This document shows, in pieces, positions 1 to 64,000 of a DNA stretch of 64,000 bases. Position 1 is the stretch's first letter. The number at the start of each line of letters is the position of its first letter. The notes beneath the pieces are model-generated. The model searched no databases. It saw only the letters and a program-made list of their open reading frames with translations, and was not told where the DNA came from. Source of the stretch: an uncultured Candidatus Saccharibacteria bacterium (lineage in GTDB: Bacteria; Patescibacteriota; CAZHWT01); assembly GCA_964554805.1 (NCBI GenBank), contig CAZKPX010000003.1, positions 12,366 to 76,365 on the forward strand, read 5' to 3'. The position numbers and the translations under genes were made by a program.

Positions 1-372
1 GGGCCAGGGTGGGAGCAGGCTTTTGCTGCCGAGGGCTAGGAGAATGTCGGGTAGATGGGCGCCGAAGGTGGCGAAGCCGACAAACCAGAATAAGGAGCCC
101 CACTGCCAGCCGTGAACCAGCGATAGGTAGGCAATAAGGAAGAATAAGGGTACGCCTAGGTCGAGGGCGAAGCTGCGCCAGTGACGAGCAGTAGTGTGGT
201 GAGGATCAAAGTTGTAATGGCCGTGAGGCAGGAGATCCATGGCGTAGTGTGAGGCTAAGCCAACTATGAATCCAGCCAATAAGCCAGCTACGATAGGCCA
301 GTCTGAAGGCCAGAGGGCGGCGGTGGTTGCTCCAACGATGGTGCCAATAGCTGTGTGTCCGGCTGCAATCAT
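1..372 (-). CDS. membrane protein, N-terminal part; the gene continues beyond the window edge; possibly a membrane-bound metal-dependent hydrolase-like protein
   Basis: Reverse-strand translation from the ATG at 370-372 gives MIAAGHTAIGTIVGATTAALWPSDWPIVAGLLAGFIVGLASHYAMDLLPHGHYNFDPHH..., a hydrophobic protein open to position 1; absent from the ORF track because the ORF is partial. Confidence 0.4.
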   Translation of the reverse strand, partial: MIAAGHTAIGTIVGATTAALWPSDWPIVAGLLAGFIVGLASHYAMDLLPHGHYNFDPHHTTARHWRSFALDLGVPLFFLIAYLSLVHGWQWGSLFWFVGFATFGAHLPDILLALGSKSLLPPWP

Positions 373-886
373 GTCTTTAGGATATCGGATATGGGATATG
401 GAGGCAAGGTTTGAAATGGGGAAAGCCAGGCGACTAAGCATCGCCTGGCTTTGTTTGCCAACATTGGCAAGGTTGTCTGTCGAGCTGAGAGAAGATCGCT
501 CGGTCGCTCACGGCGGTGTTCCACCTTCTCTTCTCCCAGTCGACGGTAATGCTGACTCTCTCGAGCTGAGTTTCGATCGCGTGCAGAACTAGATCGAATC
601 TCCTCACCGCTAGGCCATGAGTGGACCTGGTGGTGATAACCGTCTCCGGATGGACCACAAGTCGTAGCAAGCGACCCACCATCCGTTTCCACGTTCGCCC
701 CATGTAGGCCATTGGGACCAAAGGGTCAAGACGCTCGAGTCAGGTCTGCTCTGCAGGCAGTTGTTGTAAACAGCATTACGCAGTGCTTTATACCCCGGGC
801 AATTTTTGTTGTCAAAGATGCTGTGATTAATGGGCAGCATTTGCTAGGTAGTGGACGAGAGACTTTACTTCATTGATAATTGAAAT

Positions 887-1435
887 ATGAATAACATTAA
901 TAGGCGAGTTGTGGGCTATGGAGTGTTGGCTGGGGTGTTGTATTGGTGGACGATTTTGTTGCTGAGTCCGGGGTTGGGTGGGAGTCCACCGTGGATTTTC
1001 TTGGACTATTTGAATTTGTTGGTACATGAGGCGGGTCATTGGCTGTTTTTGCCTTTTGGAGAGACAATGTCTATTTTGGGTGGCAGTTTGTTGCAGTGTT
1101 TGCTACCGGCTGTTTTTGCAGGATACTTTGTGTATAAAAAGGAATGGGCAGGCCTGGCTTTTGGGGTGTGGTGGGTGGGGAATAATCTGGTTAATGTCAG
1201 TTACTATATTCAGGATGCTAGTCTGAGAGCTTTGCCGTTGTTGGGCGGGGATAGTGTGGGGCATGATTGGTATAATTTGTTGTCGAGGTGGAATATGTTG
1301 GAGCGGGATCATGTGATAGCGGGGGTGGTGTATGGGGCGGGATGGTTGTTGCTGGTCGGGAGTTTGTTGGGGTTGACGGTGGTTATTTTTGCTTTGCTGA
1401 CTGGTAAAAAGTTATCTGTCGTAGAAAATAGTTAG
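887..1435 (+). CDS. integral membrane protein with an HEAGH (HExxH-like) motif; putative membrane metalloprotease
   Basis: 182-aa ORF with several hydrophobic segments and the motif LLVHEAGHWLF. Confidence 0.5.
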   Translation: MNNINRRVVGYGVLAGVLYWWTILLLSPGLGGSPPWIFLDYLNLLVHEAGHWLFLPFGETMSILGGSLLQCLLPAVFAGYFVYKKEWAGLAFGVWWVGNNLVNVSYYIQDASLRALPLLGGDSVGHDWYNLLSRWNMLERDHVIAGVVYGAGWLLLVGSLLGLTVVIFALLTGKKLSVVENS

Positions 1436-1459
1436 TAATAATGGTTATAAACGCGAGAA

Positions 1460-1487
1460 GGGCGACCCAATGAGGTCGCCCTTTTTG
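1460..1487 (+). terminator. rho-independent terminator (GGGCGACC-loop-GTCGCCC-TTTTT)
   Basis: perfect 7-8 bp GC stem followed by a T5 run, directly after the stop of the 887..1435 ORF. Confidence 0.7.
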
Positions 1488-1955
1488 TGCGCTAGTGTAC
1501 GGCCTCTTTCTTCGAGATTCAATCAACCCTCACGAGTGAGGGTTAAATCGCATCGCGAGCAGTTTGCAGCTCGTTGAGCTCACAGATCTGGTGCCGGCTA
1601 TTGCAGTAAGGAAATTCAAGGAGGAAATTCAAGGTTCAACCTTAACCTTACTTAACAAGGTTGAACCTTGAATTGAGATGGTTGGTTGATTTTAGGGTAA
1701 TTTTGAGGTGTTTGGTGAAGATATGGTGGCAGTCTGGTGGGAGGGGGATGTTGGTGAGGTTTTGTGTATTGGCTTTTGTGATAGTAGGAAATAGATCTTT
1801 TGACTATGAATGGATTTTATAGAGGCGATGATTTTGGGTAAAACGAAGAAAAGCTCAAGGTTGAACCTTGTTCTTTCTGGTTTTATTATCAAAAAGAGTA
1901 TTTTGAAGGAGATGTTGGCTGGATGGACTGTTGAAAGTCTGTCCAGCCAACAGGG

Positions 1956-2171
1956 TTAGCGGGAGTTGGCGGTGTTGCCGCTTGGGTCTTCCGGGTGGCC
2001 GCTGGTTGCCGGATCGGCTTGGTGGTCGCCGCCAGCTGAAGCGCTGGCTAGAAGGAAGTCTGCAACGACTCCTGCGTCGCTGTAGTTACCTTTTTGGTAA
2101 TCCTGCCAAGCTTCCTCGGCAGTCGGCATAGTCGGCATCTGCTGGTCTTCCTGCCTGGTATCGTCGGCCAT
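1956..2171 (-). CDS. small acidic hypothetical protein (71 aa) in a GC-rich patch
   Basis: ORF with an AAAGGGGA ribosome-binding site 7 nt upstream of the ATG on the minus strand; local GC about 60% versus 48% for the window. Confidence 0.3.
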   Translation of the reverse strand: MADDTRQEDQQMPTMPTAEEAWQDYQKGNYSDAGVVADFLLASASAGGDHQADPATSGHPEDPSGNTANSR

Positions 2172-2384
2172 GACTGATCCCCTTTGTGTGTGAGTCTCTC
2201 CCAGAAACAGGTCTGGTAGGTGGAATATATCATATATTCTTTGATTGCACCATATAATGTACTGGAGAATACAGGGGGCAGCGGGGGTATTTAAAGGTGG
2301 TTGTCAGTTGGGGGCTTTTCTGGTACAATCGGTCCTGCTAATCTCCACTATGGAGTGCGCTGGTGTGGAATATTTAGACTATTA

Positions 2385-2459
2385 GCTGAGGTAGCTCAGT
2401 GGCAGAGCACTTCCATGGTAAGGAAGGGGTCGCGAGTTCAATCCTCGCCCTCAGCTCCA
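2385..2459 (+). tRNA. tRNA-Thr (anticodon GGT), CCA encoded
   Basis: cloverleaf read by eye: acceptor GCTGAGG/CCTCAGC, anticodon stem CTTCC/GGAAG, loop ATGGTAA, T-loop TTCAATC, 3' TCCA. Confidence 0.9.
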
Positions 2460-2569
2460 GAAAAGAACAGTTTTCTGGCGGCTGGATGTCGCTTTGTGAC
2501 ATGCATCTCCAGAAGAAGCTGCGCTTCTTCAGTTAGAAGTGAACAGAAGAAGTAAGAAGTTATTTTTGG

Positions 2570-2657
2570 GCAGGGCTGGCGGAGCGGTCAATCGCATCAG
2601 ACTGTAAATCTGACGTCTTCACTGACTACGGAGGTTCGAATCCTTCGCCCTGCACCA
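2570..2657 (+). tRNA. tRNA-Tyr (anticodon GTA), class II long variable arm, CCA encoded
   Basis: acceptor GCAGGGC/GCCCTGC, anticodon loop CTGTAAA, long variable arm, T-loop GGTTCGAATCC, 3' ACCA; 88 nt. Confidence 0.9.
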
Positions 2658-2801
2658 AGGATTTTTTCTCAACCAAAGTTGAGGAAAGATCCTTGGTATA
2701 GTGGTAGAGGTGAGGATTTCTTTGAGATTCGCCGACTAGGAGAGTACTATTTGAACAACGATTCAAATAGTATGAACTAGGAGTCTGACCAACGGGAAGT
2801 A
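2642..2801 (+). repeat. structured element A (about 160 nt), beginning with the 21-nt tRNA-Tyr 3' end CCTTCGCCCTGCACCAAGGAT; two conserved hairpins
   Basis: hairpin 1 at 2655-2696 (CCAAGGA...TCCTTGG); hairpin 2 at 2746-2771 (ACTATTTGAA-CAACGA-TTCAAATAGT); same architecture as unit B. Confidence 0.5.
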
Positions 2802-2965
2802 CCTTCGCCCTGCACCAAGGATATTCTCCTAATCTTTGATTGGAAGAATATCCTTGGTATTGAGCTTAGATGCGAACCTTCAGGTTCGATGCAGAGGAAA
2901 GTGCTATTTGCACAACGATGCAAATAGTGCGAACTCTAGCCCGACTAAAGGGAGGCATCCTTCAA
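2802..2965 (+). repeat. structured element B, a tandem paralogue of unit A that begins with the same 21-nt CCTTCGCCCTGCACCAAGGAT
   Basis: hairpin 1 at 2815-2857 (13-bp perfect stem CCAAGGATATTCT/AGAATATCCTTGG); hairpin 2 at 2904-2927 (CTATTTGCA-CAACGA-TGCAAATAG); stems differ from unit A only by compensatory changes. Confidence 0.5.
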
Positions 2966-3040
2966 TACTATTAGATTGCCGCGCTGCGCTTCCGCCAGGG
3001 GGCGGACAGGCAGCAATGACGGTAATGGCACGTTATATGT

Positions 3041-3117
3041 GCTGACTTAGCTCAGCTGGTTAGAGCAGCTGTTTTGTAAACAGCAGGTCGGGGGTTCGAA
3101 TCCCTCAGTCAGCTCCA
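3041..3117 (+). tRNA. tRNA-Thr (anticodon TGT), CCA encoded
   Basis: acceptor GCTGACT/AGTCAGC, anticodon stem GCTGT/ACAGC, loop TTTGTAA, T-loop TTCGAAT. Confidence 0.9.
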
Positions 3118-3292
3118 GATTGACATCGGTTAATCTGTCGCTGGATGCGCCAGAGGCGCATGCATCTCCAGATTATTCTAGTAAACGTAAGTTAGGGTTT
3201 TGACTGAAGCGTTACATTTGTTTTGAAATTAGGTATGGATTCCGGGTCTAGTCCGGAATGACATGCAATATTATTTTGTAGGAGTCGTTATT

Positions 3293-3469
3293 ATGGCTAA
3301 GAAAACCAGCCGGGTAATTGTTATCATGGCTAGCCCAGATGGCAAGCAGACTTATACTACTACCAAGAATCGTCGCAACACCGAAAAGAAGCTTGTGCTA
3401 AACAAGTATTCTCCGACTGAGCGCAAAGTGGTAGCTTATAAGGAAGTAAAAGTTAAAAAGGGTAAGTAA
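3293..3469 (+). CDS. rpmG: 50S ribosomal protein L33
   Basis: MAKKTSRVIVIMASPDGKQTYTTTKNRRNTEKKLVLNKYSPTERKVVAYKEVKVKK matches the L33 signature (YTTTKN...EKL...KY.P); ribosome-binding site TAGGAG upstream. Confidence 0.85.
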   Translation: MAKKTSRVIVIMASPDGKQTYTTTKNRRNTEKKLVLNKYSPTERKVVAYKEVKVKKGK

Positions 3470-3561
3470 ATAAAGTAAGCGTGTCATTCTGAACTTGGTT
3501 CAGAATCTTGGTCTACCGACTTTGATCCTGAAACGAGTCCAGGATGACATCTAGCTTACAT

Positions 3562-3635
3562 AGGGGCGTAGGCTAGAGGTAAACCGGTGGTCTCCAAAAC
3601 CGCATTCGGGGGTTCGATTCCCTCCGCCCCTGCCA
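3562..3635 (+). tRNA. tRNA-Trp (anticodon CCA)
   Basis: acceptor AGGGGCG/CGCCCCT, anticodon stem GTGGT/ACCGC, loop CTCCAAA, T-arm GGGGGTTCGATTCCCTC; the D-stem carries one mismatch. Confidence 0.75.
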
Positions 3636-3636
3636 A

Positions 3637-3676
3637 AATAACTCGGTTAGCTTCGGCTAAGCGAGTTATTTTTGTT
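3637..3676 (+). terminator. rho-independent terminator after tRNA-Trp
   Basis: AATAACTCGGTTAGC-TTCG-GCTAAGCGAGTTATT followed by TTTTTG. Confidence 0.7.
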
Positions 3677-3908
3677 GTGGACGGTTGAATTGAGTTGTTT
3701 TGGTTGTAGAGTTAAGTGGGAGAGGGCAGTATTTTAGTGTCAGATCTTCACTAATCCCGATAGTTAGCCTCGATTTACTTTCCGAAAGTTGCAGCGAGCC
3801 TGTTGCGGCTGCGACAGGTTATCTCTTTGTGGTGGATGGTTGTTGCGGCAACTTTTGGTACAATGTAGTGCATATGAATTTACATAACGATTCGCCTAAA
3901 TAATACAG

Positions 3909-4790
3909 ATGGAAACTGAAACAAAGCAATTAATTGATGCTATCCGAACTACACCAATAGAGCAATTTGAGTTGAGAACGGAAGATGGAGCTCTCGAAAA
4001 TTTGCTTACGGATACTCTCGAAATTAGCATAGAGACTCTAACTGATGATGAGCGGAAAACATTATCACTACATTTTATTGGTCGAACGCACAGATCTGAT
4101 TTTGATCTAGCAGTATTTGAACAACTGAGAGATTTTCGACCCAATGTTATCATTCATGAGTGCTGCGCTGAGACCCTTAAGCAGCTCCAGAATGTTGAAC
4201 TAATACAGGCGTCTTCCGTACTATCATTACCAATTGAGCTAGCAATTCCCGAAAAGGTCGCACCTACATGGGTTCAAGCCGCGGCCCTGGATGTAAGTAT
4301 TAATGATATATCTGGCGTAAACACACTAATAAGAAGTTCACGTGCGCAACCATTGCTTCGCAAAATGGATTTAACATTGGAAGAGCTAGCTCGCCAAACC
4401 GGATTTGAATTTCCAACACGGAGAACATTTGGATACCACACAATAAACCTGCTTAAAAAGTTAGGTATTGATGATATACGAGATGTTCAGCAGACTCCCG
4501 ATCTTGAATCTGCACTAATAGCTGATGCGAACACTATACAGATACGTGATAATGCAATGGTTCTAGATATATCTCGGATCGCTGGGAACTTAAGAAGGAA
4601 GATGGTAGGTGGATTATTGAGGATTGCTGTTATATCAGGCAATGATCATGCTCAGTTTTTGCAAAAGGAAGTTGAAAAGAAGGGTATTGTGGCAACAAGA
4701 TATAGCATTGTTGACGAAATAGAGCCTCATCCGTTGGATACACGAATTTATGAATCTCTTACTATTATAAGAAATCAGTCCACGAGGTAA
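3909..4790 (+). CDS. hypothetical protein (293 aa), first gene of the AT-rich island
   Basis: long ORF with no recognisable motif; base composition lower in GC than the flanking core genes. Confidence 0.5.
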   Translation: METETKQLIDAIRTTPIEQFELRTEDGALENLLTDTLEISIETLTDDERKTLSLHFIGRTHRSDFDLAVFEQLRDFRPNVIIHECCAETLKQLQNVELIQASSVLSLPIELAIPEKVAPTWVQAAALDVSINDISGVNTLIRSSRAQPLLRKMDLTLEELARQTGFEFPTRRTFGYHTINLLKKLGIDDIRDVQQTPDLESALIADANTIQIRDNAMVLDISRIAGNLRRKMVGGLLRIAVISGNDHAQFLQKEVEKKGIVATRYSIVDEIEPHPLDTRIYESLTIIRNQSTR

Positions 4791-4926
4791 AGAGGGTTAG
4801 TCGGCAGATTATTAATTCGTAAATGACTCGAGGTGTATTTTGTGATCGTAGGATGGGGTTGCGTGATTAAGCTTGCCTATTGAGATGGCTTGCTTGAAAA
4901 TCGATATGTATGGTAATAACAAGCTA

Positions 4927-5363
4927 ATGAAAATATTGAAGGTAAGTCGGTCTTCTTAGCTGGTCCAACGCCTCGATCAAAGGAGACTTTGTCATGGCGC
5001 AAAGAAGCTGTATCTTTGTTTAAGAATACTGGATTCGATCTAACAATCTTTGTGCCTGAAGATCGAAATGGCGTATGGGATGAATCGATAAATTTTGATC
5101 ATCAGATTGAATGGGAAGAGGAGGTTTTGCGAGCGGTTGATTGTATTTTGTTCTGGATTCCTCGTAATCTAACGACTATGCCGGCTTTTACAACTAATAT
5201 TGAGTTTGGTGCCTGGAAGGAATCGGGGAAAGTCGTTCTGGGATATCCTCCTGAAGCTGTGAAAATGGATTATCTAGAGTATTATGCTCAAAAGTTACAA
5301 ATTCCGACTAGCTCTACTTTGCCGAGTACAGTACAATTGGCTTGTAAAAAACTCGTTTTTTAG
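4927..5363 (+). CDS. nucleoside 2-deoxyribosyltransferase-like protein; start unresolved, probable 1-nt frameshift in an A-run or a non-ATG start
   Basis: the frame open from 4920 encodes ...NIEGKSVFLAGPTPRSKETLSWRKEAV...FWIPR...EFGAWKESGKVVLGYP (NDT-like KxxFLAGP and FWIP motifs), but the only nearby ATG (4927) is in the +1 frame; the track ORF starts at TTG 4989, downstream of the conserved N-terminal motif. Confidence 0.5.
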
Positions 5364-5411
5364 ATAAAGTCAGACAGTTTTTTGGGTGGTTTATTTTTGA
5401 GCCGGAGAACT

Positions 5412-5837
5412 ATGAAAGTTTATTTTGCTTGTTCCATTAGATCGGGTCGGCAGGATGCGGATTTGTATGCTGAGTTGGTGGCGTATATTAAAACTCGCGC
5501 CGAAGTCTTAACTGAGATATTTGCTGATGGGAAGCTGACTGTTGAAGGTTCATCAGGTACTAGTCGGGATATCTGGCAAACTGACATGGAATGGGTTAAG
5601 CAAGCGGATGTGATTATCGCTGAGGTGACTAATCCTAGCTTGGGCGTTGGGTATGAAATTGCTAAAGCCGAAGAATGGTCTAAGCCGGTATTGGCTTTGT
5701 TTCGGGACGACGGGAGCCGAAGGTTGTCAGCTATGATTGATGGAGCTCCTGGGGTAGAAGTGGCTCGGTATAGTCAGCTGGACGAGGCCAAGATGGCAAT
5801 TGATGGTTTTATGTCTTCTGCAAACTTGCGGGGATAG
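5412..5837 (+). CDS. 2'-deoxynucleoside 5'-phosphate N-hydrolase (DNPH1/Rcl-like, NDT superfamily)
   Basis: MKVYFACSIRSGRQDADLYAELVAYIKTRAEVLTE...ADVIIAEVTNPSLGVGYEIAKAEEWSKPVLALFR closely follows the DNPH1 family pattern (IYFCGSIRGGR...VVAEVTQPSLGVGYE). Confidence 0.8.
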   Translation: MKVYFACSIRSGRQDADLYAELVAYIKTRAEVLTEIFADGKLTVEGSSGTSRDIWQTDMEWVKQADVIIAEVTNPSLGVGYEIAKAEEWSKPVLALFRDDGSRRLSAMIDGAPGVEVARYSQLDEAKMAIDGFMSSANLRG

Positions 5838-5933
5838 TCGCTCAATTAATAAGGACTCAAAGCAAAAGCGCCTCCCGGAGATGGGGAGGCGCGTGATGGT
5901 GCTTTGTGGCGGAGTTTTTGTCGTGCCCTGCTC

Positions 5934-6314
5934 TCAGGGTCTTGGATTGGGGAGAGGACTGGGGTGCAGCCCGGATTGGCGGATAACCTCTCGGGCGATG
6001 TCTGGGTGGAATCTGCCCCGATCAACACACACGCCTTGGTTGTCTAGGAGGTGTAGGCGCACCCAGGGCCTACCTCCACTGTTGTCCCTGGTCAGATTGC
6101 TTCTGCTGAAACCAGGGAAGAAACTGAGCGGAGAAATACCCCAGCAGTCATCAGCCCGCTCGTTGAGCTTGTCTACGAAGGCCTGGGACTGATCCGGATT
6201 GAGGATGAGCTCGACGGGATCTTGGTCATCTTGGGGAAAGACGAGCGTGATTGGAGTCTCAGAACCTGGCTTGATGTCAAATGTTACACCATGCCCCTCG
6301 ATCGGTTTGGCCAT
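5934..6314 (-). CDS. hypothetical protein (126 aa)
   Basis: ORF with an AGGAG ribosome-binding site 8 nt upstream of the ATG on the minus strand. Confidence 0.45.
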   Translation of the reverse strand: MAKPIEGHGVTFDIKPGSETPITLVFPQDDQDPVELILNPDQSQAFVDKLNERADDCWGISPLSFFPGFSRSNLTRDNSGGRPWVRLHLLDNQGVCVDRGRFHPDIAREVIRQSGLHPSPLPNPRP

Positions 6315-6435
6315 GTTATTTTCTCCTATCTTCGGTCTCCGACAAAGCAGTTACTTATTCTATACCATACTATAGGTTGATAATCAAATTTTTTAGATAC
6401 TTTGCAAGCTGGTATATAGGAGCTATGCTGTATCT

Positions 6436-6792
6436 ATGAAGATTTATGTGACGCATTCGAGTAATTTTGACTATAAAGAAGACTTGTATAAGCCGCTGCG
6501 ACATTCGGAACTGAATGAGTTGCATGAGATATTTTTGCCGCATGAGGAGAGGGCTGAGCCGGTTAATACTCGGCAGGTGATTAAGGGAAGTGATTTGGTA
6601 TTGGCTGAAGTGTCGTTTTCGTCAACTGGGCAAGGGATTGAGATTGGGTGGGCTGATGCGGCTGGAGTGCCTATAATTTGCTTGTACAGGACTGGTTCAA
6701 TGGTGTCCTCGTCGCTTGCGTTAGTAGCGAAAGAGATGATTGGGTATGAAAATGTAGCTGATAAGCTAGGTGAAATTTTGGATCGTATTTGA
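6436..6792 (+). CDS. nucleoside 2-deoxyribosyltransferase-like protein (third NDT-superfamily paralogue)
   Basis: MKIYVTHSS...GSDLVLAEVSFSSTGQGIEIGWADAAGVPIICLY fits an NDT-like Rossmann core (acidic residue plus Gly-rich loop, then G.P). Confidence 0.6.
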   Translation: MKIYVTHSSNFDYKEDLYKPLRHSELNELHEIFLPHEERAEPVNTRQVIKGSDLVLAEVSFSSTGQGIEIGWADAAGVPIICLYRTGSMVSSSLALVAKEMIGYENVADKLGEILDRI

Positions 6793-6919
6793 ATGGGTAA
6801 GGCGCAGGTGCGATCTGAGGAGATGCAGCTGCGCCTTGGCGGAGGGTAGGGACGGCTAGTCGGTTTTGACTGCCGGGTAGGGTAGCACAACGATGGGCTC
6901 ATGACTTGACTCCAGAGAG

Positions 6920-7228
6920 CTAGGCGGCCACGACAGGTGCTGAGGACGACAGATTCTTGGCTTGGCCTAGACGTCTGAGCCAGGCCTTGGCTTCAACCTC
7001 GGCTAGGTCGTAGTATTGGGTGTCATTTGTTTTGACGTCCTTCATCCACTCGAAGTAGGTGGTTGGCAGATGCTCGAGGGCCTGTCGGCAGACTGCCTGG
7101 TTGTCAGCCATGACGGCCACGTGCTTCTCTTCAGCTATGATGACGACGGTGTTGTCGCGACTAAGCTGAGCTACATAAACTCCTTGGTTGAACGCCGGGA
7201 TGGGCGAACCGAACATTACGAACCGCAT
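6920..7228 (-). CDS. hypothetical protein (about 103 aa)
   Basis: ATG at 7228 with an AAAGGAGG ribosome-binding site; the longer track ORF extends into a GCGACRR repeat. Confidence 0.45.
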   Translation of the reverse strand: MRFVMFGSPIPAFNQGVYVAQLSRDNTVVIIAEEKHVAVMADNQAVCRQALEHLPTTYFEWMKDVKTNDTQYYDLAEVEAKAWLRRLGQAKNLSSSAPVVAA

Positions 7229-7392
7229 GGCACACCTCCTTTTGGTGTATGAAAACTGCCAAGCACGGTTGATATATTTAGTATAGTATGGATGTATGGT
7301 TTTTGGCAAGAGGCTTTTGTAGCGACGGGCGACGAGCGACATGGGGTAGCGCAGAGGGCTGAAAACTCAACACTCAAAACTTAAAACAGGTA

Positions 7393-8043
7393 CTAGACGC
7401 CGAGCAGGATGGCTGTGATCTGCCTGACGCTGGAGCCTAGTTGGCCTTGGAAACTAAAGAGAAACATAAAAACCAGAATGAAGCCGTAGGGTTCGATTTG
7501 ATCGAGTATATCCTTGTATTGGACCGGTAAGATAGTTCGGAGTATTCGGGAGCCATCTAGGGGTGGTATGGGGGCTAGATTGAATAGGGCTAACAGGATA
7601 TTGTAGAAGACAAAATAGAAAGCTATCAGGGCTACGATATCGGCGCCAGGGAAGGGTGAAATATTAATTATGCGGAACATTGTGGCAAAGATAATGGCCA
7701 GGGCAAAGTTGACGATAATACCGGCAATGGCAACCCAGAAATAGTCGCGCTCACCGCCACGCAGGTTGCGATAGTTGACTGGGACCGGCTTGGCCCAGCC
7801 AAAGACTACGGCTGATCCGAATAGTTGAAGGGCTAGGGGGAGCAGAATGGTGCCAAAAGGGTCAATGTGAGGAATAGGATTGAGGGTCAGCCTCCCCTCG
7901 AGCTTAGCAGTCATATCTCCACAGCGATAGGCGACATAGCCATGGGCAATTTCATGAAGGATAATACTGACAATGACAGCCACGAAGGGAATGATGGCTG
8001 CTAGGAGTGGGTAGTTGAGAAAAGCGGATTCGAGTAGATTCAT
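7393..8043 (-). CDS. site-2 protease family zinc metalloprotease (peptidase M50B)
   Basis: HEIAHGYVA and FNLAPIPPLDGSRIL motifs with several transmembrane segments. Confidence 0.8.
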   Translation of the reverse strand: MNLLESAFLNYPLLAAIIPFVAVIVSIILHEIAHGYVAYRCGDMTAKLEGRLTLNPIPHIDPFGTILLPLALQLFGSAVVFGWAKPVPVNYRNLRGGERDYFWVAIAGIIVNFALAIIFATMFRIINISPFPGADIVALIAFYFVFYNILLALFNLAPIPPLDGSRILRTILPVQYKDILDQIEPYGFILVFMFLFSFQGQLGSSVRQITAILLGV

Positions 8044-8315
8044 GTTTTAGGATATAGGAGTTAGAATATTGAATATGGTGGCGACGGGCGACGAGAACGA
8101 GCGACGGGATTATAATATCAAATCTGACACAGATGCTGCCTTGGTATTGCAATGAGGTAAGCAATCTGGTATAGTTGGTCTCGCTTGGTTAGGAACATGT
8201 TTGACTAGAGATAAGTATAGCATGTCTCGGCTGGGTAGTTCTATTTGAAAGCTGTTCTGAATAGATCCGGAAAATAAGTTGCGGATGACATTTTTTAGAA
8301 CGAATGGTAAACATT

Positions 8316-8645
8316 ATGGCACGTACCTGCGATATTTGTGGCCGATCTCCGCTTGTCGGATATAGCATCAGTCACGCTCACAACAAAACAAAGAAGCGTC
8401 AGGATCCTAATCTACGCACTGTTAAGCTGGTTCATTCTGGAACAAGCAAGATGACTGTGCGGATTTGTGCTGATGACTTGAAGACACTTAAGACTAAGGG
8501 CCTGATTCAGCGTTGGAAGGATATGCCTGAAAACCAGAAAGCAGAAGTTAGCCATGAAGCTCCGGTAAGTGTTAAGCCAAAGAAGTTGACTCCTAAGGCT
8601 AAGAAGGCTAAGGCTGCTAAGAAGGCAGCTGTGGCTAAGGCCTAA
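8316..8645 (+). CDS. rpmB: 50S ribosomal protein L28 with a Lys/Ala-rich C-terminal extension
   Basis: MARTCDICGRSPLVGYSISHAHNKTKKRQDPNLRTVKL matches the L28 signature. Confidence 0.85.
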   Translation: MARTCDICGRSPLVGYSISHAHNKTKKRQDPNLRTVKLVHSGTSKMTVRICADDLKTLKTKGLIQRWKDMPENQKAEVSHEAPVSVKPKKLTPKAKKAKAAKKAAVAKA

Positions 8646-8678
8646 GTCTAAGCGTTTTACGTGGTGAGTTTTTAGAGA

Positions 8679-8712
8679 AACCCTGTCGAGAGATAGGGTT
8701 TTTTGTTGTCTG
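8679..8712 (+). terminator. terminator hairpin after rpmB
   Basis: AAACCCT-loop-AGGGTTT followed by a T-run. Confidence 0.55.
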
Positions 8713-8848
8713 GAATGTTGGGGATGAGGGGAGGTGGGGTTATTTGTATCGGGTCATTGCGAGGATCCGCCAGCTGGCGGAGACGTGGCAATCTAGGGGG
8801 GGGTATGAAGTGCATTTTTGGCTCAAGGTGTGGTGTCACTATATCTGT

Positions 8849-8948
8849 CCTGGATTGCCACTCCGCCAGTCGGCGGATCGCAATGACATTGCAGGGGGCA
8901 TTATTGTTTGTCCTGGATTGCCGCTCCGCCAGTTGGCGGATCGCAATG
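8849..8948. repeat. two tandem copies of a REP-like element CTGGATTGCCRCTCCGCCAGTYGGCGGATCGCAATGAC
   Basis: copies at about 8849-8887 and 8912-8948; a third near-identical copy at 23294-23330; palindromic core TCCGCCAGYTGGCGGA. Confidence 0.7.
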
Positions 8949-9103
8949 ACGGGGGTGATGGCTGAGGTAGAGGATGATCTTCTTTGTTATATTTTGATAT
9001 ACTCATAATTAAATCTTTAAGCGACGAGAACGAGCGACGAGGAAAGCTTTAAGGTATGCTGGTATTTATGAATTGTCGGTCAATTTTTACAACATTGCCG
9101 CAG

Positions 9104-9521
9104 ATGAAGGATAGGGCTTTTGCTGAGAATGAGCGGGCATTTGCTTTGCTGACTGATATTCCAATTACTGCGGGGCACACACTTGTTTGTCCGAAGCGTG
9201 TGGCGGTGACTGACGGTGAGTTGACCAAGGGCGAAGTGCTGGCTATGCACGAGTTGGTCTTGGAGGTAAAGTCTCGACCGCGAGAGGTGTTTGGAGCTAA
9301 GGGTTTTAATTGTGCTTGGTATGAGGGTGATGGCTATGGCCAGTCTGGGCCTCATTTTGCATATACATGTTGTTCCTCGTACTCCAGGCGATGAGGGGAT
9401 TGCTGAGTATGAGCCGCGGAGGTTTTTGTACCGGCCAGGAAGTCGAGAGGATTTGCCTGAAGCTGAATTGGCTGCGATTGTGGCACGATTACGAGTGACG
9501 AGCGATGAGGGCTATCGGTGA
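9104..9521 (+). pseudogene. HIT-family (histidine triad) hydrolase gene with an apparent frameshift
   Basis: the N-terminal part (track ORF 9056..9394, ...FALLTDIPITAGHTLVCPKR...GDGYGQS) and the HIT motif LILHIHVVPR (track ORF 9291..9521) lie in different frames, with a 1-nt shift near 9345-9350. Confidence 0.5.
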
Positions 9522-9564
9522 TTTTGAAGGCGCTAGGATTCTATACTGACACTGGTGGTTGGCG

Positions 9565-9598
9565 GCAGCAGGCAACACTTTCGGAAGTGTTTGAGTTT
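9565..9598 (+). terminator. terminator hairpin (CAACACTTTCGGAAGTGTTTG) followed by a T-run
   Basis: perfect stem followed by AGTTTTTG. Confidence 0.55.
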
Positions 9599-9871
9599 TT
9601 GCTCTGAGACTAGAGTGTCGAGTTTAGTTTAAATCCTAAATCCACCCACCTATCTTTTTTTGTATGTCATTTTTTCATACCACATAAACATGACTTAGTA
9701 TCGCCGTAGGTATGGGCGGGATTTTTTGATTGTTTAGCGCTGCTTGGTCAAGATAAGAGACCAATGTGTGGTATGAAAGAAATGAATACGGGGGTTTATT
9801 TTAAACACAGAAGACAGAAGGTGGGAGGCTGCCTAAATCCTTCCGCTGGCTGGCGGATCCTATAGCTGACG

Positions 9872-10777
9872 TTACCAGGGTTGTTTGAGGGGGAAATCGG
9901 GGTAGCCGTTGAGGAAGTCGGCTAAGAGGGCTGGCTTTTTGCCTTCCATTTGGACCATGCCGTGAGGGAGGAGTTTGACGCGTTTGTTTCGGAAGAGGGT
10001 CCAGGCGCCTGGCCAGGAGTGGTAGGCATAGATGTGACGCTGCCAATTGTCTGGTAAATGCTGGAGATCTAAGCAGCCGTCTTGTTTGGAAATTTGGCGG
10101 ACATAGGTGGCCTGTGAGTTGTCCTGAGGAGTTAGTCGGGTGGTGCTATTTGAATAGTCTACTAGCACTTGATTGATATATTCTGATGCACTTTGAGACA
10201 TTTTGACATATAAAGAATCAGCTGTTTCTTTATCATCGATCACTACTTTATGTTGGCTGATTATGTGACCTTGATCCATGAGATGGTTCATTTTTATAAA
10301 GGTTATACCGGTATAAGTATCTCCATTCAATAAAGCGGCATTGATGGGCGAAGCGCCGCGATATTTGGGCAAGAGCGAGGTGTGAACATTGATGCAGCCC
10401 AGACTGGGCCAATCAAGCAGCCATTGAGGTAGGATATGACCGTAAGCGGCTACGACTACCAGGTCGACTGGCGGGAGACTGGAGACTGGAGACTGGAGAC
10501 TCTGATTTTGGGTGGTGGAAGCGAGGAGAGATGAGGGTGATTTGAGGGAGGTGGGGGTAAAGAGGGGGAGATGATGGTCTTGGGCGTAGCGGGAGACTGG
10601 TGTGGGTGTGGTCTTGAGGCCATGGCCGACTGGTTTGTCTGGTTGACTGACTACCAATTCTACAGAGAACTGTTGATTAATTGAGTTCAAAATTGGCACT
10701 GAGAACTGTGGAGTGCCGAAGAAAGCTATTTTGAGAGGCGGGGCGAGCGACGAGCGACGAGCGACAAGGTGGGGCAT
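9872..10777 (-). CDS. fmt: methionyl-tRNA formyltransferase
   Basis: HTSLLPKYRGASPINAALLNGD motif; located downstream of def; the N-terminus and an internal loop are encoded by heptamer repeats (GCGACRR at 10743-10766; GGAGACT x3 at 10476-10500). Confidence 0.8.
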   Translation of the reverse strand: MPHLVARRSSLAPPLKIAFFGTPQFSVPILNSINQQFSVELVVSQPDKPVGHGLKTTPTPVSRYAQDHHLPLFTPTSLKSPSSLLASTTQNQSLQSPVSSLPPVDLVVVAAYGHILPQWLLDWPSLGCINVHTSLLPKYRGASPINAALLNGDTYTGITFIKMNHLMDQGHIISQHKVVIDDKETADSLYVKMSQSASEYINQVLVDYSNSTTRLTPQDNSQATYVRQISKQDGCLDLQHLPDNWQRHIYAYHSWPGAWTLFRNKRVKLLPHGMVQMEGKKPALLADFLNGYPDFPLKQPW

Positions 10778-10781
10778 TTAT

Positions 10782-11282
10782 CTACTTATTCCTTTTGATT
10801 TTGGAGGGATCCGTGACGTGGTCTAGGAAGAGGACGCCGTTGAGATGGTCGGTTTCGTGGAGGACAATTCTGGCTTCGTAGCCTGAAATATCTCTAGTGA
10901 ATGACTGGCTGTTGAGGTCTTGGGCGTGGAGGCGGATTTTGATGGGGCGAGCTACGGGGGCGGTAAGTCCGGGAATAGACAGGCAGCCTTCGTCCATAGT
11001 CTCGGTAGTGGGGTCTAGCACTGTGATATGTGGATTGATAACGGCCTGTGGGGGGATAGCTGGATATTTTTGACCGGCATCTTCGAAGGCTTCGGCACCG
11101 TAAACGAATATTTGAGCGTCGACATCGATCTGATTGGCGGCTAAACCAACGCCTTCAGCTTGTTGCATGCGAGTCAACATAGCCTGAGCAAGCTCGGCTA
11201 GTTCAGGGGTAAATTCGGTGACAGGTTTTGATTTTTTGCGCAGAGCAGGGTGCGGTAGAGTAACGATTTTTGGTGTTTTCAT
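10782..11282 (-). CDS. def: peptide deformylase
   Basis: EGCLSIPG and HETDHLNG motifs. Confidence 0.85.
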   Translation of the reverse strand: MKTPKIVTLPHPALRKKSKPVTEFTPELAELAQAMLTRMQQAEGVGLAANQIDVDAQIFVYGAEAFEDAGQKYPAIPPQAVINPHITVLDPTTETMDEGCLSIPGLTAPVARPIKIRLHAQDLNSQSFTRDISGYEARIVLHETDHLNGVLFLDHVTDPSKIKRNK

Positions 11283-11498
11283 AACAATTTTGATAAACCT
11301 AGACTACTTTTGGGCTTCGGTTAGGCTTAATTACTTTTTTCAAATTATACCAACAGCGATACGGGCCGATGACCAGGATGGCTAAGATGACAACGATAAG
11401 GCTATCGACAAGAATAAGAAGGAGCGGCAGGGAGGACATTGGGGTAATTATACCGCAACAGCCATCTGTTGTCAGGTGGCTGTTGGGGAGACGGGGGG

Positions 11499-11590
11499 AC
11501 GAGCGACGGGCGACGGGCACTTATTTAAAATATGGGCATAGAATGTTTAATTGTCTTAAATCTTGTCGCTCGTCGCTCGTCCCCCTTGCT
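11499..11590. repeat. inverted pair of GCGACRR heptamer arrays flanking a 50-nt AT-rich spacer
   Basis: GGGGGGACGAGCGACGGGCGACGGGCAC ... CTTGTCGCTCGTCGCTCGTCCCCC; the arms are reverse complements. Confidence 0.7.
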
Positions 11591-11699
11591 CTTTGAGCAA
11601 GGAGTTTGTTCAATGTTTTTGGTGGGGAGTCAAGACTTTAGGTCGAGGCTGAGGTAGTGTATACTGAGATAACTAACAGCGACTGAGGAAACTTTGTGT

Positions 11700-12755
11700 A
11701 TGATTTTGGATCCAATTTGGGGTTTGGTGTCATTTGATATTGGAATAGATTTGGGTACCGCCAACACCTTGGTTTATGTCAAAGGGCGAGGTGTGGTGCA
11801 ACGCCAGCCAACGGTCATTGCGCGGCACAAACGGACCAAAGAGGTGGTGGCCATTGGTAAGGCGGCCAAAGACATGATTGGCAAGGCTCCGGAGTCTATC
11901 CAGACCATTCGACCGGTTGAGGACGGCGTGGTGGCTGATTTTGAGGCGGCCCAGGTGTTGATTAAGGAGTTGATGGATCAAGTTCATGCTCAGGCTGGTC
12001 AGTGGTCAAAAATACCTCGACCGCGGGTAATTATCGGAGTGCCGTCAATTGTGACTGAGGTTGAACGACGGGCTGTCGTGGATGCTACTAAGAAGGCGGG
12101 AGCTCGGCAGGTTTATTTGGTGGATGAGTCAGTCGCTTCGGCCTTGGGTAGCGGATTGTTGAGTGGCGAAGCTACGGGGCGATTGCTGATTGATATTGGC
12201 GGGGGAACGACTGAGATGGCGGTGGTGTCTCTGGACGGGTTGGTTTTGAATAAGTCATTGCCGATTGCCGGTTGGGAGATGGATCAGGCAATAATTCAGA
12301 TGGCTCGGGACAAATTTCAATTGTTGGTTGGCGATCAGACGGCGGAGAGTTTAAAAATGCAAATCGGTCAGGCAAGTAGTCAAGATAAGCCAGGTATGGC
12401 GATGTTGCGAGGGCGGGATTTGATTAGCGGGTTGCCTAAGGCGGTTCGGGTGTCTGGAGATGACATCGAAGTAGCTCTAAAACCCATTTTGGAGCAGCTG
12501 CACATGGCTGTTCATGAGTTGCTGGAAGAGACGCCGCCTGAGTTGGCAGCTGATATTAGCCAGTATGGAGCGACTTTGGCTGGTGGAGGAGCTTTTCTTA
12601 AGGGCTTGGACGTCTATTTTGCTGAGCGATTGGCTATGCCTGTTCAGATCGCTGAGGATCCGTTGAGCAGTGTGGTGCTAGGGACTGCTAAAATGCTAGA
12701 AAACCCTCGCATGTTAAAAACCTTTGCCTTGCCGACTCGCAAGGTGGCGCAGTAA
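11700..12755 (+). CDS. mreB: rod shape-determining protein MreB
   Basis: DLGTANTLVYVKGRGVV at the N-terminus; actin-like ATPase motifs; ribosome-binding site GAGGAA; extended -10 TGTATACT upstream. Confidence 0.9.
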   Translation: MILDPIWGLVSFDIGIDLGTANTLVYVKGRGVVQRQPTVIARHKRTKEVVAIGKAAKDMIGKAPESIQTIRPVEDGVVADFEAAQVLIKELMDQVHAQAGQWSKIPRPRVIIGVPSIVTEVERRAVVDATKKAGARQVYLVDESVASALGSGLLSGEATGRLLIDIGGGTTEMAVVSLDGLVLNKSLPIAGWEMDQAIIQMARDKFQLLVGDQTAESLKMQIGQASSQDKPGMAMLRGRDLISGLPKAVRVSGDDIEVALKPILEQLHMAVHELLEETPPELAADISQYGATLAGGGAFLKGLDVYFAERLAMPVQIAEDPLSSVVLGTAKMLENPRMLKTFALPTRKVAQ

Positions 12756-12767
12756 GATGGAAGGCGC

Positions 12768-13556
12768 ATGAAGCCAACCTATATTGCTATTGTCTTGGGA
12801 ATATTATTGCTGATTATGGTCATTGCCCTGCCTATTGGTCCGGGATGGCTAACCTCGGTGACTTTGCCGGTGCGTAATGGTGTGACTGAGGTATTTGCTT
12901 CGGGCTGGAGATTTGTTCATTGGTTTGGGGATATTGGTGGTTTGTCTGAGGAAAGAGATGAGTTAGCGGGCGAAAGGAATAGGCTATTGTCGAGGGTAGC
13001 TGAGCTGGAGGCTGCAGAGAGGCAAAATGTGGCTTTGCGCCGACAATTAGAAGCCGAGGGGATAGAGATCAAGGGGCGATTGTTAGTGGCTCAGACGGCC
13101 GGAGTTGTCGATCAGGGTGGAGTGAGTCTGATTTTGATAAATAAGGGGTCGGCGGATGGCATTAAAGAAGGGCAGGCCGTGTTGTCTGATGGGGTGTTGG
13201 TGGGGCGAATACGGCGGGTGAGTGAGCGAAGCGCTACGGTGCAGCCTCCACAGTCGCTGGGGAGTATAATTCCAGTAAGTATTCGCTATGGATCTGAAGT
13301 GACCAAGGGTGTGGTAGAAGGTAATTACAATCTGACAACTCAGCTAAACCAGGTGTTGTTGGAAGAAAAACTAGAAGAAGGTTCGATAATTTTGACCTCG
13401 GGAGAGGGTGGTACGTATCCGGCCAACTTGGTAGTAGGCAAAGTGGGGACTGTGCGACGGGAAGCTAGTCAGCTATTTCAATCAGCTGAGGTGGAGCTGT
13501 TGTGGGACATTGGCCAGCTAGAGACGGTTTTTGTGCTGCAAGAGGTTGGTCGATGA
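12768..13556 (+). CDS. mreC: rod shape-determining protein MreC
   Basis: single N-terminal transmembrane segment, coiled coil and C-terminal beta domain; position between mreB and mreD. Confidence 0.75.
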   Translation: MKPTYIAIVLGILLLIMVIALPIGPGWLTSVTLPVRNGVTEVFASGWRFVHWFGDIGGLSEERDELAGERNRLLSRVAELEAAERQNVALRRQLEAEGIEIKGRLLVAQTAGVVDQGGVSLILINKGSADGIKEGQAVLSDGVLVGRIRRVSERSATVQPPQSLGSIIPVSIRYGSEVTKGVVEGNYNLTTQLNQVLLEEKLEEGSIILTSGEGGTYPANLVVGKVGTVRREASQLFQSAEVELLWDIGQLETVFVLQEVGR

Positions 13557-14047
13557 GGCCGGTATTGATAATATTGCTGGTAGTTTTGGTGAGTGCAATA
13601 GAGCAATGGCTAGGCTATTGGCTGCGATGGTGGGGTATACCAATTCCGATAGCGGCAGTGAGCCTGCTGATGGGATGTTTGTGGCTAGAGAGCCGATGGT
13701 GGCCGTGGTTGGGTCTAGCAATTGGATTGACGCAGGATATATTTGGCGTAGGGTATGTGGGGCAAAGCAGCGTGTGGTGGTGGCTGTGGATGAGTGGAGC
13801 TTGGTGGCTGGAGAGTCGTTTACCGAGAGACAGTGGATGGCGGTGGTTGATATTGGTGGGGTGGGTGGCGCTGGCGGTGTTGTTGCAACCGTGGTATGAG
13901 ACTTTGTTGGCTGGGCCTGGTGCTTGGGCTGGTTGGTGGCCTGGCTTGGTGTGGTTGAGCTTGGGGTCAACGATGTTATTTTTGGTGGTTGGATGGCCGT
14001 TGTCTTGGTTGTTGAAGCAGCGGCATACGGATGTGGGGCAGATTTAG
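13553..14047 (+). CDS. mreD: polytopic membrane protein, probable MreD
   Basis: ATGA overlap with the mreC stop; Trp-rich hydrophobic 164-aa protein; position after mreC. Confidence 0.5.
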   Translation: MRPVLIILLVVLVSAIEQWLGYWLRWWGIPIPIAAVSLLMGCLWLESRWWPWLGLAIGLTQDIFGVGYVGQSSVWWWLWMSGAWWLESRLPRDSGWRWLILVGWVALAVLLQPWYETLLAGPGAWAGWWPGLVWLSLGSTMLFLVVGWPLSWLLKQRHTDVGQI

Positions 14048-14123
14048 GGATTTTTAAAATTGGGCAGGCTTGGTTGTTGGCAGGGGTGGGGTGGGGAGGT
14101 TAAACTGTTTTAAGAAGAAGAGT

Positions 14124-14238
14124 CTCGGGGCGTTCGTGCTCGCGCACTTCCGCTCGCGTTGGGCGGACTGACGCCTTAAAATGCGGGGTGGTCCGCCAGC
14201 TGGCGGAGTGCGCGAACTTCCCTGCGGAAGCGCACGAA
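14124..14238. repeat. about 70-nt dispersed repeat (CTCGGGGCGT..GTGCTCRCGCACTTCCGC...GGGCGGACTGRCGCCTTAAAATGCGGGGTGG) followed by a REP core CCGCCAGCTGGCGG and a hairpin
   Basis: second copy at 41272-41345, also immediately after a gene end. Confidence 0.7.
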
Positions 14239-14274
14239 TTTTTATAATGGTATAGAGGGAGCATTGGTTGTTGG

Positions 14275-16236
14275 ATGACTGAATTTGGACCGTCGTTTTT
14301 TGAAACAATTGAGGGGTCGCAGAAATTGCAGCGGAGGCGTAAGTCGGCGGCTGGCCGGCGTTCTTTGGATAAAGCAGATACACCTTCGGCTGAGCACCAC
14401 ATTAGGTGGCAATGGCGGGTGGTGCCATTGGTGTGTGTGGGAGGGTTGTTGTTGCTGAGTTTAATGGGGCGATTGTGGCAATTGCAGGTGATTCAGGGAG
14501 ATCAAGGCAAACAGGCATCGCGGAATAATAGTTTGGCAATTGAACTGATTCCGGCAGCACGAGGCATCATCTATGATCGGAATGGGGTAGTTTTGGCTCG
14601 CAATGAGTCGGCTTTTCGAGTAGCCGTAACGTATGCTCGATTACCCAAAGAAGAAGAGAGTCTACGGGGATTGGTGGATTTGCTGGCTCATCGTTTGAGT
14701 ATGACGTCTGAGGCAATTGTTGAGCGTTTTGAGCAAGCAGGAGCAACGCCGTTTGTGCCGGTTAGTTTGAAGAGTCATATTGACCGCGATACGGAGATAG
14801 GTTTGTTGTCGGTGATTCAAGATTTGCCTGGTATCAGTATTGAGCAGGATATGCGACGTCAGTATCCGTATAAGGAAGCTTTGAGTCATATTTTGGGCTA
14901 TACGGGAAGTATTAGTGAAGATGAGCTGGCCGATCCGCTGATGAGCGACTATTATGCCGGTCAGGATATTGGTAAAGCGGGGCTAGAGAAGGTGTATGAA
15001 CAGGCGTTGCACGGTATCGTTGGCAAGAAGTTTTCTCAAGTAAATGCTCAAGGATTGCCTCAGCAGGCAACTAATGAGCAGCCCTCGGTGGCTGGGCGCA
15101 ATTTGACCTTATCGATTGATGCTGACTTGCAGCGATATGTGTATGAAGAGTTAAGCCGGTCAATGGCTAAATACGGGACTAAAGGAGCCAGTATAGTGCT
15201 GCAAAATCCTAGCACGGGAGAAATTTTGGCTTTGGTTAGCTTGCCGACCTATGATAATAATTTGTTTGCTCGGGGTATCAGCACTAAGGATTATCAGTCA
15301 TTGATGGGCAGAGCGGATAATCCATTGTTTAATCGGGCCATTGCAGGTACCTATCCACCAGGAAGCACTATTAAGCCGTTGATTGGTGGGGCGGCTGTTG
15401 AAGAAGGTGTCATCACGCCAAATAGTTTGGTTTATTCTCCCAATGTTATCTCTATTGGTGGCAGTGATTTTGCTGATTGGACCTATTGGTTGGGCAGGGC
15501 AGGGCCAGGCAATATTAATGTCATTACGGCCATTGCTCAGTCGACTGATACATTTTTTTATAAGGTTAGCGGCGGTTTTGAGAGACAGCGAGGTATGGGT
15601 ATTCAAGCATTGTACAAGTACTACACTGAGGCTGGTTTTGGTAGTTTGACCGGTATTGATTTGCCTGGAGAAGCACGAGGAGTTGTGCCGAATCCGGCTT
15701 GGAAAAAGTCGCAATTCCCCGAAGAGCCGAGCTGGTATCTGGGGAATACCTATCAGCTTTCTATCGGTCAAAGCTACCTGCTGAGTACGCCATTGCAGGT
15801 TAATGTTATGACATCGGCTTTGGCCAATAATGGGATTCTGGTAAAACCTCGTTTGGCAACGGTCATTGAGGAAACTAGCGACGGCAAGAAACAAATAACC
15901 CCATTAGAAGTGACAAATAAGCAGGTGATTGCTCAGGCGGGACTAAAGGTTGGTCAACAGGGAATGAGAGAAGGCGTTAAAAATGGGATTATTTTCCCAT
16001 TGCGCAACAATTCTCTTGAAGTGGCAGCCAAAACTGGTACGGCAGAGTATGGTGTTCGTGGCGATAAAACAGGATATGGTACCCATGCCTGGATTACTGG
16101 TTATGCGCCATACAGTAGTCCAAAGTTGAGTTTTACTATCATGCTGGAGAACGGGGCTACCTCTAATAATACTGCGGAGATGGCTGATGTTATTTTGAAG
16201 TGGATAGAGAAGAATAAGCCGGAGTTGGTGAGATAA
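14275..16236 (+). CDS. mrdA: penicillin-binding protein 2 (peptidoglycan D,D-transpeptidase)
   Basis: STIK (SxxK), SIGQ and KTG motifs; position after mreBCD; -10 TATAAT at 14243. Confidence 0.85.
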   Translation: MTEFGPSFFETIEGSQKLQRRRKSAAGRRSLDKADTPSAEHHIRWQWRVVPLVCVGGLLLLSLMGRLWQLQVIQGDQGKQASRNNSLAIELIPAARGIIYDRNGVVLARNESAFRVAVTYARLPKEEESLRGLVDLLAHRLSMTSEAIVERFEQAGATPFVPVSLKSHIDRDTEIGLLSVIQDLPGISIEQDMRRQYPYKEALSHILGYTGSISEDELADPLMSDYYAGQDIGKAGLEKVYEQALHGIVGKKFSQVNAQGLPQQATNEQPSVAGRNLTLSIDADLQRYVYEELSRSMAKYGTKGASIVLQNPSTGEILALVSLPTYDNNLFARGISTKDYQSLMGRADNPLFNRAIAGTYPPGSTIKPLIGGAAVEEGVITPNSLVYSPNVISIGGSDFADWTYWLGRAGPGNINVITAIAQSTDTFFYKVSGGFERQRGMGIQALYKYYTEAGFGSLTGIDLPGEARGVVPNPAWKKSQFPEEPSWYLGNTYQLSIGQSYLLSTPLQVNVMTSALANNGILVKPRLATVIEETSDGKKQITPLEVTNKQVIAQAGLKVGQQGMREGVKNGIIFPLRNNSLEVAAKTGTAEYGVRGDKTGYGTHAWITGYAPYSSPKLSFTIMLENGATSNNTAEMADVILKWIEKNKPELVR

Positions 16237-16240
16237 TAAC

Positions 16241-16476
16241 TTAAGACTTAAGACTTAAGACTTAAGACTTAAAAGGCAAAAGGCAAAAGGCAAAAGGCAA
16301 AGGGCAAAGGGTAAAAGCAAAGGGCAAAAGGCAAAAGTTAAAGTTATAAATCAAAAGTTATAGAGAAATGTATATAGAGAATGAGATTAAACATTTTTCA
16401 CCTTATATTTTCATTTTTGCCCTTTGCCTTTTGCCCTTTGCTTTTGCCTTTGCTTTTGCTTTTCTTTTGCTTTAAC
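16241..16476. repeat. heptamer-array inverted-repeat element: (TTAAGAC)4-(AAAGGCA/AAGGGCA)n ... AT-rich spacer ... (TGCCTTT/TGCCCTT)n
   Basis: tandem 7-nt units at 16241-16335 and their reverse complement at 16417-16476; the spacer contains TAAATCAAAAGTT, shared with the 30380 copy. Confidence 0.75.
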
Positions 16477-16523
16477 CGAGCTTGCTTGTTGTCATATGGG
16501 GGGATTTGGCTATACTGTGGGGC

Positions 16524-17591
16524 ATGGATGAACGGGTTGAGGAGAGAATTCGGTGGTTGGCTTTGCGAAAAGTTCGAGGTATGGGTTGGAAAAGCCTGTC
16601 GAAAGGCTTGGCTGAGCATGGGTCATCTGAAGTGTTGTGGAACTTTTTACCTCTATCTGATGACGATCGAAAAAAGATTTGGCATGAAGCAGCGGCAGAA
16701 TATGCAGACTTGGAAAATTTTGGTATCGAGTTACTCTTATGTGATGATGTGGCTTATCCTAGCAACCTAAAATGCTTGGATGATAAGCCGCTATTTTTAT
16801 ATAGCAAAGGGCAAATGTGGGCAGGTATAGAGCGGGCAGTGGCGGTGGTGGGTAGCCGGAATATTAGCTCATACGGGAAAGAAGTAACTAGAAGGCTGGT
16901 AGGTCAACTTGTTGCACAGAATTACACTATTGTCAGTGGGATGGCCAAAGGTGTGGATACGGTGGCTCATCAAATGGCTCTGGCCTGTGGCGGTAAAACC
17001 ATAGCGGTGTGGGGTAGTGGCTTGGATACGGTTTACCCCGCTGAGAATACCGCTCTGGCTGAACAAATTTTGGATAAAGGATTGGTTATTTCGCCTTTTG
17101 GGTTGGGTGTGGAGGCTCAATCGTATACTTTTGCTGTGAGAAATTCTGTGATTGCGGGACTGAGTCAGGCGATAGTGATAACAGAGGCCGGATTGAAAAG
17201 TGGGTCATTGTTAACGGCTGAATGGGCCAGAACGTATAGAAGGCCGGTCTTTGCCGTGCCTGGATCTATATTTGGTAAGGGGAGTTGGGGGACGCATAGC
17301 TTGATAAAATTGGGGGCTAACTTGGCCGTTGACGCAGCTGATATAGTAGATAAGCTAGATAATGAATTAGGTTACAATAATTCAATTGTCAACCAATCTA
17401 GTCATGTTATTCCTGTAGATCTGACTGCCAGTCAAACTCAGATTGTTACTTTTCTTCAACAAGAACCACAATCGGTTGATAGTCTTATTCGGCAAAGTCA
17501 GTTGTCAGCAGCTGAGGTGGCAGCATGTTTGATGGAGCTGGAGATACGGGGTGTGGTGAGGCTGGTGGGGGAAGAATGGGTGGCGGGGTGA
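16524..17591 (+). CDS. dprA: DNA processing protein DprA (Smf)
   Basis: the Rossmann-like DprA core (AVVGSRNISSYGKEVTRRL...GMAKGVDTVAHQMALACGGKTIAVWGSGLDTVYPAEN) with a C-terminal winged helix; ATG at 16524 chosen, with TATACT just upstream. Confidence 0.75.
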   Translation: MDERVEERIRWLALRKVRGMGWKSLSKGLAEHGSSEVLWNFLPLSDDDRKKIWHEAAAEYADLENFGIELLLCDDVAYPSNLKCLDDKPLFLYSKGQMWAGIERAVAVVGSRNISSYGKEVTRRLVGQLVAQNYTIVSGMAKGVDTVAHQMALACGGKTIAVWGSGLDTVYPAENTALAEQILDKGLVISPFGLGVEAQSYTFAVRNSVIAGLSQAIVITEAGLKSGSLLTAEWARTYRRPVFAVPGSIFGKGSWGTHSLIKLGANLAVDAADIVDKLDNELGYNNSIVNQSSHVIPVDLTASQTQIVTFLQQEPQSVDSLIRQSQLSAAEVAACLMELEIRGVVRLVGEEWVAG

Positions 17592-17604
17592 GGGTTAGAA
17601 GAGA

Positions 17605-17690
17605 GCAGGAGAAGAGAACAGAGAACAGAGAACAGAGAACAGAGAACAGAGAACAGAGAACAGAGAGAAGAGGGAAGAGAGAAGTTGGAA
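17605..17690. repeat. (AGAGAAC)7 heptamer tandem repeat in the dprA-topA spacer
   Basis: GAGAAGAGAACAGAGAACAGAGAAC... seen directly. Confidence 0.8.
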
Positions 17691-17710
17691 ATAACAAGGA
17701 AAGTGAATTT

Positions 17711-20113
17711 ATGAAGAATTTGGTAATCGTCGAAAGCCCGGCTAAGGCTAAAACAATTGAAAAGTATTTGGGCAAAGACTTTCAGGTAGTCAGCAGCATG
17801 GGACATATTCGGGCCTTGCCAAGTAAGGATGGGTCAATTGATGTGGCTCATAACTTTGAGCCTATTTTTGAAATTGCTGAGGGTAAATCTAAGGTTATTA
17901 GTGATTTGAAAAAGTTAGTTAAGCAGGCAGATGCGGTGTGGTTGGCTTCGGATGAGGATCGTGAAGGTGAGGCTATTGCCTGGCATTTGGCTGAAGTTTT
18001 GGGATTGGATGTATCTAAGACGCGTCGCATTGTTTTTCATGAAATCACCCAGTTGGCGCTGGAAGAAGCGGTGGCTAGCCCACGGACTATAGATGGGGCG
18101 TTGGTTGAGGCTCAACAGGCTCGCCAAGCTTTGGATTATTTGGTGGGATTTGAATTGAGTCCGGTGTTGTGGCGCAAGGTTCGACCGTCATTGAGTGCCG
18201 GCCGTGTTCAATCAGTGGCGGTGCGGTTGATTGTGGAGCGGGAACGAGAGTTGGATGAATTTGCTGCCGAAGCCTCGTTCAAGGTCAAAGCGACCTTTTT
18301 GTTGAATGATGGCAGTGAGATGGTGGCTGAGTCGCCTAAAAAACATAGCTTTGAAAGCGCCAGAAAGGCCCTAGAAACCTTTATTGGTAGTAGTTTTACT
18401 ATAGAGGCGGTTGAGAAAAAACCAGGCACTAGAAGTCCTGGAGCGCCTTTTACGACTAGTACATTACAGCAGGAAGCCAGCAATAAGCTAGGGTATAGTC
18501 CGCGGTCAACTATGCAGTTGGCTCAGAGATTATATGAAGCGGGTCATATTACGTATATGCGTACCGACTCTGTAAATCTGTCTAAACAAGCTTTGGCGGC
18601 TATGACTGATCACATTAAGGGGCAATACGGAGATTCTTACCATCAATTTCGTACGTATGCTACCAAGTCGGCTGGCGCTCAGGAGGCTCACGAAGCCATT
18701 CGTCCAACTAATGTGGCTGTTGAGCGAGTTGGGGCTGATGAGCAGCAGCAGAAGCTGTATAACTTGATTTGGCGTCGAGCCGTGGCGAGTCAGATGGCCT
18801 CAGCCCAATTAGAAAAGACTACCATTAGTATTGTGCCAAGTCGTGATCCGAAAGAAACTTTGGAAGCTAAGGGTGAAGTTGTGATCTTTGATGGCTTTTT
18901 GAAAGTCTACGGTCGAAGTGGGGATGATACGTTGTTACCGCCGGTGGCGGTGGGTGATGGGGTGGATTTGAAGTCGGCTGAAGCTATGGAGTCGTTGAGT
19001 CGTGGCCCGGCACGTTATACTGAAGCATCTTTGGTGCGGAAGTTGGAGGAGATGGGTATTGGCCGTCCGAGCACCTACGCCAGCACTATCAGCACCATTC
19101 AAAGTCGAGGCTATGTGGAGCGAGGCGATATTGAGGGTGAGGAGCGTCAATTGCGCAAGCTGCGTTTGGAAAAAGAAACTATTTCAGAATCGACCGAGCT
19201 GACAATGTATGGTAAGGACACTAATAAGCTGTTTCCGACAGATACCGGTTTGGTTGTAACTGACTTTTTGGTTAAGCATTTTTCTGAAGTGATGGAGTAT
19301 GACTTCACTAAGACGATTGAGGAGCAATTGGATGAGATCGCCGAGGGGGCTAAGGATAGAGTCGCTGTGCTGCGCGATTTTTATACGCCATTCCATAAAT
19401 TGGTAGAACAGAGCGGTGATATTAGTCGCGCCGAAGCTACGCAAGCTCGTAAATTGGGTGATGATCCGAAGACTGGCTTGCCTATTTATGCTCGCTATGG
19501 ACGATATGGAGCGATGCTGCAAAAAGGGGAAAAGGATGAAAATCCTGGCGACCCCAAGCCATTGTTTGCTCCATTGCCGGCTGGTAGTTCAATCAATTCG
19601 GTAACTTTGGATCAAGCTTTGGAGATGTTTAAGCTGCCTCGTTTGGTGGGGATGACTGAGGATGGCCGTGAGATTAAGGCCAATATTGGCCGATTTGGTC
19701 CGTATATTTTGATTGATAAGACTTTTGTATCAATTAAACCGCTTGATCCGATCAGCATTACTGAGGCTGAAGCTCGGGAATTATATGCTGAGAAGCTGAA
19801 GAAGGATGCTGAGAAGTATATCGCGACCTTTGGTGATATCCAGGTATTGAATGGCCGTTTTGGACCGTATGTGACTGATGGATCGGCTAATGCCAAGATT
19901 GCCAAAGATACCGATCCGAAGACTATTACTGAAGAGCAAGCCAAGGCTTTGTTGGCAGCGGTGCCTGCTTATAAGCGGAAGAAGACGGCTAAGAAGGTTG
20001 TTAGGCGAGTGGATAAGGTTGCCGCTAAGACGGCTAAGACTACAAAAGCAGCTAAGAAGGCGCCAGCCAAGGCTAAAAAAACCACGACTAAGACTACAAA
20101 AACTAAGAAATAG
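17711..20113 (+). CDS. topA: DNA topoisomerase I, with a Lys/Thr/Ala-rich C-terminal tail and no zinc ribbons
   Basis: MKNLVIVESPAKAKTIEKYLG TOPRIM start; catalytic Tyr region ...GHITYMRTDS. Confidence 0.9.
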   Translation: MKNLVIVESPAKAKTIEKYLGKDFQVVSSMGHIRALPSKDGSIDVAHNFEPIFEIAEGKSKVISDLKKLVKQADAVWLASDEDREGEAIAWHLAEVLGLDVSKTRRIVFHEITQLALEEAVASPRTIDGALVEAQQARQALDYLVGFELSPVLWRKVRPSLSAGRVQSVAVRLIVERERELDEFAAEASFKVKATFLLNDGSEMVAESPKKHSFESARKALETFIGSSFTIEAVEKKPGTRSPGAPFTTSTLQQEASNKLGYSPRSTMQLAQRLYEAGHITYMRTDSVNLSKQALAAMTDHIKGQYGDSYHQFRTYATKSAGAQEAHEAIRPTNVAVERVGADEQQQKLYNLIWRRAVASQMASAQLEKTTISIVPSRDPKETLEAKGEVVIFDGFLKVYGRSGDDTLLPPVAVGDGVDLKSAEAMESLSRGPARYTEASLVRKLEEMGIGRPSTYASTISTIQSRGYVERGDIEGEERQLRKLRLEKETISESTELTMYGKDTNKLFPTDTGLVVTDFLVKHFSEVMEYDFTKTIEEQLDEIAEGAKDRVAVLRDFYTPFHKLVEQSGDISRAEATQARKLGDDPKTGLPIYARYGRYGAMLQKGEKDENPGDPKPLFAPLPAGSSINSVTLDQALEMFKLPRLVGMTEDGREIKANIGRFGPYILIDKTFVSIKPLDPISITEAEARELYAEKLKKDAEKYIATFGDIQVLNGRFGPYVTDGSANAKIAKDTDPKTITEEQAKALLAAVPAYKRKKTAKKVVRRVDKVAAKTAKTTKAAKKAPAKAKKTTTKTTKTKK

Positions 20114-20171
20114 ATTTGTTGCAAAATTAAGTACATACCATTTGATCAAAAGTGGTTGATTTGATTGTAGC

Positions 20172-20200
20172 TTGACTAAATAATGCTTGAGAGCTATAAA
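20172..20200 (+). promoter_or_regulatory. sigma70-like promoter (TTGACT-17-TATAAA)
   Basis: hexamers at 20172-20177 and 20195-20200, 60 nt upstream of the 20260 ORF. Confidence 0.5.
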
Positions 20201-20259
20201 GGCTGTACTCTCCTGGCGGCTGGCTTGGAGATAGTTAGACATTTGATGGAGTAGCATGG

Positions 20260-20637
20260 ATGGCAAGAGCAGTATCTCGTGGTGTATCTGCTGGTGGACG
20301 CCATATGGGTAAATTCCCTGGAAAACCAGATCTTGGCCCCAAGACTCTACCAGAGGATGATTGCGTCGACAGCAGATCATCGGTGGCTGCGCAGCGGCTG
20401 ATCCACAAAGAATCGATTGCCAGTCATGATGCTGAGCGCAGATTCACAGAAGCGGCTCGAGAGATTGGGCGCTTGATCGGGGTTGGGAAGATTGCAGGAG
20501 ACACCCTTTTGCTTCTACAAGCCGAATGCAAAGGCGGAGATCTGTGTGTTCGAAGCTTGAGCAAGAAATTCAACCTCGGGGATTTGTCTCCGAAGCTTGA
20601 CTTTTCGGACCTTGATGAAGCTATCGATAATCAATGA
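20260..20637 (+). CDS. hypothetical protein (125 aa), GC-elevated cassette
   Basis: ORF with a GGAG ribosome-binding site; no recognisable motif. Confidence 0.45.
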   Translation: MARAVSRGVSAGGRHMGKFPGKPDLGPKTLPEDDCVDSRSSVAAQRLIHKESIASHDAERRFTEAAREIGRLIGVGKIAGDTLLLLQAECKGGDLCVRSLSKKFNLGDLSPKLDFSDLDEAIDNQ

Positions 20638-20655
20638 ACGTGGAGGGAGGCTACT

Positions 20656-20880
20656 ATGCATGCTGGCTCATCCAGACCAGTTCCGAAAGGAAGACCTCAA
20701 AAGCCACGTGATGGCGAGTCTCGCGCACTTGGCGTTGATTTTAGCCGTCTTCGACGCCAACATAGGCAGGATCCTCCAGATTTCGGGGAGAATGACAATG
20801 TGCGAGAATTGTTGCAGGCTGGTGGCTTACGGACATATATACGTGAACTGAGGGACAGAGAGCTCGAACCCTTGGAGTGA
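20656..20880 (+). CDS. hypothetical protein (74 aa), charged
   Basis: ORF immediately downstream of and co-directional with the 20260 ORF. Confidence 0.35.
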   Translation: MHAGSSRPVPKGRPQKPRDGESRALGVDFSRLRRQHRQDPPDFGENDNVRELLQAGGLRTYIRELRDRELEPLE

Positions 20881-20909
20881 CAGCCAGGCTGTCGGACGGA
20901 GGAGACATT

Positions 20910-20950
20910 AAGGCGATTATCAACGAAGATAATCGCCTTTTGTCATTTTT
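20910..20950 (+). terminator. rho-independent terminator (AAGGCGATTAT-loop-ATAATCGCCTT-TTGTCATTTTTA)
   Basis: 11-bp perfect stem followed by a T-run. Confidence 0.7.
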
Positions 20951-21055
20951 ATTAATACTTTGCCAAGGATTGGCTAATGTAAAGAAGAAGCCTGATAAGA
21001 AAAAGCGATCTTCTAACCAGCGGATTGACAAGAGTCAGATTTCGCTCAAATATAA

Positions 21056-21085
21056 TTGACATTAACCTATAGTTTGCGATATACT
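21056..21085 (+). promoter_or_regulatory. sigma70-like promoter (TTGACA-18-TATACT)
   Basis: consensus -35, and a -10 variant that recurs across this window. Confidence 0.55.
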
Positions 21086-21139
21086 CAAGATTGATCACAG
21101 CGAATCCTTTTCGAAGTAGATTGTCACCAGTGAGGAGCA

Positions 21140-21523
21140 GTGAGAATGGCGAGGCGAACGAATTTGGTTGGCGGCGGGCGGGCAGAGCAGTTGTCCGGTA
21201 TGCGCAATAACGTTCAGCGCACCTCTGTCGGCGCCGACGGAAGAGTTTTTATCGAGACTGATCAAATGACGGGTTGGGTTAACCCAATTGAGTCGGCAAT
21301 TGGTGAGGATGATCCTCCTGCAGAGCGACAGCGGCTCTCTGTGCGCCAGCTGACTTTGCTTGGCGAGATTAAAGATCTTAAAAAGGAGATTCGTAAGAAG
21401 GCTGCCTATCCATCAGTCACGGTTAGTCTAGGGCAACTCCTGAGTAACCGCGAGGCTGAGTTGCTTCGGGTCAAGAGCCAGATCGATGAGATTGATCAGC
21501 AAGAGGCTGAAGCGCGTCTTTAG
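21140..21523 (+). CDS. hypothetical protein (127 aa) with a C-terminal coiled-coil-like region
   Basis: ORF downstream of the promoter at 21056. Confidence 0.45.
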   Translation: MRMARRTNLVGGGRAEQLSGMRNNVQRTSVGADGRVFIETDQMTGWVNPIESAIGEDDPPAERQRLSVRQLTLLGEIKDLKKEIRKKAAYPSVTVSLGQLLSNREAELLRVKSQIDEIDQQEAEARL

Positions 21524-21676
21524 CAGGAGCTAGAGGCGCTTTTTAGCACTATCTGGCCAGGTTTGTGAAAAGGAGAGTTGTGGGGCGGTTGTTTTTGGAC
21601 GACCGCCCTTTTCCATTTTTTAAAATATAAAAACTCAATCAGAATACAGCCATACTTGCTTGATGGGTGTACAATA

Positions 21677-22153
21677 ATGTCTGAGAAAAGGAAGGCTGCC
21701 CGATTGGTGGTGGTCTTGGAGGCAAGTCGAAGGAGACTTGAGATGCGTGACGCGCAGTTAGTTGTTCTGGATGTGTCTGAAAAGACGGGTATGATACGGG
21801 CAACCTTTGATCCGTGGGTTTTTGCTGAAGTACCACTGACCACCGGTTGTTGGTCGGTGCGCCAATTCACTCCATCAGTGGAGGACGAGGCGTACCGTAC
21901 AGTGGGCTGGTCGAAAATCCTTGAGTCTTTGGATCGGGCTCAGCTGCTATTGGGCCTGAAGTACTATGTTCCCGAGATCGGCGGGATTTGTTTTCAGGGC
22001 TTGAGCTTCGATGAGATCGACGGGGCTCGGGAGACTGTTGAAATTTCCCTTGACCCGGAGCTAATCAATGATGAAGTTGTCTTGTGCCAGTTGCGGGATG
22101 GATTTCGGCAGGGTTTGCAAGCTGTCGATGTGGAATTCAATTTTGTCGTCTAG
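21677..22153 (+). CDS. hypothetical protein (158 aa)
   Basis: in-frame ATG at 21677 preceded by TACAAT; the longer track ORF begins inside the upstream terminator region. Confidence 0.4.
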   Translation: MSEKRKAARLVVVLEASRRRLEMRDAQLVVLDVSEKTGMIRATFDPWVFAEVPLTTGCWSVRQFTPSVEDEAYRTVGWSKILESLDRAQLLLGLKYYVPEIGGICFQGLSFDEIDGARETVEISLDPELINDEVVLCQLRDGFRQGLQAVDVEFNFVV

Positions 22154-22188
22154 CCTTGAGAGATTGGGCGACTAGGATGAGGACGAAC

Positions 22189-22227
22189 GGGCCCGGCGGT
22201 GAATTCTGCCGGGTCCTTTGACGTTTT
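22189..22227 (+). terminator. rho-independent terminator (GGGCCCGGCGG-loop-GCCGGGTCC-TTTGACGTTTT)
   Basis: GC-rich stem followed by a T-run. Confidence 0.65.
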
Positions 22228-22427
22228 GAGGTTGAATATAAGTTGAATAAGGTTGAATGTTGTGGTATATTCCGTCTGGTCATTTGCTTCCGTCGGCTGG
22301 CGGAAGTGAAAGGCCAATACTCACATCTCATACAGGATCTTCTGCGTTGATTGAGATTATCTTCAATGGCGTTTACCTGAGATGGCGGTTCCCGAATGGG
22401 AAGTTATTACAAGAAGGGGGCATATTA

Positions 22428-23228
22428 ATGTCTAAAATTTCTATGAAAGACCTGCTTGAAGCAGGCGTTCACTTTGGTCACCAGTCTAAACGCTGGAACC
22501 CTAAAATGAAGCAGTATATCTTCACTGCTCGCAATGGTGTGCATGTAATCGACTTGGCCAAAACTGTGCCAGCTATGGATGAAGCATATACTTTTGTTCG
22601 TGATTTGACAGCTAATGGCGGCCAGATTATCTTTGTTGGCTCCAAGAAGCAGGCCCGTCACATTGTGACTGAAGAAGCTAAGCGGGTTGGAGCAATGTAT
22701 GTGACTGAGCGTTGGTTGGGTGGTTTGTTGACTAACTTTGATTCTATTAAGAAGTCTCTGAAGAAGTTGGAAACACTAAAGGCTCAAAAAGAAAATGGCT
22801 CTTTGAAGAGTTACACTAAGAAAGAACAAGCAATTGTTGACCACGAAATCGCTCGTCTGGAGCGTTTGTTGGGTGGTATCTCTGAATTGCGTCAGTTGCC
22901 ACAAGCATTGTTTATTATCGATCCTCATAAGGAAGATATTGCTGTCGCAGAAGCTAAATTGGTTGGTATTCCTGTAGTAGCTGTTGTTGATACAAACTGT
23001 GATCCGTCAGTTATCAACTTTCCAATCCCAGGCAACGACGATGCTTTGAAGTCAATTCGTTTGTTTGTTAAGAATATTGCCGATGCGGTTGAAGAGGGTA
23101 AGAAGCAGCGTCAAGTAGCTAGTGATAAGGCTGCGGCTGAAGCTGGTGAAAAGCGCGAAGAGAAGGCTAAGGAAGAAAAAGTAGAAGTAAAAGTAGAAGT
23201 AGAAGTAAAAGAAGAAGCAGCTGCTTAG
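22428..23228 (+). CDS. rpsB: 30S ribosomal protein S2 with a low-complexity [13 protein letters not shown] tail
   Basis: [27 protein letters not shown]; AAGGGGG ribosome-binding site; the tail is encoded by GTAGAAG/GTAAAAG heptamers at 23180-23215. Confidence 0.9.
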
Positions 23229-23378
23229 CTCTAGTTCTCATTGTTGTCATTGCGAGGAGTGTGATGACGCGGCAATCTAGCCTTAATATAAACTGGATTG
23301 CCGCTCCGCCAGTTGGCGGATCGCAATGACAAAAAGATGATAACCAAGACATATCTAATACCTGAAAGGACTTAAGAA

Positions 23379-23834
23379 ATGGCATTGAACACTGAATTAA
23401 TTAAAGAACTTCGCGAGAAGACTGGGGCTGGTATCATGGATGCTAAGCAAGCTCTGGAAGAGTCTGGTCAGGATATGGCTCAGGCTGAAGAGTGGTTGAA
23501 GCAAAAGGGTTTGGCTTCGGCTGCTAAAAAGGGTGACCGCGAAACCAAGCAGGGTCTGGTGGAAACCTATATTCATAATGGTCGCATTGGGGCTATGGTT
23601 GAAGTGAACTGCGAAACTGATTTTGTGGCTAAGACTGAAGATTTTCAGACTTTGGCTAAGAATATTGCTTTTCAGGTAGTATCGATGGATCCTGAAACTG
23701 TTGAAGAACTGCTGAAGCAGGACTTCATCAAGGATCCTAGTACTTCAATTGAAGACTTGATCAAGGCTGCTATTGCTAAATTGGGTGAAAATATTGTGGT
23801 GGGGCGTTTTGTTCGGTATGAATTAGGCGCTTAA
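23379..23834 (+). CDS. tsf: elongation factor Ts, short 151-aa form
   Basis: MALNTELIKELREKTGAGIMDAKQAL N-terminal UBA-like domain, then ...EVNCETDFVAKTEDF. Confidence 0.85.
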   Translation: MALNTELIKELREKTGAGIMDAKQALEESGQDMAQAEEWLKQKGLASAAKKGDRETKQGLVETYIHNGRIGAMVEVNCETDFVAKTEDFQTLAKNIAFQVVSMDPETVEELLKQDFIKDPSTSIEDLIKAAIAKLGENIVVGRFVRYELGA

Positions 23835-23920
23835 GAATCGCAGGAGCTAGGTCTTAGGATTTAGGTATTAAAAGCGCCTCTCGAAAGGAGGTGCTTTTGG
23901 TTTACTTTTGCCTGATGTCA

Positions 23921-23962
23921 TTGCGAGGATCCGCCAGCTGGCGGATCCTCGCAATGACGTAG
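23921..23962. repeat. perfect 42-bp palindrome GTCATTGCGAGGATCCGCCAGCTGGCGGATCCTCGCAATGAC (REP-like family)
   Basis: the sequence equals its reverse complement; it contains the CCGCCAGCTGGCGG core. Confidence 0.85.
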
Positions 23963-24031
23963 TGTGTGGCCATTTGCCTTCTTCTTGCATGTCTCTTCTA
24001 TCTTCGGATTGGATATGCGATAATAGGGATT

Positions 24032-24589
24032 ATGAGCGAACAGATTATTCAGCAAGCAAAACAAAAAATGCAACAGAGCTTTGAAGCTTTTGAGCGAGAT
24101 ATGTCAACTGTCCGTACCGGCAGAGCCGCGCCAAGCCTGATCGAAAACTTATCGGTGGAAGCGTATGGTAGCATGATGAAGTTGCAAGAAGTGGCTTCGA
24201 TTACTGCTCCAGAACCGGCTCTTTTGGTGGTGCAGCCTTGGGACGCTTCTTTGGTTGATGTGGTGGCTAAGATGCTACGTACTTCAGATTTTCACTTTAA
24301 TCCAGCCGTCGAGGGGACCGTTATTCGGATACCTCTGCCTCCACTTACTCAAGATCGCCGCCAAGAGATGGTTAAGATGGTTGGCAAAAAGACTGAAGAG
24401 GCCAAGATTAGCGTGCGAAATGTCCGTCAAGATACTTTGACTGCCTTGAAGCGCGCTAAAGAGGGTAGTGAAATTAGCGAGGATGAATTGGCTGGATTTG
24501 AGAAGCGTGTCCAGGATTTGGTTGAGGCTACTAATAAGCAGATTGAGGCGGCAGCTAAGGTTAAAGAACAAGATTTGATGAGTCTTTAG
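24032..24589 (+). CDS. frr: ribosome recycling factor
   Basis: MSEQIIQQAKQKMQQSFEAFERDMSTVRTGRAAPSLIENLSVEAYG is a typical RRF N-terminus. Confidence 0.9.
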   Translation: MSEQIIQQAKQKMQQSFEAFERDMSTVRTGRAAPSLIENLSVEAYGSMMKLQEVASITAPEPALLVVQPWDASLVDVVAKMLRTSDFHFNPAVEGTVIRIPLPPLTQDRRQEMVKMVGKKTEEAKISVRNVRQDTLTALKRAKEGSEISEDELAGFEKRVQDLVEATNKQIEAAAKVKEQDLMSL

Positions 24590-24759
24590 TCCTAACCCTA
24601 GCGACAGGCGACGCGCGACGGGTACGAGTTATTGATTCATGTAGTTAAGGCTAAATTTACTCGTGCTGGTACTTGAATGAATGGGCTTAGGATAGATTTA
24701 GGCTGGGTGAGGTAGAGTAGACACTGATAAGAAATCTTTATTGGGAAATCTGAGGATTT

Positions 24760-25887
24760 ATGGAAAATATTATTAACACGTTTATTACAGCTAGCATATT
24801 TATTTTTATTTTATTGGTGCTGGTTGTCGTTCATGAGCTAGGTCACTTTTGGGCTGCCAAAAAGGCCGGCATTAAAGTGGAAGAATTTGGGGTTGGTCTG
24901 CCACCTAAGTTGTGGGGTAAGCAGGTCGGTGAGACAGAATATACGGTTAATTTGCTGCCAATTGGCGGTTTTGTGCGGATGTATGGGGAGATGCCTGATG
25001 GGGTGTCGATTAAGGAGGCGACGAGCGACGAGCGACAGGCGACTGGGGATGCTGCGGATGAGAGTCGGGCGTTTACGAGTAAGTCGCCGGCTTGGAGATC
25101 GGTGGTGTTGTTGGCTGGAGTGGCGGCTAACTTGGTGCTGGGAATTGTTATTTTTGGGATCGTTTATACGGTTGGTTTGCCTCAGTATAGTGCGACGCCA
25201 GTTATTAGTGAGGTGAATGAAAATTCTCCGGCAGCCGCGGCTGGTTTGGAGAAAGGGCAGACTATTTTGGCTTTGAATGGGGTGAAATATGATGATATTG
25301 AACCTAGTTTCTCGGCTCAGATCACTGAGTTGAAGGGCCAGGAAGTAGTAATGCGAGTGGCTAATGAAGATGGGACCGAAGAGGATGTAGTTATTACTCC
25401 TCGAACTGAAATTCCAGCTGGGCAAGGGGCTTTGGGTGTGGTAATTGGGGCGGGTGATGTGTATCAGTCTGATGTTGTTCGCTATCCGTTTTGGCAGGCC
25501 GGTTGGGAAGGTACTAAGCAGGCTATTGGCTTTGCGGGCATGATTTTGGGCTCTCTGGGGTCGATGATTGGGGGTTTGAGTCAGGGTAATGTGCCGCAGG
25601 ATTTGGCTGGGCCGGTGGGAATAGCCTCTGTTATCGGTGAGGCTCGGTCGTTTGGTTGGGTGCCGGTTTTGTTCTTTGCTGGAATCATTAGTATCAACCT
25701 GGCTGTGATCAATATATTGCCATTCCCAGCTTTGGACGGTGGTCGGCTAGTATTTGTAGCTATTGAAGCTATTACTCGTCGCAAAGTTAGCCCGAAGGTG
25801 GAAGCGATTGTAAATACAGCTGGCATGGCAGCGCTATTGCTGCTGATTGCGGCAATTACGGTGTCTGATATTAGTAAGTTTTTCTAG
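24760..25887 (+). CDS. rseP: RIP metalloprotease RseP (peptidase M50A with a PDZ domain), short form
   Basis: HELGHFWAAK, GGFVRMYGE and LNILPFPALDGGRL motifs; a GCGACRR array at 25019-25045 encodes KEATSDERQATGD. Confidence 0.8.
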   Translation: MENIINTFITASIFIFILLVLVVVHELGHFWAAKKAGIKVEEFGVGLPPKLWGKQVGETEYTVNLLPIGGFVRMYGEMPDGVSIKEATSDERQATGDAADESRAFTSKSPAWRSVVLLAGVAANLVLGIVIFGIVYTVGLPQYSATPVISEVNENSPAAAAGLEKGQTILALNGVKYDDIEPSFSAQITELKGQEVVMRVANEDGTEEDVVITPRTEIPAGQGALGVVIGAGDVYQSDVVRYPFWQAGWEGTKQAIGFAGMILGSLGSMIGGLSQGNVPQDLAGPVGIASVIGEARSFGWVPVLFFAGIISINLAVINILPFPALDGGRLVFVAIEAITRRKVSPKVEAIVNTAGMAALLLLIAAITVSDISKFF

Positions 25888-25986
25888 CTGCTGCGAATTG
25901 AATATAATACGTAATCTGCTAATTTTGGGCTAATTTACGAATAGGTGAATGTGGCAATATAGTGCTTGTGTAATGTGAATGGGGTG

Positions 25987-25995
25987 TGATATAAC
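25987..25995 (+). promoter_or_regulatory. extended -10 element TGaTATAAC inside the shared motif GGGGTGTGATATA
   Basis: the same 13-mer occurs at 51660-51673 upstream of the 51715 ORF. Confidence 0.35.
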
Positions 25996-26054
25996 TCTTT
26001 GACAGGCAGGGAGCCTGGAGAGTTTGAGATACACTTAAAAAGGAGTGTTGAGGC

Positions 26055-26447
26055 ATGGAAGCATCGAAGTCCAGCTCGGTTGGTCAGTCCACGGCGGTGG
26101 CGGGTTCGGAAAGCCCGTGGACGTCAGAGAAGGGGATGGATGAAGCCTCATCCTTGATCCGTCGCCTTCGTAGCAGCCATTCGGGCGTCAAGGCGGTCAT
26201 TAAGGAGTGCCGGCAAGCTCTGACCATTGTGGCTCGAGGGGAGTATATTCCGGTAGATGAACTGGAATGCTTGTCTCGGCGGTGCCGCTCGCAGGGATCA
26301 ATCTGGATCGACCCAGACTTCAATCGTCTGGCGGATATCCTGGACAAGTTTGCCGATGATGCTTCGAAGCCGGTGGCTTCGGAAGTCCTTGTGCAGGCTG
26401 AGGTTGTATTGTCAGCCAGCGCGGCCAGACAATCCGTGCGCCTGTAG
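26055..26447 (+). CDS. hypothetical protein (130 aa), GC-elevated
   Basis: ORF with an AAAAGGAG ribosome-binding site. Confidence 0.4.
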   Translation: MEASKSSSVGQSTAVAGSESPWTSEKGMDEASSLIRRLRSSHSGVKAVIKECRQALTIVARGEYIPVDELECLSRRCRSQGSIWIDPDFNRLADILDKFADDASKPVASEVLVQAEVVLSASAARQSVRL

Positions 26448-26616
26448 CAGACCGACTCGACTTCTTTGGGCGGGTGTTGGGGAAATTTACCCCGACGCCC
26501 GCCGTTGTCATTTTTATACTGTTAAATTCCCTGCTTGACTGATTTTGAAAAAGTGGTAAAGTGGGTGCTTACCCAAATCGTGGGTTTGAAGGTTTCGAGA
26601 CATAGTGAGGTGTGAT

Positions 26617-27108
26617 ATGCCGGTTGGATCAGACAAATCTGAGGCGGTATGGCGATCCCTGCCGCCTTCTCGCTCATTCCATCCTCGAAAGGGCTGGATG
26701 GCTGGCAAATGGTACGTGACCGCGGATCAGGCTGTGTTCATAGCTGCAGTTTGTGCGGAAGCAAGGCTGGTTTGTCGTAAAGTCGAAAAGCTCCGTCGTG
26801 AAAAAGGAGACCGAGCCTTTCATGACTTGAGATATTCCATCGGCAGGACTCGTCGTTTGGCTGCAGCTGGACAATGGCTAGCTGCGGGCGATTTGCTTGA
26901 TCAGTCATCGACCACTGCAGAGGCTTTAAAGTGTCCAGATGACATTTTGGCTGATCTGGGGTCAATGAAACAGGCCTTTGCTGAGGCATGGCACGATGGC
27001 TTGTTCAAGCCAATCCCGGCTAGCATGCTGCCGAAAAAGGCTGCGATTCGTCGCGGTCCTGACCCAACCGGAGAAGGCTGGCCTCGTACAATGGCTTTGG
27101 CTAGCTAA
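26617..27108 (+). CDS. hypothetical protein (163 aa), GC-elevated
   Basis: ATG at 26617 with a GTGAGG ribosome-binding site; promoter TTGACT-17-TAAAGT at 26537-26565. Confidence 0.4.
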   Translation: MPVGSDKSEAVWRSLPPSRSFHPRKGWMAGKWYVTADQAVFIAAVCAEARLVCRKVEKLRREKGDRAFHDLRYSIGRTRRLAAAGQWLAAGDLLDQSSTTAEALKCPDDILADLGSMKQAFAEAWHDGLFKPIPASMLPKKAAIRRGPDPTGEGWPRTMALAS

Positions 27109-27129
27109 GACAGAAAGAAGATAGACATT

Positions 27130-27166
27130 GAGGCGTTCCAATTGCGGGGCGCCTCTTGTCATTTTT
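27130..27166 (+). terminator. terminator (GAGGCGTTCC-loop-GGGGCGCCTC-TTGTCATTTTTA)
   Basis: stem followed by a T-run; the tail TTGTCATTTTTA also occurs at the 20931 and 26497 terminators. Confidence 0.6.
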
Positions 27167-27260
27167 AGAGTAAGTAACTGAAATTGCATCCGCCAGCTGG
27201 CGGAGTGAGAAGTTTAAATTCGAGCTGCTTGAATGTTTGGCTCTCTGGTATAATGGGCCA

Positions 27261-28508
27261 ATGAAATATAGTTCTTTATTTGGAAAAACTACTCGTAATG
27301 TATCTGGGGATGAGGTAGCAGCTAATGCTATTTTGTTAACTAAGGCGGGATTTGTGTATAAGGTGATGGCTGGTGTGTACGCTTATACGCCGCTGGGTAT
27401 TCGGGTTTTGGATAAGATTAAGCAGATTGTACGGGAAGAGATGAATGCTATTGGTGGGCAGGAACTGATCATGAGTAGTTTGCAGAAGAAGGAGACTTGG
27501 GAAACGACTGGCCGATGGAGTGATGAGGTGGTGGATGTGTGGTTTAAGTCTGAGCTGAAAGATAAAACTGAGGTTGGCTTTGGTTGGTCTCATGAGGAAG
27601 CCATTATTGAAATGGTCAAGGAGCAGCTGTCTTCTTACCGCGATTTGCCGATTAATGTTTATCAATTCCAGACTAAGATGCGTAATGAATTGCGAGCTAA
27701 GAGTGGGATTATGCGAGGTCGTGAGTTTGTGATGAAGGATATGTATTCATGTAGTACTGATGAAGCGCAGCATGAGGCTTTTTATCAGGCGACGATGGAT
27801 GCTTATACCCGGGTGTTTGATCGACTGGGTTTTGGTGAGGACACCTTTATTACCTTTGCGGCGGGTGGAGCTTTTACCGAGTTTAGCCATGAATTCCAGA
27901 CTATTTGTGAAGCCGGGGAGGATGTTATTTATATTAATCGAGCCAAGAATATAGCCATCAATGAAGAAGTGCTGAACGATGCAACTATGGCAAAGCTGGG
28001 TGTAACTCGAGATGAATTAGAAGAAGTGAAGACGGCTGAGGTGGGTAATATTTTTAATTTTGGTACAGATAAGAGCCAGGAGACGGACTTTGCGTTTACT
28101 AATGCTGAAGGTGAAAAGCAATATGTTCATCTTGGGTCATATGGCATTGGTATTACCCGGGCTATGGGTGTGATTGTGGAGAAATTCCATGATGAGCGAG
28201 GGATTATGTGGCCTGAAGCTGTGGCGCCATATCGAGTGCACTTGGTGTCTTTAGGGGTTGATGCAGAAGTATTGGCTGAGGCTGAAAAGCTTTACCATCA
28301 GCTAGAAGAGGCTGGGGTAGAGGTGTTGTGGGATGAGCGTGATGCGTCGGCTGGTGTGAAGTTGGGTGACGCTGATCTGATTGGTTTACCTTGGCGAGTC
28401 TTAGTATCCAAGAAGACGTTGGAGCAGGGGAAACTAGAGGTTAAGAAGCGAGATCAGGGTGAGGCTGAGATGCTGAGTGTGGAAGAATTGATGAAGAAAG
28501 TTAGCTAA
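27261..28508 (+). CDS. proS: prolyl-tRNA synthetase (short form lacking the editing insertion), probably leaderless
   Basis: class II aaRS motifs; -10 TATAAT at 27249-27254 ends 6 nt before the ATG at 27261. Confidence 0.8.
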   Translation: MKYSSLFGKTTRNVSGDEVAANAILLTKAGFVYKVMAGVYAYTPLGIRVLDKIKQIVREEMNAIGGQELIMSSLQKKETWETTGRWSDEVVDVWFKSELKDKTEVGFGWSHEEAIIEMVKEQLSSYRDLPINVYQFQTKMRNELRAKSGIMRGREFVMKDMYSCSTDEAQHEAFYQATMDAYTRVFDRLGFGEDTFITFAAGGAFTEFSHEFQTICEAGEDVIYINRAKNIAINEEVLNDATMAKLGVTRDELEEVKTAEVGNIFNFGTDKSQETDFAFTNAEGEKQYVHLGSYGIGITRAMGVIVEKFHDERGIMWPEAVAPYRVHLVSLGVDAEVLAEAEKLYHQLEEAGVEVLWDERDASAGVKLGDADLIGLPWRVLVSKKTLEQGKLEVKKRDQGEAEMLSVEELMKKVS

Positions 28509-29125
28509 TTGCAGGCCATTTACTTTATATCTATTGACATATAGTAATTTATATGCTATACTATAAGTTATTAGGGTGCTAGTACGTTAGCTCCGACAGA
28601 GTGGTTAAGGTAATTTAACTGTTGTGTTGGGGTTAGCGCGCAACCCCTGATGAAGTCGGCAGTGTAGCCACTCACGCTGTCTAAAGACGCGGTTTCTAAT
28701 TAGCCCCCAGTTCGGGGCAAGTCTAACGTGAAATGTTGACGTGTGTTTATTGTGAGAGTGATCGGAGCAGTGTTGTTCATCATCGAGTGGCGATGTTCAC
28801 TGTTCCAAACCCGTGCTTGAGTCGCAGTCCCGGCTGAAAGCTGTAATCTCGAACGAGACGAGATGCGGGTTAAGGACTAATTGACTAGTGCCTTTATGGT
28901 TGTGTTTCGCCAGAGGGTGGAACAAGCAGTTGATCGCGACAGAATCGGGATTCTGTCCGTCGAGTGTTTCCATTTACGCACAACGGTGGCCTCACCGGAA
29001 AACGAGGGCTCTTAGAGAGTAGGGTCCTAACCCTCAAAACAAGGGTTGCAACAACTCTCCAAAATTGTACGGACCGCGCACTTCACCACCTCCCCGAAGG
29101 TTGTCGAGCAGTGTTCGTGCATCGG

Positions 29126-29178
29126 CGAGCCGCATCAGTTGTCTATCATATGACAGCAGGTGCGGCTCATCCCCCTTT
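29126..29178 (+). terminator. strong rho-independent terminator (GAGCCGCA...TGCGGCTC-ATCCCCCTTTTTATT)
   Basis: long hairpin with an inner palindrome TGTCTATCATATGACAG, then a T5 run. Confidence 0.75.
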
Positions 29179-29239
29179 TTATTGATTTATTGTAGATTTG
29201 AAAATTGTAGCTTAGCTGTTTGGGCATCTTTGATATTTT

Positions 29240-29268
29240 GACTTTTGAAATCTTTCGCTGTATACTAC
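29240..29268 (+). promoter_or_regulatory. promoter TTGACT-17-TATACT
   Basis: consensus spacing; lies 23 nt upstream of the HIT gene ATG. Confidence 0.55.
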
Positions 29269-29290
29269 GCAATTGTATTGGAGCGACTTT

Positions 29291-29617
29291 ATGGATTGTT
29301 TGTTTTGTTCAATCGTCCAAGGGAATATTCCAGCTAAGGTTCATTACCAAGATGACTTGTGCCTGGTTTTTGAAGATATCCACCCTAAAGCGCCGGTACA
29401 TTTGCTTGTTATCCCTAAGCGTCACATCGTTAGTTTGGCAGAAACCTCAGTAGATGACCAAGAAATTCTTGGCACGCTATTGGTAACTGTGTCTCAAGTG
29501 GCTAAGGATAAAGGACTAAAAGGCTACAAGATCGCCATTAATACCGGTCGAGACGGTGGGCAGGTGGTTGATCATTTGCATATGCATTTGCTCGGTGGGA
29601 AGAAGTTCTCTGAATAG
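29291..29617 (+). CDS. HIT-family (histidine triad) nucleotide hydrolase
   Basis: MDCLFCSIVQGNIPAKV...VDHLHMHLLGG. Confidence 0.8.
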   Translation: MDCLFCSIVQGNIPAKVHYQDDLCLVFEDIHPKAPVHLLVIPKRHIVSLAETSVDDQEILGTLLVTVSQVAKDKGLKGYKIAINTGRDGGQVVDHLHMHLLGGKKFSE

Positions 29618-29730
29618 CAGTTAGAAGGTAGGAGGTGGGAGATAGAAGGTGGACTGTCTATCAGTTTTTACGTTTTAACGTAACTTATTATTTTTATTTA
29701 TTTGATTGAAGGGTGGTGTATTTTACACAC

Positions 29731-29916
29731 ATGGCACAAGTTCAAGCAATGCCAAATGAATCTGTTGAAAGCCTGATTCGTCGCTTCACCAAGGAAGTGC
29801 AGAAGGAAGGTATTTTGACCGAATATAAAGAGCGTGAGCATTATAAGTCTCCAGCAGAGCGCCGTAAGGAAATGAAGAATCGACGCACTCGTCGTTTCCG
29901 TACCAACGAAGACTAA
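29731..29916 (+). CDS. rpsU: 30S ribosomal protein S21 (alternative start at 29749)
   Basis: SLIRRFTKEVQKEGILTEYKEREHYKSPAERRKEMKNRRTRRFR matches the S21 pattern. Confidence 0.8.
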   Translation: MAQVQAMPNESVESLIRRFTKEVQKEGILTEYKEREHYKSPAERRKEMKNRRTRRFRTNED

Positions 29917-29938
29917 TCGTCATTCAAAGGGTTATTGT

Positions 29939-30376
29939 ATGATCCAATCCTTACAGCAAGACTTAATTTCCGCAATGAAAGCCAAAGATGATGTCCGTGT
30001 GGGCACATTGAGGTTGTTATTGTCTTCGGCAAAAAATAAGCAAATTGACCTTGGCCACGAGTTGTCTGAGGATGACTTTAAGGCTGTGGTACAACGAGAA
30101 GTTAAGCAGCGCAAAGATTCTATTTCTCAGTTTGAAGCTGCTGGACGAGCAGATCTGGCTGAAGAAGAGAAGGCTGAGCTGGCTGTTATGCAAGAATATA
30201 TGCCTGCGCAGATGTCTGAAGAGGCTATTGCCGTTGAAGTAGATAAGGCGGTGGCTGAGAGTGGCGCTGCTAGCGCTTCTGATATAGGTAAAGTGATGCC
30301 TTTGCTCGGTCATTTAAAGGGTCAGGCTGATATGGGAATTGTTTCGAGATTGGTAAAGAAAAGCTTGGCTAATTGA
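29939..30376 (+). CDS. GatB/YqeY domain protein
   Basis: 145 aa; the common rpsU-yqeY neighbourhood; helical GatB C-terminal-like composition. Confidence 0.65.
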   Translation: MIQSLQQDLISAMKAKDDVRVGTLRLLLSSAKNKQIDLGHELSEDDFKAVVQREVKQRKDSISQFEAAGRADLAEEEKAELAVMQEYMPAQMSEEAIAVEVDKAVAESGAASASDIGKVMPLLGHLKGQADMGIVSRLVKKSLAN

Positions 30377-30379
30377 CTA

Positions 30380-30496
30380 AAAAGGCAAAGGGCAAAGGGC
30401 AAAAATTAAAATCGTAAATCAAAAGTTGTTATACTAACATTGCAATCATTGGGCACTTTTAATAGTAACTTTTGATTTTTGCCCTTTGCCTTTTGA
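30380..30496. repeat. heptamer-array inverted-repeat element (AAAGGCA)n ... spacer with TAAATCAAAAGTT ... (TGCCCTT)n
   Basis: same family as 16241-16476 and 49060-49152. Confidence 0.7.
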
Positions 30497-30500
30497 TTTT

Positions 30501-30848
30501 ATGAAGATACATATGGGTTTGAATGTGACAAATGATGATAAGACGAGTCGGTTGCATGAGGAGCATTTTGATGATGTTTCAGCGACCGACACTATGTCAT
30601 GGCCGTTTAATGAAATGACCCCAGATGGTGATTATTTCTTGGGAGATATTGTTGTAAATTTTGATCAAATCAAGAGAACGGCTGAAGAGCTGTCGTTGCC
30701 AGAAAAGGAAGAGTTGGCGAGACTAATCGTACATAGCAGCCTGCATTTGATGGGTTTGGATGATAAAACCGATGATGGTTCTGAAGAGATGCGACAGGCT
30801 GAGAATAGAGTGCTGAACAGGATCTTTAAGAACCCTAGTTTGCGGTAA
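30501..30848 (+). CDS. ybeY: rRNA maturation RNase YbeY, short form
   Basis: HSSLHLMGLDD (HxxxHxxGxxH) zinc motif. Confidence 0.8.
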   Translation: MKIHMGLNVTNDDKTSRLHEEHFDDVSATDTMSWPFNEMTPDGDYFLGDIVVNFDQIKRTAEELSLPEKEELARLIVHSSLHLMGLDDKTDDGSEEMRQAENRVLNRIFKNPSLR

Positions 30849-30924
30849 ATGTTGTGTTTAGAGAAGTTTAAAGGCGCCAAATTAAGTTCTAGCGCCTTTA
30901 TGCGTGTCTGGGAGAACCAGATGG

Positions 30925-31461
30925 CTACATGTCGTTTGGGTCGGGAGTGTTGCTGCTAATGCTCACCTGAAGGTGATGGTCTGGACCCCCGCAGTATCTT
31001 ACACACAAGCAAGGGTAGCCCATGGTGTGAGCTGTCTCCTTGGCATGTAGGTGATCAGCGAGAACGAAGTTGTCCCAATGTGGACTCGTATGCCCGCTCC
31101 AATGAGTCATTGGATGCCCGCAGAGATGACAGCAGGGCTCTTTCTGGGCCTTATAATCATGCTGGTCAATCCAAGAGCACTTCGAGCCTGCGTTCGCTAT
31201 GTACTCTATGTTGTTATTGAGGTAGTCGCCTAGCGGAGCAGTCTGCTTCATAATGGTGAAGCATTGGGCATTGCTCTCGAAGCAGGTGCTTAGTTCATGC
31301 CATACGACTTGCGGGACAAGCAGTCGTACGTCATTGAAGGGACCGTAGATGATTGTTATCTGGTTAAGTTGATCCAATGTAGCCTGCTCTTGCAGTTGGC
31401 TGTAAAGCGCTTTAGTGCCGTAGGGATAATCGACAGAGATTAAAACTGGTGGCTGCGACAT
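30925..31461 (-). CDS. hypothetical Cys/His-rich protein (178 aa)
   Basis: ORF with clustered C and H residues (CCHLCGHPMTHWSGH...CLCVRYCGGPDHH). Confidence 0.45.
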   Translation of the reverse strand: MSQPPVLISVDYPYGTKALYSQLQEQATLDQLNQITIIYGPFNDVRLLVPQVVWHELSTCFESNAQCFTIMKQTAPLGDYLNNNIEYIANAGSKCSWIDQHDYKAQKEPCCHLCGHPMTHWSGHTSPHWDNFVLADHLHAKETAHTMGYPCLCVRYCGGPDHHLQVSISSNTPDPNDM

Positions 31462-31671
31462 GAAATCTCTCTCCTGGTTGTCTCTGTGGTGGCGCCGACC
31501 GCTACCTTGAATGGGACTATAGCTGTCGTGGAATCAATTGTCAATCAAATTGACGGAGTATTTGATATGGTATTGGATGAGAAAATATAAGTATTGAGCC
31601 GTTTTTATTAAATAATAAAAAATTGTTAGGCCAAGAGCTGGTTGCTCTTGGCCTTTTGGTTTGACGATTAA

Positions 31672-32271
31672 TTACGTCATGGGATCGCCTTTGCGATACA
31701 GTTGATCCTCGATATGGCTAGCTCTATCCTTGGCCCGTTGATCTGGCTGGTGGTTGGGTTTGATCCATTGGCCGGCGTCTTCGGCTATTTGACAGGCGGT
31801 GCCATCGGGGCTAGGGAATTCTATCCAGTCGTAGAGATAGCCTTCCTTCAAGATGCCCTCTATTGGCATATGACGAAGAGGTGTCCAATGCTCTTCGCTC
31901 ATACTAGCGCTCCTTAGAGTGCGCTCTAGCTCGTCGGGGTTGTCAAAAAGTTGACCGATAAAGGGTTTGAAGAGGTCGCGAAGTCGTTGGTCGCCCTTGG
32001 ACCACGTTAAGTCTTTGAACTCCGGACGCATGAATAGGCTTTGAAGGGTTTGGCCGTTTGGATAGACGCTGCAGCCGATACCTGCTTGCTTGAGGATGTT
32101 TTCGACCTGTGATTTGGCCGACAGGTTGACTTCAATGGTTACAGATTGATCCTTATCGGTGGCGTGGCCGACATAAATGTTCTGGGCAAAGTCTTTGGCG
32201 AGGTGAGCTCCGGCCAAAGCCGTCACGACATCCATTAGTTGATGAGAAGATTCGACTACAAGCGTGGGCAT
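31672..32271 (-). CDS. hypothetical protein (199 aa)
   Basis: ribosome-binding site GAGGAGAG; TATACTCCC -10-like element about 50 nt upstream on the minus strand. Confidence 0.45.
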   Translation of the reverse strand: MPTLVVESSHQLMDVVTALAGAHLAKDFAQNIYVGHATDKDQSVTIEVNLSAKSQVENILKQAGIGCSVYPNGQTLQSLFMRPEFKDLTWSKGDQRLRDLFKPFIGQLFDNPDELERTLRSASMSEEHWTPLRHMPIEGILKEGYLYDWIEFPSPDGTACQIAEDAGQWIKPNHQPDQRAKDRASHIEDQLYRKGDPMT

Positions 32272-32392
32272 TTGGTTATCTCTCCTCGATTTTGCAGCTT
32301 AACCACAGCGGTTTAGCTCTGGCGGGAGTATAGTTAGCTGGGAATCTTTTGTCAAACTAAATAGTAGGCGGAATTAAATCTTTGATACATAT

Positions 32393-32445
32393 GCCAAAAA
32401 ATGAAACGAGGCGCCGGAAGTGTTTCGGCGCCTATTTGAATTTGA
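32393..32445 (-). terminator. bidirectional terminator hairpin AGGCGCCGGAAGTGTTTCGGCGCCT
   Basis: A-run before and T-rich sequence after; near-identical hairpin at 33141-33165. Confidence 0.6.
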
Positions 32446-32453
32446 TCAGAGAG

Positions 32454-33062
32454 TTATTTGTATTTACCATCTCTGATGTCAATAGCACTCTTCAACGTAT
32501 CGATAAAGCGCTTGCATGCCTTGGCCTGCAGAGAGTGAGGCTTCCAGTACTTGCCGACGGCTTTGTCAATCCTGACCGGTTGAGGTCCATACTGGACTTT
32601 GGTTTTCTCGGGAATTACCCATCCTGATCGATAAACCTCAATCAAGACTTCGAGACCGCCACCGAACTGCTTCTTTATGTCTGGGGTCATCTGAGAGCGG
32701 ACTGCTCCCTCAAACCTGATGTGGGAATCGAAGTGATTTCCTTTGAATGGCAGAATCAGTTTGCTCAGGCCTGGATCTGGGTTGGACCAAGTGGATCTCT
32801 CCATCTCGGAATTTACCATTAATATATCGGCCATCAACAAAGTCTGGAGCGATTGAACGCGCAAGCGGCCGTTAGAGAACTTGCCTGGCAGTTCATTTAT
32901 CTCGGGCTCGCTGGAGTTGATGAGAATAACAGCGGCTTCTGATGTCTCTGACCAGAGTGAAGTTTTCCCCACCCGGATACCCTGCAAATTTTGGCAGGTT
33001 TTGCCGATGATGGCCAGCGCTTCAGGTAGGTCTTCTGCCGGCATAACCAACGTAAGGTGCAT
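32454..33062 (-). CDS. hypothetical protein (202 aa)
   Basis: ribosome-binding site AAGGAG; TATACTCCCC element upstream. Confidence 0.45.
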   Translation of the reverse strand: MHLTLVMPAEDLPEALAIIGKTCQNLQGIRVGKTSLWSETSEAAVILINSSEPEINELPGKFSNGRLRVQSLQTLLMADILMVNSEMERSTWSNPDPGLSKLILPFKGNHFDSHIRFEGAVRSQMTPDIKKQFGGGLEVLIEVYRSGWVIPEKTKVQYGPQPVRIDKAVGKYWKPHSLQAKACKRFIDTLKSAIDIRDGKYK

Positions 33063-33140
33063 CGGTATTTCTCCTTGACTGCGGATACCACGTCGGTGTC
33101 CTCTCGGTGGGGAGTATAGTTTTGTAAAGAGGATGTGTCA

Positions 33141-33170
33141 AGGGCGCCGGAAGTGTCCGGCGCCTTTGGG
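33141..33170 (-). terminator. terminator-like hairpin GGGCGCCGGAAGTGTCCGGCGCC (paralogue of the 32409 hairpin)
   Basis: lies 18 nt downstream of the stop of the 33183..33485 ORF. Confidence 0.5.
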
Positions 33171-33182
33171 TGTATCGCGTGG

Positions 33183-33485
33183 CTAGTAGTCTCGCCACAT
33201 GACCTGCTTGATATGGCAATGGCAGTGGCGGGTGTGGAGGTGTTTGCCTTTGGGAGGACTTTGCAAGATGTGTGGGTGCTCCAACTGGAAGAAGGTATTG
33301 GCAAACATATCCATATCTATCCAGATTGAGTTCACCGGTGCTTGGCAATCTGGGCAACTATCGGCACGTGTGTGGTCGTCCATGTTGAAATAGTGACAGA
33401 CGATGGGTACGCCATTGCTGGAACTGGTCATTCTCAGCTCGAGCTTTTCGACACCTGGTGCGATTTCCAGTGGGTTAGCCGGCAT
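33183..33485 (-). CDS. small Cys/His-rich protein (100 aa), paralogous to the 52440..52718 ORF
   Basis: MPANP... start; VCHYF..CPDC and HTRHCHCH clusters; the 52440 ORF begins MANPINRT... with CDHCHQAVGHH. Confidence 0.45.
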   Translation of the reverse strand: MPANPLEIAPGVEKLELRMTSSSNGVPIVCHYFNMDDHTRADSCPDCQAPVNSIWIDMDMFANTFFQLEHPHILQSPPKGKHLHTRHCHCHIKQVMWRDY

Positions 33486-33605
33486 GTCTCAGCCTTTCTG
33501 ATGATTGGCGGTGGGTCAGTGGTCTCTGGTTGAGGATAATACTCCTTATGACTAGACTGCGTCAATGGAGGTGCAAGGTTATGGGTATATGTCTATGATT
33601 CGGAT

Positions 33606-33748
33606 GAAGATTTAATCCCGGCTAGGCGGCTGGGATTAAATCTTCACTGCTGGCTGAGCGATAAGAGAGTGATAGCTATCGTGTATTAGATTGGATTATT
33701 AATGACAAGATTTAATCCGGCACGGCGTGTTGGGATTAAATCTTGTTT
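33606..33748. repeat. two similar hairpins (AAGATTTAATCCC-loop-GGGATTAAATCTT) about 100 nt apart
   Basis: copies at 33606-33645 and 33708-33748; stems identical, loops different. Confidence 0.6.
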
Positions 33749-33784
33749 GTTGGTGGGGGTGGGTGGAGGTGGTACAATACTGGT

Positions 33785-34162
33785 ATGATTAGTCAAGCTA
33801 AGCGACAGGCTCGGAGTTATAGGTATGCGGCTAAGGGTGTTCGCTATACACTGAGCACGCAGATTAATATTTGGGTGCATCTAGTGAGCGCTGGGGCGGT
33901 TATTTGTTTGGGATTGGTGCTGCATTTTAGTGTGGAGAAGATGTTGCTGGTAGTGTTGGCTATTGGGTTGGTGTTGGCGGCCGAGTTGCTGAATACGGCT
34001 ATTGAGGTGATGGTAGACTTGTTGTCGCCTGAGTATGCGGAGAAGGCTGGTATAGTCAAGGATGTGGCTGCTGGCGGGGTATTGGCGGCGGCAGTGTGTG
34101 CTTCGATTGTGGGTATTAGTTTGTTTGGGCCGCCGCTGTTTTCTTTATTGATTGGTCAATAA
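33785..34162 (+). CDS. dgkA: diacylglycerol kinase / undecaprenol kinase family protein
   Basis: 126 aa with three transmembrane segments; EVMVDLLSPEY...AGGVLAAAV resembles the DgkA motifs. Confidence 0.65.
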   Translation: MISQAKRQARSYRYAAKGVRYTLSTQINIWVHLVSAGAVICLGLVLHFSVEKMLLVVLAIGLVLAAELLNTAIEVMVDLLSPEYAEKAGIVKDVAAGGVLAAAVCASIVGISLFGPPLFSLLIGQ

Positions 34163-34301
34163 ACTAAGCAGCGGATGTAGAATACGCTGCCGTTGGCAGA
34201 GAATAGAGAATATTGAATATTGTTAAAGTCAAAATTGTAGATCTACCTAGTCTCATATTCCTCTATATTCTATATTCAATATCCGTGACCGAAGGGAATC
34301 T

Positions 34302-34919
34302 ATGAAATTGATTGTTGGATTGGGAAATGTTGGAACGCAATATGAGATGACGCCGCACAATGTGGGGTTTGCTGTAATTGATCAGCTGGCTGGTCAGTTA
34401 AGCGACGAGCGACAAGCGACGAGCGACGGATGGGAAACGGTGGGGAGAATTAAGGCTGACGTGCTAAAGACTAAACTTGGAGATGAAGAGGTGGTGTTGG
34501 CTAAGCCGACGACTATGATGAATTTGTCAGGTGGGGCGGTTAGTAAGTTGGCCCAGTTTTATCGGATTAAGGCTGAGGATATTTGGATAATTCACGATGA
34601 GTTGGACTTGGTGTTGGGTAGATTGAAAATTTCTTCTGGTGGCGGGATGAATGGGCATAATGGGCTACTTTCTATTACAGAACAGTTGGGGCATAATCGG
34701 TTTTGGCAGTTCAAAGTTGGGGTGGACGGGCGAGTTGGTCGAGAGATACCAGGCTTAGCTTACGTGTTAAAGCCATATGATGGCAGCGAGTTACAACTTG
34801 TGCACAAAAGTGTGGATATGACTGTTGAAGCAGTAAAATTGGCCTTGTCTAGCGGTCTGGAGCGAGCTCGGAAAGAGTATAATAAGAAAGTGGTTGAACC
34901 ACTTTCTGAGGAGAAGTAA
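34302..34919 (+). CDS. pth: peptidyl-tRNA hydrolase
   Basis: MKLIVGLGNVGTQYEMTPHNVGF...MNLSGGAV...HDELDL; a GCGACRR array at 34401-34428 encodes SDERQATSDG. Confidence 0.85.
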   Translation: MKLIVGLGNVGTQYEMTPHNVGFAVIDQLAGQLSDERQATSDGWETVGRIKADVLKTKLGDEEVVLAKPTTMMNLSGGAVSKLAQFYRIKAEDIWIIHDELDLVLGRLKISSGGGMNGHNGLLSITEQLGHNRFWQFKVGVDGRVGREIPGLAYVLKPYDGSELQLVHKSVDMTVEAVKLALSSGLERARKEYNKKVVEPLSEEK

Positions 34920-34996
34920 AAAGAAGAAGTTAAAAAGGGTTATTCTGTCTTTTTGCTTAACTTCTCCTTCTCGCTCCTCCTTGCAACTTATTGAAC

Positions 34997-36772
34997 ATGA
35001 CATTATATCGGAAATATAGACCTCAAACACTGGCTGAGGTGACTGGCCAGGATCATATTGTTAATGTGCTGCAGGCGGCGGTCGCTCAGGATCGAGTTGC
35101 GCATGCCTATTTATTTGCTGGACCAAGGGGTACCGGTAAGACTTCGGTGGCGAGAATCCTGGCTAAGGCAGTGAACTGCCTTAGCCAGGAGCGACAAGCG
35201 ACAAGCGACGAGCGACAAGTGGGTGCAGAAGATGCTTTGGGCTCGTCGCCTAAGCTTCAAATTCCCTGTAATGTTTGTGATAATTGTGTGGCGATTGATA
35301 AGGGGTCGTTTTTGGATGTCTTGGAAGTTGATGCAGCTTCGAATGGTCGAGTAGAGGAAGCTCGGCAGTTGATAGAGCAAGTGGCTACAGCTCCGGCCAT
35401 GGGTGGGTATAAGGTGTATATTTTGGATGAAGTGCATATGCTGAGCAATGCGGCTTTTAATGCATTGTTGAAAACTCTGGAAGAGCCGCCAGCTAAGGTG
35501 GTGTTTGTGTTGTGCACGACTGAATCTCATAAGGTGCCGGTGACGATAGTGTCTCGATGTCAGAGATTGGTTTTTAATCGGGCTAGTGTGGAGCAGGTGC
35601 GGCATCAGTTGCAGAAGGTGGCTGAAGCTGAGGAGATACAGATTGATGAGGGCGCTATATCGTTGGTGGCTGAATTGGCTGATGGGGGCTATCGAGATGC
35701 CTTGATGCTGTTAGAGCAATTAGCCACTTCAGAGATTGGTGCCAAAAAGGGTGGCTTGAATCGTCAAATGGTCATTGATCAGCTTGGTTTGGCTCGCGAG
35801 GATGTGGTGGAGGCTATTTGTCAGGCTATGGTTGCTCATAAAGTTGATGAAGTGATTGAGTTAACCGAGTCGCTTTTAAGTCAAGGGGGATCGGCCCAGG
35901 CTTTGAATCAAGCCTTGATTGAGTGGTGGCGACGACGGTTAATGGTGGCTACTAATAGTGGATTGGCTGTGAAGCTGTTTGGTGAGGTTGCAGTGGAGGC
36001 GATGAAGTCGTCGGCAATGGCTGTGAGTGCTAGACAGGCGACTGAAGTTTTGCAGCATCTGTTGGCTTTGCAACAGGTGGTGGCTGGGAAGGATGGCTTG
36101 GCGTTGCAGGTGGCGCTGGTCGACTTAGCGGCTACGTCGGGCGACGGGCGACGGGCGACGAGCGACGAGGAGGGGGAGGCTGTGAAGTCGGAGCCAGTCT
36201 CTGTGGTGGTTGCGCCTCCTACCACCTCCAGTCCACAGCCTTCTGTTGCTAGTGAGCCGTTGTCGCAGCCGCCGGCGGATGTGGTCGGGGAAGCTTTTAG
36301 TGACGAGCGACGAGCGACCAGCGACAAGAGGGATGAAGGCTTGTCGCCGGTCGCCAGTCGCTCGTCGCTCGACAGCCAGGCTGTGGCAGTTCCGGTTAAT
36401 GCGCCGGCTGAGTTGCTGGAGGCTTGGGGTAAGATTTTGGTGGAGTTGAATCAGCAAAGTCGGTCTTTGGCGGCTATCCTGCGTGACTGTACGCCGTTGT
36501 CCTATGATGGTACAATACTGCTGTTGCAATTCTGGTACGAATTCCACAAAAAGCAGATTGAATTGGATAAGAATCGCAAGTTGTTGGAAAAGGTATCGAG
36601 CCAGGTTTTAGGGCAGTCGGTCAAAGTTCGTGGACAGTTGGGTGATCTGACTAAACGACCTCGACGGCGAGCCATGTCTGAAGAAGATATTCATAATGTG
36701 GAACCGGTTGAAGCGGATGCTTCGGAATTGCTGGATGCAGCGAGTAAGATATTTGGTGGGGAGATTTCGTAA
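34997..36772 (+). CDS. dnaX: DNA polymerase III subunit tau/gamma
   Basis: MTLYRKYRPQT...YLFAGPRGTGKTS; three GCGACRR arrays inside the reading frame (35190-35218, 36140-36168, 36301-36328). Confidence 0.85.
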   Translation: MTLYRKYRPQTLAEVTGQDHIVNVLQAAVAQDRVAHAYLFAGPRGTGKTSVARILAKAVNCLSQERQATSDERQVGAEDALGSSPKLQIPCNVCDNCVAIDKGSFLDVLEVDAASNGRVEEARQLIEQVATAPAMGGYKVYILDEVHMLSNAAFNALLKTLEEPPAKVVFVLCTTESHKVPVTIVSRCQRLVFNRASVEQVRHQLQKVAEAEEIQIDEGAISLVAELADGGYRDALMLLEQLATSEIGAKKGGLNRQMVIDQLGLAREDVVEAICQAMVAHKVDEVIELTESLLSQGGSAQALNQALIEWWRRRLMVATNSGLAVKLFGEVAVEAMKSSAMAVSARQATEVLQHLLALQQVVAGKDGLALQVALVDLAATSGDGRRATSDEEGEAVKSEPVSVVVAPPTTSSPQPSVASEPLSQPPADVVGEAFSDERRATSDKRDEGLSPVASRSSLDSQAVAVPVNAPAELLEAWGKILVELNQQSRSLAAILRDCTPLSYDGTILLLQFWYEFHKKQIELDKNRKLLEKVSSQVLGQSVKVRGQLGDLTKRPRRRAMSEEDIHNVEPVEADASELLDAASKIFGGEIS

Positions 36773-36793
36773 TTTATATAAGGAGTTTTTTAT

Positions 36794-37108
36794 ATGGGTT
36801 TGGTTGATAAAGCTAAGCAAGTTGGTCAGATGAATGAGATGCGCAAGCAGGCTCAGCAGATTCAAAAGGTATTGGAAGCTGAAGTGCTTGAGCACACCTA
36901 TGCTGGTGGTTCAGTGAAGATTATTGTTCGTGGCGACCAGAAGATTCAGGATATCAAGATGTCTCCTGAATGGATGGCTAGCCAGTCACAGGACAAGCTG
37001 GAAGCTGCCATTAAGGATGCAGTGAATCAGGCGATGTTTGAGGCTCAGAAGATGGCCATGAAGAAGATTCAGGCTATGGGCGGCGGTCTTGGATTACCGG
37101 GTATGTAA
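36794..37108 (+). CDS. ybaB: nucleoid-associated protein YbaB/EbfC
   Basis: 104 aa; ...EVLEHTYAGGSVKIIVRGDQKIQDIKMSPE...; the dnaX-ybaB-recR synteny. Confidence 0.8.
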   Translation: MGLVDKAKQVGQMNEMRKQAQQIQKVLEAEVLEHTYAGGSVKIIVRGDQKIQDIKMSPEWMASQSQDKLEAAIKDAVNQAMFEAQKMAMKKIQAMGGGLGLPGM

Positions 37109-37133
37109 TTGCGACATCGTCGCAATTACATAC
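37101..37133. repeat. perfect palindrome GTATGTAATTGCGAC-ATC-GTCGCAATTACATAC spanning the ybaB stop codon
   Basis: 15-bp arms that are exact reverse complements. Confidence 0.8.
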
Positions 37134-37218
37134 CAGTGAGAAGTGAGAAGGAGAAGAGAAAAGTTTAGATTTGTTATGTCTTTTAATCCGTCCTCACTTC
37201 TCCTTCTGACTATTCACT

Positions 37219-37815
37219 ATGTCTCTTGCCAAACCGATTGCTGATTTAATACATGAGCTGGAGAAATTGCCGGCTGTGGGACCGAAAAGTGCCCAAAGAT
37301 TGACGTACCATTTGCTGCGGGCGCCTCGGGATGAGGCTGAGCGGCTGGCTCGGGCTATTCTTGATGTGAAGGATAAAACTGTGGTCTGCCAGGTGTGTTT
37401 TAATATTTCTGATAGCTCGCCATGTGAGATTTGTACCAGTGAGAAACGGGATAAGACTAAGGTGTTTGTGGTGGAAGAGCCGTTGGATGTGGTCGCTTTG
37501 GAGAGGACTGAGGTTATTGATGGTGTCTACCACGTGTTGGGAGCAGCTTTGTCGCCTTTGAATAATATTGGGCCGAATGATTTGCGAATTAAAGAGTTGG
37601 AAGATCGGGTCAAGGAGCAGGGGATTACTGAAGTGATTGTGGCTACCAATCCGACCATGGAGGGTGAGGCAACTTCTCTTTATTTGGCTAAACTGTTGAA
37701 GCCGCATGGGGTAAAAATGACACGAATTGCCCGCGGGTTGCCGGTTGGCGGAGATTTGGAATATGCGGATCAGGTGACACTGGCCAGAGCGCTGCAGGGT
37801 AGGAGTGAGATTTAA
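37219..37815 (+). CDS. recR: recombination protein RecR
   Basis: zinc finger CQVCFNISDSSPCEIC and a Toprim domain. Confidence 0.9.
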   Translation: MSLAKPIADLIHELEKLPAVGPKSAQRLTYHLLRAPRDEAERLARAILDVKDKTVVCQVCFNISDSSPCEICTSEKRDKTKVFVVEEPLDVVALERTEVIDGVYHVLGAALSPLNNIGPNDLRIKELEDRVKEQGITEVIVATNPTMEGEATSLYLAKLLKPHGVKMTRIARGLPVGGDLEYADQVTLARALQGRSEI

Positions 37816-37905
37816 TTTTCGACCTTGGTCGTAATTATAGAGAAGGCTAGAGATTCGATGATAGTTCGAAGCTCTAGCCTGTGTTGTGATGAACAAAGGT
37901 AAGGA

Positions 37906-38253
37906 TTAGCTTACTTGTTCAAGTGCTGCAGAGATACTTTCTAGTTTTCCCCAAAGCAGATTGATCGATAAGGGGATATCGTTGTTGTTGCCGTGAGGCC
38001 GAACGATGAACTTTCGATAGGTGTTTTGTCTCCGAATGGTGACGCGGTAGGCTGGGCCACCGTTGGGTCGACCAAATTCCTGGCCATCCTGTCTGTTGAA
38101 GATGTTGGCCATGGAAATCAATTCGCCGATATCGGTCTGCAGTTCGACGGACAGGGCTTTCGACACAAGGCTGAAATACTCTGCATAATTGACCCCATTT
38201 CCTACTTCTTTATCGACGGTAATGGCCGACCATTGTGTGGCTGGCAGTCTCAT
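37906..38253 (-). CDS. hypothetical basic protein (115 aa)
   Basis: ORF; second gene of a two-gene minus-strand pair between recR and cysS. Confidence 0.4.
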   Translation of the reverse strand: MRLPATQWSAITVDKEVGNGVNYAEYFSLVSKALSVELQTDIGELISMANIFNRQDGQEFGRPNGGPAYRVTIRRQNTYRKFIVRPHGNNNDIPLSINLLWGKLESISAALEQVS

Positions 38254-38265
38254 GCATGTCTCCTT

Positions 38266-38652
38266 CTAGGGCTGGAATAGCAGCATTTCCGGCAATCCGT
38301 TGATGAGAAGAGGCCCTGAACACGTTTTGGTTAGGTAGTCCCTTCCTAGTTGAATCTCAAAGTCGTCGTCTGTGGTGGTGGCTAAGCACTGTGGATTTAA
38401 GATGGGTAAGACAAAACTTTCGTAATGGACTTCGATGTAGATAGGATAGCTGGCTCCGATCCAAAATTCGTTATCGCAAGGCTCGAAGTATCGAAGACAT
38501 ACATCAAGATTGTGTCTTTTCGCAACCCATCCCGCTAAACTAAAAACGAACCGCGACTGGGTTGCTATTCCATAGCTAAATAGATCTACCTGAATATTGA
38601 GATCATTTAGCTCAAGCAACTCTTCTGGCGACAAAAGTAGATGTCCAAGCAT
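38266..38652 (-). CDS. hypothetical acidic protein (128 aa)
   Basis: ORF; first gene of the pair. Confidence 0.4.
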   Translation of the reverse strand: MLGHLLLSPEELLELNDLNIQVDLFSYGIATQSRFVFSLAGWVAKRHNLDVCLRYFEPCDNEFWIGASYPIYIEVHYESFVLPILNPQCLATTTDDDFEIQLGRDYLTKTCSGPLLINGLPEMLLFQP

Positions 38653-38753
38653 GGTCTCGCTCCCATCAACTTGACTCTCAATCTTCGATAAGTGGAGTAT
38701 AACATAACTATTTTAGCCTTGACTTCAGATAGGACTGGCTATACCCTTAAGTA

Positions 38754-40193
38754 ATGGAAAAACTACATTTATACAATACAAAAACTCGGTCAGTGGAAGA
38801 ATTTAAGCCTCTTAAGGATAATGAGGTTGGGTTGTATACGTGTGGGCCGACTGTGTATCACTATGCTCATATTGGTAATCTGCGGACTTATGTTTTTGAA
38901 GATATCTTGAAGCGAGTGCTGGTTTGGGATGGTTTTAAGGTCAAGCATGTCATGAATGTAACTGATGTGGGGCATTTGACTTCTGATGCTGATGAGGGCG
39001 AGGATAAAATGGAGAAGGGGGCTAAGCGGGCCGGTAAGACGGTTTGGGAAGTGGCGGCCTTTTATCAAGAGCAGTTTTTTAAAGATTTGGCGGCTTTGAA
39101 TATTATTGAACCTGACATTGTGGCTCGGGCGACGGATGAGATAGAAGCTCAGCAGGAATTGATTCAGCAGTTGTTTAACAGGCATGCGGCATATGTGACA
39201 GACAGAGCAATTTATTTTGATGTGACAGCATTTCCAGACTACTGGAAGTTTTCGGGGCAGAAGCTGGATGATAAGGAGATTGGGGCTCGGGATGAGGTGA
39301 ATGTTGATAAGGACAAGCGGCATCCGGCGGATTTTGCTTTATGGTTGTTTACGGTGGATGAGCATGCGGATCATGTGATGCGCTGGCCGAGTCCTTGGGG
39401 TGGGGGTTTTCCGGGTTGGCATATTGAGTGTTCGGCTATTTCGATGAAATATCTGGGAGAAGAGTTTGATATTCATACTGGTGGAGTGGATCATATTGGG
39501 ACGCACCATCCAAATGAGATTGCTCAGTCTGAGGCGGCTACAGGTAAGGGATTTGCTCGATATTGGGTACATGGCGGACATCTGCATATCGCTGGAGGGA
39601 AAATGGCTAAGTCGGCAGATAATTTTTACCGGCTACAGACTGTTATTGACGATGGATTTAGCCCCATTGATTATCGTTATTTTTGTTTGACTGCTCATTA
39701 TCGATCAGCGCTTGATTTTGAACCGGATAAACTGGAAGTGGCGGCGACAACTTTGCGGAACTTGAAGCGAGTGGTGGGAAGCTTGCCGCCGAAGACTGCA
39801 ACCGGCGCTCTTCAAGGCACTGAAGAGGAGGCAAGGAGAATGGAGCAGGAGTTTGATTTGTGGGAACAACTTCGTAATCGGTTCCGTGAGGCTATAAACA
39901 ATGATTTGGACATACCGCGAGCTGTATCGGTGATGTGGGAAATGCTTGGGTCTGATTTGAATGGTATGGACAAGCGATCGCTGATGAATGACTTTGATGA
40001 AGTGTTGGGATTGGGGTTGAAGGGGTATATGCAGCCTGAGTTGACTGAACAGGAGCAGGCTTTGATAGAAGAGCGGCGGGCGGCTCGGGAGGCTAAGGAT
40101 TGGGCTGAGGCTGATCGATTGCGGGATGAGTTGGCTAAGACAGGGGTAGAAGTTAAAGACGGGGCGCAGGGGACTGAATGGACGAAGGTGTAA
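38754..40193 (+). CDS. cysS: cysteinyl-tRNA synthetase
   Basis: HIGNLRTY (HIGH) and KMAKS (KMSKS) motifs. Confidence 0.9.
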
Positions 40194-40349
40194 AATATTT
40201 ACTAAATTCCTGCAGGAGAAATAAGGGCTTCGACTGTAAGCAATGAGTGACAGACGAGACAGGAGTTAGGAGTCAGGAGGCAGCCTTGTTGACATTATCG
40301 ATATTCATTATTCGATATCCTAACTACAAGACCGAAGGGAGAGAAAGAT

Positions 40350-41264
40350 ATGAAATTAGGAGCGACGTATAGTCATCGAGAGATACGGAATATGGGGTTG
40401 AGTCATGAAAAGGCTTGGCCGGAGGCGCTGGATATTGGATTCGCAGTGCTGAGGCTGGCTGCTTATTGGGATGAAATTGAGCCTAGTGAAGGGGAATTTA
40501 ATATTGATCCGCTGCTGGCTATGTTGGAAGATTGTAATCGTCGAAATCAGAAGGTGGTGATGGTGGTGGGGATGAAGGCGCCGCGGTGGCCGGAGTATTA
40601 TGTGCCGAAATGGTTGAGTATTGATAGTCCTGAGAAGGCTGAAAAGCAAGTTTTGAACTTGATTGGACGGGTGGTTGAGGCGCTGAAGGGTTTTGAGTGT
40701 ATTGTGGCTTGGCAGGTGGAGAATGAGCCGTTGGATGGGAGTGGGCCGAATTCGTGGCAGATTCCGGCAAGACTGTTGGCTAAAGAGGTGACATTGGTGC
40801 GCAAGCTAGACCCTGAACGACAGATCCAATTGACGGTGTGGGGCAATAGTTTGTCGCGGAATGGGTATATGCCTGATTTGGCACTGATGGCTGATGTCGT
40901 GGGATTGGATATTTATTACCAGACACCTGTGGGAGTTAATAAGTGGTTGAAGAAAATAGGCTGGATGAAGCCGAGCTATGCTGGACCATTTGATAGTCAA
41001 AGACATCTTCGCCATATGATTGCTTTGAGCACTAAGCCGGTTTGGATTAGTGAGCTGCAGGTTGAAGCCTGGGAGGAGCATGATGCGGGGAAATGGCAGG
41101 AGCGGCCGGGTAGTATGAGTGGACAGATTTTGCAGAAAAATGTGGAGCAAGCACGAGAGTTGGGGGTGGAGATGATTTTGTTGTGGGGGATTGAGTATTG
41201 GTATTGGCAGAAGGAGCGAGGTAGAATGGAGTTGTGGGAAACTGGTCGAGGTCTTGTGAAGTAG
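40350..41264 (+). CDS. glycoside hydrolase, TIM-barrel type (GH5-like, NEP motif)
   Basis: WQVENEP acid/base motif; length 304 aa. Confidence 0.5.
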   Translation: MKLGATYSHREIRNMGLSHEKAWPEALDIGFAVLRLAAYWDEIEPSEGEFNIDPLLAMLEDCNRRNQKVVMVVGMKAPRWPEYYVPKWLSIDSPEKAEKQVLNLIGRVVEALKGFECIVAWQVENEPLDGSGPNSWQIPARLLAKEVTLVRKLDPERQIQLTVWGNSLSRNGYMPDLALMADVVGLDIYYQTPVGVNKWLKKIGWMKPSYAGPFDSQRHLRHMIALSTKPVWISELQVEAWEEHDAGKWQERPGSMSGQILQKNVEQARELGVEMILLWGIEYWYWQKERGRMELWETGRGLVK

Positions 41265-41271
41265 TGTGAGG

Positions 41272-41345
41272 CCTCGGGGCGTCTGTGCTCACGCACTTCC
41301 GCCGGTGGGCGGACTGGCGCCTTAAAATGCGGGGTGGGCTGCGCG
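41272..41345. repeat. second copy of the 70-nt dispersed repeat (see 14124)
   Basis: CTCGGGGCGTCTGTGCTCACGCACTTCCGCCGGTGGGCGGACTGGCGCCTTAAAATGCGGGGTGGG. Confidence 0.7.
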
Positions 41346-41412
41346 CTGACTTCTCTGCGACATCGAAGATTGAGGTTAGGTGCATATTTTTAGAATAGAG
41401 AAAGGAATTTGT

Positions 41413-41913
41413 ATGAAGTTAGGACTTATTGCTGATATTCATGATAATTTGACCAATTTGGATGGGGCTTTGGCTATATTTGAGGGGATGAAGGTTAGAG
41501 AGGTGTTGGTGTTGGGGGATATGTGTTCGCCGCCTACAGTTCAAAGATTGGTTGATAGCGGGCTGACTTTTTGGTGTATTTACGGCAACAATGATGGCGA
41601 CCGAGTTCGGATGATGAAGGTGGCGGCTGGCAGTAAGGGGAGGGTGACTTTGGCTGAGGATGAGTTTGCTGAGTATGAATTTGGTGGCCAACCGGTGTTT
41701 GCCACGCATTATCCTCAGATTGCAGCTTTGGCTGCGGAGACTGCTCAGTATCGGGCAGTCTTTTATGGACATGACCATATCCAGCACTGGGAAAGCCTGT
41801 CTAATGGGACAGTTTTGGCTAATCCGGGGGAGATTTGGGGTTATAAAACGGGGGTGGCGAGCTGGGGGGTATGGGATAGTGAAACTAATGAGGTGGAGAT
41901 ATTTGAGTTGTAA
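41413..41913 (+). CDS. metallophosphoesterase (YfcE/MJ0936-like phosphodiesterase)
   Basis: MKLGLIADIHDN, LGDMCSP, GNND and GHDH motifs. Confidence 0.75.
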   Translation: MKLGLIADIHDNLTNLDGALAIFEGMKVREVLVLGDMCSPPTVQRLVDSGLTFWCIYGNNDGDRVRMMKVAAGSKGRVTLAEDEFAEYEFGGQPVFATHYPQIAALAAETAQYRAVFYGHDHIQHWESLSNGTVLANPGEIWGYKTGVASWGVWDSETNEVEIFEL

Positions 41914-42133
41914 GCGAGCCTTGGTCTTTGATGGGTAATAGGTAGCTAGCGGCCGCGGGCACATTAAACTAAAACGGAACAGACCTTGTTAAAATAGTGC
42001 GTGGAAACACAACTATTAATGAAGGAACCTGTTCCATGAGGAGTATGGCTGGTGTGGATATTGCAGAATAAAGGTTCGCCCTAAAGCTCACTGCTGGCTG
42101 CGAGGCTCAAAACTAAGCTACCATGACCTCTTT

Positions 42134-42670
42134 GTGCGACTCTCTTGCTGGCAAAGACGCTTAAGTCCTGGAGTCACTAAGACTACCACTAACCTAAGCT
42201 ACACCGCCACTGCTCGGCGGTACACTCGCTTTAGAGAACGCCTCCCCCCAGAGAGTGTAGACAGACTGGATGGCATTGTGGAAGTAGATGATTCATGGTT
42301 TGGCAGACAAAGACATGGCTCGCAGAGAATTGTGGTAGGAGCTATTGAGCGAGGTACAAAGAGACTCAGACTGCAAATTATTCCAGACACCGCTCAAGAT
42401 TCACGAGAGGAGTTTATCTGTGCGGTGGTTACTCCTCAAAGCCTGCTGGTCACTGACACTCGCATGGGCTACTCAGGTATTGAGTACTGGGGTTATGGTC
42501 GGCCATGAGGCGACACTTGAGAGGGCTCTCCAATCATGTCGGTATTAGACACCTGCAAACTTTCTTAAATGAATGGATGGCCAGACATAACCAGCCGCAG
42601 GTATTTAAAAGCCCACAGGACTATTTTGCAGGTATCTTGTTCCGCTTTAGTTGACAGTGCTGCGGAGTGG
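42134..42670 (+). pseudogene. IS1595-family (ISXO2-like) transposase remnant, frameshifted and N-terminally truncated
   Basis: IVEVDDSWFGRQRHGSQRIVVGAIERGTKRLRLQIIPD...LLVTDTRMGYSGIEYWGYG (DDE core), then in other frames HLQTFLNEWMARHNQ; no intact ORF. Confidence 0.5.
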
Positions 42671-42712
42671 TGTCTTGACGCTTGGTTGGTGAAAAAGTTA
42701 CTATGAAGGCGT

Positions 42713-45292
42713 ATGACTGATACTGCCCATAAAAAACCTGAATCTGCAGAGGGTGAATCCAAGCCAGTGGTGGCTTATGATTTGATTGCTGTCGGAAATA
42801 CGAAGATTGATATGTTCTTTTCATTTTATCAAGATTCGACTAAGTGGCGAGTAACGCCACGCACTAATGAGTTGGCATTGAAATTGGGTGAAAAGATTGC
42901 AGTTGATCGAAGTGATTATTCGATGGGCGGTAATGCTAATAATGTTAGTGTCGGCTTGTCGCGCCTGGGATATAGTGTGGCTTTGATGGCTGAAATTGGT
43001 GATGATGCCTTTGCTGATGATATTGAGAAAAACCTGCGCGCCGAAGGTGTAAGTAATGCATTGGTGGTCAGAACGCCTGGTTCTCGAACGTCTATCGGAG
43101 TAATTATGAATGTGGATGGTGATCGAACCTTGTTGTCACAACATATGGCTCGCAGTCATCCGTTTAGTTTTGATGGTGTGGCAACGCGGTTGCTATATTT
43201 GACAAGTATCGGTAATGCTTGGGAGCATGTTTACCAGAAGACGGTTGATTTTGCTTTGGCAAATAAGGTGCCGATCGCTTTTAACCCCGGCACAATTCAG
43301 TTGCGTGAACAATCTGAAGCCTTTTGGAAAGTTATAAAACACACTCATATTTTGTGTGTTAATCGAGAAGAAGCTATTAAAATATTGACTGGGGCGCACA
43401 GCAAACTGTTGAAGCGCAAAGAGCCAAGCATTGAAGATATGATGGCTGAATTGGCTGAATTGGGCCCCAAGATCGTCATCGTCACAGATGGTAAAGAGGG
43501 TTCGCATGCTCGGGCTGAAGATGGACGAGTCTTTCATCAAGAGACTATTCCGGCAGTAGTGGTGGAGCGAACTGGGGCAGGGGATGGGTTTATGGCCGGA
43601 GTGCTGGGGGCTGCCTTAAATGGGAAATCTTTGCAGGAAGCTATGCTGTGGGGGACTCGCAATGCGGCAGCAGTGGTCGGCAAGATCGGGGCTCAGGAAG
43701 GCTTGCTGACTCGGGAACAGATGGAGTCGAATATCATGGATATGCGACTGATTGATTTGGGATATAGCGAGCCGCTGATTATTTTGCCGTTTGATCATCG
43801 AGCTGCTTTTGCCAAGTACATGTTTGAGGCGGATGCGACTAAGCTAAAGGCTGATCAGGTGGCCGCAGTTAAGGACTTTAAGGCAGTTATTTACGAAGCT
43901 GTTAAGAAGTCTTTGGATTTGGGTGTGCCGCGTGGATCTGAAGCGATTTTGGTGGATGAGGAAACAGGAACTGAAGTGTTGAAGGATGCAGCCGAAGGAG
44001 ATATGACGACGATCTTGTCGGTTGAAAAGGGCGGTGCAAAAGAGTTTGCCTTCCAATACGGAGCTCAGTACCACCAGCATATCGACAAATTTAAGCCTAC
44101 TTTTACCAAGGCAATGGTTTATTACAATACCGCTGATACTGATGAGCTGAAGAAGCGTCAACAAGCTAAGTTGAAAGAAATCAGTGATTACAGCCATGAG
44201 CGCGGGTACAAGTTTTTGCTCGAAGTGTTGGTCAAGCCGACTGGCAAACAGGTAGAAGATGCTGGTGGTAGCCAGGATGACTTTGATAAGAATCTCAAGG
44301 CGGCTATTATGGTTGACTTGATTGGAGAGCTGCAAGCAGCTGGTGTTGAGCCGGACGTATGGAAGTTGGAAGGCCTGGATAGTGTTGAAGATTATCAAAA
44401 TGTGGTGAAGGCTATTCGGGCTAAGGGGCGAGATAAAGTTGGTTTGGTGGTGCTGGGGCGTGGAGCTAGCAAGGAAAAGGTTGAGAGTTGGCTAGAACTT
44501 GGAGCAGGACTGCCAGGCATTATTGGGTTCTCGGTTGGTCGAACTGTCTTCTGGGATGCTTTGTCGGAATATTATCATAAAAAAGCTTCTCGAGCTGAGA
44601 CAGTGAGTGTTATTGCCAAGAACTTCGCCCATTTTTATGAAGTGTTCAGCCAAAAAGAATCGTCAGTCAACTCGGCTGTTTTGCCGAGCAGCCCCGAAAC
44701 AGAGCAGCTTTTGGCAACTAAGGAAGTTGTCGGTGATGAAGATCCAGGTTTTGTAGTCAATGATCCATTGGACAGCTTGGAAAATTCGCAAATCAATCAT
44801 TCGTTTGCGGTAGAGGCTGTAGCGGAAGAGGCTGCCAAGCCGGCCACTGTTCCATCTTTGGCTGAAGAGCTGTGGATGGGTGGCAGCAAGAATGAGGAAG
44901 ATGGAGCGATGTTGGCTGACAGCAGTGCTACAGTGAAGTCTGAAGTGGGTGGAGTAGAAGTAGAAGAAGTTGAGGCTGCGGAACCTGCAGTAAAAAGCGA
45001 AGTAAAAGGCGAAGTAAAAAGCGAAGTTGAGGCTGCAGATAAAGAGACGACTCCTGCTGTAGACGATGAGGATGATGATTTGCCAATCTGGGCAGTATCT
45101 CGTCAGCAGGCAGTTAAATCAGAAGCTGTGGTGCCGGTGTCGCCTTATGGTGAGCCTGAAGAAGGTGTGTCTAGTCCTGCGCCGGTAGTTGGCGGTTTTT
45201 CGATAGAGCCTTCGTTTGAAGTACCCGAAGATCCTGATAAAGACGGTGGCGAGAAGAAAGGTTTGAAGCGGTTTTTTAGTAAAAAGAAGTAG
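42713..45292 (+). CDS. PfkB-family sugar kinase fused to a DUF2090/LacD-like aldolase domain (IolC-like), with a roughly 200-aa acidic repetitive tail
   Basis: GGNANNVSVGLSRLG and GAGDGFMAGVL ribokinase-like motifs in the N-terminal 330 aa; the middle domain resembles class I aldolase fold proteins; the C-terminus is E/V/K-rich with heptamer-coded VKSEVKGEVKSEV. Confidence 0.6.
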   Translation: MTDTAHKKPESAEGESKPVVAYDLIAVGNTKIDMFFSFYQDSTKWRVTPRTNELALKLGEKIAVDRSDYSMGGNANNVSVGLSRLGYSVALMAEIGDDAFADDIEKNLRAEGVSNALVVRTPGSRTSIGVIMNVDGDRTLLSQHMARSHPFSFDGVATRLLYLTSIGNAWEHVYQKTVDFALANKVPIAFNPGTIQLREQSEAFWKVIKHTHILCVNREEAIKILTGAHSKLLKRKEPSIEDMMAELAELGPKIVIVTDGKEGSHARAEDGRVFHQETIPAVVVERTGAGDGFMAGVLGAALNGKSLQEAMLWGTRNAAAVVGKIGAQEGLLTREQMESNIMDMRLIDLGYSEPLIILPFDHRAAFAKYMFEADATKLKADQVAAVKDFKAVIYEAVKKSLDLGVPRGSEAILVDEETGTEVLKDAAEGDMTTILSVEKGGAKEFAFQYGAQYHQHIDKFKPTFTKAMVYYNTADTDELKKRQQAKLKEISDYSHERGYKFLLEVLVKPTGKQVEDAGGSQDDFDKNLKAAIMVDLIGELQAAGVEPDVWKLEGLDSVEDYQNVVKAIRAKGRDKVGLVVLGRGASKEKVESWLELGAGLPGIIGFSVGRTVFWDALSEYYHKKASRAETVSVIAKNFAHFYEVFSQKESSVNSAVLPSSPETEQLLATKEVVGDEDPGFVVNDPLDSLENSQINHSFAVEAVAEEAAKPATVPSLAEELWMGGSKNEEDGAMLADSSATVKSEVGGVEVEEVEAAEPAVKSEVKGEVKSEVEAADKETTPAVDDEDDDLPIWAVSRQQAVKSEAVVPVSPYGEPEEGVSSPAPVVGGFSIEPSFEVPEDPDKDGGEKKGLKRFFSKKK

Positions 45293-45315
45293 GGGTTGTT
45301 ACCTGCATGAAGTGG

Positions 45316-46038
45316 TTAAAGGTTAAAATCTGACCAACCTCGGAGGTTATCGCCCCAGAGAACCTCCGAGGTTGGTTTGTTTGTGGCTAGGAGTCTTTGG
45401 TAATCTGCGTTGTCCGTTATAAAGCGAAGATAGCTTTGTTTAGAAGGGAATTCGCATAATATAGAAGTGTTATCACAAGAAGATGCCAGCTTTGATGAAG
45501 CTTGCTCTGAGATATAGGCTGATATAGATGACCATGGGTATGCTAGGCAGCCTTCCACTGTTTTGCTAATCGAACTTGCGTACGGATTTAGATGAATATA
45601 TCTTGATGTATGGAGGAGTTGTTCTTTGCTGCTGATATGTACGGCCTTGAATTGTGTGGAGAAAAGAGGGCCTTGGCGTTTATTCAGCTGATTAAAGTAC
45701 TTGGTGTAGCTGTTTTGAAATAGACTGAGATAGTGAGAAATTCCATTTTGGCTATTTTGTCTTAACAGTAAGTGGAAATGATTTGGCATAAGACAGTAGG
45801 CGATAATATCAACTTTTTGATCTGCGTTATTGTTATTGCTGAGCAGCCCACTCCTTGCGATTAGGGTCTGTCGAATATAGCTACTGAAGCTGATGGGCTG
45901 CGACTTAAGGTAGAACTCAAGTGTGCTCATTGCTCGCTGATAGTGAAGATTGCTGGCAAAGGTTAGTTGGTGATTCTGGCCTCTATTATAGACATGGTAT
46001 ATCTGGCCGTTTTGTAGGGGGAGTTGTCGACGAGGCAT
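45316..46038 (-). CDS. REP-associated tyrosine transposase (RAYT; IS200-like Y1 transposase)
   Basis: YHVYNRG, LMPNHFHLL (HuH) and RYIHLNP (catalytic Tyr region) motifs. Confidence 0.75.
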   Translation of the reverse strand: MPRRQLPLQNGQIYHVYNRGQNHQLTFASNLHYQRAMSTLEFYLKSQPISFSSYIRQTLIARSGLLSNNNNADQKVDIIAYCLMPNHFHLLLRQNSQNGISHYLSLFQNSYTKYFNQLNKRQGPLFSTQFKAVHISSKEQLLHTSRYIHLNPYASSISKTVEGCLAYPWSSISAYISEQASSKLASSCDNTSILCEFPSKQSYLRFITDNADYQRLLATNKPTSEVLWGDNLRGWSDFNL

Positions 46039-46150
46039 AAAATGGGTGCTTTATATGATGTGTTCTAGCTCATATAACTAAGATAGTCAACAACTAAGCA
46101 TGTGAACCTCGGAGGTTGTCTGGGTTGTGAACCTCCGAGGTTGGTTAATT
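45338..46150. mobile_element. RAYT gene bracketed on both sides by paired AACCTCGGAGGTT/AACCTCCGAGGTT hairpin-forming repeats (BIME-like)
   Basis: CCAACCTCGGAGGTT...AACCTCCGAGGTTGG at 45340-45385 and GAACCTCGGAGGTT...GAACCTCCGAGGTTGG at 46098-46150. Confidence 0.65.
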
Positions 46151-46345
46151 TTTCATAAAACAAAAGACCCGCTTGGTGGAGTCGGGCCTTTTGAGGGTAT
46201 AGTATAGCAGGTTTTAGCAAATATTGCTTGGTTACTGATAAGACTTAGGATTTAGTCCGCCGGTTGGCGGATTAGGATTTGGGATTTAGGAATAAGATAT
46301 TAAACCTCTACATCCTCAACCTCTACATCCCGCCGAGCTATCTGT

Positions 46346-48010
46346 TTACCAGGATTGGCGGATGTGGTCCATGGCGAACTTTTGATCAGGGTTGACCTTT
46401 TTGCGAGGGTTGAACATGTTGGTTGGGTCGAAAATATCCTTAGTTTGGGCAAATAGCTTGGTTATTTTTTTGCCATACATCAATTCGAGATACGGGGTAC
46501 GAACCAAGCCGTCGTTATGCTCGCTATCGATGGTGCCTTCGTAGTCTTCGACTACCATTTTATAGACTTGCTCGCTGATGATCGGGATGGCTTTGCGCAT
46601 CTTAGGATCTTCAATCTTCATCAGAGGGATGATGTGGAAGTTGCCATCGCCAACGTGGCCGGCTACGGTATAGATCATTTGAGGGTACTTCTTAAATATC
46701 TTGGCGATCTTGGGCATAAACTCGCCGAGATATTTAGGGTTAATAGAGAAGTCATCAATGAATGGGGCAGTGTGCATGTTTTGGATCTTTTTGCGAAGCA
46801 GGCTGAAGCTATCTCGACGGATTAACCAGTACTTGAGGGATTCATCGTCAACAGCGATACGAGTCATCTCGTTTAGCGGCTCTAGAGCGCGTTGTAAAAG
46901 CTCCATTTTGTGTTCGAGTAGTAGAGCGTCATCGCCGGTAAATTCGATTTGGAGAACCAGTTTGGGGAGCTTGCGACGGCTGGCAACTAGCATGAATTCG
47001 GGCATGAACTTGATACCGGTGCCGATAATACCTTTGGCGCCTAGCATTTTGGCGAATTCAGGGAAGAATTTGAGAGCTAATTTAAGGGTATTGTCATCAT
47101 ATGACTCGAAGGTTTCTGGTCCGACTTTGAGAGTTTCTTCGATAATGGCGCCGAGATTCTTGAGGTCATACATGAAGATGACCATCATGCGCTGGTGTTT
47201 GGTGGTTTTGACGAGTTTGGTTTGACCTTCTGTCATCAGACCAAGGGTGCCTTGTGCTCCAACCAGCAGTTTCGTTAAGTCAAAAATACCTTTTTCTTTA
47301 TCCCAGACATTCCAGAGGAAGTAGCCGGCTGAGTTCTTGGATACTTTGGGTTTGGCAGCCATGATGGCATCATAGTTATCTTCGATAAGCTGGTGCATTT
47401 CACGGTAAATATGACCTTCAAGGTCCTTTTTCTTCTTTTTGGCAGCTAGCTGGTCCATGGTTAATGGTTCAAAGGTATATTCTTTGCCGTCGCTTAGGAC
47501 TGCTTTGACCTGGGTTATGAAATTTTCAGTTTTGCCGTATTGGTATGATTTTTCTCCACCTGAGTTGTTGTTGACGATACCGCCCATGGCACACAGCATG
47601 CGAGAGGCGGGGTAGGATGGGAAAATAAGTTCGCTTTTGAGCGATTCAGCTTCAAAATCTCGATAATAGACACCTGGCTGGAAGGTGGCCATCATGTTCT
47701 TGGCATCGATGGTTGGTTTGTCGTTGAAATGTTGGGTGAAGGAGACAATGATTGAGTCATTGATGGAGCCGCCGCCCATATCTGTGCCGGCTGAGCGACC
47801 GGTCAAGGACAATTCCGGGTGGTCTTTTTTGTGTGCATTAACAAAATCGACCAAGGTCTGTAGATCTTTGACATCTTTGGGGCAAACAACCACCTGAGGA
47901 CGAACCTCATAGAGACTAGTGTCGTGGCTGTATTCGGTTAAGGTTTGATCGTCAGTTAGGACTTCGCCTTTGATAGTTTTTTTGAGTTGATCTAGTAAAA
48001 TTTGGTCCAT
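46346..48010 (-). CDS. FAD-binding oxidoreductase (GlcD/D-lactate dehydrogenase-like, FAD-linked oxidase)
   Basis: FAD PCMH-type N-domain composition; GHVGDGNFHI C-terminal motif. Confidence 0.75.
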   Translation of the reverse strand: MDQILLDQLKKTIKGEVLTDDQTLTEYSHDTSLYEVRPQVVVCPKDVKDLQTLVDFVNAHKKDHPELSLTGRSAGTDMGGGSINDSIIVSFTQHFNDKPTIDAKNMMATFQPGVYYRDFEAESLKSELIFPSYPASRMLCAMGGIVNNNSGGEKSYQYGKTENFITQVKAVLSDGKEYTFEPLTMDQLAAKKKKKDLEGHIYREMHQLIEDNYDAIMAAKPKVSKNSAGYFLWNVWDKEKGIFDLTKLLVGAQGTLGLMTEGQTKLVKTTKHQRMMVIFMYDLKNLGAIIEETLKVGPETFESYDDNTLKLALKFFPEFAKMLGAKGIIGTGIKFMPEFMLVASRRKLPKLVLQIEFTGDDALLLEHKMELLQRALEPLNEMTRIAVDDESLKYWLIRRDSFSLLRKKIQNMHTAPFIDDFSINPKYLGEFMPKIAKIFKKYPQMIYTVAGHVGDGNFHIIPLMKIEDPKMRKAIPIISEQVYKMVVEDYEGTIDSEHNDGLVRTPYLELMYGKKITKLFAQTKDIFDPTNMFNPRKKVNPDQKFAMDHIRQSW

Positions 48011-48036
48011 GGGAGAGTCCTTTTAGGATTTAGGGT

Positions 48037-49038
48037 TTAGGGTTTAGGGGCTTTTCTTTTGATGACTGTTTGGGCGGCTTTTTGAATAGCTGGGACATCC
48101 ATGCGGTATTTGGTAAGTAATTGTTCAGGAGTGCCTGATTCGGCAAAGGTATCCTGAAGGCCGATACGCTCGAGTGGTAGTGGATGATGCTGGGCTAGAA
48201 TTTCGGCAATCATACTGCCGAGACCGCCGGTGGTCTGATGATCTTCGACGGTGACGACTGCGCCGGATTGGGCGGCTAGCTCTACAACTTGTTTGGCGTC
48301 GACTGGCTTAATCGAGGCGACGTTTATGACTAGAGAATCGACGCCGAGTGTTTCGAGGCCTTTGGCTGCCAGTAGAGCATAGTAGGTCATGTAGCCGCAG
48401 GAAAAAATGGTGACTTGAGGATTGTCTGAAATCCAGAATGCACCTAGTTCGCCAATAGTAAAAGGAGTTTTGTCGGTGGTGATAACCGGGGTTTTGTCTC
48501 GGCTGTATCGGAGGTAAAATGGGCCATCAGTTTGGCCGGCCGCGATGGTGGCTTTGGTTGATTCGATGCTGTCGCAGGGGGCAAGCACGGTCATTCCAGG
48601 CCAGCAGCGAGTAATAGCGATATCTTCAGTGGCTTGGTGAGTGGCGCCGTCAGGGCCGGTCATGATGCCGGCATGGTGACCAGCTACTTTGACATTGGCA
48701 TTGTTGTAGACGGCGGTAGTGCGGATAGTCTCCCAATTTTTGCCAGGAGAAAAGGCGGCATAGGAGGCGATAAAGGGGATTTTGCCAGTGACAGCCATGC
48801 CGGCAGCCACGGAGGCCATGTTTTGCTCAGCCACACCGACCTGCACAAAACGTTCCGGATATTGTTTGGCAAAGGCATCTGAACGGGTGGATTCGGTCAA
48901 ATCAGCAGTAATAGCGACAACATTAGGATTTGTTTCACCCAGAGACATAAGACCTAAGCCATAGCCGTCACGAACAGGTTTTTTGTCGACGGTTGGTTCA
49001 AATATATCTGGATTTAAGTGGAGTTTAGGGTTAAGCAT
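48037..49038 (-). CDS. transketolase, C-terminal (pyrimidine-binding) subunit
   Basis: ...FIASYAAFSPG...; follows the N-terminal subunit gene; ATG at 49038. Confidence 0.85.
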   Translation of the reverse strand: MLNPKLHLNPDIFEPTVDKKPVRDGYGLGLMSLGETNPNVVAITADLTESTRSDAFAKQYPERFVQVGVAEQNMASVAAGMAVTGKIPFIASYAAFSPGKNWETIRTTAVYNNANVKVAGHHAGIMTGPDGATHQATEDIAITRCWPGMTVLAPCDSIESTKATIAAGQTDGPFYLRYSRDKTPVITTDKTPFTIGELGAFWISDNPQVTIFSCGYMTYYALLAAKGLETLGVDSLVINVASIKPVDAKQVVELAAQSGAVVTVEDHQTTGGLGSMIAEILAQHHPLPLERIGLQDTFAESGTPEQLLTKYRMDVPAIQKAAQTVIKRKAPKP

Positions 49039-49059
49039 GGTGGTAATTAAAATTTCAAA

Positions 49060-49152
49060 GTCAAAAGGCAAAGGGCAAAGGGTAAAAGTGTATCATTAAT
49101 TTTTTGATTTTTTGAATTTAATTTTTGACATTTAATTTTTACCTTTTGACTT
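49060..49152. repeat. heptamer-array inverted-repeat element (AAAGGCA/AAGGGCA ... AT-rich ... TACCTTTTGAC)
   Basis: same family as the 16241 and 30380 elements. Confidence 0.6.
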
Positions 49153-49156
49153 ATCT

Positions 49157-50020
49157 TTATTGGTGTTCGCTCTTGATGCGGCCACCAAGGGTGCGGAGTT
49201 GAGATAGGGCATCTTTGGCCTGATCAGTGTTAGGTGGCTTGCCGTGCCAGGTGTAATCACGCTCCATAAAATCAACGCCTTTGCCCGGAATGGTGTTGGC
49301 GATGATGACGGTAGGCTTGTCGGTGATTGACTGAGCGTATCGGCAGGCGTCAACAATGGCTTCCATATTGTGGCCGTCGATTGTCAGAACCTCCCAGTTG
49401 AAGGCTCGGTACTTTTCAGCAAAGTTTTCCATAGGGAGGATATCTTCGGTGGACCCATCGATTTGAATGCCGTTACGATCAATGATGACGGTTAGATTGT
49501 CGAGGCGATATTTGGCGGCTAGCATAATTGATTCCCAGATATTGCCTTCTTGGTGATCGCCGTCGGATGACATGCAGAAGGTGTGAAACTTTTTGCCATC
49601 CATTTTGGCGGCCAAAGCGATGCCGACTGATTGGCCTAGGCCTTCACCAAGAGGGCCAGAGGTGTTTTCGATGCCGGGCAAAAGAGTCCGATGAGGATGA
49701 CCTTGCAGACGTGAATCTAACTTTCGGAGAGTTTGTAGCTCTTTGATAGGGTAGTAGCCTGATTGGGCCAGAGACACATACAAGATGGGGCAAATATGGC
49801 CGTTGGATAGAATGAGACGATCTCGGTCAGCCCAGTCTGGTTGTTTGGGATTGTGATTGAGGACGTGAAAATAGAGGGCGGTAAATATATCAGCCATGCC
49901 CAGAGGTCCAGCTGAGTGGCCTGAACCAGCTGTCAGGAGAGTTTCGATTAATAATTCGCGAGCTTGGTTAGCTTTTAGCTCTAATTCTTGGAGTTTTTGT
50001 GGGTAGACTTCAGTAATCAT
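49157..50020 (-). CDS. transketolase, N-terminal (TPP-binding) subunit
   Basis: GHSAGPLGMADIFTALY and GDG...EG motifs. Confidence 0.85.
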   Translation of the reverse strand: MITEVYPQKLQELELKANQARELLIETLLTAGSGHSAGPLGMADIFTALYFHVLNHNPKQPDWADRDRLILSNGHICPILYVSLAQSGYYPIKELQTLRKLDSRLQGHPHRTLLPGIENTSGPLGEGLGQSVGIALAAKMDGKKFHTFCMSSDGDHQEGNIWESIMLAAKYRLDNLTVIIDRNGIQIDGSTEDILPMENFAEKYRAFNWEVLTIDGHNMEAIVDACRYAQSITDKPTVIIANTIPGKGVDFMERDYTWHGKPPNTDQAKDALSQLRTLGGRIKSEHQ

Positions 50021-50089
50021 GGGCAGTGTTTGTTAAGGAGAAGGTATAAGAAGAAGTGAGAAGAGGTGCTCTTTCAGTTGTTCTTGTGG

Positions 50090-51379
50090 CTACTTTTCAC
50101 CTTTAATGACAATAAACAGGTCGGCGACGTTGGATGGAAGCCTGCCTGTTTGTATAGTATCGCCTGTTTCAGTGAAAAAGGCAAGGCTATCGTGACGGTT
50201 GAGATGGTCTTGGATATCAACATTCTTGGTCTGAGCCTTGGCAATGGTGTTGGTGTCGCCGATGGCGCCGGCTGCCGGAGTATTATCCCAGCCATCAGAG
50301 GCAAAGGATATTACTACCTGGTCAGGTTGTATATGTTGGAGTGAGCCAAGGACTACTTCTTGATTACGGCCGCCTGTACCATTGGCATCACTGCTAACAG
50401 TAACGGTTGTTTCGCCACCGGCTAGAGTGATTTGGCCTGGCTGAGTAATGTCTAAGAGCTGTTTGGCCACTTGACTGGCTTCACCTTGGAAATGGTTGGA
50501 GTGAATAGTGGCAGTAAGGCCGAGCTCGGTGGCTTTGGCTTGCATGGCTTGGAGAGCTGTATCGTTGCTGAGGACGAGAATATTGTGGATGTTGGCGAAA
50601 TATTGGTCATCTTTGGGTGTTTCGGTGAAGCTGTCAGGGGTTAACGGAGAATTTTCGCCTAATTTGAATCGCTCAAGGAGAGCCAGGGCATCTTGAATGG
50701 TGGTGGGATCTTTGACGGTTGGGCCTGAAGCGATGACATTGAGGTCGTTGCCTGGTACGTCGGAGAAGAGCAGGTTGGCAACTGTAGCCGGGTGTACGAC
50801 ATGGGCTAGACCGCCACCTTTGACCTTGGAGATATGTTTGCGAACAGTGTTCATCTCAGAAATAGTGGCGCCAGCCTTGAGCAGAGCTTTGTTAACGGCG
50901 ATAATACCATCTAAATCAAGTGATTGGGGAGCTTCGAACATGGCTGAGCCGCCTCCGCAGGTAACGACAATGACAAGGTCTTTATCTGTTAGGTTACCAA
51001 GGGCTTCAACGACGGTATGGGTAAAGTCTAGGTTGGCTTGGGAAGGGAGCGGATGATTGCCGAGAGTGAATTTGATTTTTGAAAAGGTGACTTCGGTGAC
51101 ATCAACAACCCAGCCTTCAGTTAGTGAATCGCCGAGTTCTTGCTCGATGAGCAGAGAGATGTTGGCTGAACCTTTGCCAAAACCGACTAGGTAGACATTG
51201 TTGAATTGAGATAGATCAAAGCTTTGCTGGCCTAATTTAAGGATACTGTCTTGTTTCGAAATATTTTGTTTAACGGCGAAATCGGGCTGGATGGCTTGAT
51301 AGGCGGCTTCGATAAGATCTAGGGCAACTTGGCGTTGCTTGGAAGTGGCTAACTGGGAATGGTTTTGGATGTAGCTCAT
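50090..51379 (-). CDS. glycerate 2-kinase (MOFRL family)
   Basis: VTCGGGSAMFEAP (the family SGGGSAL motif); 429 aa. Confidence 0.7.
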   Translation of the reverse strand: MSYIQNHSQLATSKQRQVALDLIEAAYQAIQPDFAVKQNISKQDSILKLGQQSFDLSQFNNVYLVGFGKGSANISLLIEQELGDSLTEGWVVDVTEVTFSKIKFTLGNHPLPSQANLDFTHTVVEALGNLTDKDLVIVVTCGGGSAMFEAPQSLDLDGIIAVNKALLKAGATISEMNTVRKHISKVKGGGLAHVVHPATVANLLFSDVPGNDLNVIASGPTVKDPTTIQDALALLERFKLGENSPLTPDSFTETPKDDQYFANIHNILVLSNDTALQAMQAKATELGLTATIHSNHFQGEASQVAKQLLDITQPGQITLAGGETTVTVSSDANGTGGRNQEVVLGSLQHIQPDQVVISFASDGWDNTPAAGAIGDTNTIAKAQTKNVDIQDHLNRHDSLAFFTETGDTIQTGRLPSNVADLFIVIKGEK

Positions 51380-51714
51380 AAAATAAGCGTACAGCTGTAA
51401 GGGGCAAGCGTCAAGTCTCTCCTATAGGACCTGCACCTGACAACTTGCTAGTAAGTGCTCTAAATCTAACTTGATGTTTGAAACACGAACCCGGTGCGTT
51501 ATGCCGGGTTCGTGTTATGGTTGGTTGTTATTTGAAACAATTAATAAATCAGGTAGTTGTTTTTGCTGTAGATTTAAAGGCAACTTCTGAGTAACTGTTA
51601 TCTTTTTAGTTGATGAAGGATTTTCGGTTATTTGCTACATGGGTTGATTTGAATATTGTGGGGTGTGATATAGTATGGCGGATGTTGGGAGCGCTCTCAT
51701 GAGAGGAGATTGAA

Positions 51715-52245
51715 ATGTGCTCTGGTGTACCTATACCTGCTAGTGTGGCTGTGGCAGCTTGTGCTGACTACCCGTCATTAGTTGTGGACGAAGGCCTGCT
51801 CGAGGAAGTGGAGGCCATGTCAAAACTGCAGTTTGATAAGCGCAAGTCTACACTAACGCGGCGACTGCGAGACCTAGATCTGCATGTTGAGCGACTTGGA
51901 ACGGGCGCACTGGGCCTCTTTTGCCAGGTGGAGCTCGACGATAAGTTCTATCTCGTTCGCGCCATGATGTGGCCTCACCTAGTAAGGGATTTTCAGCCAG
52001 TTGTAGATGGCCGGGGCATGTTTCTGGGTGAGATGATCGGAAAAACTACGGAAGAAGTTCTAGTGCGGCCGCGCGAACTGGGTCTTATCTTTCCTGATAA
52101 CAAGTACTTCCCGACCGACTCACTGCGGCAAGCTTTGACGGACAAAATTTCTGTTGCTTGTCAGGAGAAGCTGCCCTTAAGGGTGATTGTGGACCATCCT
52201 AGCTGTGGTCGAGGAGTTTTTAGCCGAGTCATGAGGCGGGCTTAG
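51715..52245 (+). CDS. hypothetical protein (176 aa)
   Basis: ribosome-binding site GAGAGGAG; extended -10 TGaTATAGT at 51666-51674. Confidence 0.4.
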   Translation: MCSGVPIPASVAVAACADYPSLVVDEGLLEEVEAMSKLQFDKRKSTLTRRLRDLDLHVERLGTGALGLFCQVELDDKFYLVRAMMWPHLVRDFQPVVDGRGMFLGEMIGKTTEEVLVRPRELGLIFPDNKYFPTDSLRQALTDKISVACQEKLPLRVIVDHPSCGRGVFSRVMRRA

Positions 52246-52439
52246 ATTAAGGAGTAGAGATTGGAGGTGTCGTTAGCTTTGACTGACGGCACCTCGAATC
52301 GTTTATATCAGATTTTGATATAAACTTATTTAATCTATTTTATTTCTATGATAGTAGAATACTTATAGACTGAGTAACTGTTTTATAAAGTGATGATAAC
52401 CCGGAGATACGACGTCGTTGTCGTAGTCCGGGCTATTTG

Positions 52440-52718
52440 TTAATCGGCGGCCAGCAGTTCATGCTGATCATGTTCGATTGAGTGTGAGTGCGTCTGGCGA
52501 TGCTGACGAAGGGCTTCGATGCACTGGGTCAGCAGCTCGGGAACACTTTCGTTGCGTTCGGTTCTGACGATGTGATGGCCGACGGCTTGATGACAGTGGT
52601 CGCACTGCCAGATGTGAACGGTGGTCTTGGCCACCATGCGGCCCTGAGAGTCTACTTCGGGCCAGCTAAAACCTGCAAACGCATCGGTGCCACGCGTACG
52701 ATTGATTGGGTTAGCCAT
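52440..52718 (-). CDS. small Cys/His-rich protein, paralogue of the 33183..33485 ORF
   Basis: MANPINRT... start (second in-frame Met of the track ORF); CDHCHQAVGHH and HSHSIEHDQH clusters. Confidence 0.4.
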   Translation of the reverse strand: MANPINRTRGTDAFAGFSWPEVDSQGRMVAKTTVHIWQCDHCHQAVGHHIVRTERNESVPELLTQCIEALRQHRQTHSHSIEHDQHELLAAD

Positions 52719-52994
52719 TGTGCTCTGCCTTTCCTTTTTTGGTAACAAAAAACTCTCCGGTGAGGGAGAGTTAGAATGGTTACCAGATAGAAACGGAAAA
52801 AACGGGTATATCAGGCCATAGAACTTCCCTCAACATGACTGTTGGTAAACCAATAGATATAGTTGTGGGAACGTTGAGCTGACATAGGGGAAGTATACAC
52901 CTTGGAGCGACGAGCGACAAGCGACGGGTGACGAGGGGTGTTTTTGCTAGAAAAGGGATGGGGTATACTGGAGATACTAGGTGAAGGAGGTTTA

Positions 52995-53912
52995 ATGAAG
53001 GGTATTCAAGCTGAGATGGAGGGGATTTATTTGGTGCCGGTGTCGAAGAATGTTGAGACTGAGGTGATGAGAGCATTGTTTCCCAATAGAAAGATTGTGG
53101 TGTGTGATGCGTATGTGGCGGATATTGAAAAAATCGGGCGGTCGATTGCGGGGGGATTTGCCTTGGATGAGGATATTATCAATATTGATCATCATGCACC
53201 GGCTGTAGAAATGGAGCGGCCCATTTCTAGTACGCCGTTGGCTATTGAGTACATGCAAGCGTTTGGCTCTATTTCAAAAGACGCTGTGGTTGTGATAAAC
53301 CATATGGATGCTGATAGCATGCTGAGCTCGGCGGTTATGCGAGGCTTGATTGAACCTGAAGAGCGATTTGGTGAGGCGGCTATTGCGGCTGATCACACCG
53401 GAGCAGACAATGAACTGGCTGATTTGCTGCAAGGTTGTGGTCAGGCTCGAGACTTGGAATTTTCGTACCGCAACCTGAAGCTGTGGCTGGCAGGGCAGCC
53501 AATAGAAACGAAAGCGCAGGAGTTGTTGGATAAGCAGCGCCTGCAACGGGCTGAGGCTAAGAAGTTGGTTGATGAAGGGAAGTTTACTGTAACTGAGTCT
53601 GGTTTAGCTTGGATTTATGTGGAGGATAAGATTGATGGAGCCTTTTCCCCGGCTTTGTTGCCAGAGGCGAAAGTAATTTTGCAATTTAGTCCTATTGATG
53701 GGGGAGCTCGGCATCGAGTCGGTCATCGTCTGGGTTTGGCAGCTCCGGCTGGTATGACGTTGCATAAACTGGGTGTTGATACCTTTGATAAAGCTTTTGG
53801 TGGACGATGGAATGCTGGTAATAATAGCCGTGCAGGGGGAACCGAGATAGCTATGGAGGCTTATGTGGCTGAAGTTGATAAGCGATTTGGGGTTTTAAGA
53901 GCTAATAGTTAG
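52995..53912 (+). CDS. DHH-family phosphoesterase (NrnA-like)
   Basis: motifs CDAYVAD, IDHHA and NHMDADS; ribosome-binding site GAAGGAGG before the ATG at 52995. Confidence 0.55.
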   Translation: MKGIQAEMEGIYLVPVSKNVETEVMRALFPNRKIVVCDAYVADIEKIGRSIAGGFALDEDIINIDHHAPAVEMERPISSTPLAIEYMQAFGSISKDAVVVINHMDADSMLSSAVMRGLIEPEERFGEAAIAADHTGADNELADLLQGCGQARDLEFSYRNLKLWLAGQPIETKAQELLDKQRLQRAEAKKLVDEGKFTVTESGLAWIYVEDKIDGAFSPALLPEAKVILQFSPIDGGARHRVGHRLGLAAPAGMTLHKLGVDTFDKAFGGRWNAGNNSRAGGTEIAMEAYVAEVDKRFGVLRANS

Positions 53913-54623
53913 GCTTTTGATATTGTATTTATCTAGAATAATCTGAAACGATTGTCGATTTTTTGTCTTTTTAAGCCAGAACTTACGTCGAGAATCTTGA
54001 TCGGCGGTATCAAGTTGATTAAACAGAGTATCGAAGTTTAGTAGCAGGAGGTTGGTATGAGATGAAGGTGTGAGTTGCAAATCATGGCAGAGGTAGAGCG
54101 CTCTGATAAGGTCTCCAAGCAGGCAGCTGGCATAGGAGCGACCATTGCCGCGGTGATTAGCCCACACTTCAACACCGGATAGTCGAAGCTCGTACCGCTT
54201 ATCGTTTAAATCGATGAGGGCTTTGTCATCGCCTACTATCAAATTGCCTTTAGCGTCCATCAACATTAAGGTGAGATAGTCAGTGTGGTATGAATGTTTG
54301 CCAATGCTATCTTCGAAGAAATCTCCGCTGAGGCCAGTGGCTGAAATGTTTTCAAACTCCCATTCTGGGTAATGGACGCCTAGCTGAGCTTCGGCCTCCA
54401 AAACCGCCTCCGCAATACCGGGTTGATTTAACTGGTTGCCTTGAAAAATGACATCACAATCTTTGGGCGGTAAGCCTAGGGCGACGTTGCGTAGAAAGCC
54501 GCCAACGATGTGAGGATTTTTGAAGTTAGGATTTATCTGCTCGGCTAAAGCAAGAGTTTTTAATCGGGGTGTAACTAGTGGGTGGCTATTTAGTTGTTGT
54601 TCAAGTTCTGTTAGGGTTTTCAT
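53895..54623 (-). CDS. polymerase-beta-type nucleotidyltransferase, head domain only (CCA-adding/poly(A) polymerase family)
   Basis: GGFLRNVALGLPPKDCDV aligns to the CCA-enzyme GGAVRDLLLGRKPKDIDL motif; 242 aa. Confidence 0.55.
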   Translation of the reverse strand: MKTLTELEQQLNSHPLVTPRLKTLALAEQINPNFKNPHIVGGFLRNVALGLPPKDCDVIFQGNQLNQPGIAEAVLEAEAQLGVHYPEWEFENISATGLSGDFFEDSIGKHSYHTDYLTLMLMDAKGNLIVGDDKALIDLNDKRYELRLSGVEVWANHRGNGRSYASCLLGDLIRALYLCHDLQLTPSSHTNLLLLNFDTLFNQLDTADQDSRRKFWLKKTKNRQSFQIILDKYNIKSLTISS

Positions 54624-54771
54624 TTGACAAAGTATACACCAAATCGCCTGGTTGCTAGGGCATTTGACTAGCTGGCAACGCGCTGTCTGTTAAATGTGTA
54701 TTGTCTATGGTATCTTTTGTATAAACTATATTGTCTGTATGGCTCTTGTGTGAGCTGAGAGGATAGTACTT

Positions 54772-56343
54772 ATGTCAAATTCTGACCTGAACTCATTTGA
54801 GAACACACCATTGCCGGTGGAGGAGGCGGTGGCGTCGATGGTTATGCCTGGGGTGGGGATTCAGGCTTCTAATTTTGAAAACTTTAAGGATGATGTGTTT
54901 GGGCGGGATTCGATTCGGTTTGGTCGGGATTTGCCGGATCGGCAGGATATTGGGCGGCTGGTGATTGATAGTTTGGCTCGGTTGCAGGCGCGGGAGGAGC
55001 AGGTGGCGAATGAGATGGCTGATGCGACTTTTGGCGGGATTCATCATGAAGCCCGATTGCTGTATGTGGATGGACGAAAGATTGGGCCGAAACAGCAGGA
55101 GCATTTGCAGCGTTGGTCAAAGCGGTTTGGTGGTGATGACAATGGCTTTATTTATTATGGAGCTACTGATGCTACTCCGGATTATGTGACCTTTGTGGCT
55201 GAATATTGTCAGAGATTTGGCATGGAGTGGCTAGATGAGACATTTGAGCATGTATCAGGTAGAGAATATACGTATAAGCAAAGTTTGTTGGATGCCATTA
55301 CCTGGATAGAGGAGCGGTTGGAGGTGTCGGATATTGGGTTGGTGGAGTCGTTTCACCAGAATCCGACTGGACACTATTTCCAATTTTGGCGAGATACTCA
55401 TGAATCATATCGCGATCCTGAGGGCAAAATAATTAATGCGCTGGGGCCGATTGCTTCGTTTGAGGTGCAGATCAAAGCTTATGACGCGTTGATGAATGCA
55501 GCTGATTTGTTGGGTGACGAAATGCAGGATAAGGTTGAGGAGTGGAGAGATAGGGCGGCTGATCTGCGGAGACGCACTTTGGAATGGTTTTGGATGCCAG
55601 AGGACGACTATTTTGGCATGGCAGTAGATCGGGATGTTGAGGGCAAGCCGCGTCTGGTTAAGACGATTAGCTCGCTGCCAGCTGAGTCCTTGGACAGCCG
55701 ATTTTGGGGAGATTTGGATGAAGCTGATCGACAGAAGTATGTTGCAGCCATTGTCCAACGAACTTTTACTGATGAATTTTTGACTGAGGTGGGTATTCGA
55801 TGCCTGAGCAAGTCGCTGTTTGCGGTATTGAGCCATCATTTTAATCATGGTCCGAGTGCGGTGTGGCCGATGTCGAATAATGTAATCAGTATTGGGTTGT
55901 CTCGGCAAGGTTTTTATGTTTTGGCCGATGAATTGGATCAACGGACTCTTAATTCGGTTAATATTGCCGGTAAATTGTTGGAAAATTATGATGTGACTGA
56001 GGATGGTCGAATTAATTATGATCCGACGGCTGACAAAGAAATTGAGGTGGACAGGGAAGAGTTGATCTCATCAATTCTCCCTGAACACACTCAAGCCTGG
56101 ACGGCTTCAGCTATTGCTCGAATTCTTGCAACTCGACAGCAAGGATTGGCTAAGGAAGAGTCGTGGCAGAAAGCTTTGACTGAGGAAATACTCGGTACAA
56201 TTACGCCTGCTCCTCGATATTCTACACAGACAGAGCTGGATGAAGCATTTCCTCGACAGTATGGGTTTGTGGCTAATAGAGAGAGGGCGCTGGAGGAAAT
56301 GAATAAGGATTTGGTAGCAGCGGGTTATCCGACTATTCCGTAG
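54772..56343 (+). CDS. putative (alpha/alpha)6-barrel glycoside hydrolase (GDE_C/GH63-like)
   Basis: 523 aa; composition and length typical of this fold; no sharp motif seen. Confidence 0.4.
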   Translation: MSNSDLNSFENTPLPVEEAVASMVMPGVGIQASNFENFKDDVFGRDSIRFGRDLPDRQDIGRLVIDSLARLQAREEQVANEMADATFGGIHHEARLLYVDGRKIGPKQQEHLQRWSKRFGGDDNGFIYYGATDATPDYVTFVAEYCQRFGMEWLDETFEHVSGREYTYKQSLLDAITWIEERLEVSDIGLVESFHQNPTGHYFQFWRDTHESYRDPEGKIINALGPIASFEVQIKAYDALMNAADLLGDEMQDKVEEWRDRAADLRRRTLEWFWMPEDDYFGMAVDRDVEGKPRLVKTISSLPAESLDSRFWGDLDEADRQKYVAAIVQRTFTDEFLTEVGIRCLSKSLFAVLSHHFNHGPSAVWPMSNNVISIGLSRQGFYVLADELDQRTLNSVNIAGKLLENYDVTEDGRINYDPTADKEIEVDREELISSILPEHTQAWTASAIARILATRQQGLAKEESWQKALTEEILGTITPAPRYSTQTELDEAFPRQYGFVANRERALEEMNKDLVAAGYPTIP

Positions 56344-56531
56344 ATTTTGCATTTGGGCATTGAGAGGCTGTAAGATCAGGCTCTTGTAAATCTGCCTGGG
56401 GGCGATAGGTTTGGGTATCAGATTTAGCTGCGGATTAATGATTGGTTGTTGGGTGCTAGGATGGATTGTGATAGAAAGATGAGGTGAGGGAGCGTTCTCT
56501 TGCTGTCTGTTGAGCGGGGCTAAGGAGAAGG

Positions 56532-57107
56532 ATGATGACTGGCGAGCTGAGATGTTCGTGTGGTGTCTGGGGTATTCCTCCGAAAGCCAACTATTGCCCG
56601 ATGTGCGGCGGGCGGTTGTTTGCCAAGGATCAGGCTCAGTCTGGCTGGGAATGGTTGGGAGTGACATTGGATGAAACGGAGGATCAGTTTGATTGGTCTG
56701 TGGTTGTAGCTCGAGCGCTGTTGGCTGAGATTCAGCGATTGGGGAACTATTTTGGCGACTATGACCAGGGTATCTTCCGTTTTGGCCAGAGGCTGTGGTT
56801 GGCTTTTGATGGTCAGGAGTATGAGCTACACTTGAACTATCCCGCGATGTTTGAGTCGCGCTTTGCCGTTGAGCATAGCGCACAAGGAGAGACAGGCGAT
56901 CGGCCAATTGTGGTGCCGGCTCGTATCGATGTGTATCAGAGGAGCGATGAAGACAAGACTGTCTTGACGAGCCAAGAGCAGCTAGACTTTGAGCAGCTGC
57001 AACAGCGATTCAGTTCCGAAGTGATTCGCCAGTGGGCTAGCGGGTTGTATGGCCTGATGGCCTATCGTGCCTTCTATATCTCATTGGGAAACTTTGTTAG
57101 TCCGTGA
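56532..57107 (+). CDS. hypothetical protein with an N-terminal zinc ribbon (CxC...CxxC)
   Basis: ribosome-binding site AAGGAGAAGG; LRCSCGVWG...YCPMCGG. Confidence 0.45.
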   Translation: MMTGELRCSCGVWGIPPKANYCPMCGGRLFAKDQAQSGWEWLGVTLDETEDQFDWSVVVARALLAEIQRLGNYFGDYDQGIFRFGQRLWLAFDGQEYELHLNYPAMFESRFAVEHSAQGETGDRPIVVPARIDVYQRSDEDKTVLTSQEQLDFEQLQQRFSSEVIRQWASGLYGLMAYRAFYISLGNFVSP

Positions 57108-57117
57108 TTGTAGTTTT

Positions 57118-57160
57118 GTGTGGGTTCCGACTTGATTGTCGGAACCCACTTTGTGTTTGT
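57118..57160 (+). terminator. terminator GGGTTCCGAC-loop-GTCGGAACCC-ACTTTGTGTTTG
   Basis: 10-bp perfect stem followed by T-rich sequence. Confidence 0.65.
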
Positions 57161-57180
57161 TGTGTTGTATGTAAACCATG

Positions 57181-57215
57181 TTAATAGTTGAAGTTGGTTT
57201 TATGTTCTTGAAAAT
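57181..57215 (+). repeat. degenerate copy 1 of the ychF 5' end (TAGTTGAAGTTGGTTTTATGTTCTTGAAAATTAATGG)
   Basis: aligns to 58928-58965 (the real ychF start) and to 57719-57756. Confidence 0.6.
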
Positions 57216-57260
57216 TAATGGTTTCAAGTTGAAATGGAAGGGATTTAATCCTTTTGTGAG

Positions 57261-57557
57261 CTAGTGTGCCGAGGTTATCTGGGATGGCAACTCCCGGAGT
57301 TGCCAGAGAGGTATGAGTTGAATGTTGTTCTCTGGAATCCAGCAATAACCATGCCAACGTTTTGGCTCTCCAATAATTATTAGCTGGGCTTTGTTAACAG
57401 AAAGCATGGTGCTCCGGGTAAGGATGTGGATGCACGGCGCCGTTGTATGCAAGTGGGCGGGTAATGCATACCAATCAATACGCACTATGGCATTTTCGAG
57501 TAGATGCCGGTAGAGGTTTTCCGCAATTAGATGAGAATCTGTGCTGAGAGTAGACAT
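57261..57557 (-). CDS. hypothetical protein (98 aa)
   Basis: ORF only; no recognisable motif. Confidence 0.3.
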   Translation of the reverse strand: MSTLSTDSHLIAENLYRHLLENAIVRIDWYALPAHLHTTAPCIHILTRSTMLSVNKAQLIIIGEPKRWHGYCWIPENNIQLIPLWQLRELPSQITSAH

Positions 57558-57718
57558 TGTGTTCTTCTCCTGTACATCGAAGCTTAGCTACAGCAGCCTA
57601 GTTCAACGGCGGGATTGTGCATCATGGCGTAATAGGCAATTCAACGACTTAGCTAATTTTTGGTTTGATATAATGATCGAGAATTTATAGTCCCTGAATC
57701 AAGCTCGGGATGACAAGT

Positions 57719-57756
57719 AGTTGAAAGTTGTGTTCATGTCTTTGAAAATTGGGATA
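57719..57756 (+). repeat. degenerate copy 2 of the ychF 5' end (TAGTTGAAAGTTGTGTTCATGTCTTTGAAAATTGGGATAGTGGC)
   Basis: aligns to 58928-58972. Confidence 0.6.
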
Positions 57757-57888
57757 GTGGCAATAGTGTATCAACTTTAGAATTCACCTTTGATTTTCTA
57801 CTTCCATCGCCAGATAAGTTTAGAATAATAGCTAGAGGCGACCAATAGGAGAGAGCTTTTTGTTCAGGACCAGATTGGGCATATTTTT

Positions 57889-57917
57889 TGACATAAGACC
57901 TATAGTATGCTATAATT
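57889..57917 (+). promoter_or_regulatory. promoter TTGACA-17-TATAAT
   Basis: consensus hexamers about 45 nt upstream of the 57964 ORF. Confidence 0.6.
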
Positions 57918-57963
57918 ATAGATAGATCTCTACGACTTGACTTAAAATGAGAGGTGGGTGCTC

Positions 57964-58854
57964 ATGAAGATTATAGCTGTGGACGTTTCGGATCATCGGC
58001 TTCTGGTCAATCGCAAGGCTGATCAGCTGCTATTGGATGGCAAAGTCATTGGCCGGCCAATAAACGACCGCCTTGCAGGGTATTTGGTATACAGATATCC
58101 GCAGAAGTTTTCAACGATTTGCTTCAGGACAGACGAAGGGGGTACCTATTGTCTGGCTAGTCGCGAATTCGAATATTTCCCCGGACCCGATAATTCTGTT
58201 CGCAGATGCTTTGCTGAGCGGAAACGATTTGGTAAAGTGCAACTAACCTACCCTGAGGCAGTTCGGCGAATCAAGGTTGGCCTTGATCTTAGTCAGGGCT
58301 TGCCGATTGAGTGGGATGCTGAAGGTCGGTTTTTGACCAATTTAAGCAATGTTGAAATCCCTGCTCAGCGTCCGTGTGGAAAAGAGTGGGCAAGATTTGC
58401 TCGCATAGCTTCACTCCGAAGCATTTCGTCTGCTAACTGGCAGAGTATGCTTAAGGCGCTGGAAGGAAAGTACGTCCATCGGGTCTTGACTTTGGATCGG
58501 GTTCGATCTGAAGTGGAAGAGATGAAACGGATTGAAAGGCGTAAGCTCAGTCTGGAAAAGAAGCTGCAATCGCTGGCCATAGGCCAATGTTATCAGCCTC
58601 AAAGCGACGCTATTAAAGTAATAGATGTTGGCGAGAACATGGTGTTCTTCGTCACCATCGGTAGCCGGCAGCTGTATGCTGTTGATTCACCAAATTATGG
58701 CCGAGCCTTTTACTTGTTCGAGGAGTATGCAGATGCTGCTGCTTGGGCTACAAGGCTTATTGATCAATCAGAGGCCCGGCGAAGAGCACTAGTTTTCCAT
58801 ACCCATCACAATGGTTGGCAGGACAGGGTGGCTCGTTCGCTGGCTTCGGCTTAG
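57964..58854 (+). CDS. hypothetical protein (297 aa)
   Basis: ribosome-binding site GAGGTG; own consensus promoter. Confidence 0.45.
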   Translation: MKIIAVDVSDHRLLVNRKADQLLLDGKVIGRPINDRLAGYLVYRYPQKFSTICFRTDEGGTYCLASREFEYFPGPDNSVRRCFAERKRFGKVQLTYPEAVRRIKVGLDLSQGLPIEWDAEGRFLTNLSNVEIPAQRPCGKEWARFARIASLRSISSANWQSMLKALEGKYVHRVLTLDRVRSEVEEMKRIERRKLSLEKKLQSLAIGQCYQPQSDAIKVIDVGENMVFFVTIGSRQLYAVDSPNYGRAFYLFEEYADAAAWATRLIDQSEARRRALVFHTHHNGWQDRVARSLASA

Positions 58855-58946
58855 TGATCTGGTTTGTTGCGGGGCGGCTTCGATAGTCGTCCCGTTTTTT
58901 GTATCTGATATAATTATCCTGATATTTATAGTTGAAAGTTGGTTTT

Positions 58947-60002
58947 ATGTCTTTGAAAATTGGTATTGTGGGGCTTCCTAATGTGGGGAAGTCGACACTT
59001 TTTAATGCTTTGATGAAGAAGTCACAGGCGTTGGCGGCTAATTATCCGTTTGCTACTATTGAGCCAAATGTAGGGGTGGTGCCGGTGCCGGATGAGCGGT
59101 TGCAGGCGTTGGCTAAGTTGTATAATCCGCCCTCAGTGGTGCCGGCGACCATAGAGTTTGTTGATATTGCTGGGCTGGTTAAGGATGCATCGAAGGGCGA
59201 GGGGTTGGGCAACCAGTTTTTGTCTCATATTCGAGAAGTCGATGCGATTGTGCATGTGATGCGGGAGTTTGGTGATGGCAATGTGATTCATGTTGAGGGA
59301 CGGGTTAACGCTGACGAGGATCGAGAAATCATTACGACTGAGCTGATGTTGGCTGACTTGGGAGTGTTGGAGAAGTCTTGTCGAGTCAATAAGTCGGGTA
59401 ATATGGCCAAGGATGAAATAATTCGACAATCGGCTATTGCCAAGGCTATAGAAGCTTTAGAAAAAGGAAAAGTAGAAGATCTGATTCACTTGAATGATGA
59501 TGAGAAGCTTGCCTTGAAGAGTCTGAACCTGTTGAGCATGAAGCCGGTTATTTATATTCATAATGTTGATGAAGACCAATTGTTAGCAGGTGATCCGCTA
59601 CCTCCGGGGCATATCAAAGTCAATGCTCAGTTGGAGGCAGAACTTAGCTCATTGTCTGAGGACGAGCAGGTTGAATATCTGAAGGATTTGGGGATTGAGC
59701 AGAGTGGTTTGGATAAGGTGATTAAGGTGGGTTATGAGACCTTGAATTTGATGAGCTTTTTGACCGCTGGGGAGAAGGAGGTCCGAGCTTGGACTATTGA
59801 TCGTGGCAGCAAGGCACCGCAGGCAGCAGGGGAGATTCATACTGATTTTGAGGCTAAGTTTATCCGAGCTGAGGTGGTCAATTGGCAAGATTTGATGGAG
59901 CAGGGGAGCTGGAATGAGGCTAAGTCTAAGGGCATGATCCGGATGGAAGGTAAGGATTATGTGGTGCAGGATGGGGATGTGATGGTGATTCATCATTCTT
60001 GA
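58947..60002 (+). CDS. ychF: ribosome-binding ATPase YchF (Obg-like GTPase family)
   Basis: MSLKIGIVGLPNVGKSTLFNAL P-loop start; C-terminal TGS domain ...DGDVMVIHHS. Confidence 0.9.
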   Translation: MSLKIGIVGLPNVGKSTLFNALMKKSQALAANYPFATIEPNVGVVPVPDERLQALAKLYNPPSVVPATIEFVDIAGLVKDASKGEGLGNQFLSHIREVDAIVHVMREFGDGNVIHVEGRVNADEDREIITTELMLADLGVLEKSCRVNKSGNMAKDEIIRQSAIAKAIEALEKGKVEDLIHLNDDEKLALKSLNLLSMKPVIYIHNVDEDQLLAGDPLPPGHIKVNAQLEAELSSLSEDEQVEYLKDLGIEQSGLDKVIKVGYETLNLMSFLTAGEKEVRAWTIDRGSKAPQAAGEIHTDFEAKFIRAEVVNWQDLMEQGSWNEAKSKGMIRMEGKDYVVQDGDVMVIHHS

Positions 60003-60010
60003 TGAATCGC

Positions 60011-60058
60011 AGTGAGAAGCGAGAAGGAGAAGCGAGAAGTGAGAAATGAGAAGCGGAG
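60011..60058. repeat. heptamer tandem repeat (GYGAGAA)n
   Basis: GTGAGAAGCGAGAAGGAGAAGCGAGAAGTGAGAAATGAGAAG. Confidence 0.7.
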
Positions 60059-60094
60059 ATTGACACTTTTTAGGCAGAAGTGTATACTTTTGGT

Positions 60095-60376
60095 ATGAGT
60101 AGTTATGCAGTCATTAATCTTAAAACAGATCCAGTATTGAAGAAAAAGGCGGCTGAGGTGGCTGATAGGTTGGGTATTAGTTTGAGTGCGGTGTTGAATA
60201 ATGAGTTGCGGCGGTTTGCGGTGGAGCAAAGTGTGTCGTTTGAATTGCCGGAAGTGCCGAATGCTCAAACAGCAACCCTGTTGAAAGACTCTGAGATGGA
60301 GATAGTCGCTGGCGAGCATCATCGGTTTAAAAACAACCAGGAGGCGCTGGATTTTTTGGCCTCTGAGCTGGAGTAG
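60095..60376 (+). CDS. type II antitoxin, RelB/DinJ family
   Basis: MSSYAVINLKTDPVLKKKAAEVADRLGISLSAVLNNELRRF ribbon-helix-helix-like N-terminus; -10 TATACT lies 6 nt upstream. Confidence 0.65.
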   Translation: MSSYAVINLKTDPVLKKKAAEVADRLGISLSAVLNNELRRFAVEQSVSFELPEVPNAQTATLLKDSEMEIVAGEHHRFKNNQEALDFLASELE

Positions 60377-60399
60377 ATTGAGGTTAACTGATATCTCAT

Positions 60400-60657
60400 A
60401 TGACGATTTCGTATACCAAGGCTTTTATTAAACAAGCCAAAAAGCTGTCTCCTGCAGCCAGGCTACAGCTGCAAGAGCGGCTGAGATTGTTTGTCCAAAA
60501 CCCCCTAGATCCAAGCTTGCGCAATCATCCATTAAAGGGGCGGTATAAGCAATATCGGAGTATTAATATCAGCGGTGATTTGCGAGCTTTGTATCTATTG
60601 ACTGAAGGCGAAGCTATTTTTGAAGCTGTCGGTAGTCATAGTGAATTGTATGAGTGA
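60400..60657 (+). CDS. type II toxin, RelE/YafQ family mRNA interferase
   Basis: ...NHPLKGRYKQYRSINISGDLRALY matches the YafQ/RelE pattern (HPLKG..YRE.HI..DWLLIY); 85 aa. Confidence 0.65.
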   Translation: MTISYTKAFIKQAKKLSPAARLQLQERLRLFVQNPLDPSLRNHPLKGRYKQYRSINISGDLRALYLLTEGEAIFEAVGSHSELYE

Positions 60658-60668
60658 GGGGAGGGTTT

Positions 60669-61382
60669 ATGAAGTATTTAGTGGTTAATGCTGATGATTT
60701 TGGGTATACGGCTGGGGTTAATGAGGGGATAATTCGGGCTCATCGAGAGGGGATTGTGACTAGTGCTTCGTTGATGGTTGATGGGGATGCGGCTGAGGAG
60801 GCAGTTGCTTTGAGTAGGGATTGTCCTGATTTGGCGGTGGGATTGCACTTTCAAATGACGGATGAAGGATTAGTCAGTTTGATTCGGGCACATGGAAAAC
60901 TGTATTTGAGTTCGCAAGCTACGGTTGAGCGGGAATTTGGACGGCAGATCGAAGCTTTTGAAAGGTTAATGGGTCGAAAACCTAGCCATATAGATTCTCA
61001 TCATAGTATTCATTTGCATAGCCAACTAGTCAATATTATTTTAGAGTATGCAGATGAGCATGATCTAGCTGTTCGAGGACAAAATGGCAACAAATTTATA
61101 AGAGACTTTTTTGCCTGGGATAAACTAAAGAATACTGATTTGAGTAAAGTTAGTATCGAAAGCCTGAAGAGAGTGGTGGCCGGGTTGGAGGATGGAGTGA
61201 ATGAGTTGATGTGTCATCCGGGAGTAGCTGATGAGGCATTGTTGGCTGAGACTAAGTATGCCAAAGAGCGGGAGGTGGAGTTGCAGACTTTGACTGAGGC
61301 AGGATTGAAGGAATATGTTGAAAGTTTGGAGATTGAGTTGGTGTCTTGGGAAGAAGTTGGGCGGCTGGTGGGCCGCCCGTAA
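60669..61382 (+). CDS. ChbG/YdjC-family carbohydrate deacetylase
   Basis: MKYLVVNADDFGYTAGVNEGII...HIDSHHSIH. Confidence 0.7.
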   Translation: MKYLVVNADDFGYTAGVNEGIIRAHREGIVTSASLMVDGDAAEEAVALSRDCPDLAVGLHFQMTDEGLVSLIRAHGKLYLSSQATVEREFGRQIEAFERLMGRKPSHIDSHHSIHLHSQLVNIILEYADEHDLAVRGQNGNKFIRDFFAWDKLKNTDLSKVSIESLKRVVAGLEDGVNELMCHPGVADEALLAETKYAKEREVELQTLTEAGLKEYVESLEIELVSWEEVGRLVGRP

Positions 61383-61385
61383 GCA

Positions 61386-61751
61386 TTAGGCTTGATTTGG
61401 AGCTGCGGGCAACTGGGTGAGAGCTTGCTGATAGATATCAAGCAAGTTAGACCAATCGCTTGGAGCCTGTTGGAAGAGGGGGGAGAGGAAGGCGTTGACG
61501 ACCTCAATAATTGTTCCAGTGTTGCCGGATTCGCTACAAAAGTTGGCACCGACAGTTAGTCGAATGCATATCTGGCTGACCGCTTCCAGGTCGCCGTCTA
61601 TTCCGCTAAACGATTCTGGAAAAGCTTTGGAGATTGTCGAGTAGAATTTTTGTCGACTATCGCCGTCTGCTATTCTTTCAATCGCTTGCTCAATTACAAA
61701 CCTAATCTGACCGCCGCCGGTAATAATGGGTAACGGGGTAGAATGACTCAT
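61386..61751 (-). CDS. hypothetical protein (121 aa)
   Basis: promoter TTGACG-17-TAAAAT upstream on the minus strand. Confidence 0.4.
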   Translation of the reverse strand: MSHSTPLPIITGGGQIRFVIEQAIERIADGDSRQKFYSTISKAFPESFSGIDGDLEAVSQICIRLTVGANFCSESGNTGTIIEVVNAFLSPLFQQAPSDWSNLLDIYQQALTQLPAAPNQA

Positions 61752-61922
61752 GTGCTCTCCCTGCTTGTCTGGCTTGAGGTTAATTGAGGTGGGCGGATTT
61801 TAGCATGTCAAGGGGCAAGCGTCAAGGAGGTGGGGTTTTGACTTTTGTGGGTGGAGCATGCTATATAGCCAAGTGAGAGCTGAATCGTGTGACCAGTGGC
61901 TGTTCAGTACAAGGAGAGAGTG

Positions 61923-62471
61923 ATGAGCGACGGTGAGTTGATAGGGCTGAAGGATGTGACTGAGGAGCGCATTCTCCGGTCACTAGAGGATGGTTCAACA
62001 GATCTGTTTGCGGGTCATATGCTGCTGATCGCATATTATGTTGATTATGACGATCAGGTTAAGTATAGAAAAGACTGGCAAGCGGCGCACCCAGATAAGG
62101 CTTATTGGGCTCCGACTTGGTTGCGGCTGCTTGTTGGTAGCACATCCTTCTGCAGGATGGGTTGGCGGCATGACTTTTATGTCGTTGAATTGTGGGCAAC
62201 TATCGAGCTCGGTGCGTTGACTGACTGCGGTTGGATCGTAGACTTTTTGGAAGCGCCGCCGAAGGATGATGTTGTTGAAGGCTGGAAGAAGGAGCTGGTT
62301 GCGCATGTGACTGCTCTGGCCACGATAGGGTTGACCAACGCTGAGAAGTGGGGGTTGTCCTATGATCCGACTCGGCTGGCGTATGTCAAAAACGGCACGA
62401 CCAGTTACGAGCTGGATGAGCCGACGATGCACCTTCGGTCGTTTGATCTGTGGCAGGCTGGCTTCAAATAG
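61923..62471 (+). CDS. hypothetical protein (182 aa)
   Basis: ribosome-binding site AAGGAGAG before the ATG at 61923. Confidence 0.4.
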   Translation: MSDGELIGLKDVTEERILRSLEDGSTDLFAGHMLLIAYYVDYDDQVKYRKDWQAAHPDKAYWAPTWLRLLVGSTSFCRMGWRHDFYVVELWATIELGALTDCGWIVDFLEAPPKDDVVEGWKKELVAHVTALATIGLTNAEKWGLSYDPTRLAYVKNGTTSYELDEPTMHLRSFDLWQAGFK

Positions 62472-62654
62472 AAGAACGCTTAGTGGGTGACGGCGACTGA
62501 GTAGCTTGATGGGCACCTGTGGCGCGTAAATCGCGACCATGGGTGCCTATTTGAATAATTTGCTCTATTGAGGGAGAAGGGATTGTTATTTTTAAAAATA
62601 AGGAAAAGTGAGAGGCGGTCGTATAAGACCGCCTCTTGTCGACTGAGCCAGTTT

Positions 62655-63290
62655 TCAAGCTTTGGGTTGCTTCGGCGGAAACAAGTCGAATATCCTTTGG
62701 CTGCGATGATATATTGTGAGGACTCTACCCAATCCTAATTGTCGGCGCTTGGGGTCGGTCCTTGCATGCTCGAATAGGGCTTGCAGCTGAGAATCGCGCA
62801 ATTCTGGTCTAAATTCGACTACCTCAGCCAAGGCAAGGACGGCAGCCTCTCTGACTTCAAAGCTCGGATCTTCCAGTAGGCCATGCAGCTGCTCGCATCG
62901 CCACTGTCCGGACTGATTGATGCCGACAAAGCCAAAGCCCAAGAGTTTTACGATGCAGATGCGCACGTAATCAATCCGACTGGTGAACATGTCTTGCGCT
63001 TTGGCAGCGGAGTCGTTCTCTTCGGTCCAGTTGTTGTGGGTAAGTCCATAGAAGGCTCCAAGGTAGCGCATAGCCATCTGGTCTAGGCTATAGTTGCCAC
63101 CGGAACGACCTAAGGTGCATGCTTTACATTCAAGGACATGCACCAGCTCTTGGTTGGTTAGCGGTATGTTTTGTATGTAGTGCAATGGGCGAAGAAGTCC
63201 ACTGCGGCGCATCAATAGCACGAGTGCGTACTCGTCGCAAGTTATTTTGGACCCAACAGGATAATCTTCCTCTTGAGGTGTATCGGACAT
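62655..63290 (-). CDS. hypothetical protein with a HEAT-like C-terminal region
   Basis: ATG at 63290 with an AGGAGAG ribosome-binding site; the longer track ORF start would contain the TATACTCCCC promoter. Confidence 0.4.
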   Translation of the reverse strand: MSDTPQEEDYPVGSKITCDEYALVLLMRRSGLLRPLHYIQNIPLTNQELVHVLECKACTLGRSGGNYSLDQMAMRYLGAFYGLTHNNWTEENDSAAKAQDMFTSRIDYVRICIVKLLGFGFVGINQSGQWRCEQLHGLLEDPSFEVREAAVLALAEVVEFRPELRDSQLQALFEHARTDPKRRQLGLGRVLTIYHRSQRIFDLFPPKQPKA

Positions 63291-63503
63291 GTTTTCTCTC
63301 TCCTGTGATGAACCAATACGACAGGGGGAGTATAGCATAGAGATTAGGTTTAACTAAATTATTCATAAATTTGGTGCGCATCTTGTTAGTTGCGCTCAGA
63401 AATGGTATACTTCTGCAGATCATTGTATTGATCGTGCATGCCGTCTTGGTGTCGGTATGTTTATCTATCTAAAAACAAATCTTATATTTAACCGAGGATC
63501 ACG

Positions 63504-63890
63504 ATGAAAGTTTACGAATTAATGGCAATTGTTAGCGGAGCATTGGAAGAAGATGCCGTTAAGCCAGTTGCTGACGGAATTGAAAAGACAGTTAAGGCCA
63601 AGCAAGGAACTATCACCTCTTTAGATGAGTGGGGCAAGCGCAAGCTAGCTTACCAAATCAATAAGCAGGATTATGGGTATTACTTTGTATGGCGCTTTAC
63701 TTCAGAAGAATCAAGTGCACCTGCTGAAATTCAGGCAGCTTTGAAGATTCAAGACAACGTACTTCGATCTCTGGTAACTTTGGCTCCTAAGAAGCGATTC
63801 ACTAAGGATGCTGTAGAAGAAGGAACAGAAGAAGTAAAAGAAACAAAAGAAGCAAAAGAAGCTAAAACCAATCAAGCAGCAGAAGCCTAA
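63504..63890 (+). CDS. rpsF: 30S ribosomal protein S6 with a K/E-rich tail
   Basis: MKVYELMAIVSGALEE...KRKLAYQINKQDYGYYFVW. Confidence 0.85.
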   Translation: MKVYELMAIVSGALEEDAVKPVADGIEKTVKAKQGTITSLDEWGKRKLAYQINKQDYGYYFVWRFTSEESSAPAEIQAALKIQDNVLRSLVTLAPKKRFTKDAVEEGTEEVKETKEAKEAKTNQAAEA

Positions 63891-63926
63891 GGCAACAGTT
63901 GATTAGAATGTGAAAGAGGGTTTGCT

Positions 63927-64000
63927 ATGTCTAGTCGTTCTTTAAATAAAGTTCAATTAATCGGTAATTTAACCCGCGATCCTGAGTTGCGCTATACTCC
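63927..64000 (+). CDS. ssb: single-stranded DNA-binding protein, N-terminal fragment running off the window
   Basis: MSSRSLNKVQLIGNLTRDPELRYT; the rpsF-ssb synteny. Confidence 0.7.
   Translation, partial: MSSRSLNKVQLIGNLTRDPELRYT

Follow-up and report, generated by a model that had tools for sequence, protein, structure and literature searches.

The 64-kb window analysed here (the whole stretch of 64,000 nucleotides, from an uncultured Candidatus Saccharibacteria bacterium) raises the question of why the 5' end of ychF should be found three times, in direct orientation, around two other genes. A first-pass annotation of this DNA had claimed three ychF 5' copies, with a minus-strand ORF between copies 1 and 2 and, between copy 2 and ychF, an ORF provided with its own consensus promoter and terminator, and had explained the arrangement by successive insertions at one site, each duplicating the target, with older copies decaying. 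All the elements described were recovered, and they are reported below from left to right, together with their surroundings.

52938–53912, plus strand: conserved anchor gene, 324 aa, of unknown function, at the left edge of the variable region
53913–57119: older part of the variable region, inserted relative to the related locus L024, with no recognisable fossil left
inside 53913–57119, minus strand: a 242-aa ORF, in the older part
54772–56343: MGH1-like glycoside hydrolase, in the older part
56532–57107: ORF191, in the older part
57120–57149, plus strand: intrinsic terminator hairpin (12 pairs, 8 of them GC) and then a T-run, directly 5' of copy 1
57181–57216, plus strand: copy 1, the putative oldest fossil (leader, ATG at 57202, 4–5 ychF-like codons; decayed -10 box)
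57261–57557, minus strand: cargo 1, ORF98, with a good AGGAG ribosome-binding site upstream
57657–57690, plus strand: promoter part of copy 2 (T-run; extended -10 box TGATATAAT at 57666–57674)
57691–57720, plus strand: 30-nt insertion by which the copy 2 leader differs from that of copy 3 (direct reading of the letters)
57718–57760, plus strand: copy 2 (leader, ATG at 57736, 8 ychF-like codons)
57736–57780, plus strand: 14-codon mini-ORF opened by copy 2 (MSLKIGIVAIVYQL, then a stop)
57763–57870, plus strand: conserved non-ychF block, candidate left end of an inserted element
57888–57916, plus strand: consensus sigma-70 promoter of ORF296 (TTGACA-17-TATAAT, 12/12, TG-extended)
57964–58854, plus strand: cargo 2, ORF296, with its own promoter and terminator
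58869–58895, plus strand: terminator of ORF296
58897–58971, plus strand: copy 3, the working ychF 5' region (T-run, TGATATAAT at 58906–58914, 32-nt leader, ATG at 58947, first codons)
58947–60002, plus strand: ychF, 351 aa (Pfam MMR_HSR1 and YchF-GTPase_C; homologues found)

Specifically, the ychF leader, start and first codons (58929–58971) are repeated at 57718–57760 with 88% identity over 43 nt, including the exact 17-mer ATGTCTTTGAAAATTGG, while 57181–57216 is a more decayed copy, in which leader and ATG still match well (about 33/37) and divergence sets in past +15. Across the whole 64-kb window the 26-nt core AAGTTGGTTTTATGTCTTTGAAAATT occurred three times at ≤3 mismatches (57191–57216, 57725–57750 and 58936–58961), with 0.00 occurrences expected from shuffles, and a 35-nt version of the repeat gave two matches, with 0 expected. 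Since no further copies of the motif were found in the window, the repeat is not a general ribosome-binding-site context, an objection that the annotation had itself raised, and these counts rule out a chance or generic motif. The likeness between copies 2 and 3 also reaches farther upstream than had been described, taking in the T-run and the extended -10 box (57657–57678 compared with 58897–58918, 77%), and is broken by the 30-nt insertion. The repeated unit is therefore 45–75 nt or more, made up of terminator or T-run, -10 box, leader and 6–9 codons; the leaders of the three copies are indistinguishable from one another, as far as native and incoming types are concerned. The order of terminator followed by ychF promoter, present at copy 1, is also seen at copy 3 and in relatives.

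As regards the two enclosed genes, a search for a family match to ORF98 returned none, and ORF296 is a real folded protein of an uncharacterised Patescibacteria family. The GC skew of ORF296 is atypical (0.13–0.19, compared with 0.29–0.49 in ychF) and differs from that of its neighbours. The possibility that the repeats or the block hold a structured RNA or a known RNA family was considered and rejected: there were no Rfam matches in the window, L010 or L014, and the consensus fold is nearly empty (-0.19 kcal/mol).

A comparison across related genomes, looking for empty sites or different cassettes, had been suggested, and both were encountered when the loci of 11 species (the window and ten related Saccharibacteria species) were compared. 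Four other species carry one ychF-start fossil each, 1–6 kb 5' of ychF (L001 at 4074, L010 at 8987, L014 at 6567 and, decayed, L019 at about 4442); their YchF proteins are 76–80% identical. In five species (L015, L018, L021, L024 and L025) no ychF fossil was found upstream of the gene. Carriers and non-carriers are intermixed on the YchF tree, where explanations by gain and by loss are about equally parsimonious. In the window and in each of the four other carriers, imperfect direct repeats flanking the inserts overlap the 5' end of an intact ychF, and YchF is full length. The cargo lying between fossil and ychF has nothing in common between genomes apart from the conserved block; in L014, for instance, it is a defence-like pair, consisting of a HEPN-Toprim protein (HEPN_Toprim_N) and a caspase-like protein. 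Homologues of the anchor gene, with 52–54% amino-acid identity, were found in L024 (5001–5915) and L014 (3371–4297). The distance from the anchor gene to ychF is 143 nt in fossil-free L024 and 5–5.7 kb in the window and L014, and therefore about 5 kb of the window is inserted DNA. Overlapping contigs from different samples were 100% identical, revealing no strain-level polymorphism at the site.

In every carrier the identity between the fossil and the real ychF stops at the same point, right after ...AAAATYGG (+17). The letters that follow are G/A-AT-A/G in the fossils and N-AT-Y in the real genes, and past +27 neither DNA comparison (z<1) nor a protein profile relates the fossils significantly to ychF. 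At the species-variable synonymous sites (codons 2, 3 and 5), the fossils agree with the ychF of their own genome. The promoters add a further element. In L014 the fossil bears the short promoter native to the clade of that species, while the working gene has a long leader like that of the window and L025, and the ychF coding sequence is native from the first comparison window onward (87% identity to its sister L010, compared with 72% to the window analysed here). This is the pattern that a crossover near the start codon would predict. The arrangement in L001 is the opposite, the fossil carrying a promoter of non-native type (CTGTTACAAT...GGTTGG), for which the insertion model would need an extra, lost event.

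All together, the comparison with relatives and the constant end nucleotide of the ychF-like part support the original proposal of serial insertion at one site with decaying older copies. With moderate confidence, we propose that the ychF start is a recombination target that may have been hit repeatedly in one Saccharibacteria clade, by serial insertion of small foreign DNA; to this extent it would be a previously undescribed insertion hotspot, whose mechanism we infer as follows. The target would consist of the first ~17–27 nt of ychF and its promoter, and each event would bring in 0.5–6 kb of foreign DNA with 1–5 genes and no recombinase of its own. The right end of the incoming DNA would supply a ychF-type terminator, promoter, leader and start (through ...AAAATYGG), and its left end the conserved block of ~110 nt. 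A crossover inside the shared ATG...AAAATYGG would then leave ychF intact behind the incoming promoter, displacing the earlier promoter and start to the left, and there, joined to the block, these would persist as a dead mini-ORF of 14 codons; in att notation, attL would be B-O-P' and attR P-O-B'. On this model the window would record two serial events (copy 1 followed by ORF98; copy 2 followed by the block and ORF296), with copy 3 as the working start, and further undated insertions to the left. The joining itself would be performed by a recombinase encoded elsewhere or by host recombination.

The idea that insertion duplicated the target thus needs to be divided. Duplication in the transposon sense is unlikely, because the unit is 45–75 nt or more, no terminal inverted repeats were found around either window insert, and the left copy is joined to ~110 nt of sequence that is not ychF. 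An att-type or Campbell-type duplication, in which the incoming DNA would carry its own look-alike of the ychF 5' end, fits better than a staggered cut.

The search for a cognate recombinase, which had also been recommended, came back empty. No integrase, resolvase or DDE transposase was detected in any island or within ~10 kb on either side of ychF (roughly 20 kb in all) in any of the genomes, and no Phage_integrase, Resolvase or Recombinase domain was present in the island ORFs or the called genes around ychF (window, L001, L010, L014, L019 and the other loci). The window inserts contain no transposase. The only mobility gene in the islands is an IS200-like Y1 transposase in L001; it was rejected as the agent, being confined to that one island and having its own inverted repeats, while the copy in the window lies 11 kb off and the 240-aa cargo of L010 is unrelated to the transposase. 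Pattern scans and BLAST of viral contigs, phages and plasmids gave 0 matches to an attP-like, excised or extrachromosomal junction form, and no related autonomous element with a cognate recombinase at the same site turned up in a limited search space made up of the 11 species' loci and the viral, phage and plasmid collections. A metagenome scan with YchF returned distant relatives only.

The homologous block of ~110 nt that adjoins the ychF-like part of the fossils deserves separate consideration. The mini-ORF, stopping at an identical position, is found in the window, L001, L010 and L014, and the promoter is intact in all four of these fresh fossils. A decayed continuation of ychF was rejected as the source of the block, given the lack of significant DNA similarity and of profile similarity to YchF residues 1–100; an apparent STL/PTL match is therefore not evidence. 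Between species the blocks retain 46–61% nucleotide and 37–52% amino-acid identity, and are anciently diverged, unlike the species-matched ychF part of the fossils. Their similarity departs from the species tree, the best pair being the window and L010, though the window belongs to one of the most divergent species.

The block evolves like protein-coding sequence in the -1 frame, with signs of purifying selection at the protein level. In the window this frame is open from 57735 to 57848, ending in a TAG (57846–57848) where the relatives have CAG, and the switch between frames coincides with an invariant CAACTTTAR, where the 14-codon mini-ORF has its stop. No start codon was found for the -1 frame; an upstream start was excluded, since the TGA of cTGAtataat closes the frame. 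Neither a canonical X XXY YYZ heptamer at the frame switch nor a conserved downstream structure was detected. Coding on the minus strand was likewise rejected, given three stops in L010 and three invariant plus-strand Arg positions (AGA<->CGN) that would become Leu<->Arg. The predicted product of ~45–51 aa is hydrophobic in its N-terminal half, with a tail that is strongly basic; no homologue of the block peptide was found in 5.8 billion clustered proteins, in Pfam or elsewhere in the fetched loci. That the block is intact in four genomes in which no integrase was found around ychF is odd, and suggests that it is kept by selection in place.

Such selection in place fits equally well with an alternative to serial insertion, possible though on the unlikely side, in which a single old duplication was followed by cargo turnover and gene conversion. 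Specifically, one ancient partial duplication would have fused the ychF promoter, start and 6–9 codons to the block, giving rise to a small host gene that was inherited vertically and lost in some lineages. Natural transformation followed by illegitimate or homologous recombination would have exchanged the cargo in this permissive spot, the 5' part would be kept species-specific through gene conversion from ychF, and copy 1 would be a second, later duplication. The intact promoters of the four fresh fossils and the protein-level selection are in agreement with this explanation, as is the failure to find either a recombinase or an excised form. Moreover, the divergence of the block is on the scale of species divergence, a loss-only scenario requires ~4 losses compared with 3 or more gains, and a small gene lying between fossil and ychF in L019 is also located 5' of ychF in fossil-free L025. 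However, the similarities among the blocks are at odds with the species tree, the L014 fossil has the native-type promoter while the real gene has the foreign-type leader, the window holds two fossils in series, and the block has no homologue among the called proteins; since it lacks a start codon, a plain host gene is not evident.

A more speculative proposal, to which we assign a low probability, is that the ychF-promoter copy, the mini-ORF and the block form a functional conserved module instead of a scar. The module would act, in Saccharibacteria alone, as a cassette end or capture platform devoid of a recombinase; its product could be made only via -1/+2 recoding at the invariant CUU-UAR "shifty stop", and defence or orphan cassettes would be swapped between module and ychF by trans-acting or host recombination. 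More generally, this coding-like block that lacks a start codon could represent either a small gene expressed by recoding or a trace left by some unknown recombination system.

Still less probable, in our judgement, is Campbell-type integration by host homologous recombination, whereby circular foreign DNA with a ychF 5' fragment would enter by a single crossover in ~70–100 nt of homology, duplicating that homology around the insert with no dedicated site-specific recombinase. The length of the duplicated unit and the missing recombinase are compatible with this mechanism, and the identity between the ychF genes of the window and L025, which is 92–93% over the first ~120 nt and 63–87% beyond, hints at recombination tracts. 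However, the five fossils share one end nucleotide and have the same homologous block joined to it, which random fragments would not produce, so that a defined element architecture would still be required; in addition, the foreign sequence in L014 stops short of the coding region. Finally, a generic start context or the concatenation of strain variants by the assembler is scarcely credible: the source is a metagenome-assembled genome and several public contigs end just 5' of ychF, but besides the search counts given above, four assemblies of other species, each independent, show this architecture too, an independently produced Logan assembly matches the window with 100% identity from 58159 onward, and the copies are too unlike one another for an assembler to have joined them, sharing exact words of no more than 17 nt.

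Recognisable mobile elements are few in the genomes of Saccharibacteria and other Patescibacteria, which measure about 1 Mb, and the acquisition of accessory and defence genes is therefore poorly understood. A defined insertion site within the first codons of an essential-type gene, marked by readable scars in at least five species with unrelated cargo, would represent a concrete and testable route of gene flow in these bacteria. It would also serve as a landmark for accessory islands in fragmentary assemblies and possibly as a safe-harbour site in the few genetically manipulable strains.

Comparison with known systems places the ychF inserts apart from transposons, which are defined by a target duplication of 2–15 bp, terminal inverted repeats and a transposase, whereas here the repeat is at least 45 nt. 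Mobile integron cassette arrays are similar in having a fixed platform with a promoter and, after it, variable inserts that mostly hold a single gene and no recombinase. However, neither intI and attI nor attC-type imperfect palindromes were found at the ychF inserts, whose borders have no conserved inverted-repeat structure and no consensus fold, and integron insertion duplicates no platform. The ychF locus itself is an attachment site of mobile elements: pipolins with large serine recombinases (LSRs) integrate there, and so does a pneumococcal satellite prophage (PMC11551731, PMC10383233). These elements differ in belonging to other phyla and encoding their own recombinases, and the satellite occupies the upstream intergenic region, not the first codons.

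A closer parallel is offered by the dusA islands, which insert at the 5' end of dusA and leave a remnant 5' end behind (PMC4482086, Farrugia et al. 2015). Like the dusA islands, the ychF inserts would target the start of a housekeeping gene and are flanked by imperfect direct repeats, which serve the dusA islands as attL and attR (PMC4482086). A dusA island also brings in a new 5' end, and the displaced original persists as a remnant on the far side (PMC4482086); L014 would agree with such a replacement, and L001 shows the opposite arrangement. The dusA islands differ in having a tyrosine integrase beside the att site, a size of tens of kb, 21-bp att repeats and excision shown by PCR (PMC4482086). 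The ychF inserts, putatively mobile, measure 0.5–6 kb, have a repeat of at least 45 nt that includes the promoter, and contain no integrase next to the putative att site; as with the islands, empty sites occur in close relatives, namely the five fossil-free species. Tandem accretion of integrative elements and cis-mobilizable elements (CIMEs) has reportedly been described in streptococci by Pavlovic in 2004 and Bellanger in 2011. The likeness lies in the three direct att-like copies around two inserts, ORF98 and ORF296, that lack recombination genes and would need a recombinase in trans; CIMEs differ in that their descent from a co-resident ICE family is recognisable and their att lies at the 3' end of fda, and no autonomous partner was found for the ychF inserts in the loci and collections searched. 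In Prochlorococcus, whose islands are tRNA-seeded, successive tycheposon integrations displace older elements inward, and partial tRNAs remain as scattered scars of past events (Hackl et al., bioRxiv 10.1101/2020.12.28.424599). The streamlined host genome, the repeated integration at a single site, the partial-target scars and the small adaptive or defence cargo are all reminiscent of the ychF locus, whereas the tycheposons target tRNA and tmRNA 3' halves, many encode tyrosine recombinases, and their excision has been demonstrated. In conclusion, the closest analogues of the ychF inserts are the dusA 5'-end islands, the tandem CIMEs and the scars left by tycheposons.

The ychF start region of the window had been described in the first-pass annotation as threefold, with two genes lying between the copies, and this description was borne out. 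Specifically, a 26-nt core of the repeat occurs three times in the 64-kb window at ≤3 mismatches (0.00 expected) and a 35-nt version twice (0 expected), and no further similar copies were found elsewhere within the window. The similarity reaches into the promoter, farther upstream than previously reported (repeat family D7). The minus-strand ORF between copies 1 and 2 (ORF98) and the ORF between copy 2 and ychF (ORF296), with its own promoter and terminator, were also confirmed. The locus is organised as follows.

57120-57149: terminator, left of copy 1
57181-57216: copy 1 (ATG at 57202)
57261-57557, minus strand: ORF98
57657-57674: copy 2, promoter part (T-run and TGATATAAT)
57691-57720: 30-nt insertion within copy 2
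to 57760: rest of copy 2 (leader, ATG at 57736, 8 codons)
57763-57870: 110-nt stretch 3' of copy 2 (the block)
57888-57916: perfect sigma-70 promoter of ORF296
57964-58854: ORF296
58869-58895: terminator of ORF296
58897-58971: copy 3, 5' region of the working ychF gene (ATG at 58947)
58947-60002: ychF

A protein search returned a tight YchF group at 72-80% identity, the next sequences being at ≤60%; the nearest genome match was an uncultured Candidatus Saccharibacteria MAG (L001, YchF identity 78%). We compared the ychF loci of ten species from this group. The downstream synteny ychF-rpsF-ssb-rpsR is kept, and the upstream side is different in every species. Comparison with relatives, proposed earlier as a search for empty sites or different cassettes, yielded both: five loci lack an upstream ychF-start copy, or fossil (L015, L018, L021, L024, L025), and four other species carry one each, with differing cargo between fossil and ychF.

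L001: fossil at 4074, 5.9 kb upstream of ychF; four unknown ORFs and an IS200-like Y1 transposase lying between 32-nt inverted repeats of its own
L010: fossil at 8987, 1.0 kb upstream; one 240-aa ORF, minus strand
L014: fossil at 6567, 3.4 kb upstream; genes for a HEPN_Toprim_N protein and for a protein resembling caspases (PADLOC 'caspase', 4e-13)
L019: decayed fossil at ~4442, 1.3 kb upstream; two small ORFs

Carriers and non-carriers are intermixed on the YchF neighbour-joining tree, which requires at least three gains or about four losses. In addition, tblastx showed the window gene at 52938-53912 to be homologous to L024 5001-5915 and L014 3371-4297. As the L024 homologue lies 143 nt from ychF, the window carries ~5 kb, and L014 5.7 kb, of DNA that is inserted relative to L024. 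Public contigs in several cases terminate 50-800 nt upstream of ychF (L006, L017, L022, L023, L026 and the contig carrying P0012), and the Logan contig of the window organism begins at 58159, within ORF296. Such ends might indicate a population that is heterogeneous here, but overlapping contigs from different samples are 100% identical.

Within each genome, the identity of the fossil to the real ychF stops directly after ...AAAATYGG (+17), the sequence then reading G/A-AT-A/G in fossils and N-AT-Y in real ychF genes; beyond +27, ychF similarity was undetectable as DNA or as protein profile. At the species-variable synonymous sites (TCT/AGT, TTG/CTC/TTA, ATT/ATC) the fossil agrees with the ychF of its own genome, the sole exception being codon 2 of L010, where the fossil reads AGT and ychF reads TCT. 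The -10 box is retained in all four fresh fossils; its distance to the ATG is 7-10 nt, or 31-61 nt in window copy 2, which has the long leader and the 30-nt insertion. In all four, a 14-codon mini-ORF (MSLKIGIVxxxSQL) starts at the ATG and stops at the identical position. The ~110 nt past the fossil are homologous between species (nhmmer; tblastn E 8e-12 to 3e-5). A species-specific ychF-like left half and an anciently diverged common right half, joined at a constant nucleotide, are the arrangement that characterises an attL site (B-O-P').

In L014, the fossil promoter is short and clade-typical, the working ychF leader is long and like that of the window and L025, and the coding part of ychF is native in the first segment compared and thereafter (87% to sister L010 vs 72% to the window). 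Such a mosaic is predicted if the crossover fell close to the start codon and the right-hand arm came from foreign DNA. L001 fits less simply: a non-native promoter type sits on its fossil.

In most relatives TGATATAAT lies 8-9 nt before the ychF ATG, within the 30 nt upstream of the start (L015, L018, L010 and L001, 9971-10000 each; L019, 5692-5721; L024, 6029-6058), and their ychF mRNA would be leaderless or nearly so. The window (58906-58949) and L025 have a 32-nt ychF leader with a GAAAG Shine-Dalgarno-like element. Their first ~120 nt of ychF (58947-59066 and L025 2914-3033) are 92-93% identical, followed by 63-87%, and may be a recombination tract.

The block reads best one nucleotide behind the ATG: this -1 frame contains no stops (2-5 in the other frames), and 30 of its 83 differing codon pairs are synonymous, vs 9/80 and 5/79 in the other plus-strand frames, with AGA-CGN exchanges at three Arg positions. 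The peptides, each running to a stop, are FENWDSGNSVSTLEFTFDFLLPSPDKFRIIARGDQ (window), ...PTLKLSFEFIAPKPRKTRTITARDNAGRIVHSRS (L001), ...PTLAFTFHLQLQPPNKFRNITLRDKQGRIVSSKACHISKV (L010) and ...PTLKLQFTLVLPLPNKARKITLRNKRGRILNSQALCC (L014). Region by region, the best frame is that of the ATG from +1 to +42 and the -1 frame from +43 onward, the switch sitting at the mini-ORF stop in an 11-nt stretch, TCCCAACTTTA(R), invariant in three species. No ATG, GTG or TTG is available as a start in the -1 frame, which is closed upstream by a TGA belonging to the extended -10 box. One option is that a CUU-UAR 'shifty stop' is recoded, which if true would give a peptide of 45-51 aa, hydrophobic in its N-terminal half and ending in a basic tail; the other is that the block was once coding in some other context. 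The block showed no conserved RNA structure, homologue or Pfam match.

Apart from the fossil-adjacent stretch, all-against-all tblastx of the upstream regions found no similarity between islands; the DNA between fossil and ychF is different in each carrier species. ORF296, not an orphan, belongs to an uncharacterised protein family: a full HMMER scan gave 107 remote homologues sharing the C-terminal ~180 residues, one annotated as from a Patescibacteria bacterium. Its AlphaFold model is confident (pLDDT 90), and no PDB, viral fold, PADLOC or PHROG match was found for it, nor any Pfam domain in it or in ten homologues; it may be a new fold family in Patescibacteria. Its GC skew is 0.13-0.19 vs 0.29-0.49 for ychF. 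ORF98 has a good ribosome-binding site and no family match. ORF191 (56532-57107), part of the older inserted DNA immediately to the left of copy 1, carries an N-terminal CxC...CxxC zinc-ribbon-like motif, likewise without family match.

The L014 variable region (4355-4870 and 6744-9721) encodes an immunity protein that resembles Imm5, along with the HEPN_Toprim_N protein and the caspase-like one (Peptidase_C14), a set that has the look of a defence island located at ychF. Elsewhere in the window (45316-46038, minus strand), an IS200-like Y1 transposase (240 aa; Pfam Y1_Tnp, 1e-8), 40% identical to that of the L001 island, is flanked by REP-like palindromes GAACCTCCGAGGTT at ~45352-45377 and ~46103-46150, an arrangement reminiscent of REP-associated tyrosine transposases.

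Variability extends to the 3' flank of ychF (60003-63503). A 13-14-nt AGTGAGAAGCGAGAAG-like unit is repeated in three tandem copies directly 3' of the stop (60011-60053), and ahead of rpsF the window has a toxin-antitoxin pair of the RelB/YafQ type (60095-60657), then YdjC (60669-61382) and three unknown ORFs. In L015, L018 and L025 ychF adjoins rpsF; in L010, L019, L023 and L024 this flank holds a 23S_rRNA_IVP (bAvd-like) gene.

All together, the repeats are real, and we lean towards reading them as scars left where DNA inserted again and again at the start of ychF. No integrase, resolvase or DDE transposase lies in any island or within ~10 kb of ychF in the loci examined, which would leave inserts moved in trans, decayed remains, or placement by host recombination across 70-100-nt homology. 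No inverted terminal repeats flank the window inserts, and no excised or attP-like form was present in the viral contigs, phage genomes and plasmids searched. The main rival, a resident platform with cargo turnover, seems to us rather unlikely. Membership among integrase islands, integrons or transposons failed on the defining features tested.

For insertion at the ychF start, our preferred reading, the closest known system is that of the dusA islands, which replace the dusA 5' end and leave a remnant behind (PMC4482086). Tandem CIME accretion and tycheposon islands show a similar serial, scar-leaving pattern, and ychF is already known as an attachment locus for other elements (PMC11551731, PMC10383233). 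What sets the ychF islands apart is their very small size, the lack of a recombinase gene, a repeat that spans the whole promoter, and the conserved coding-like block. The likeness is one of outcome, and any shared machinery is putative.
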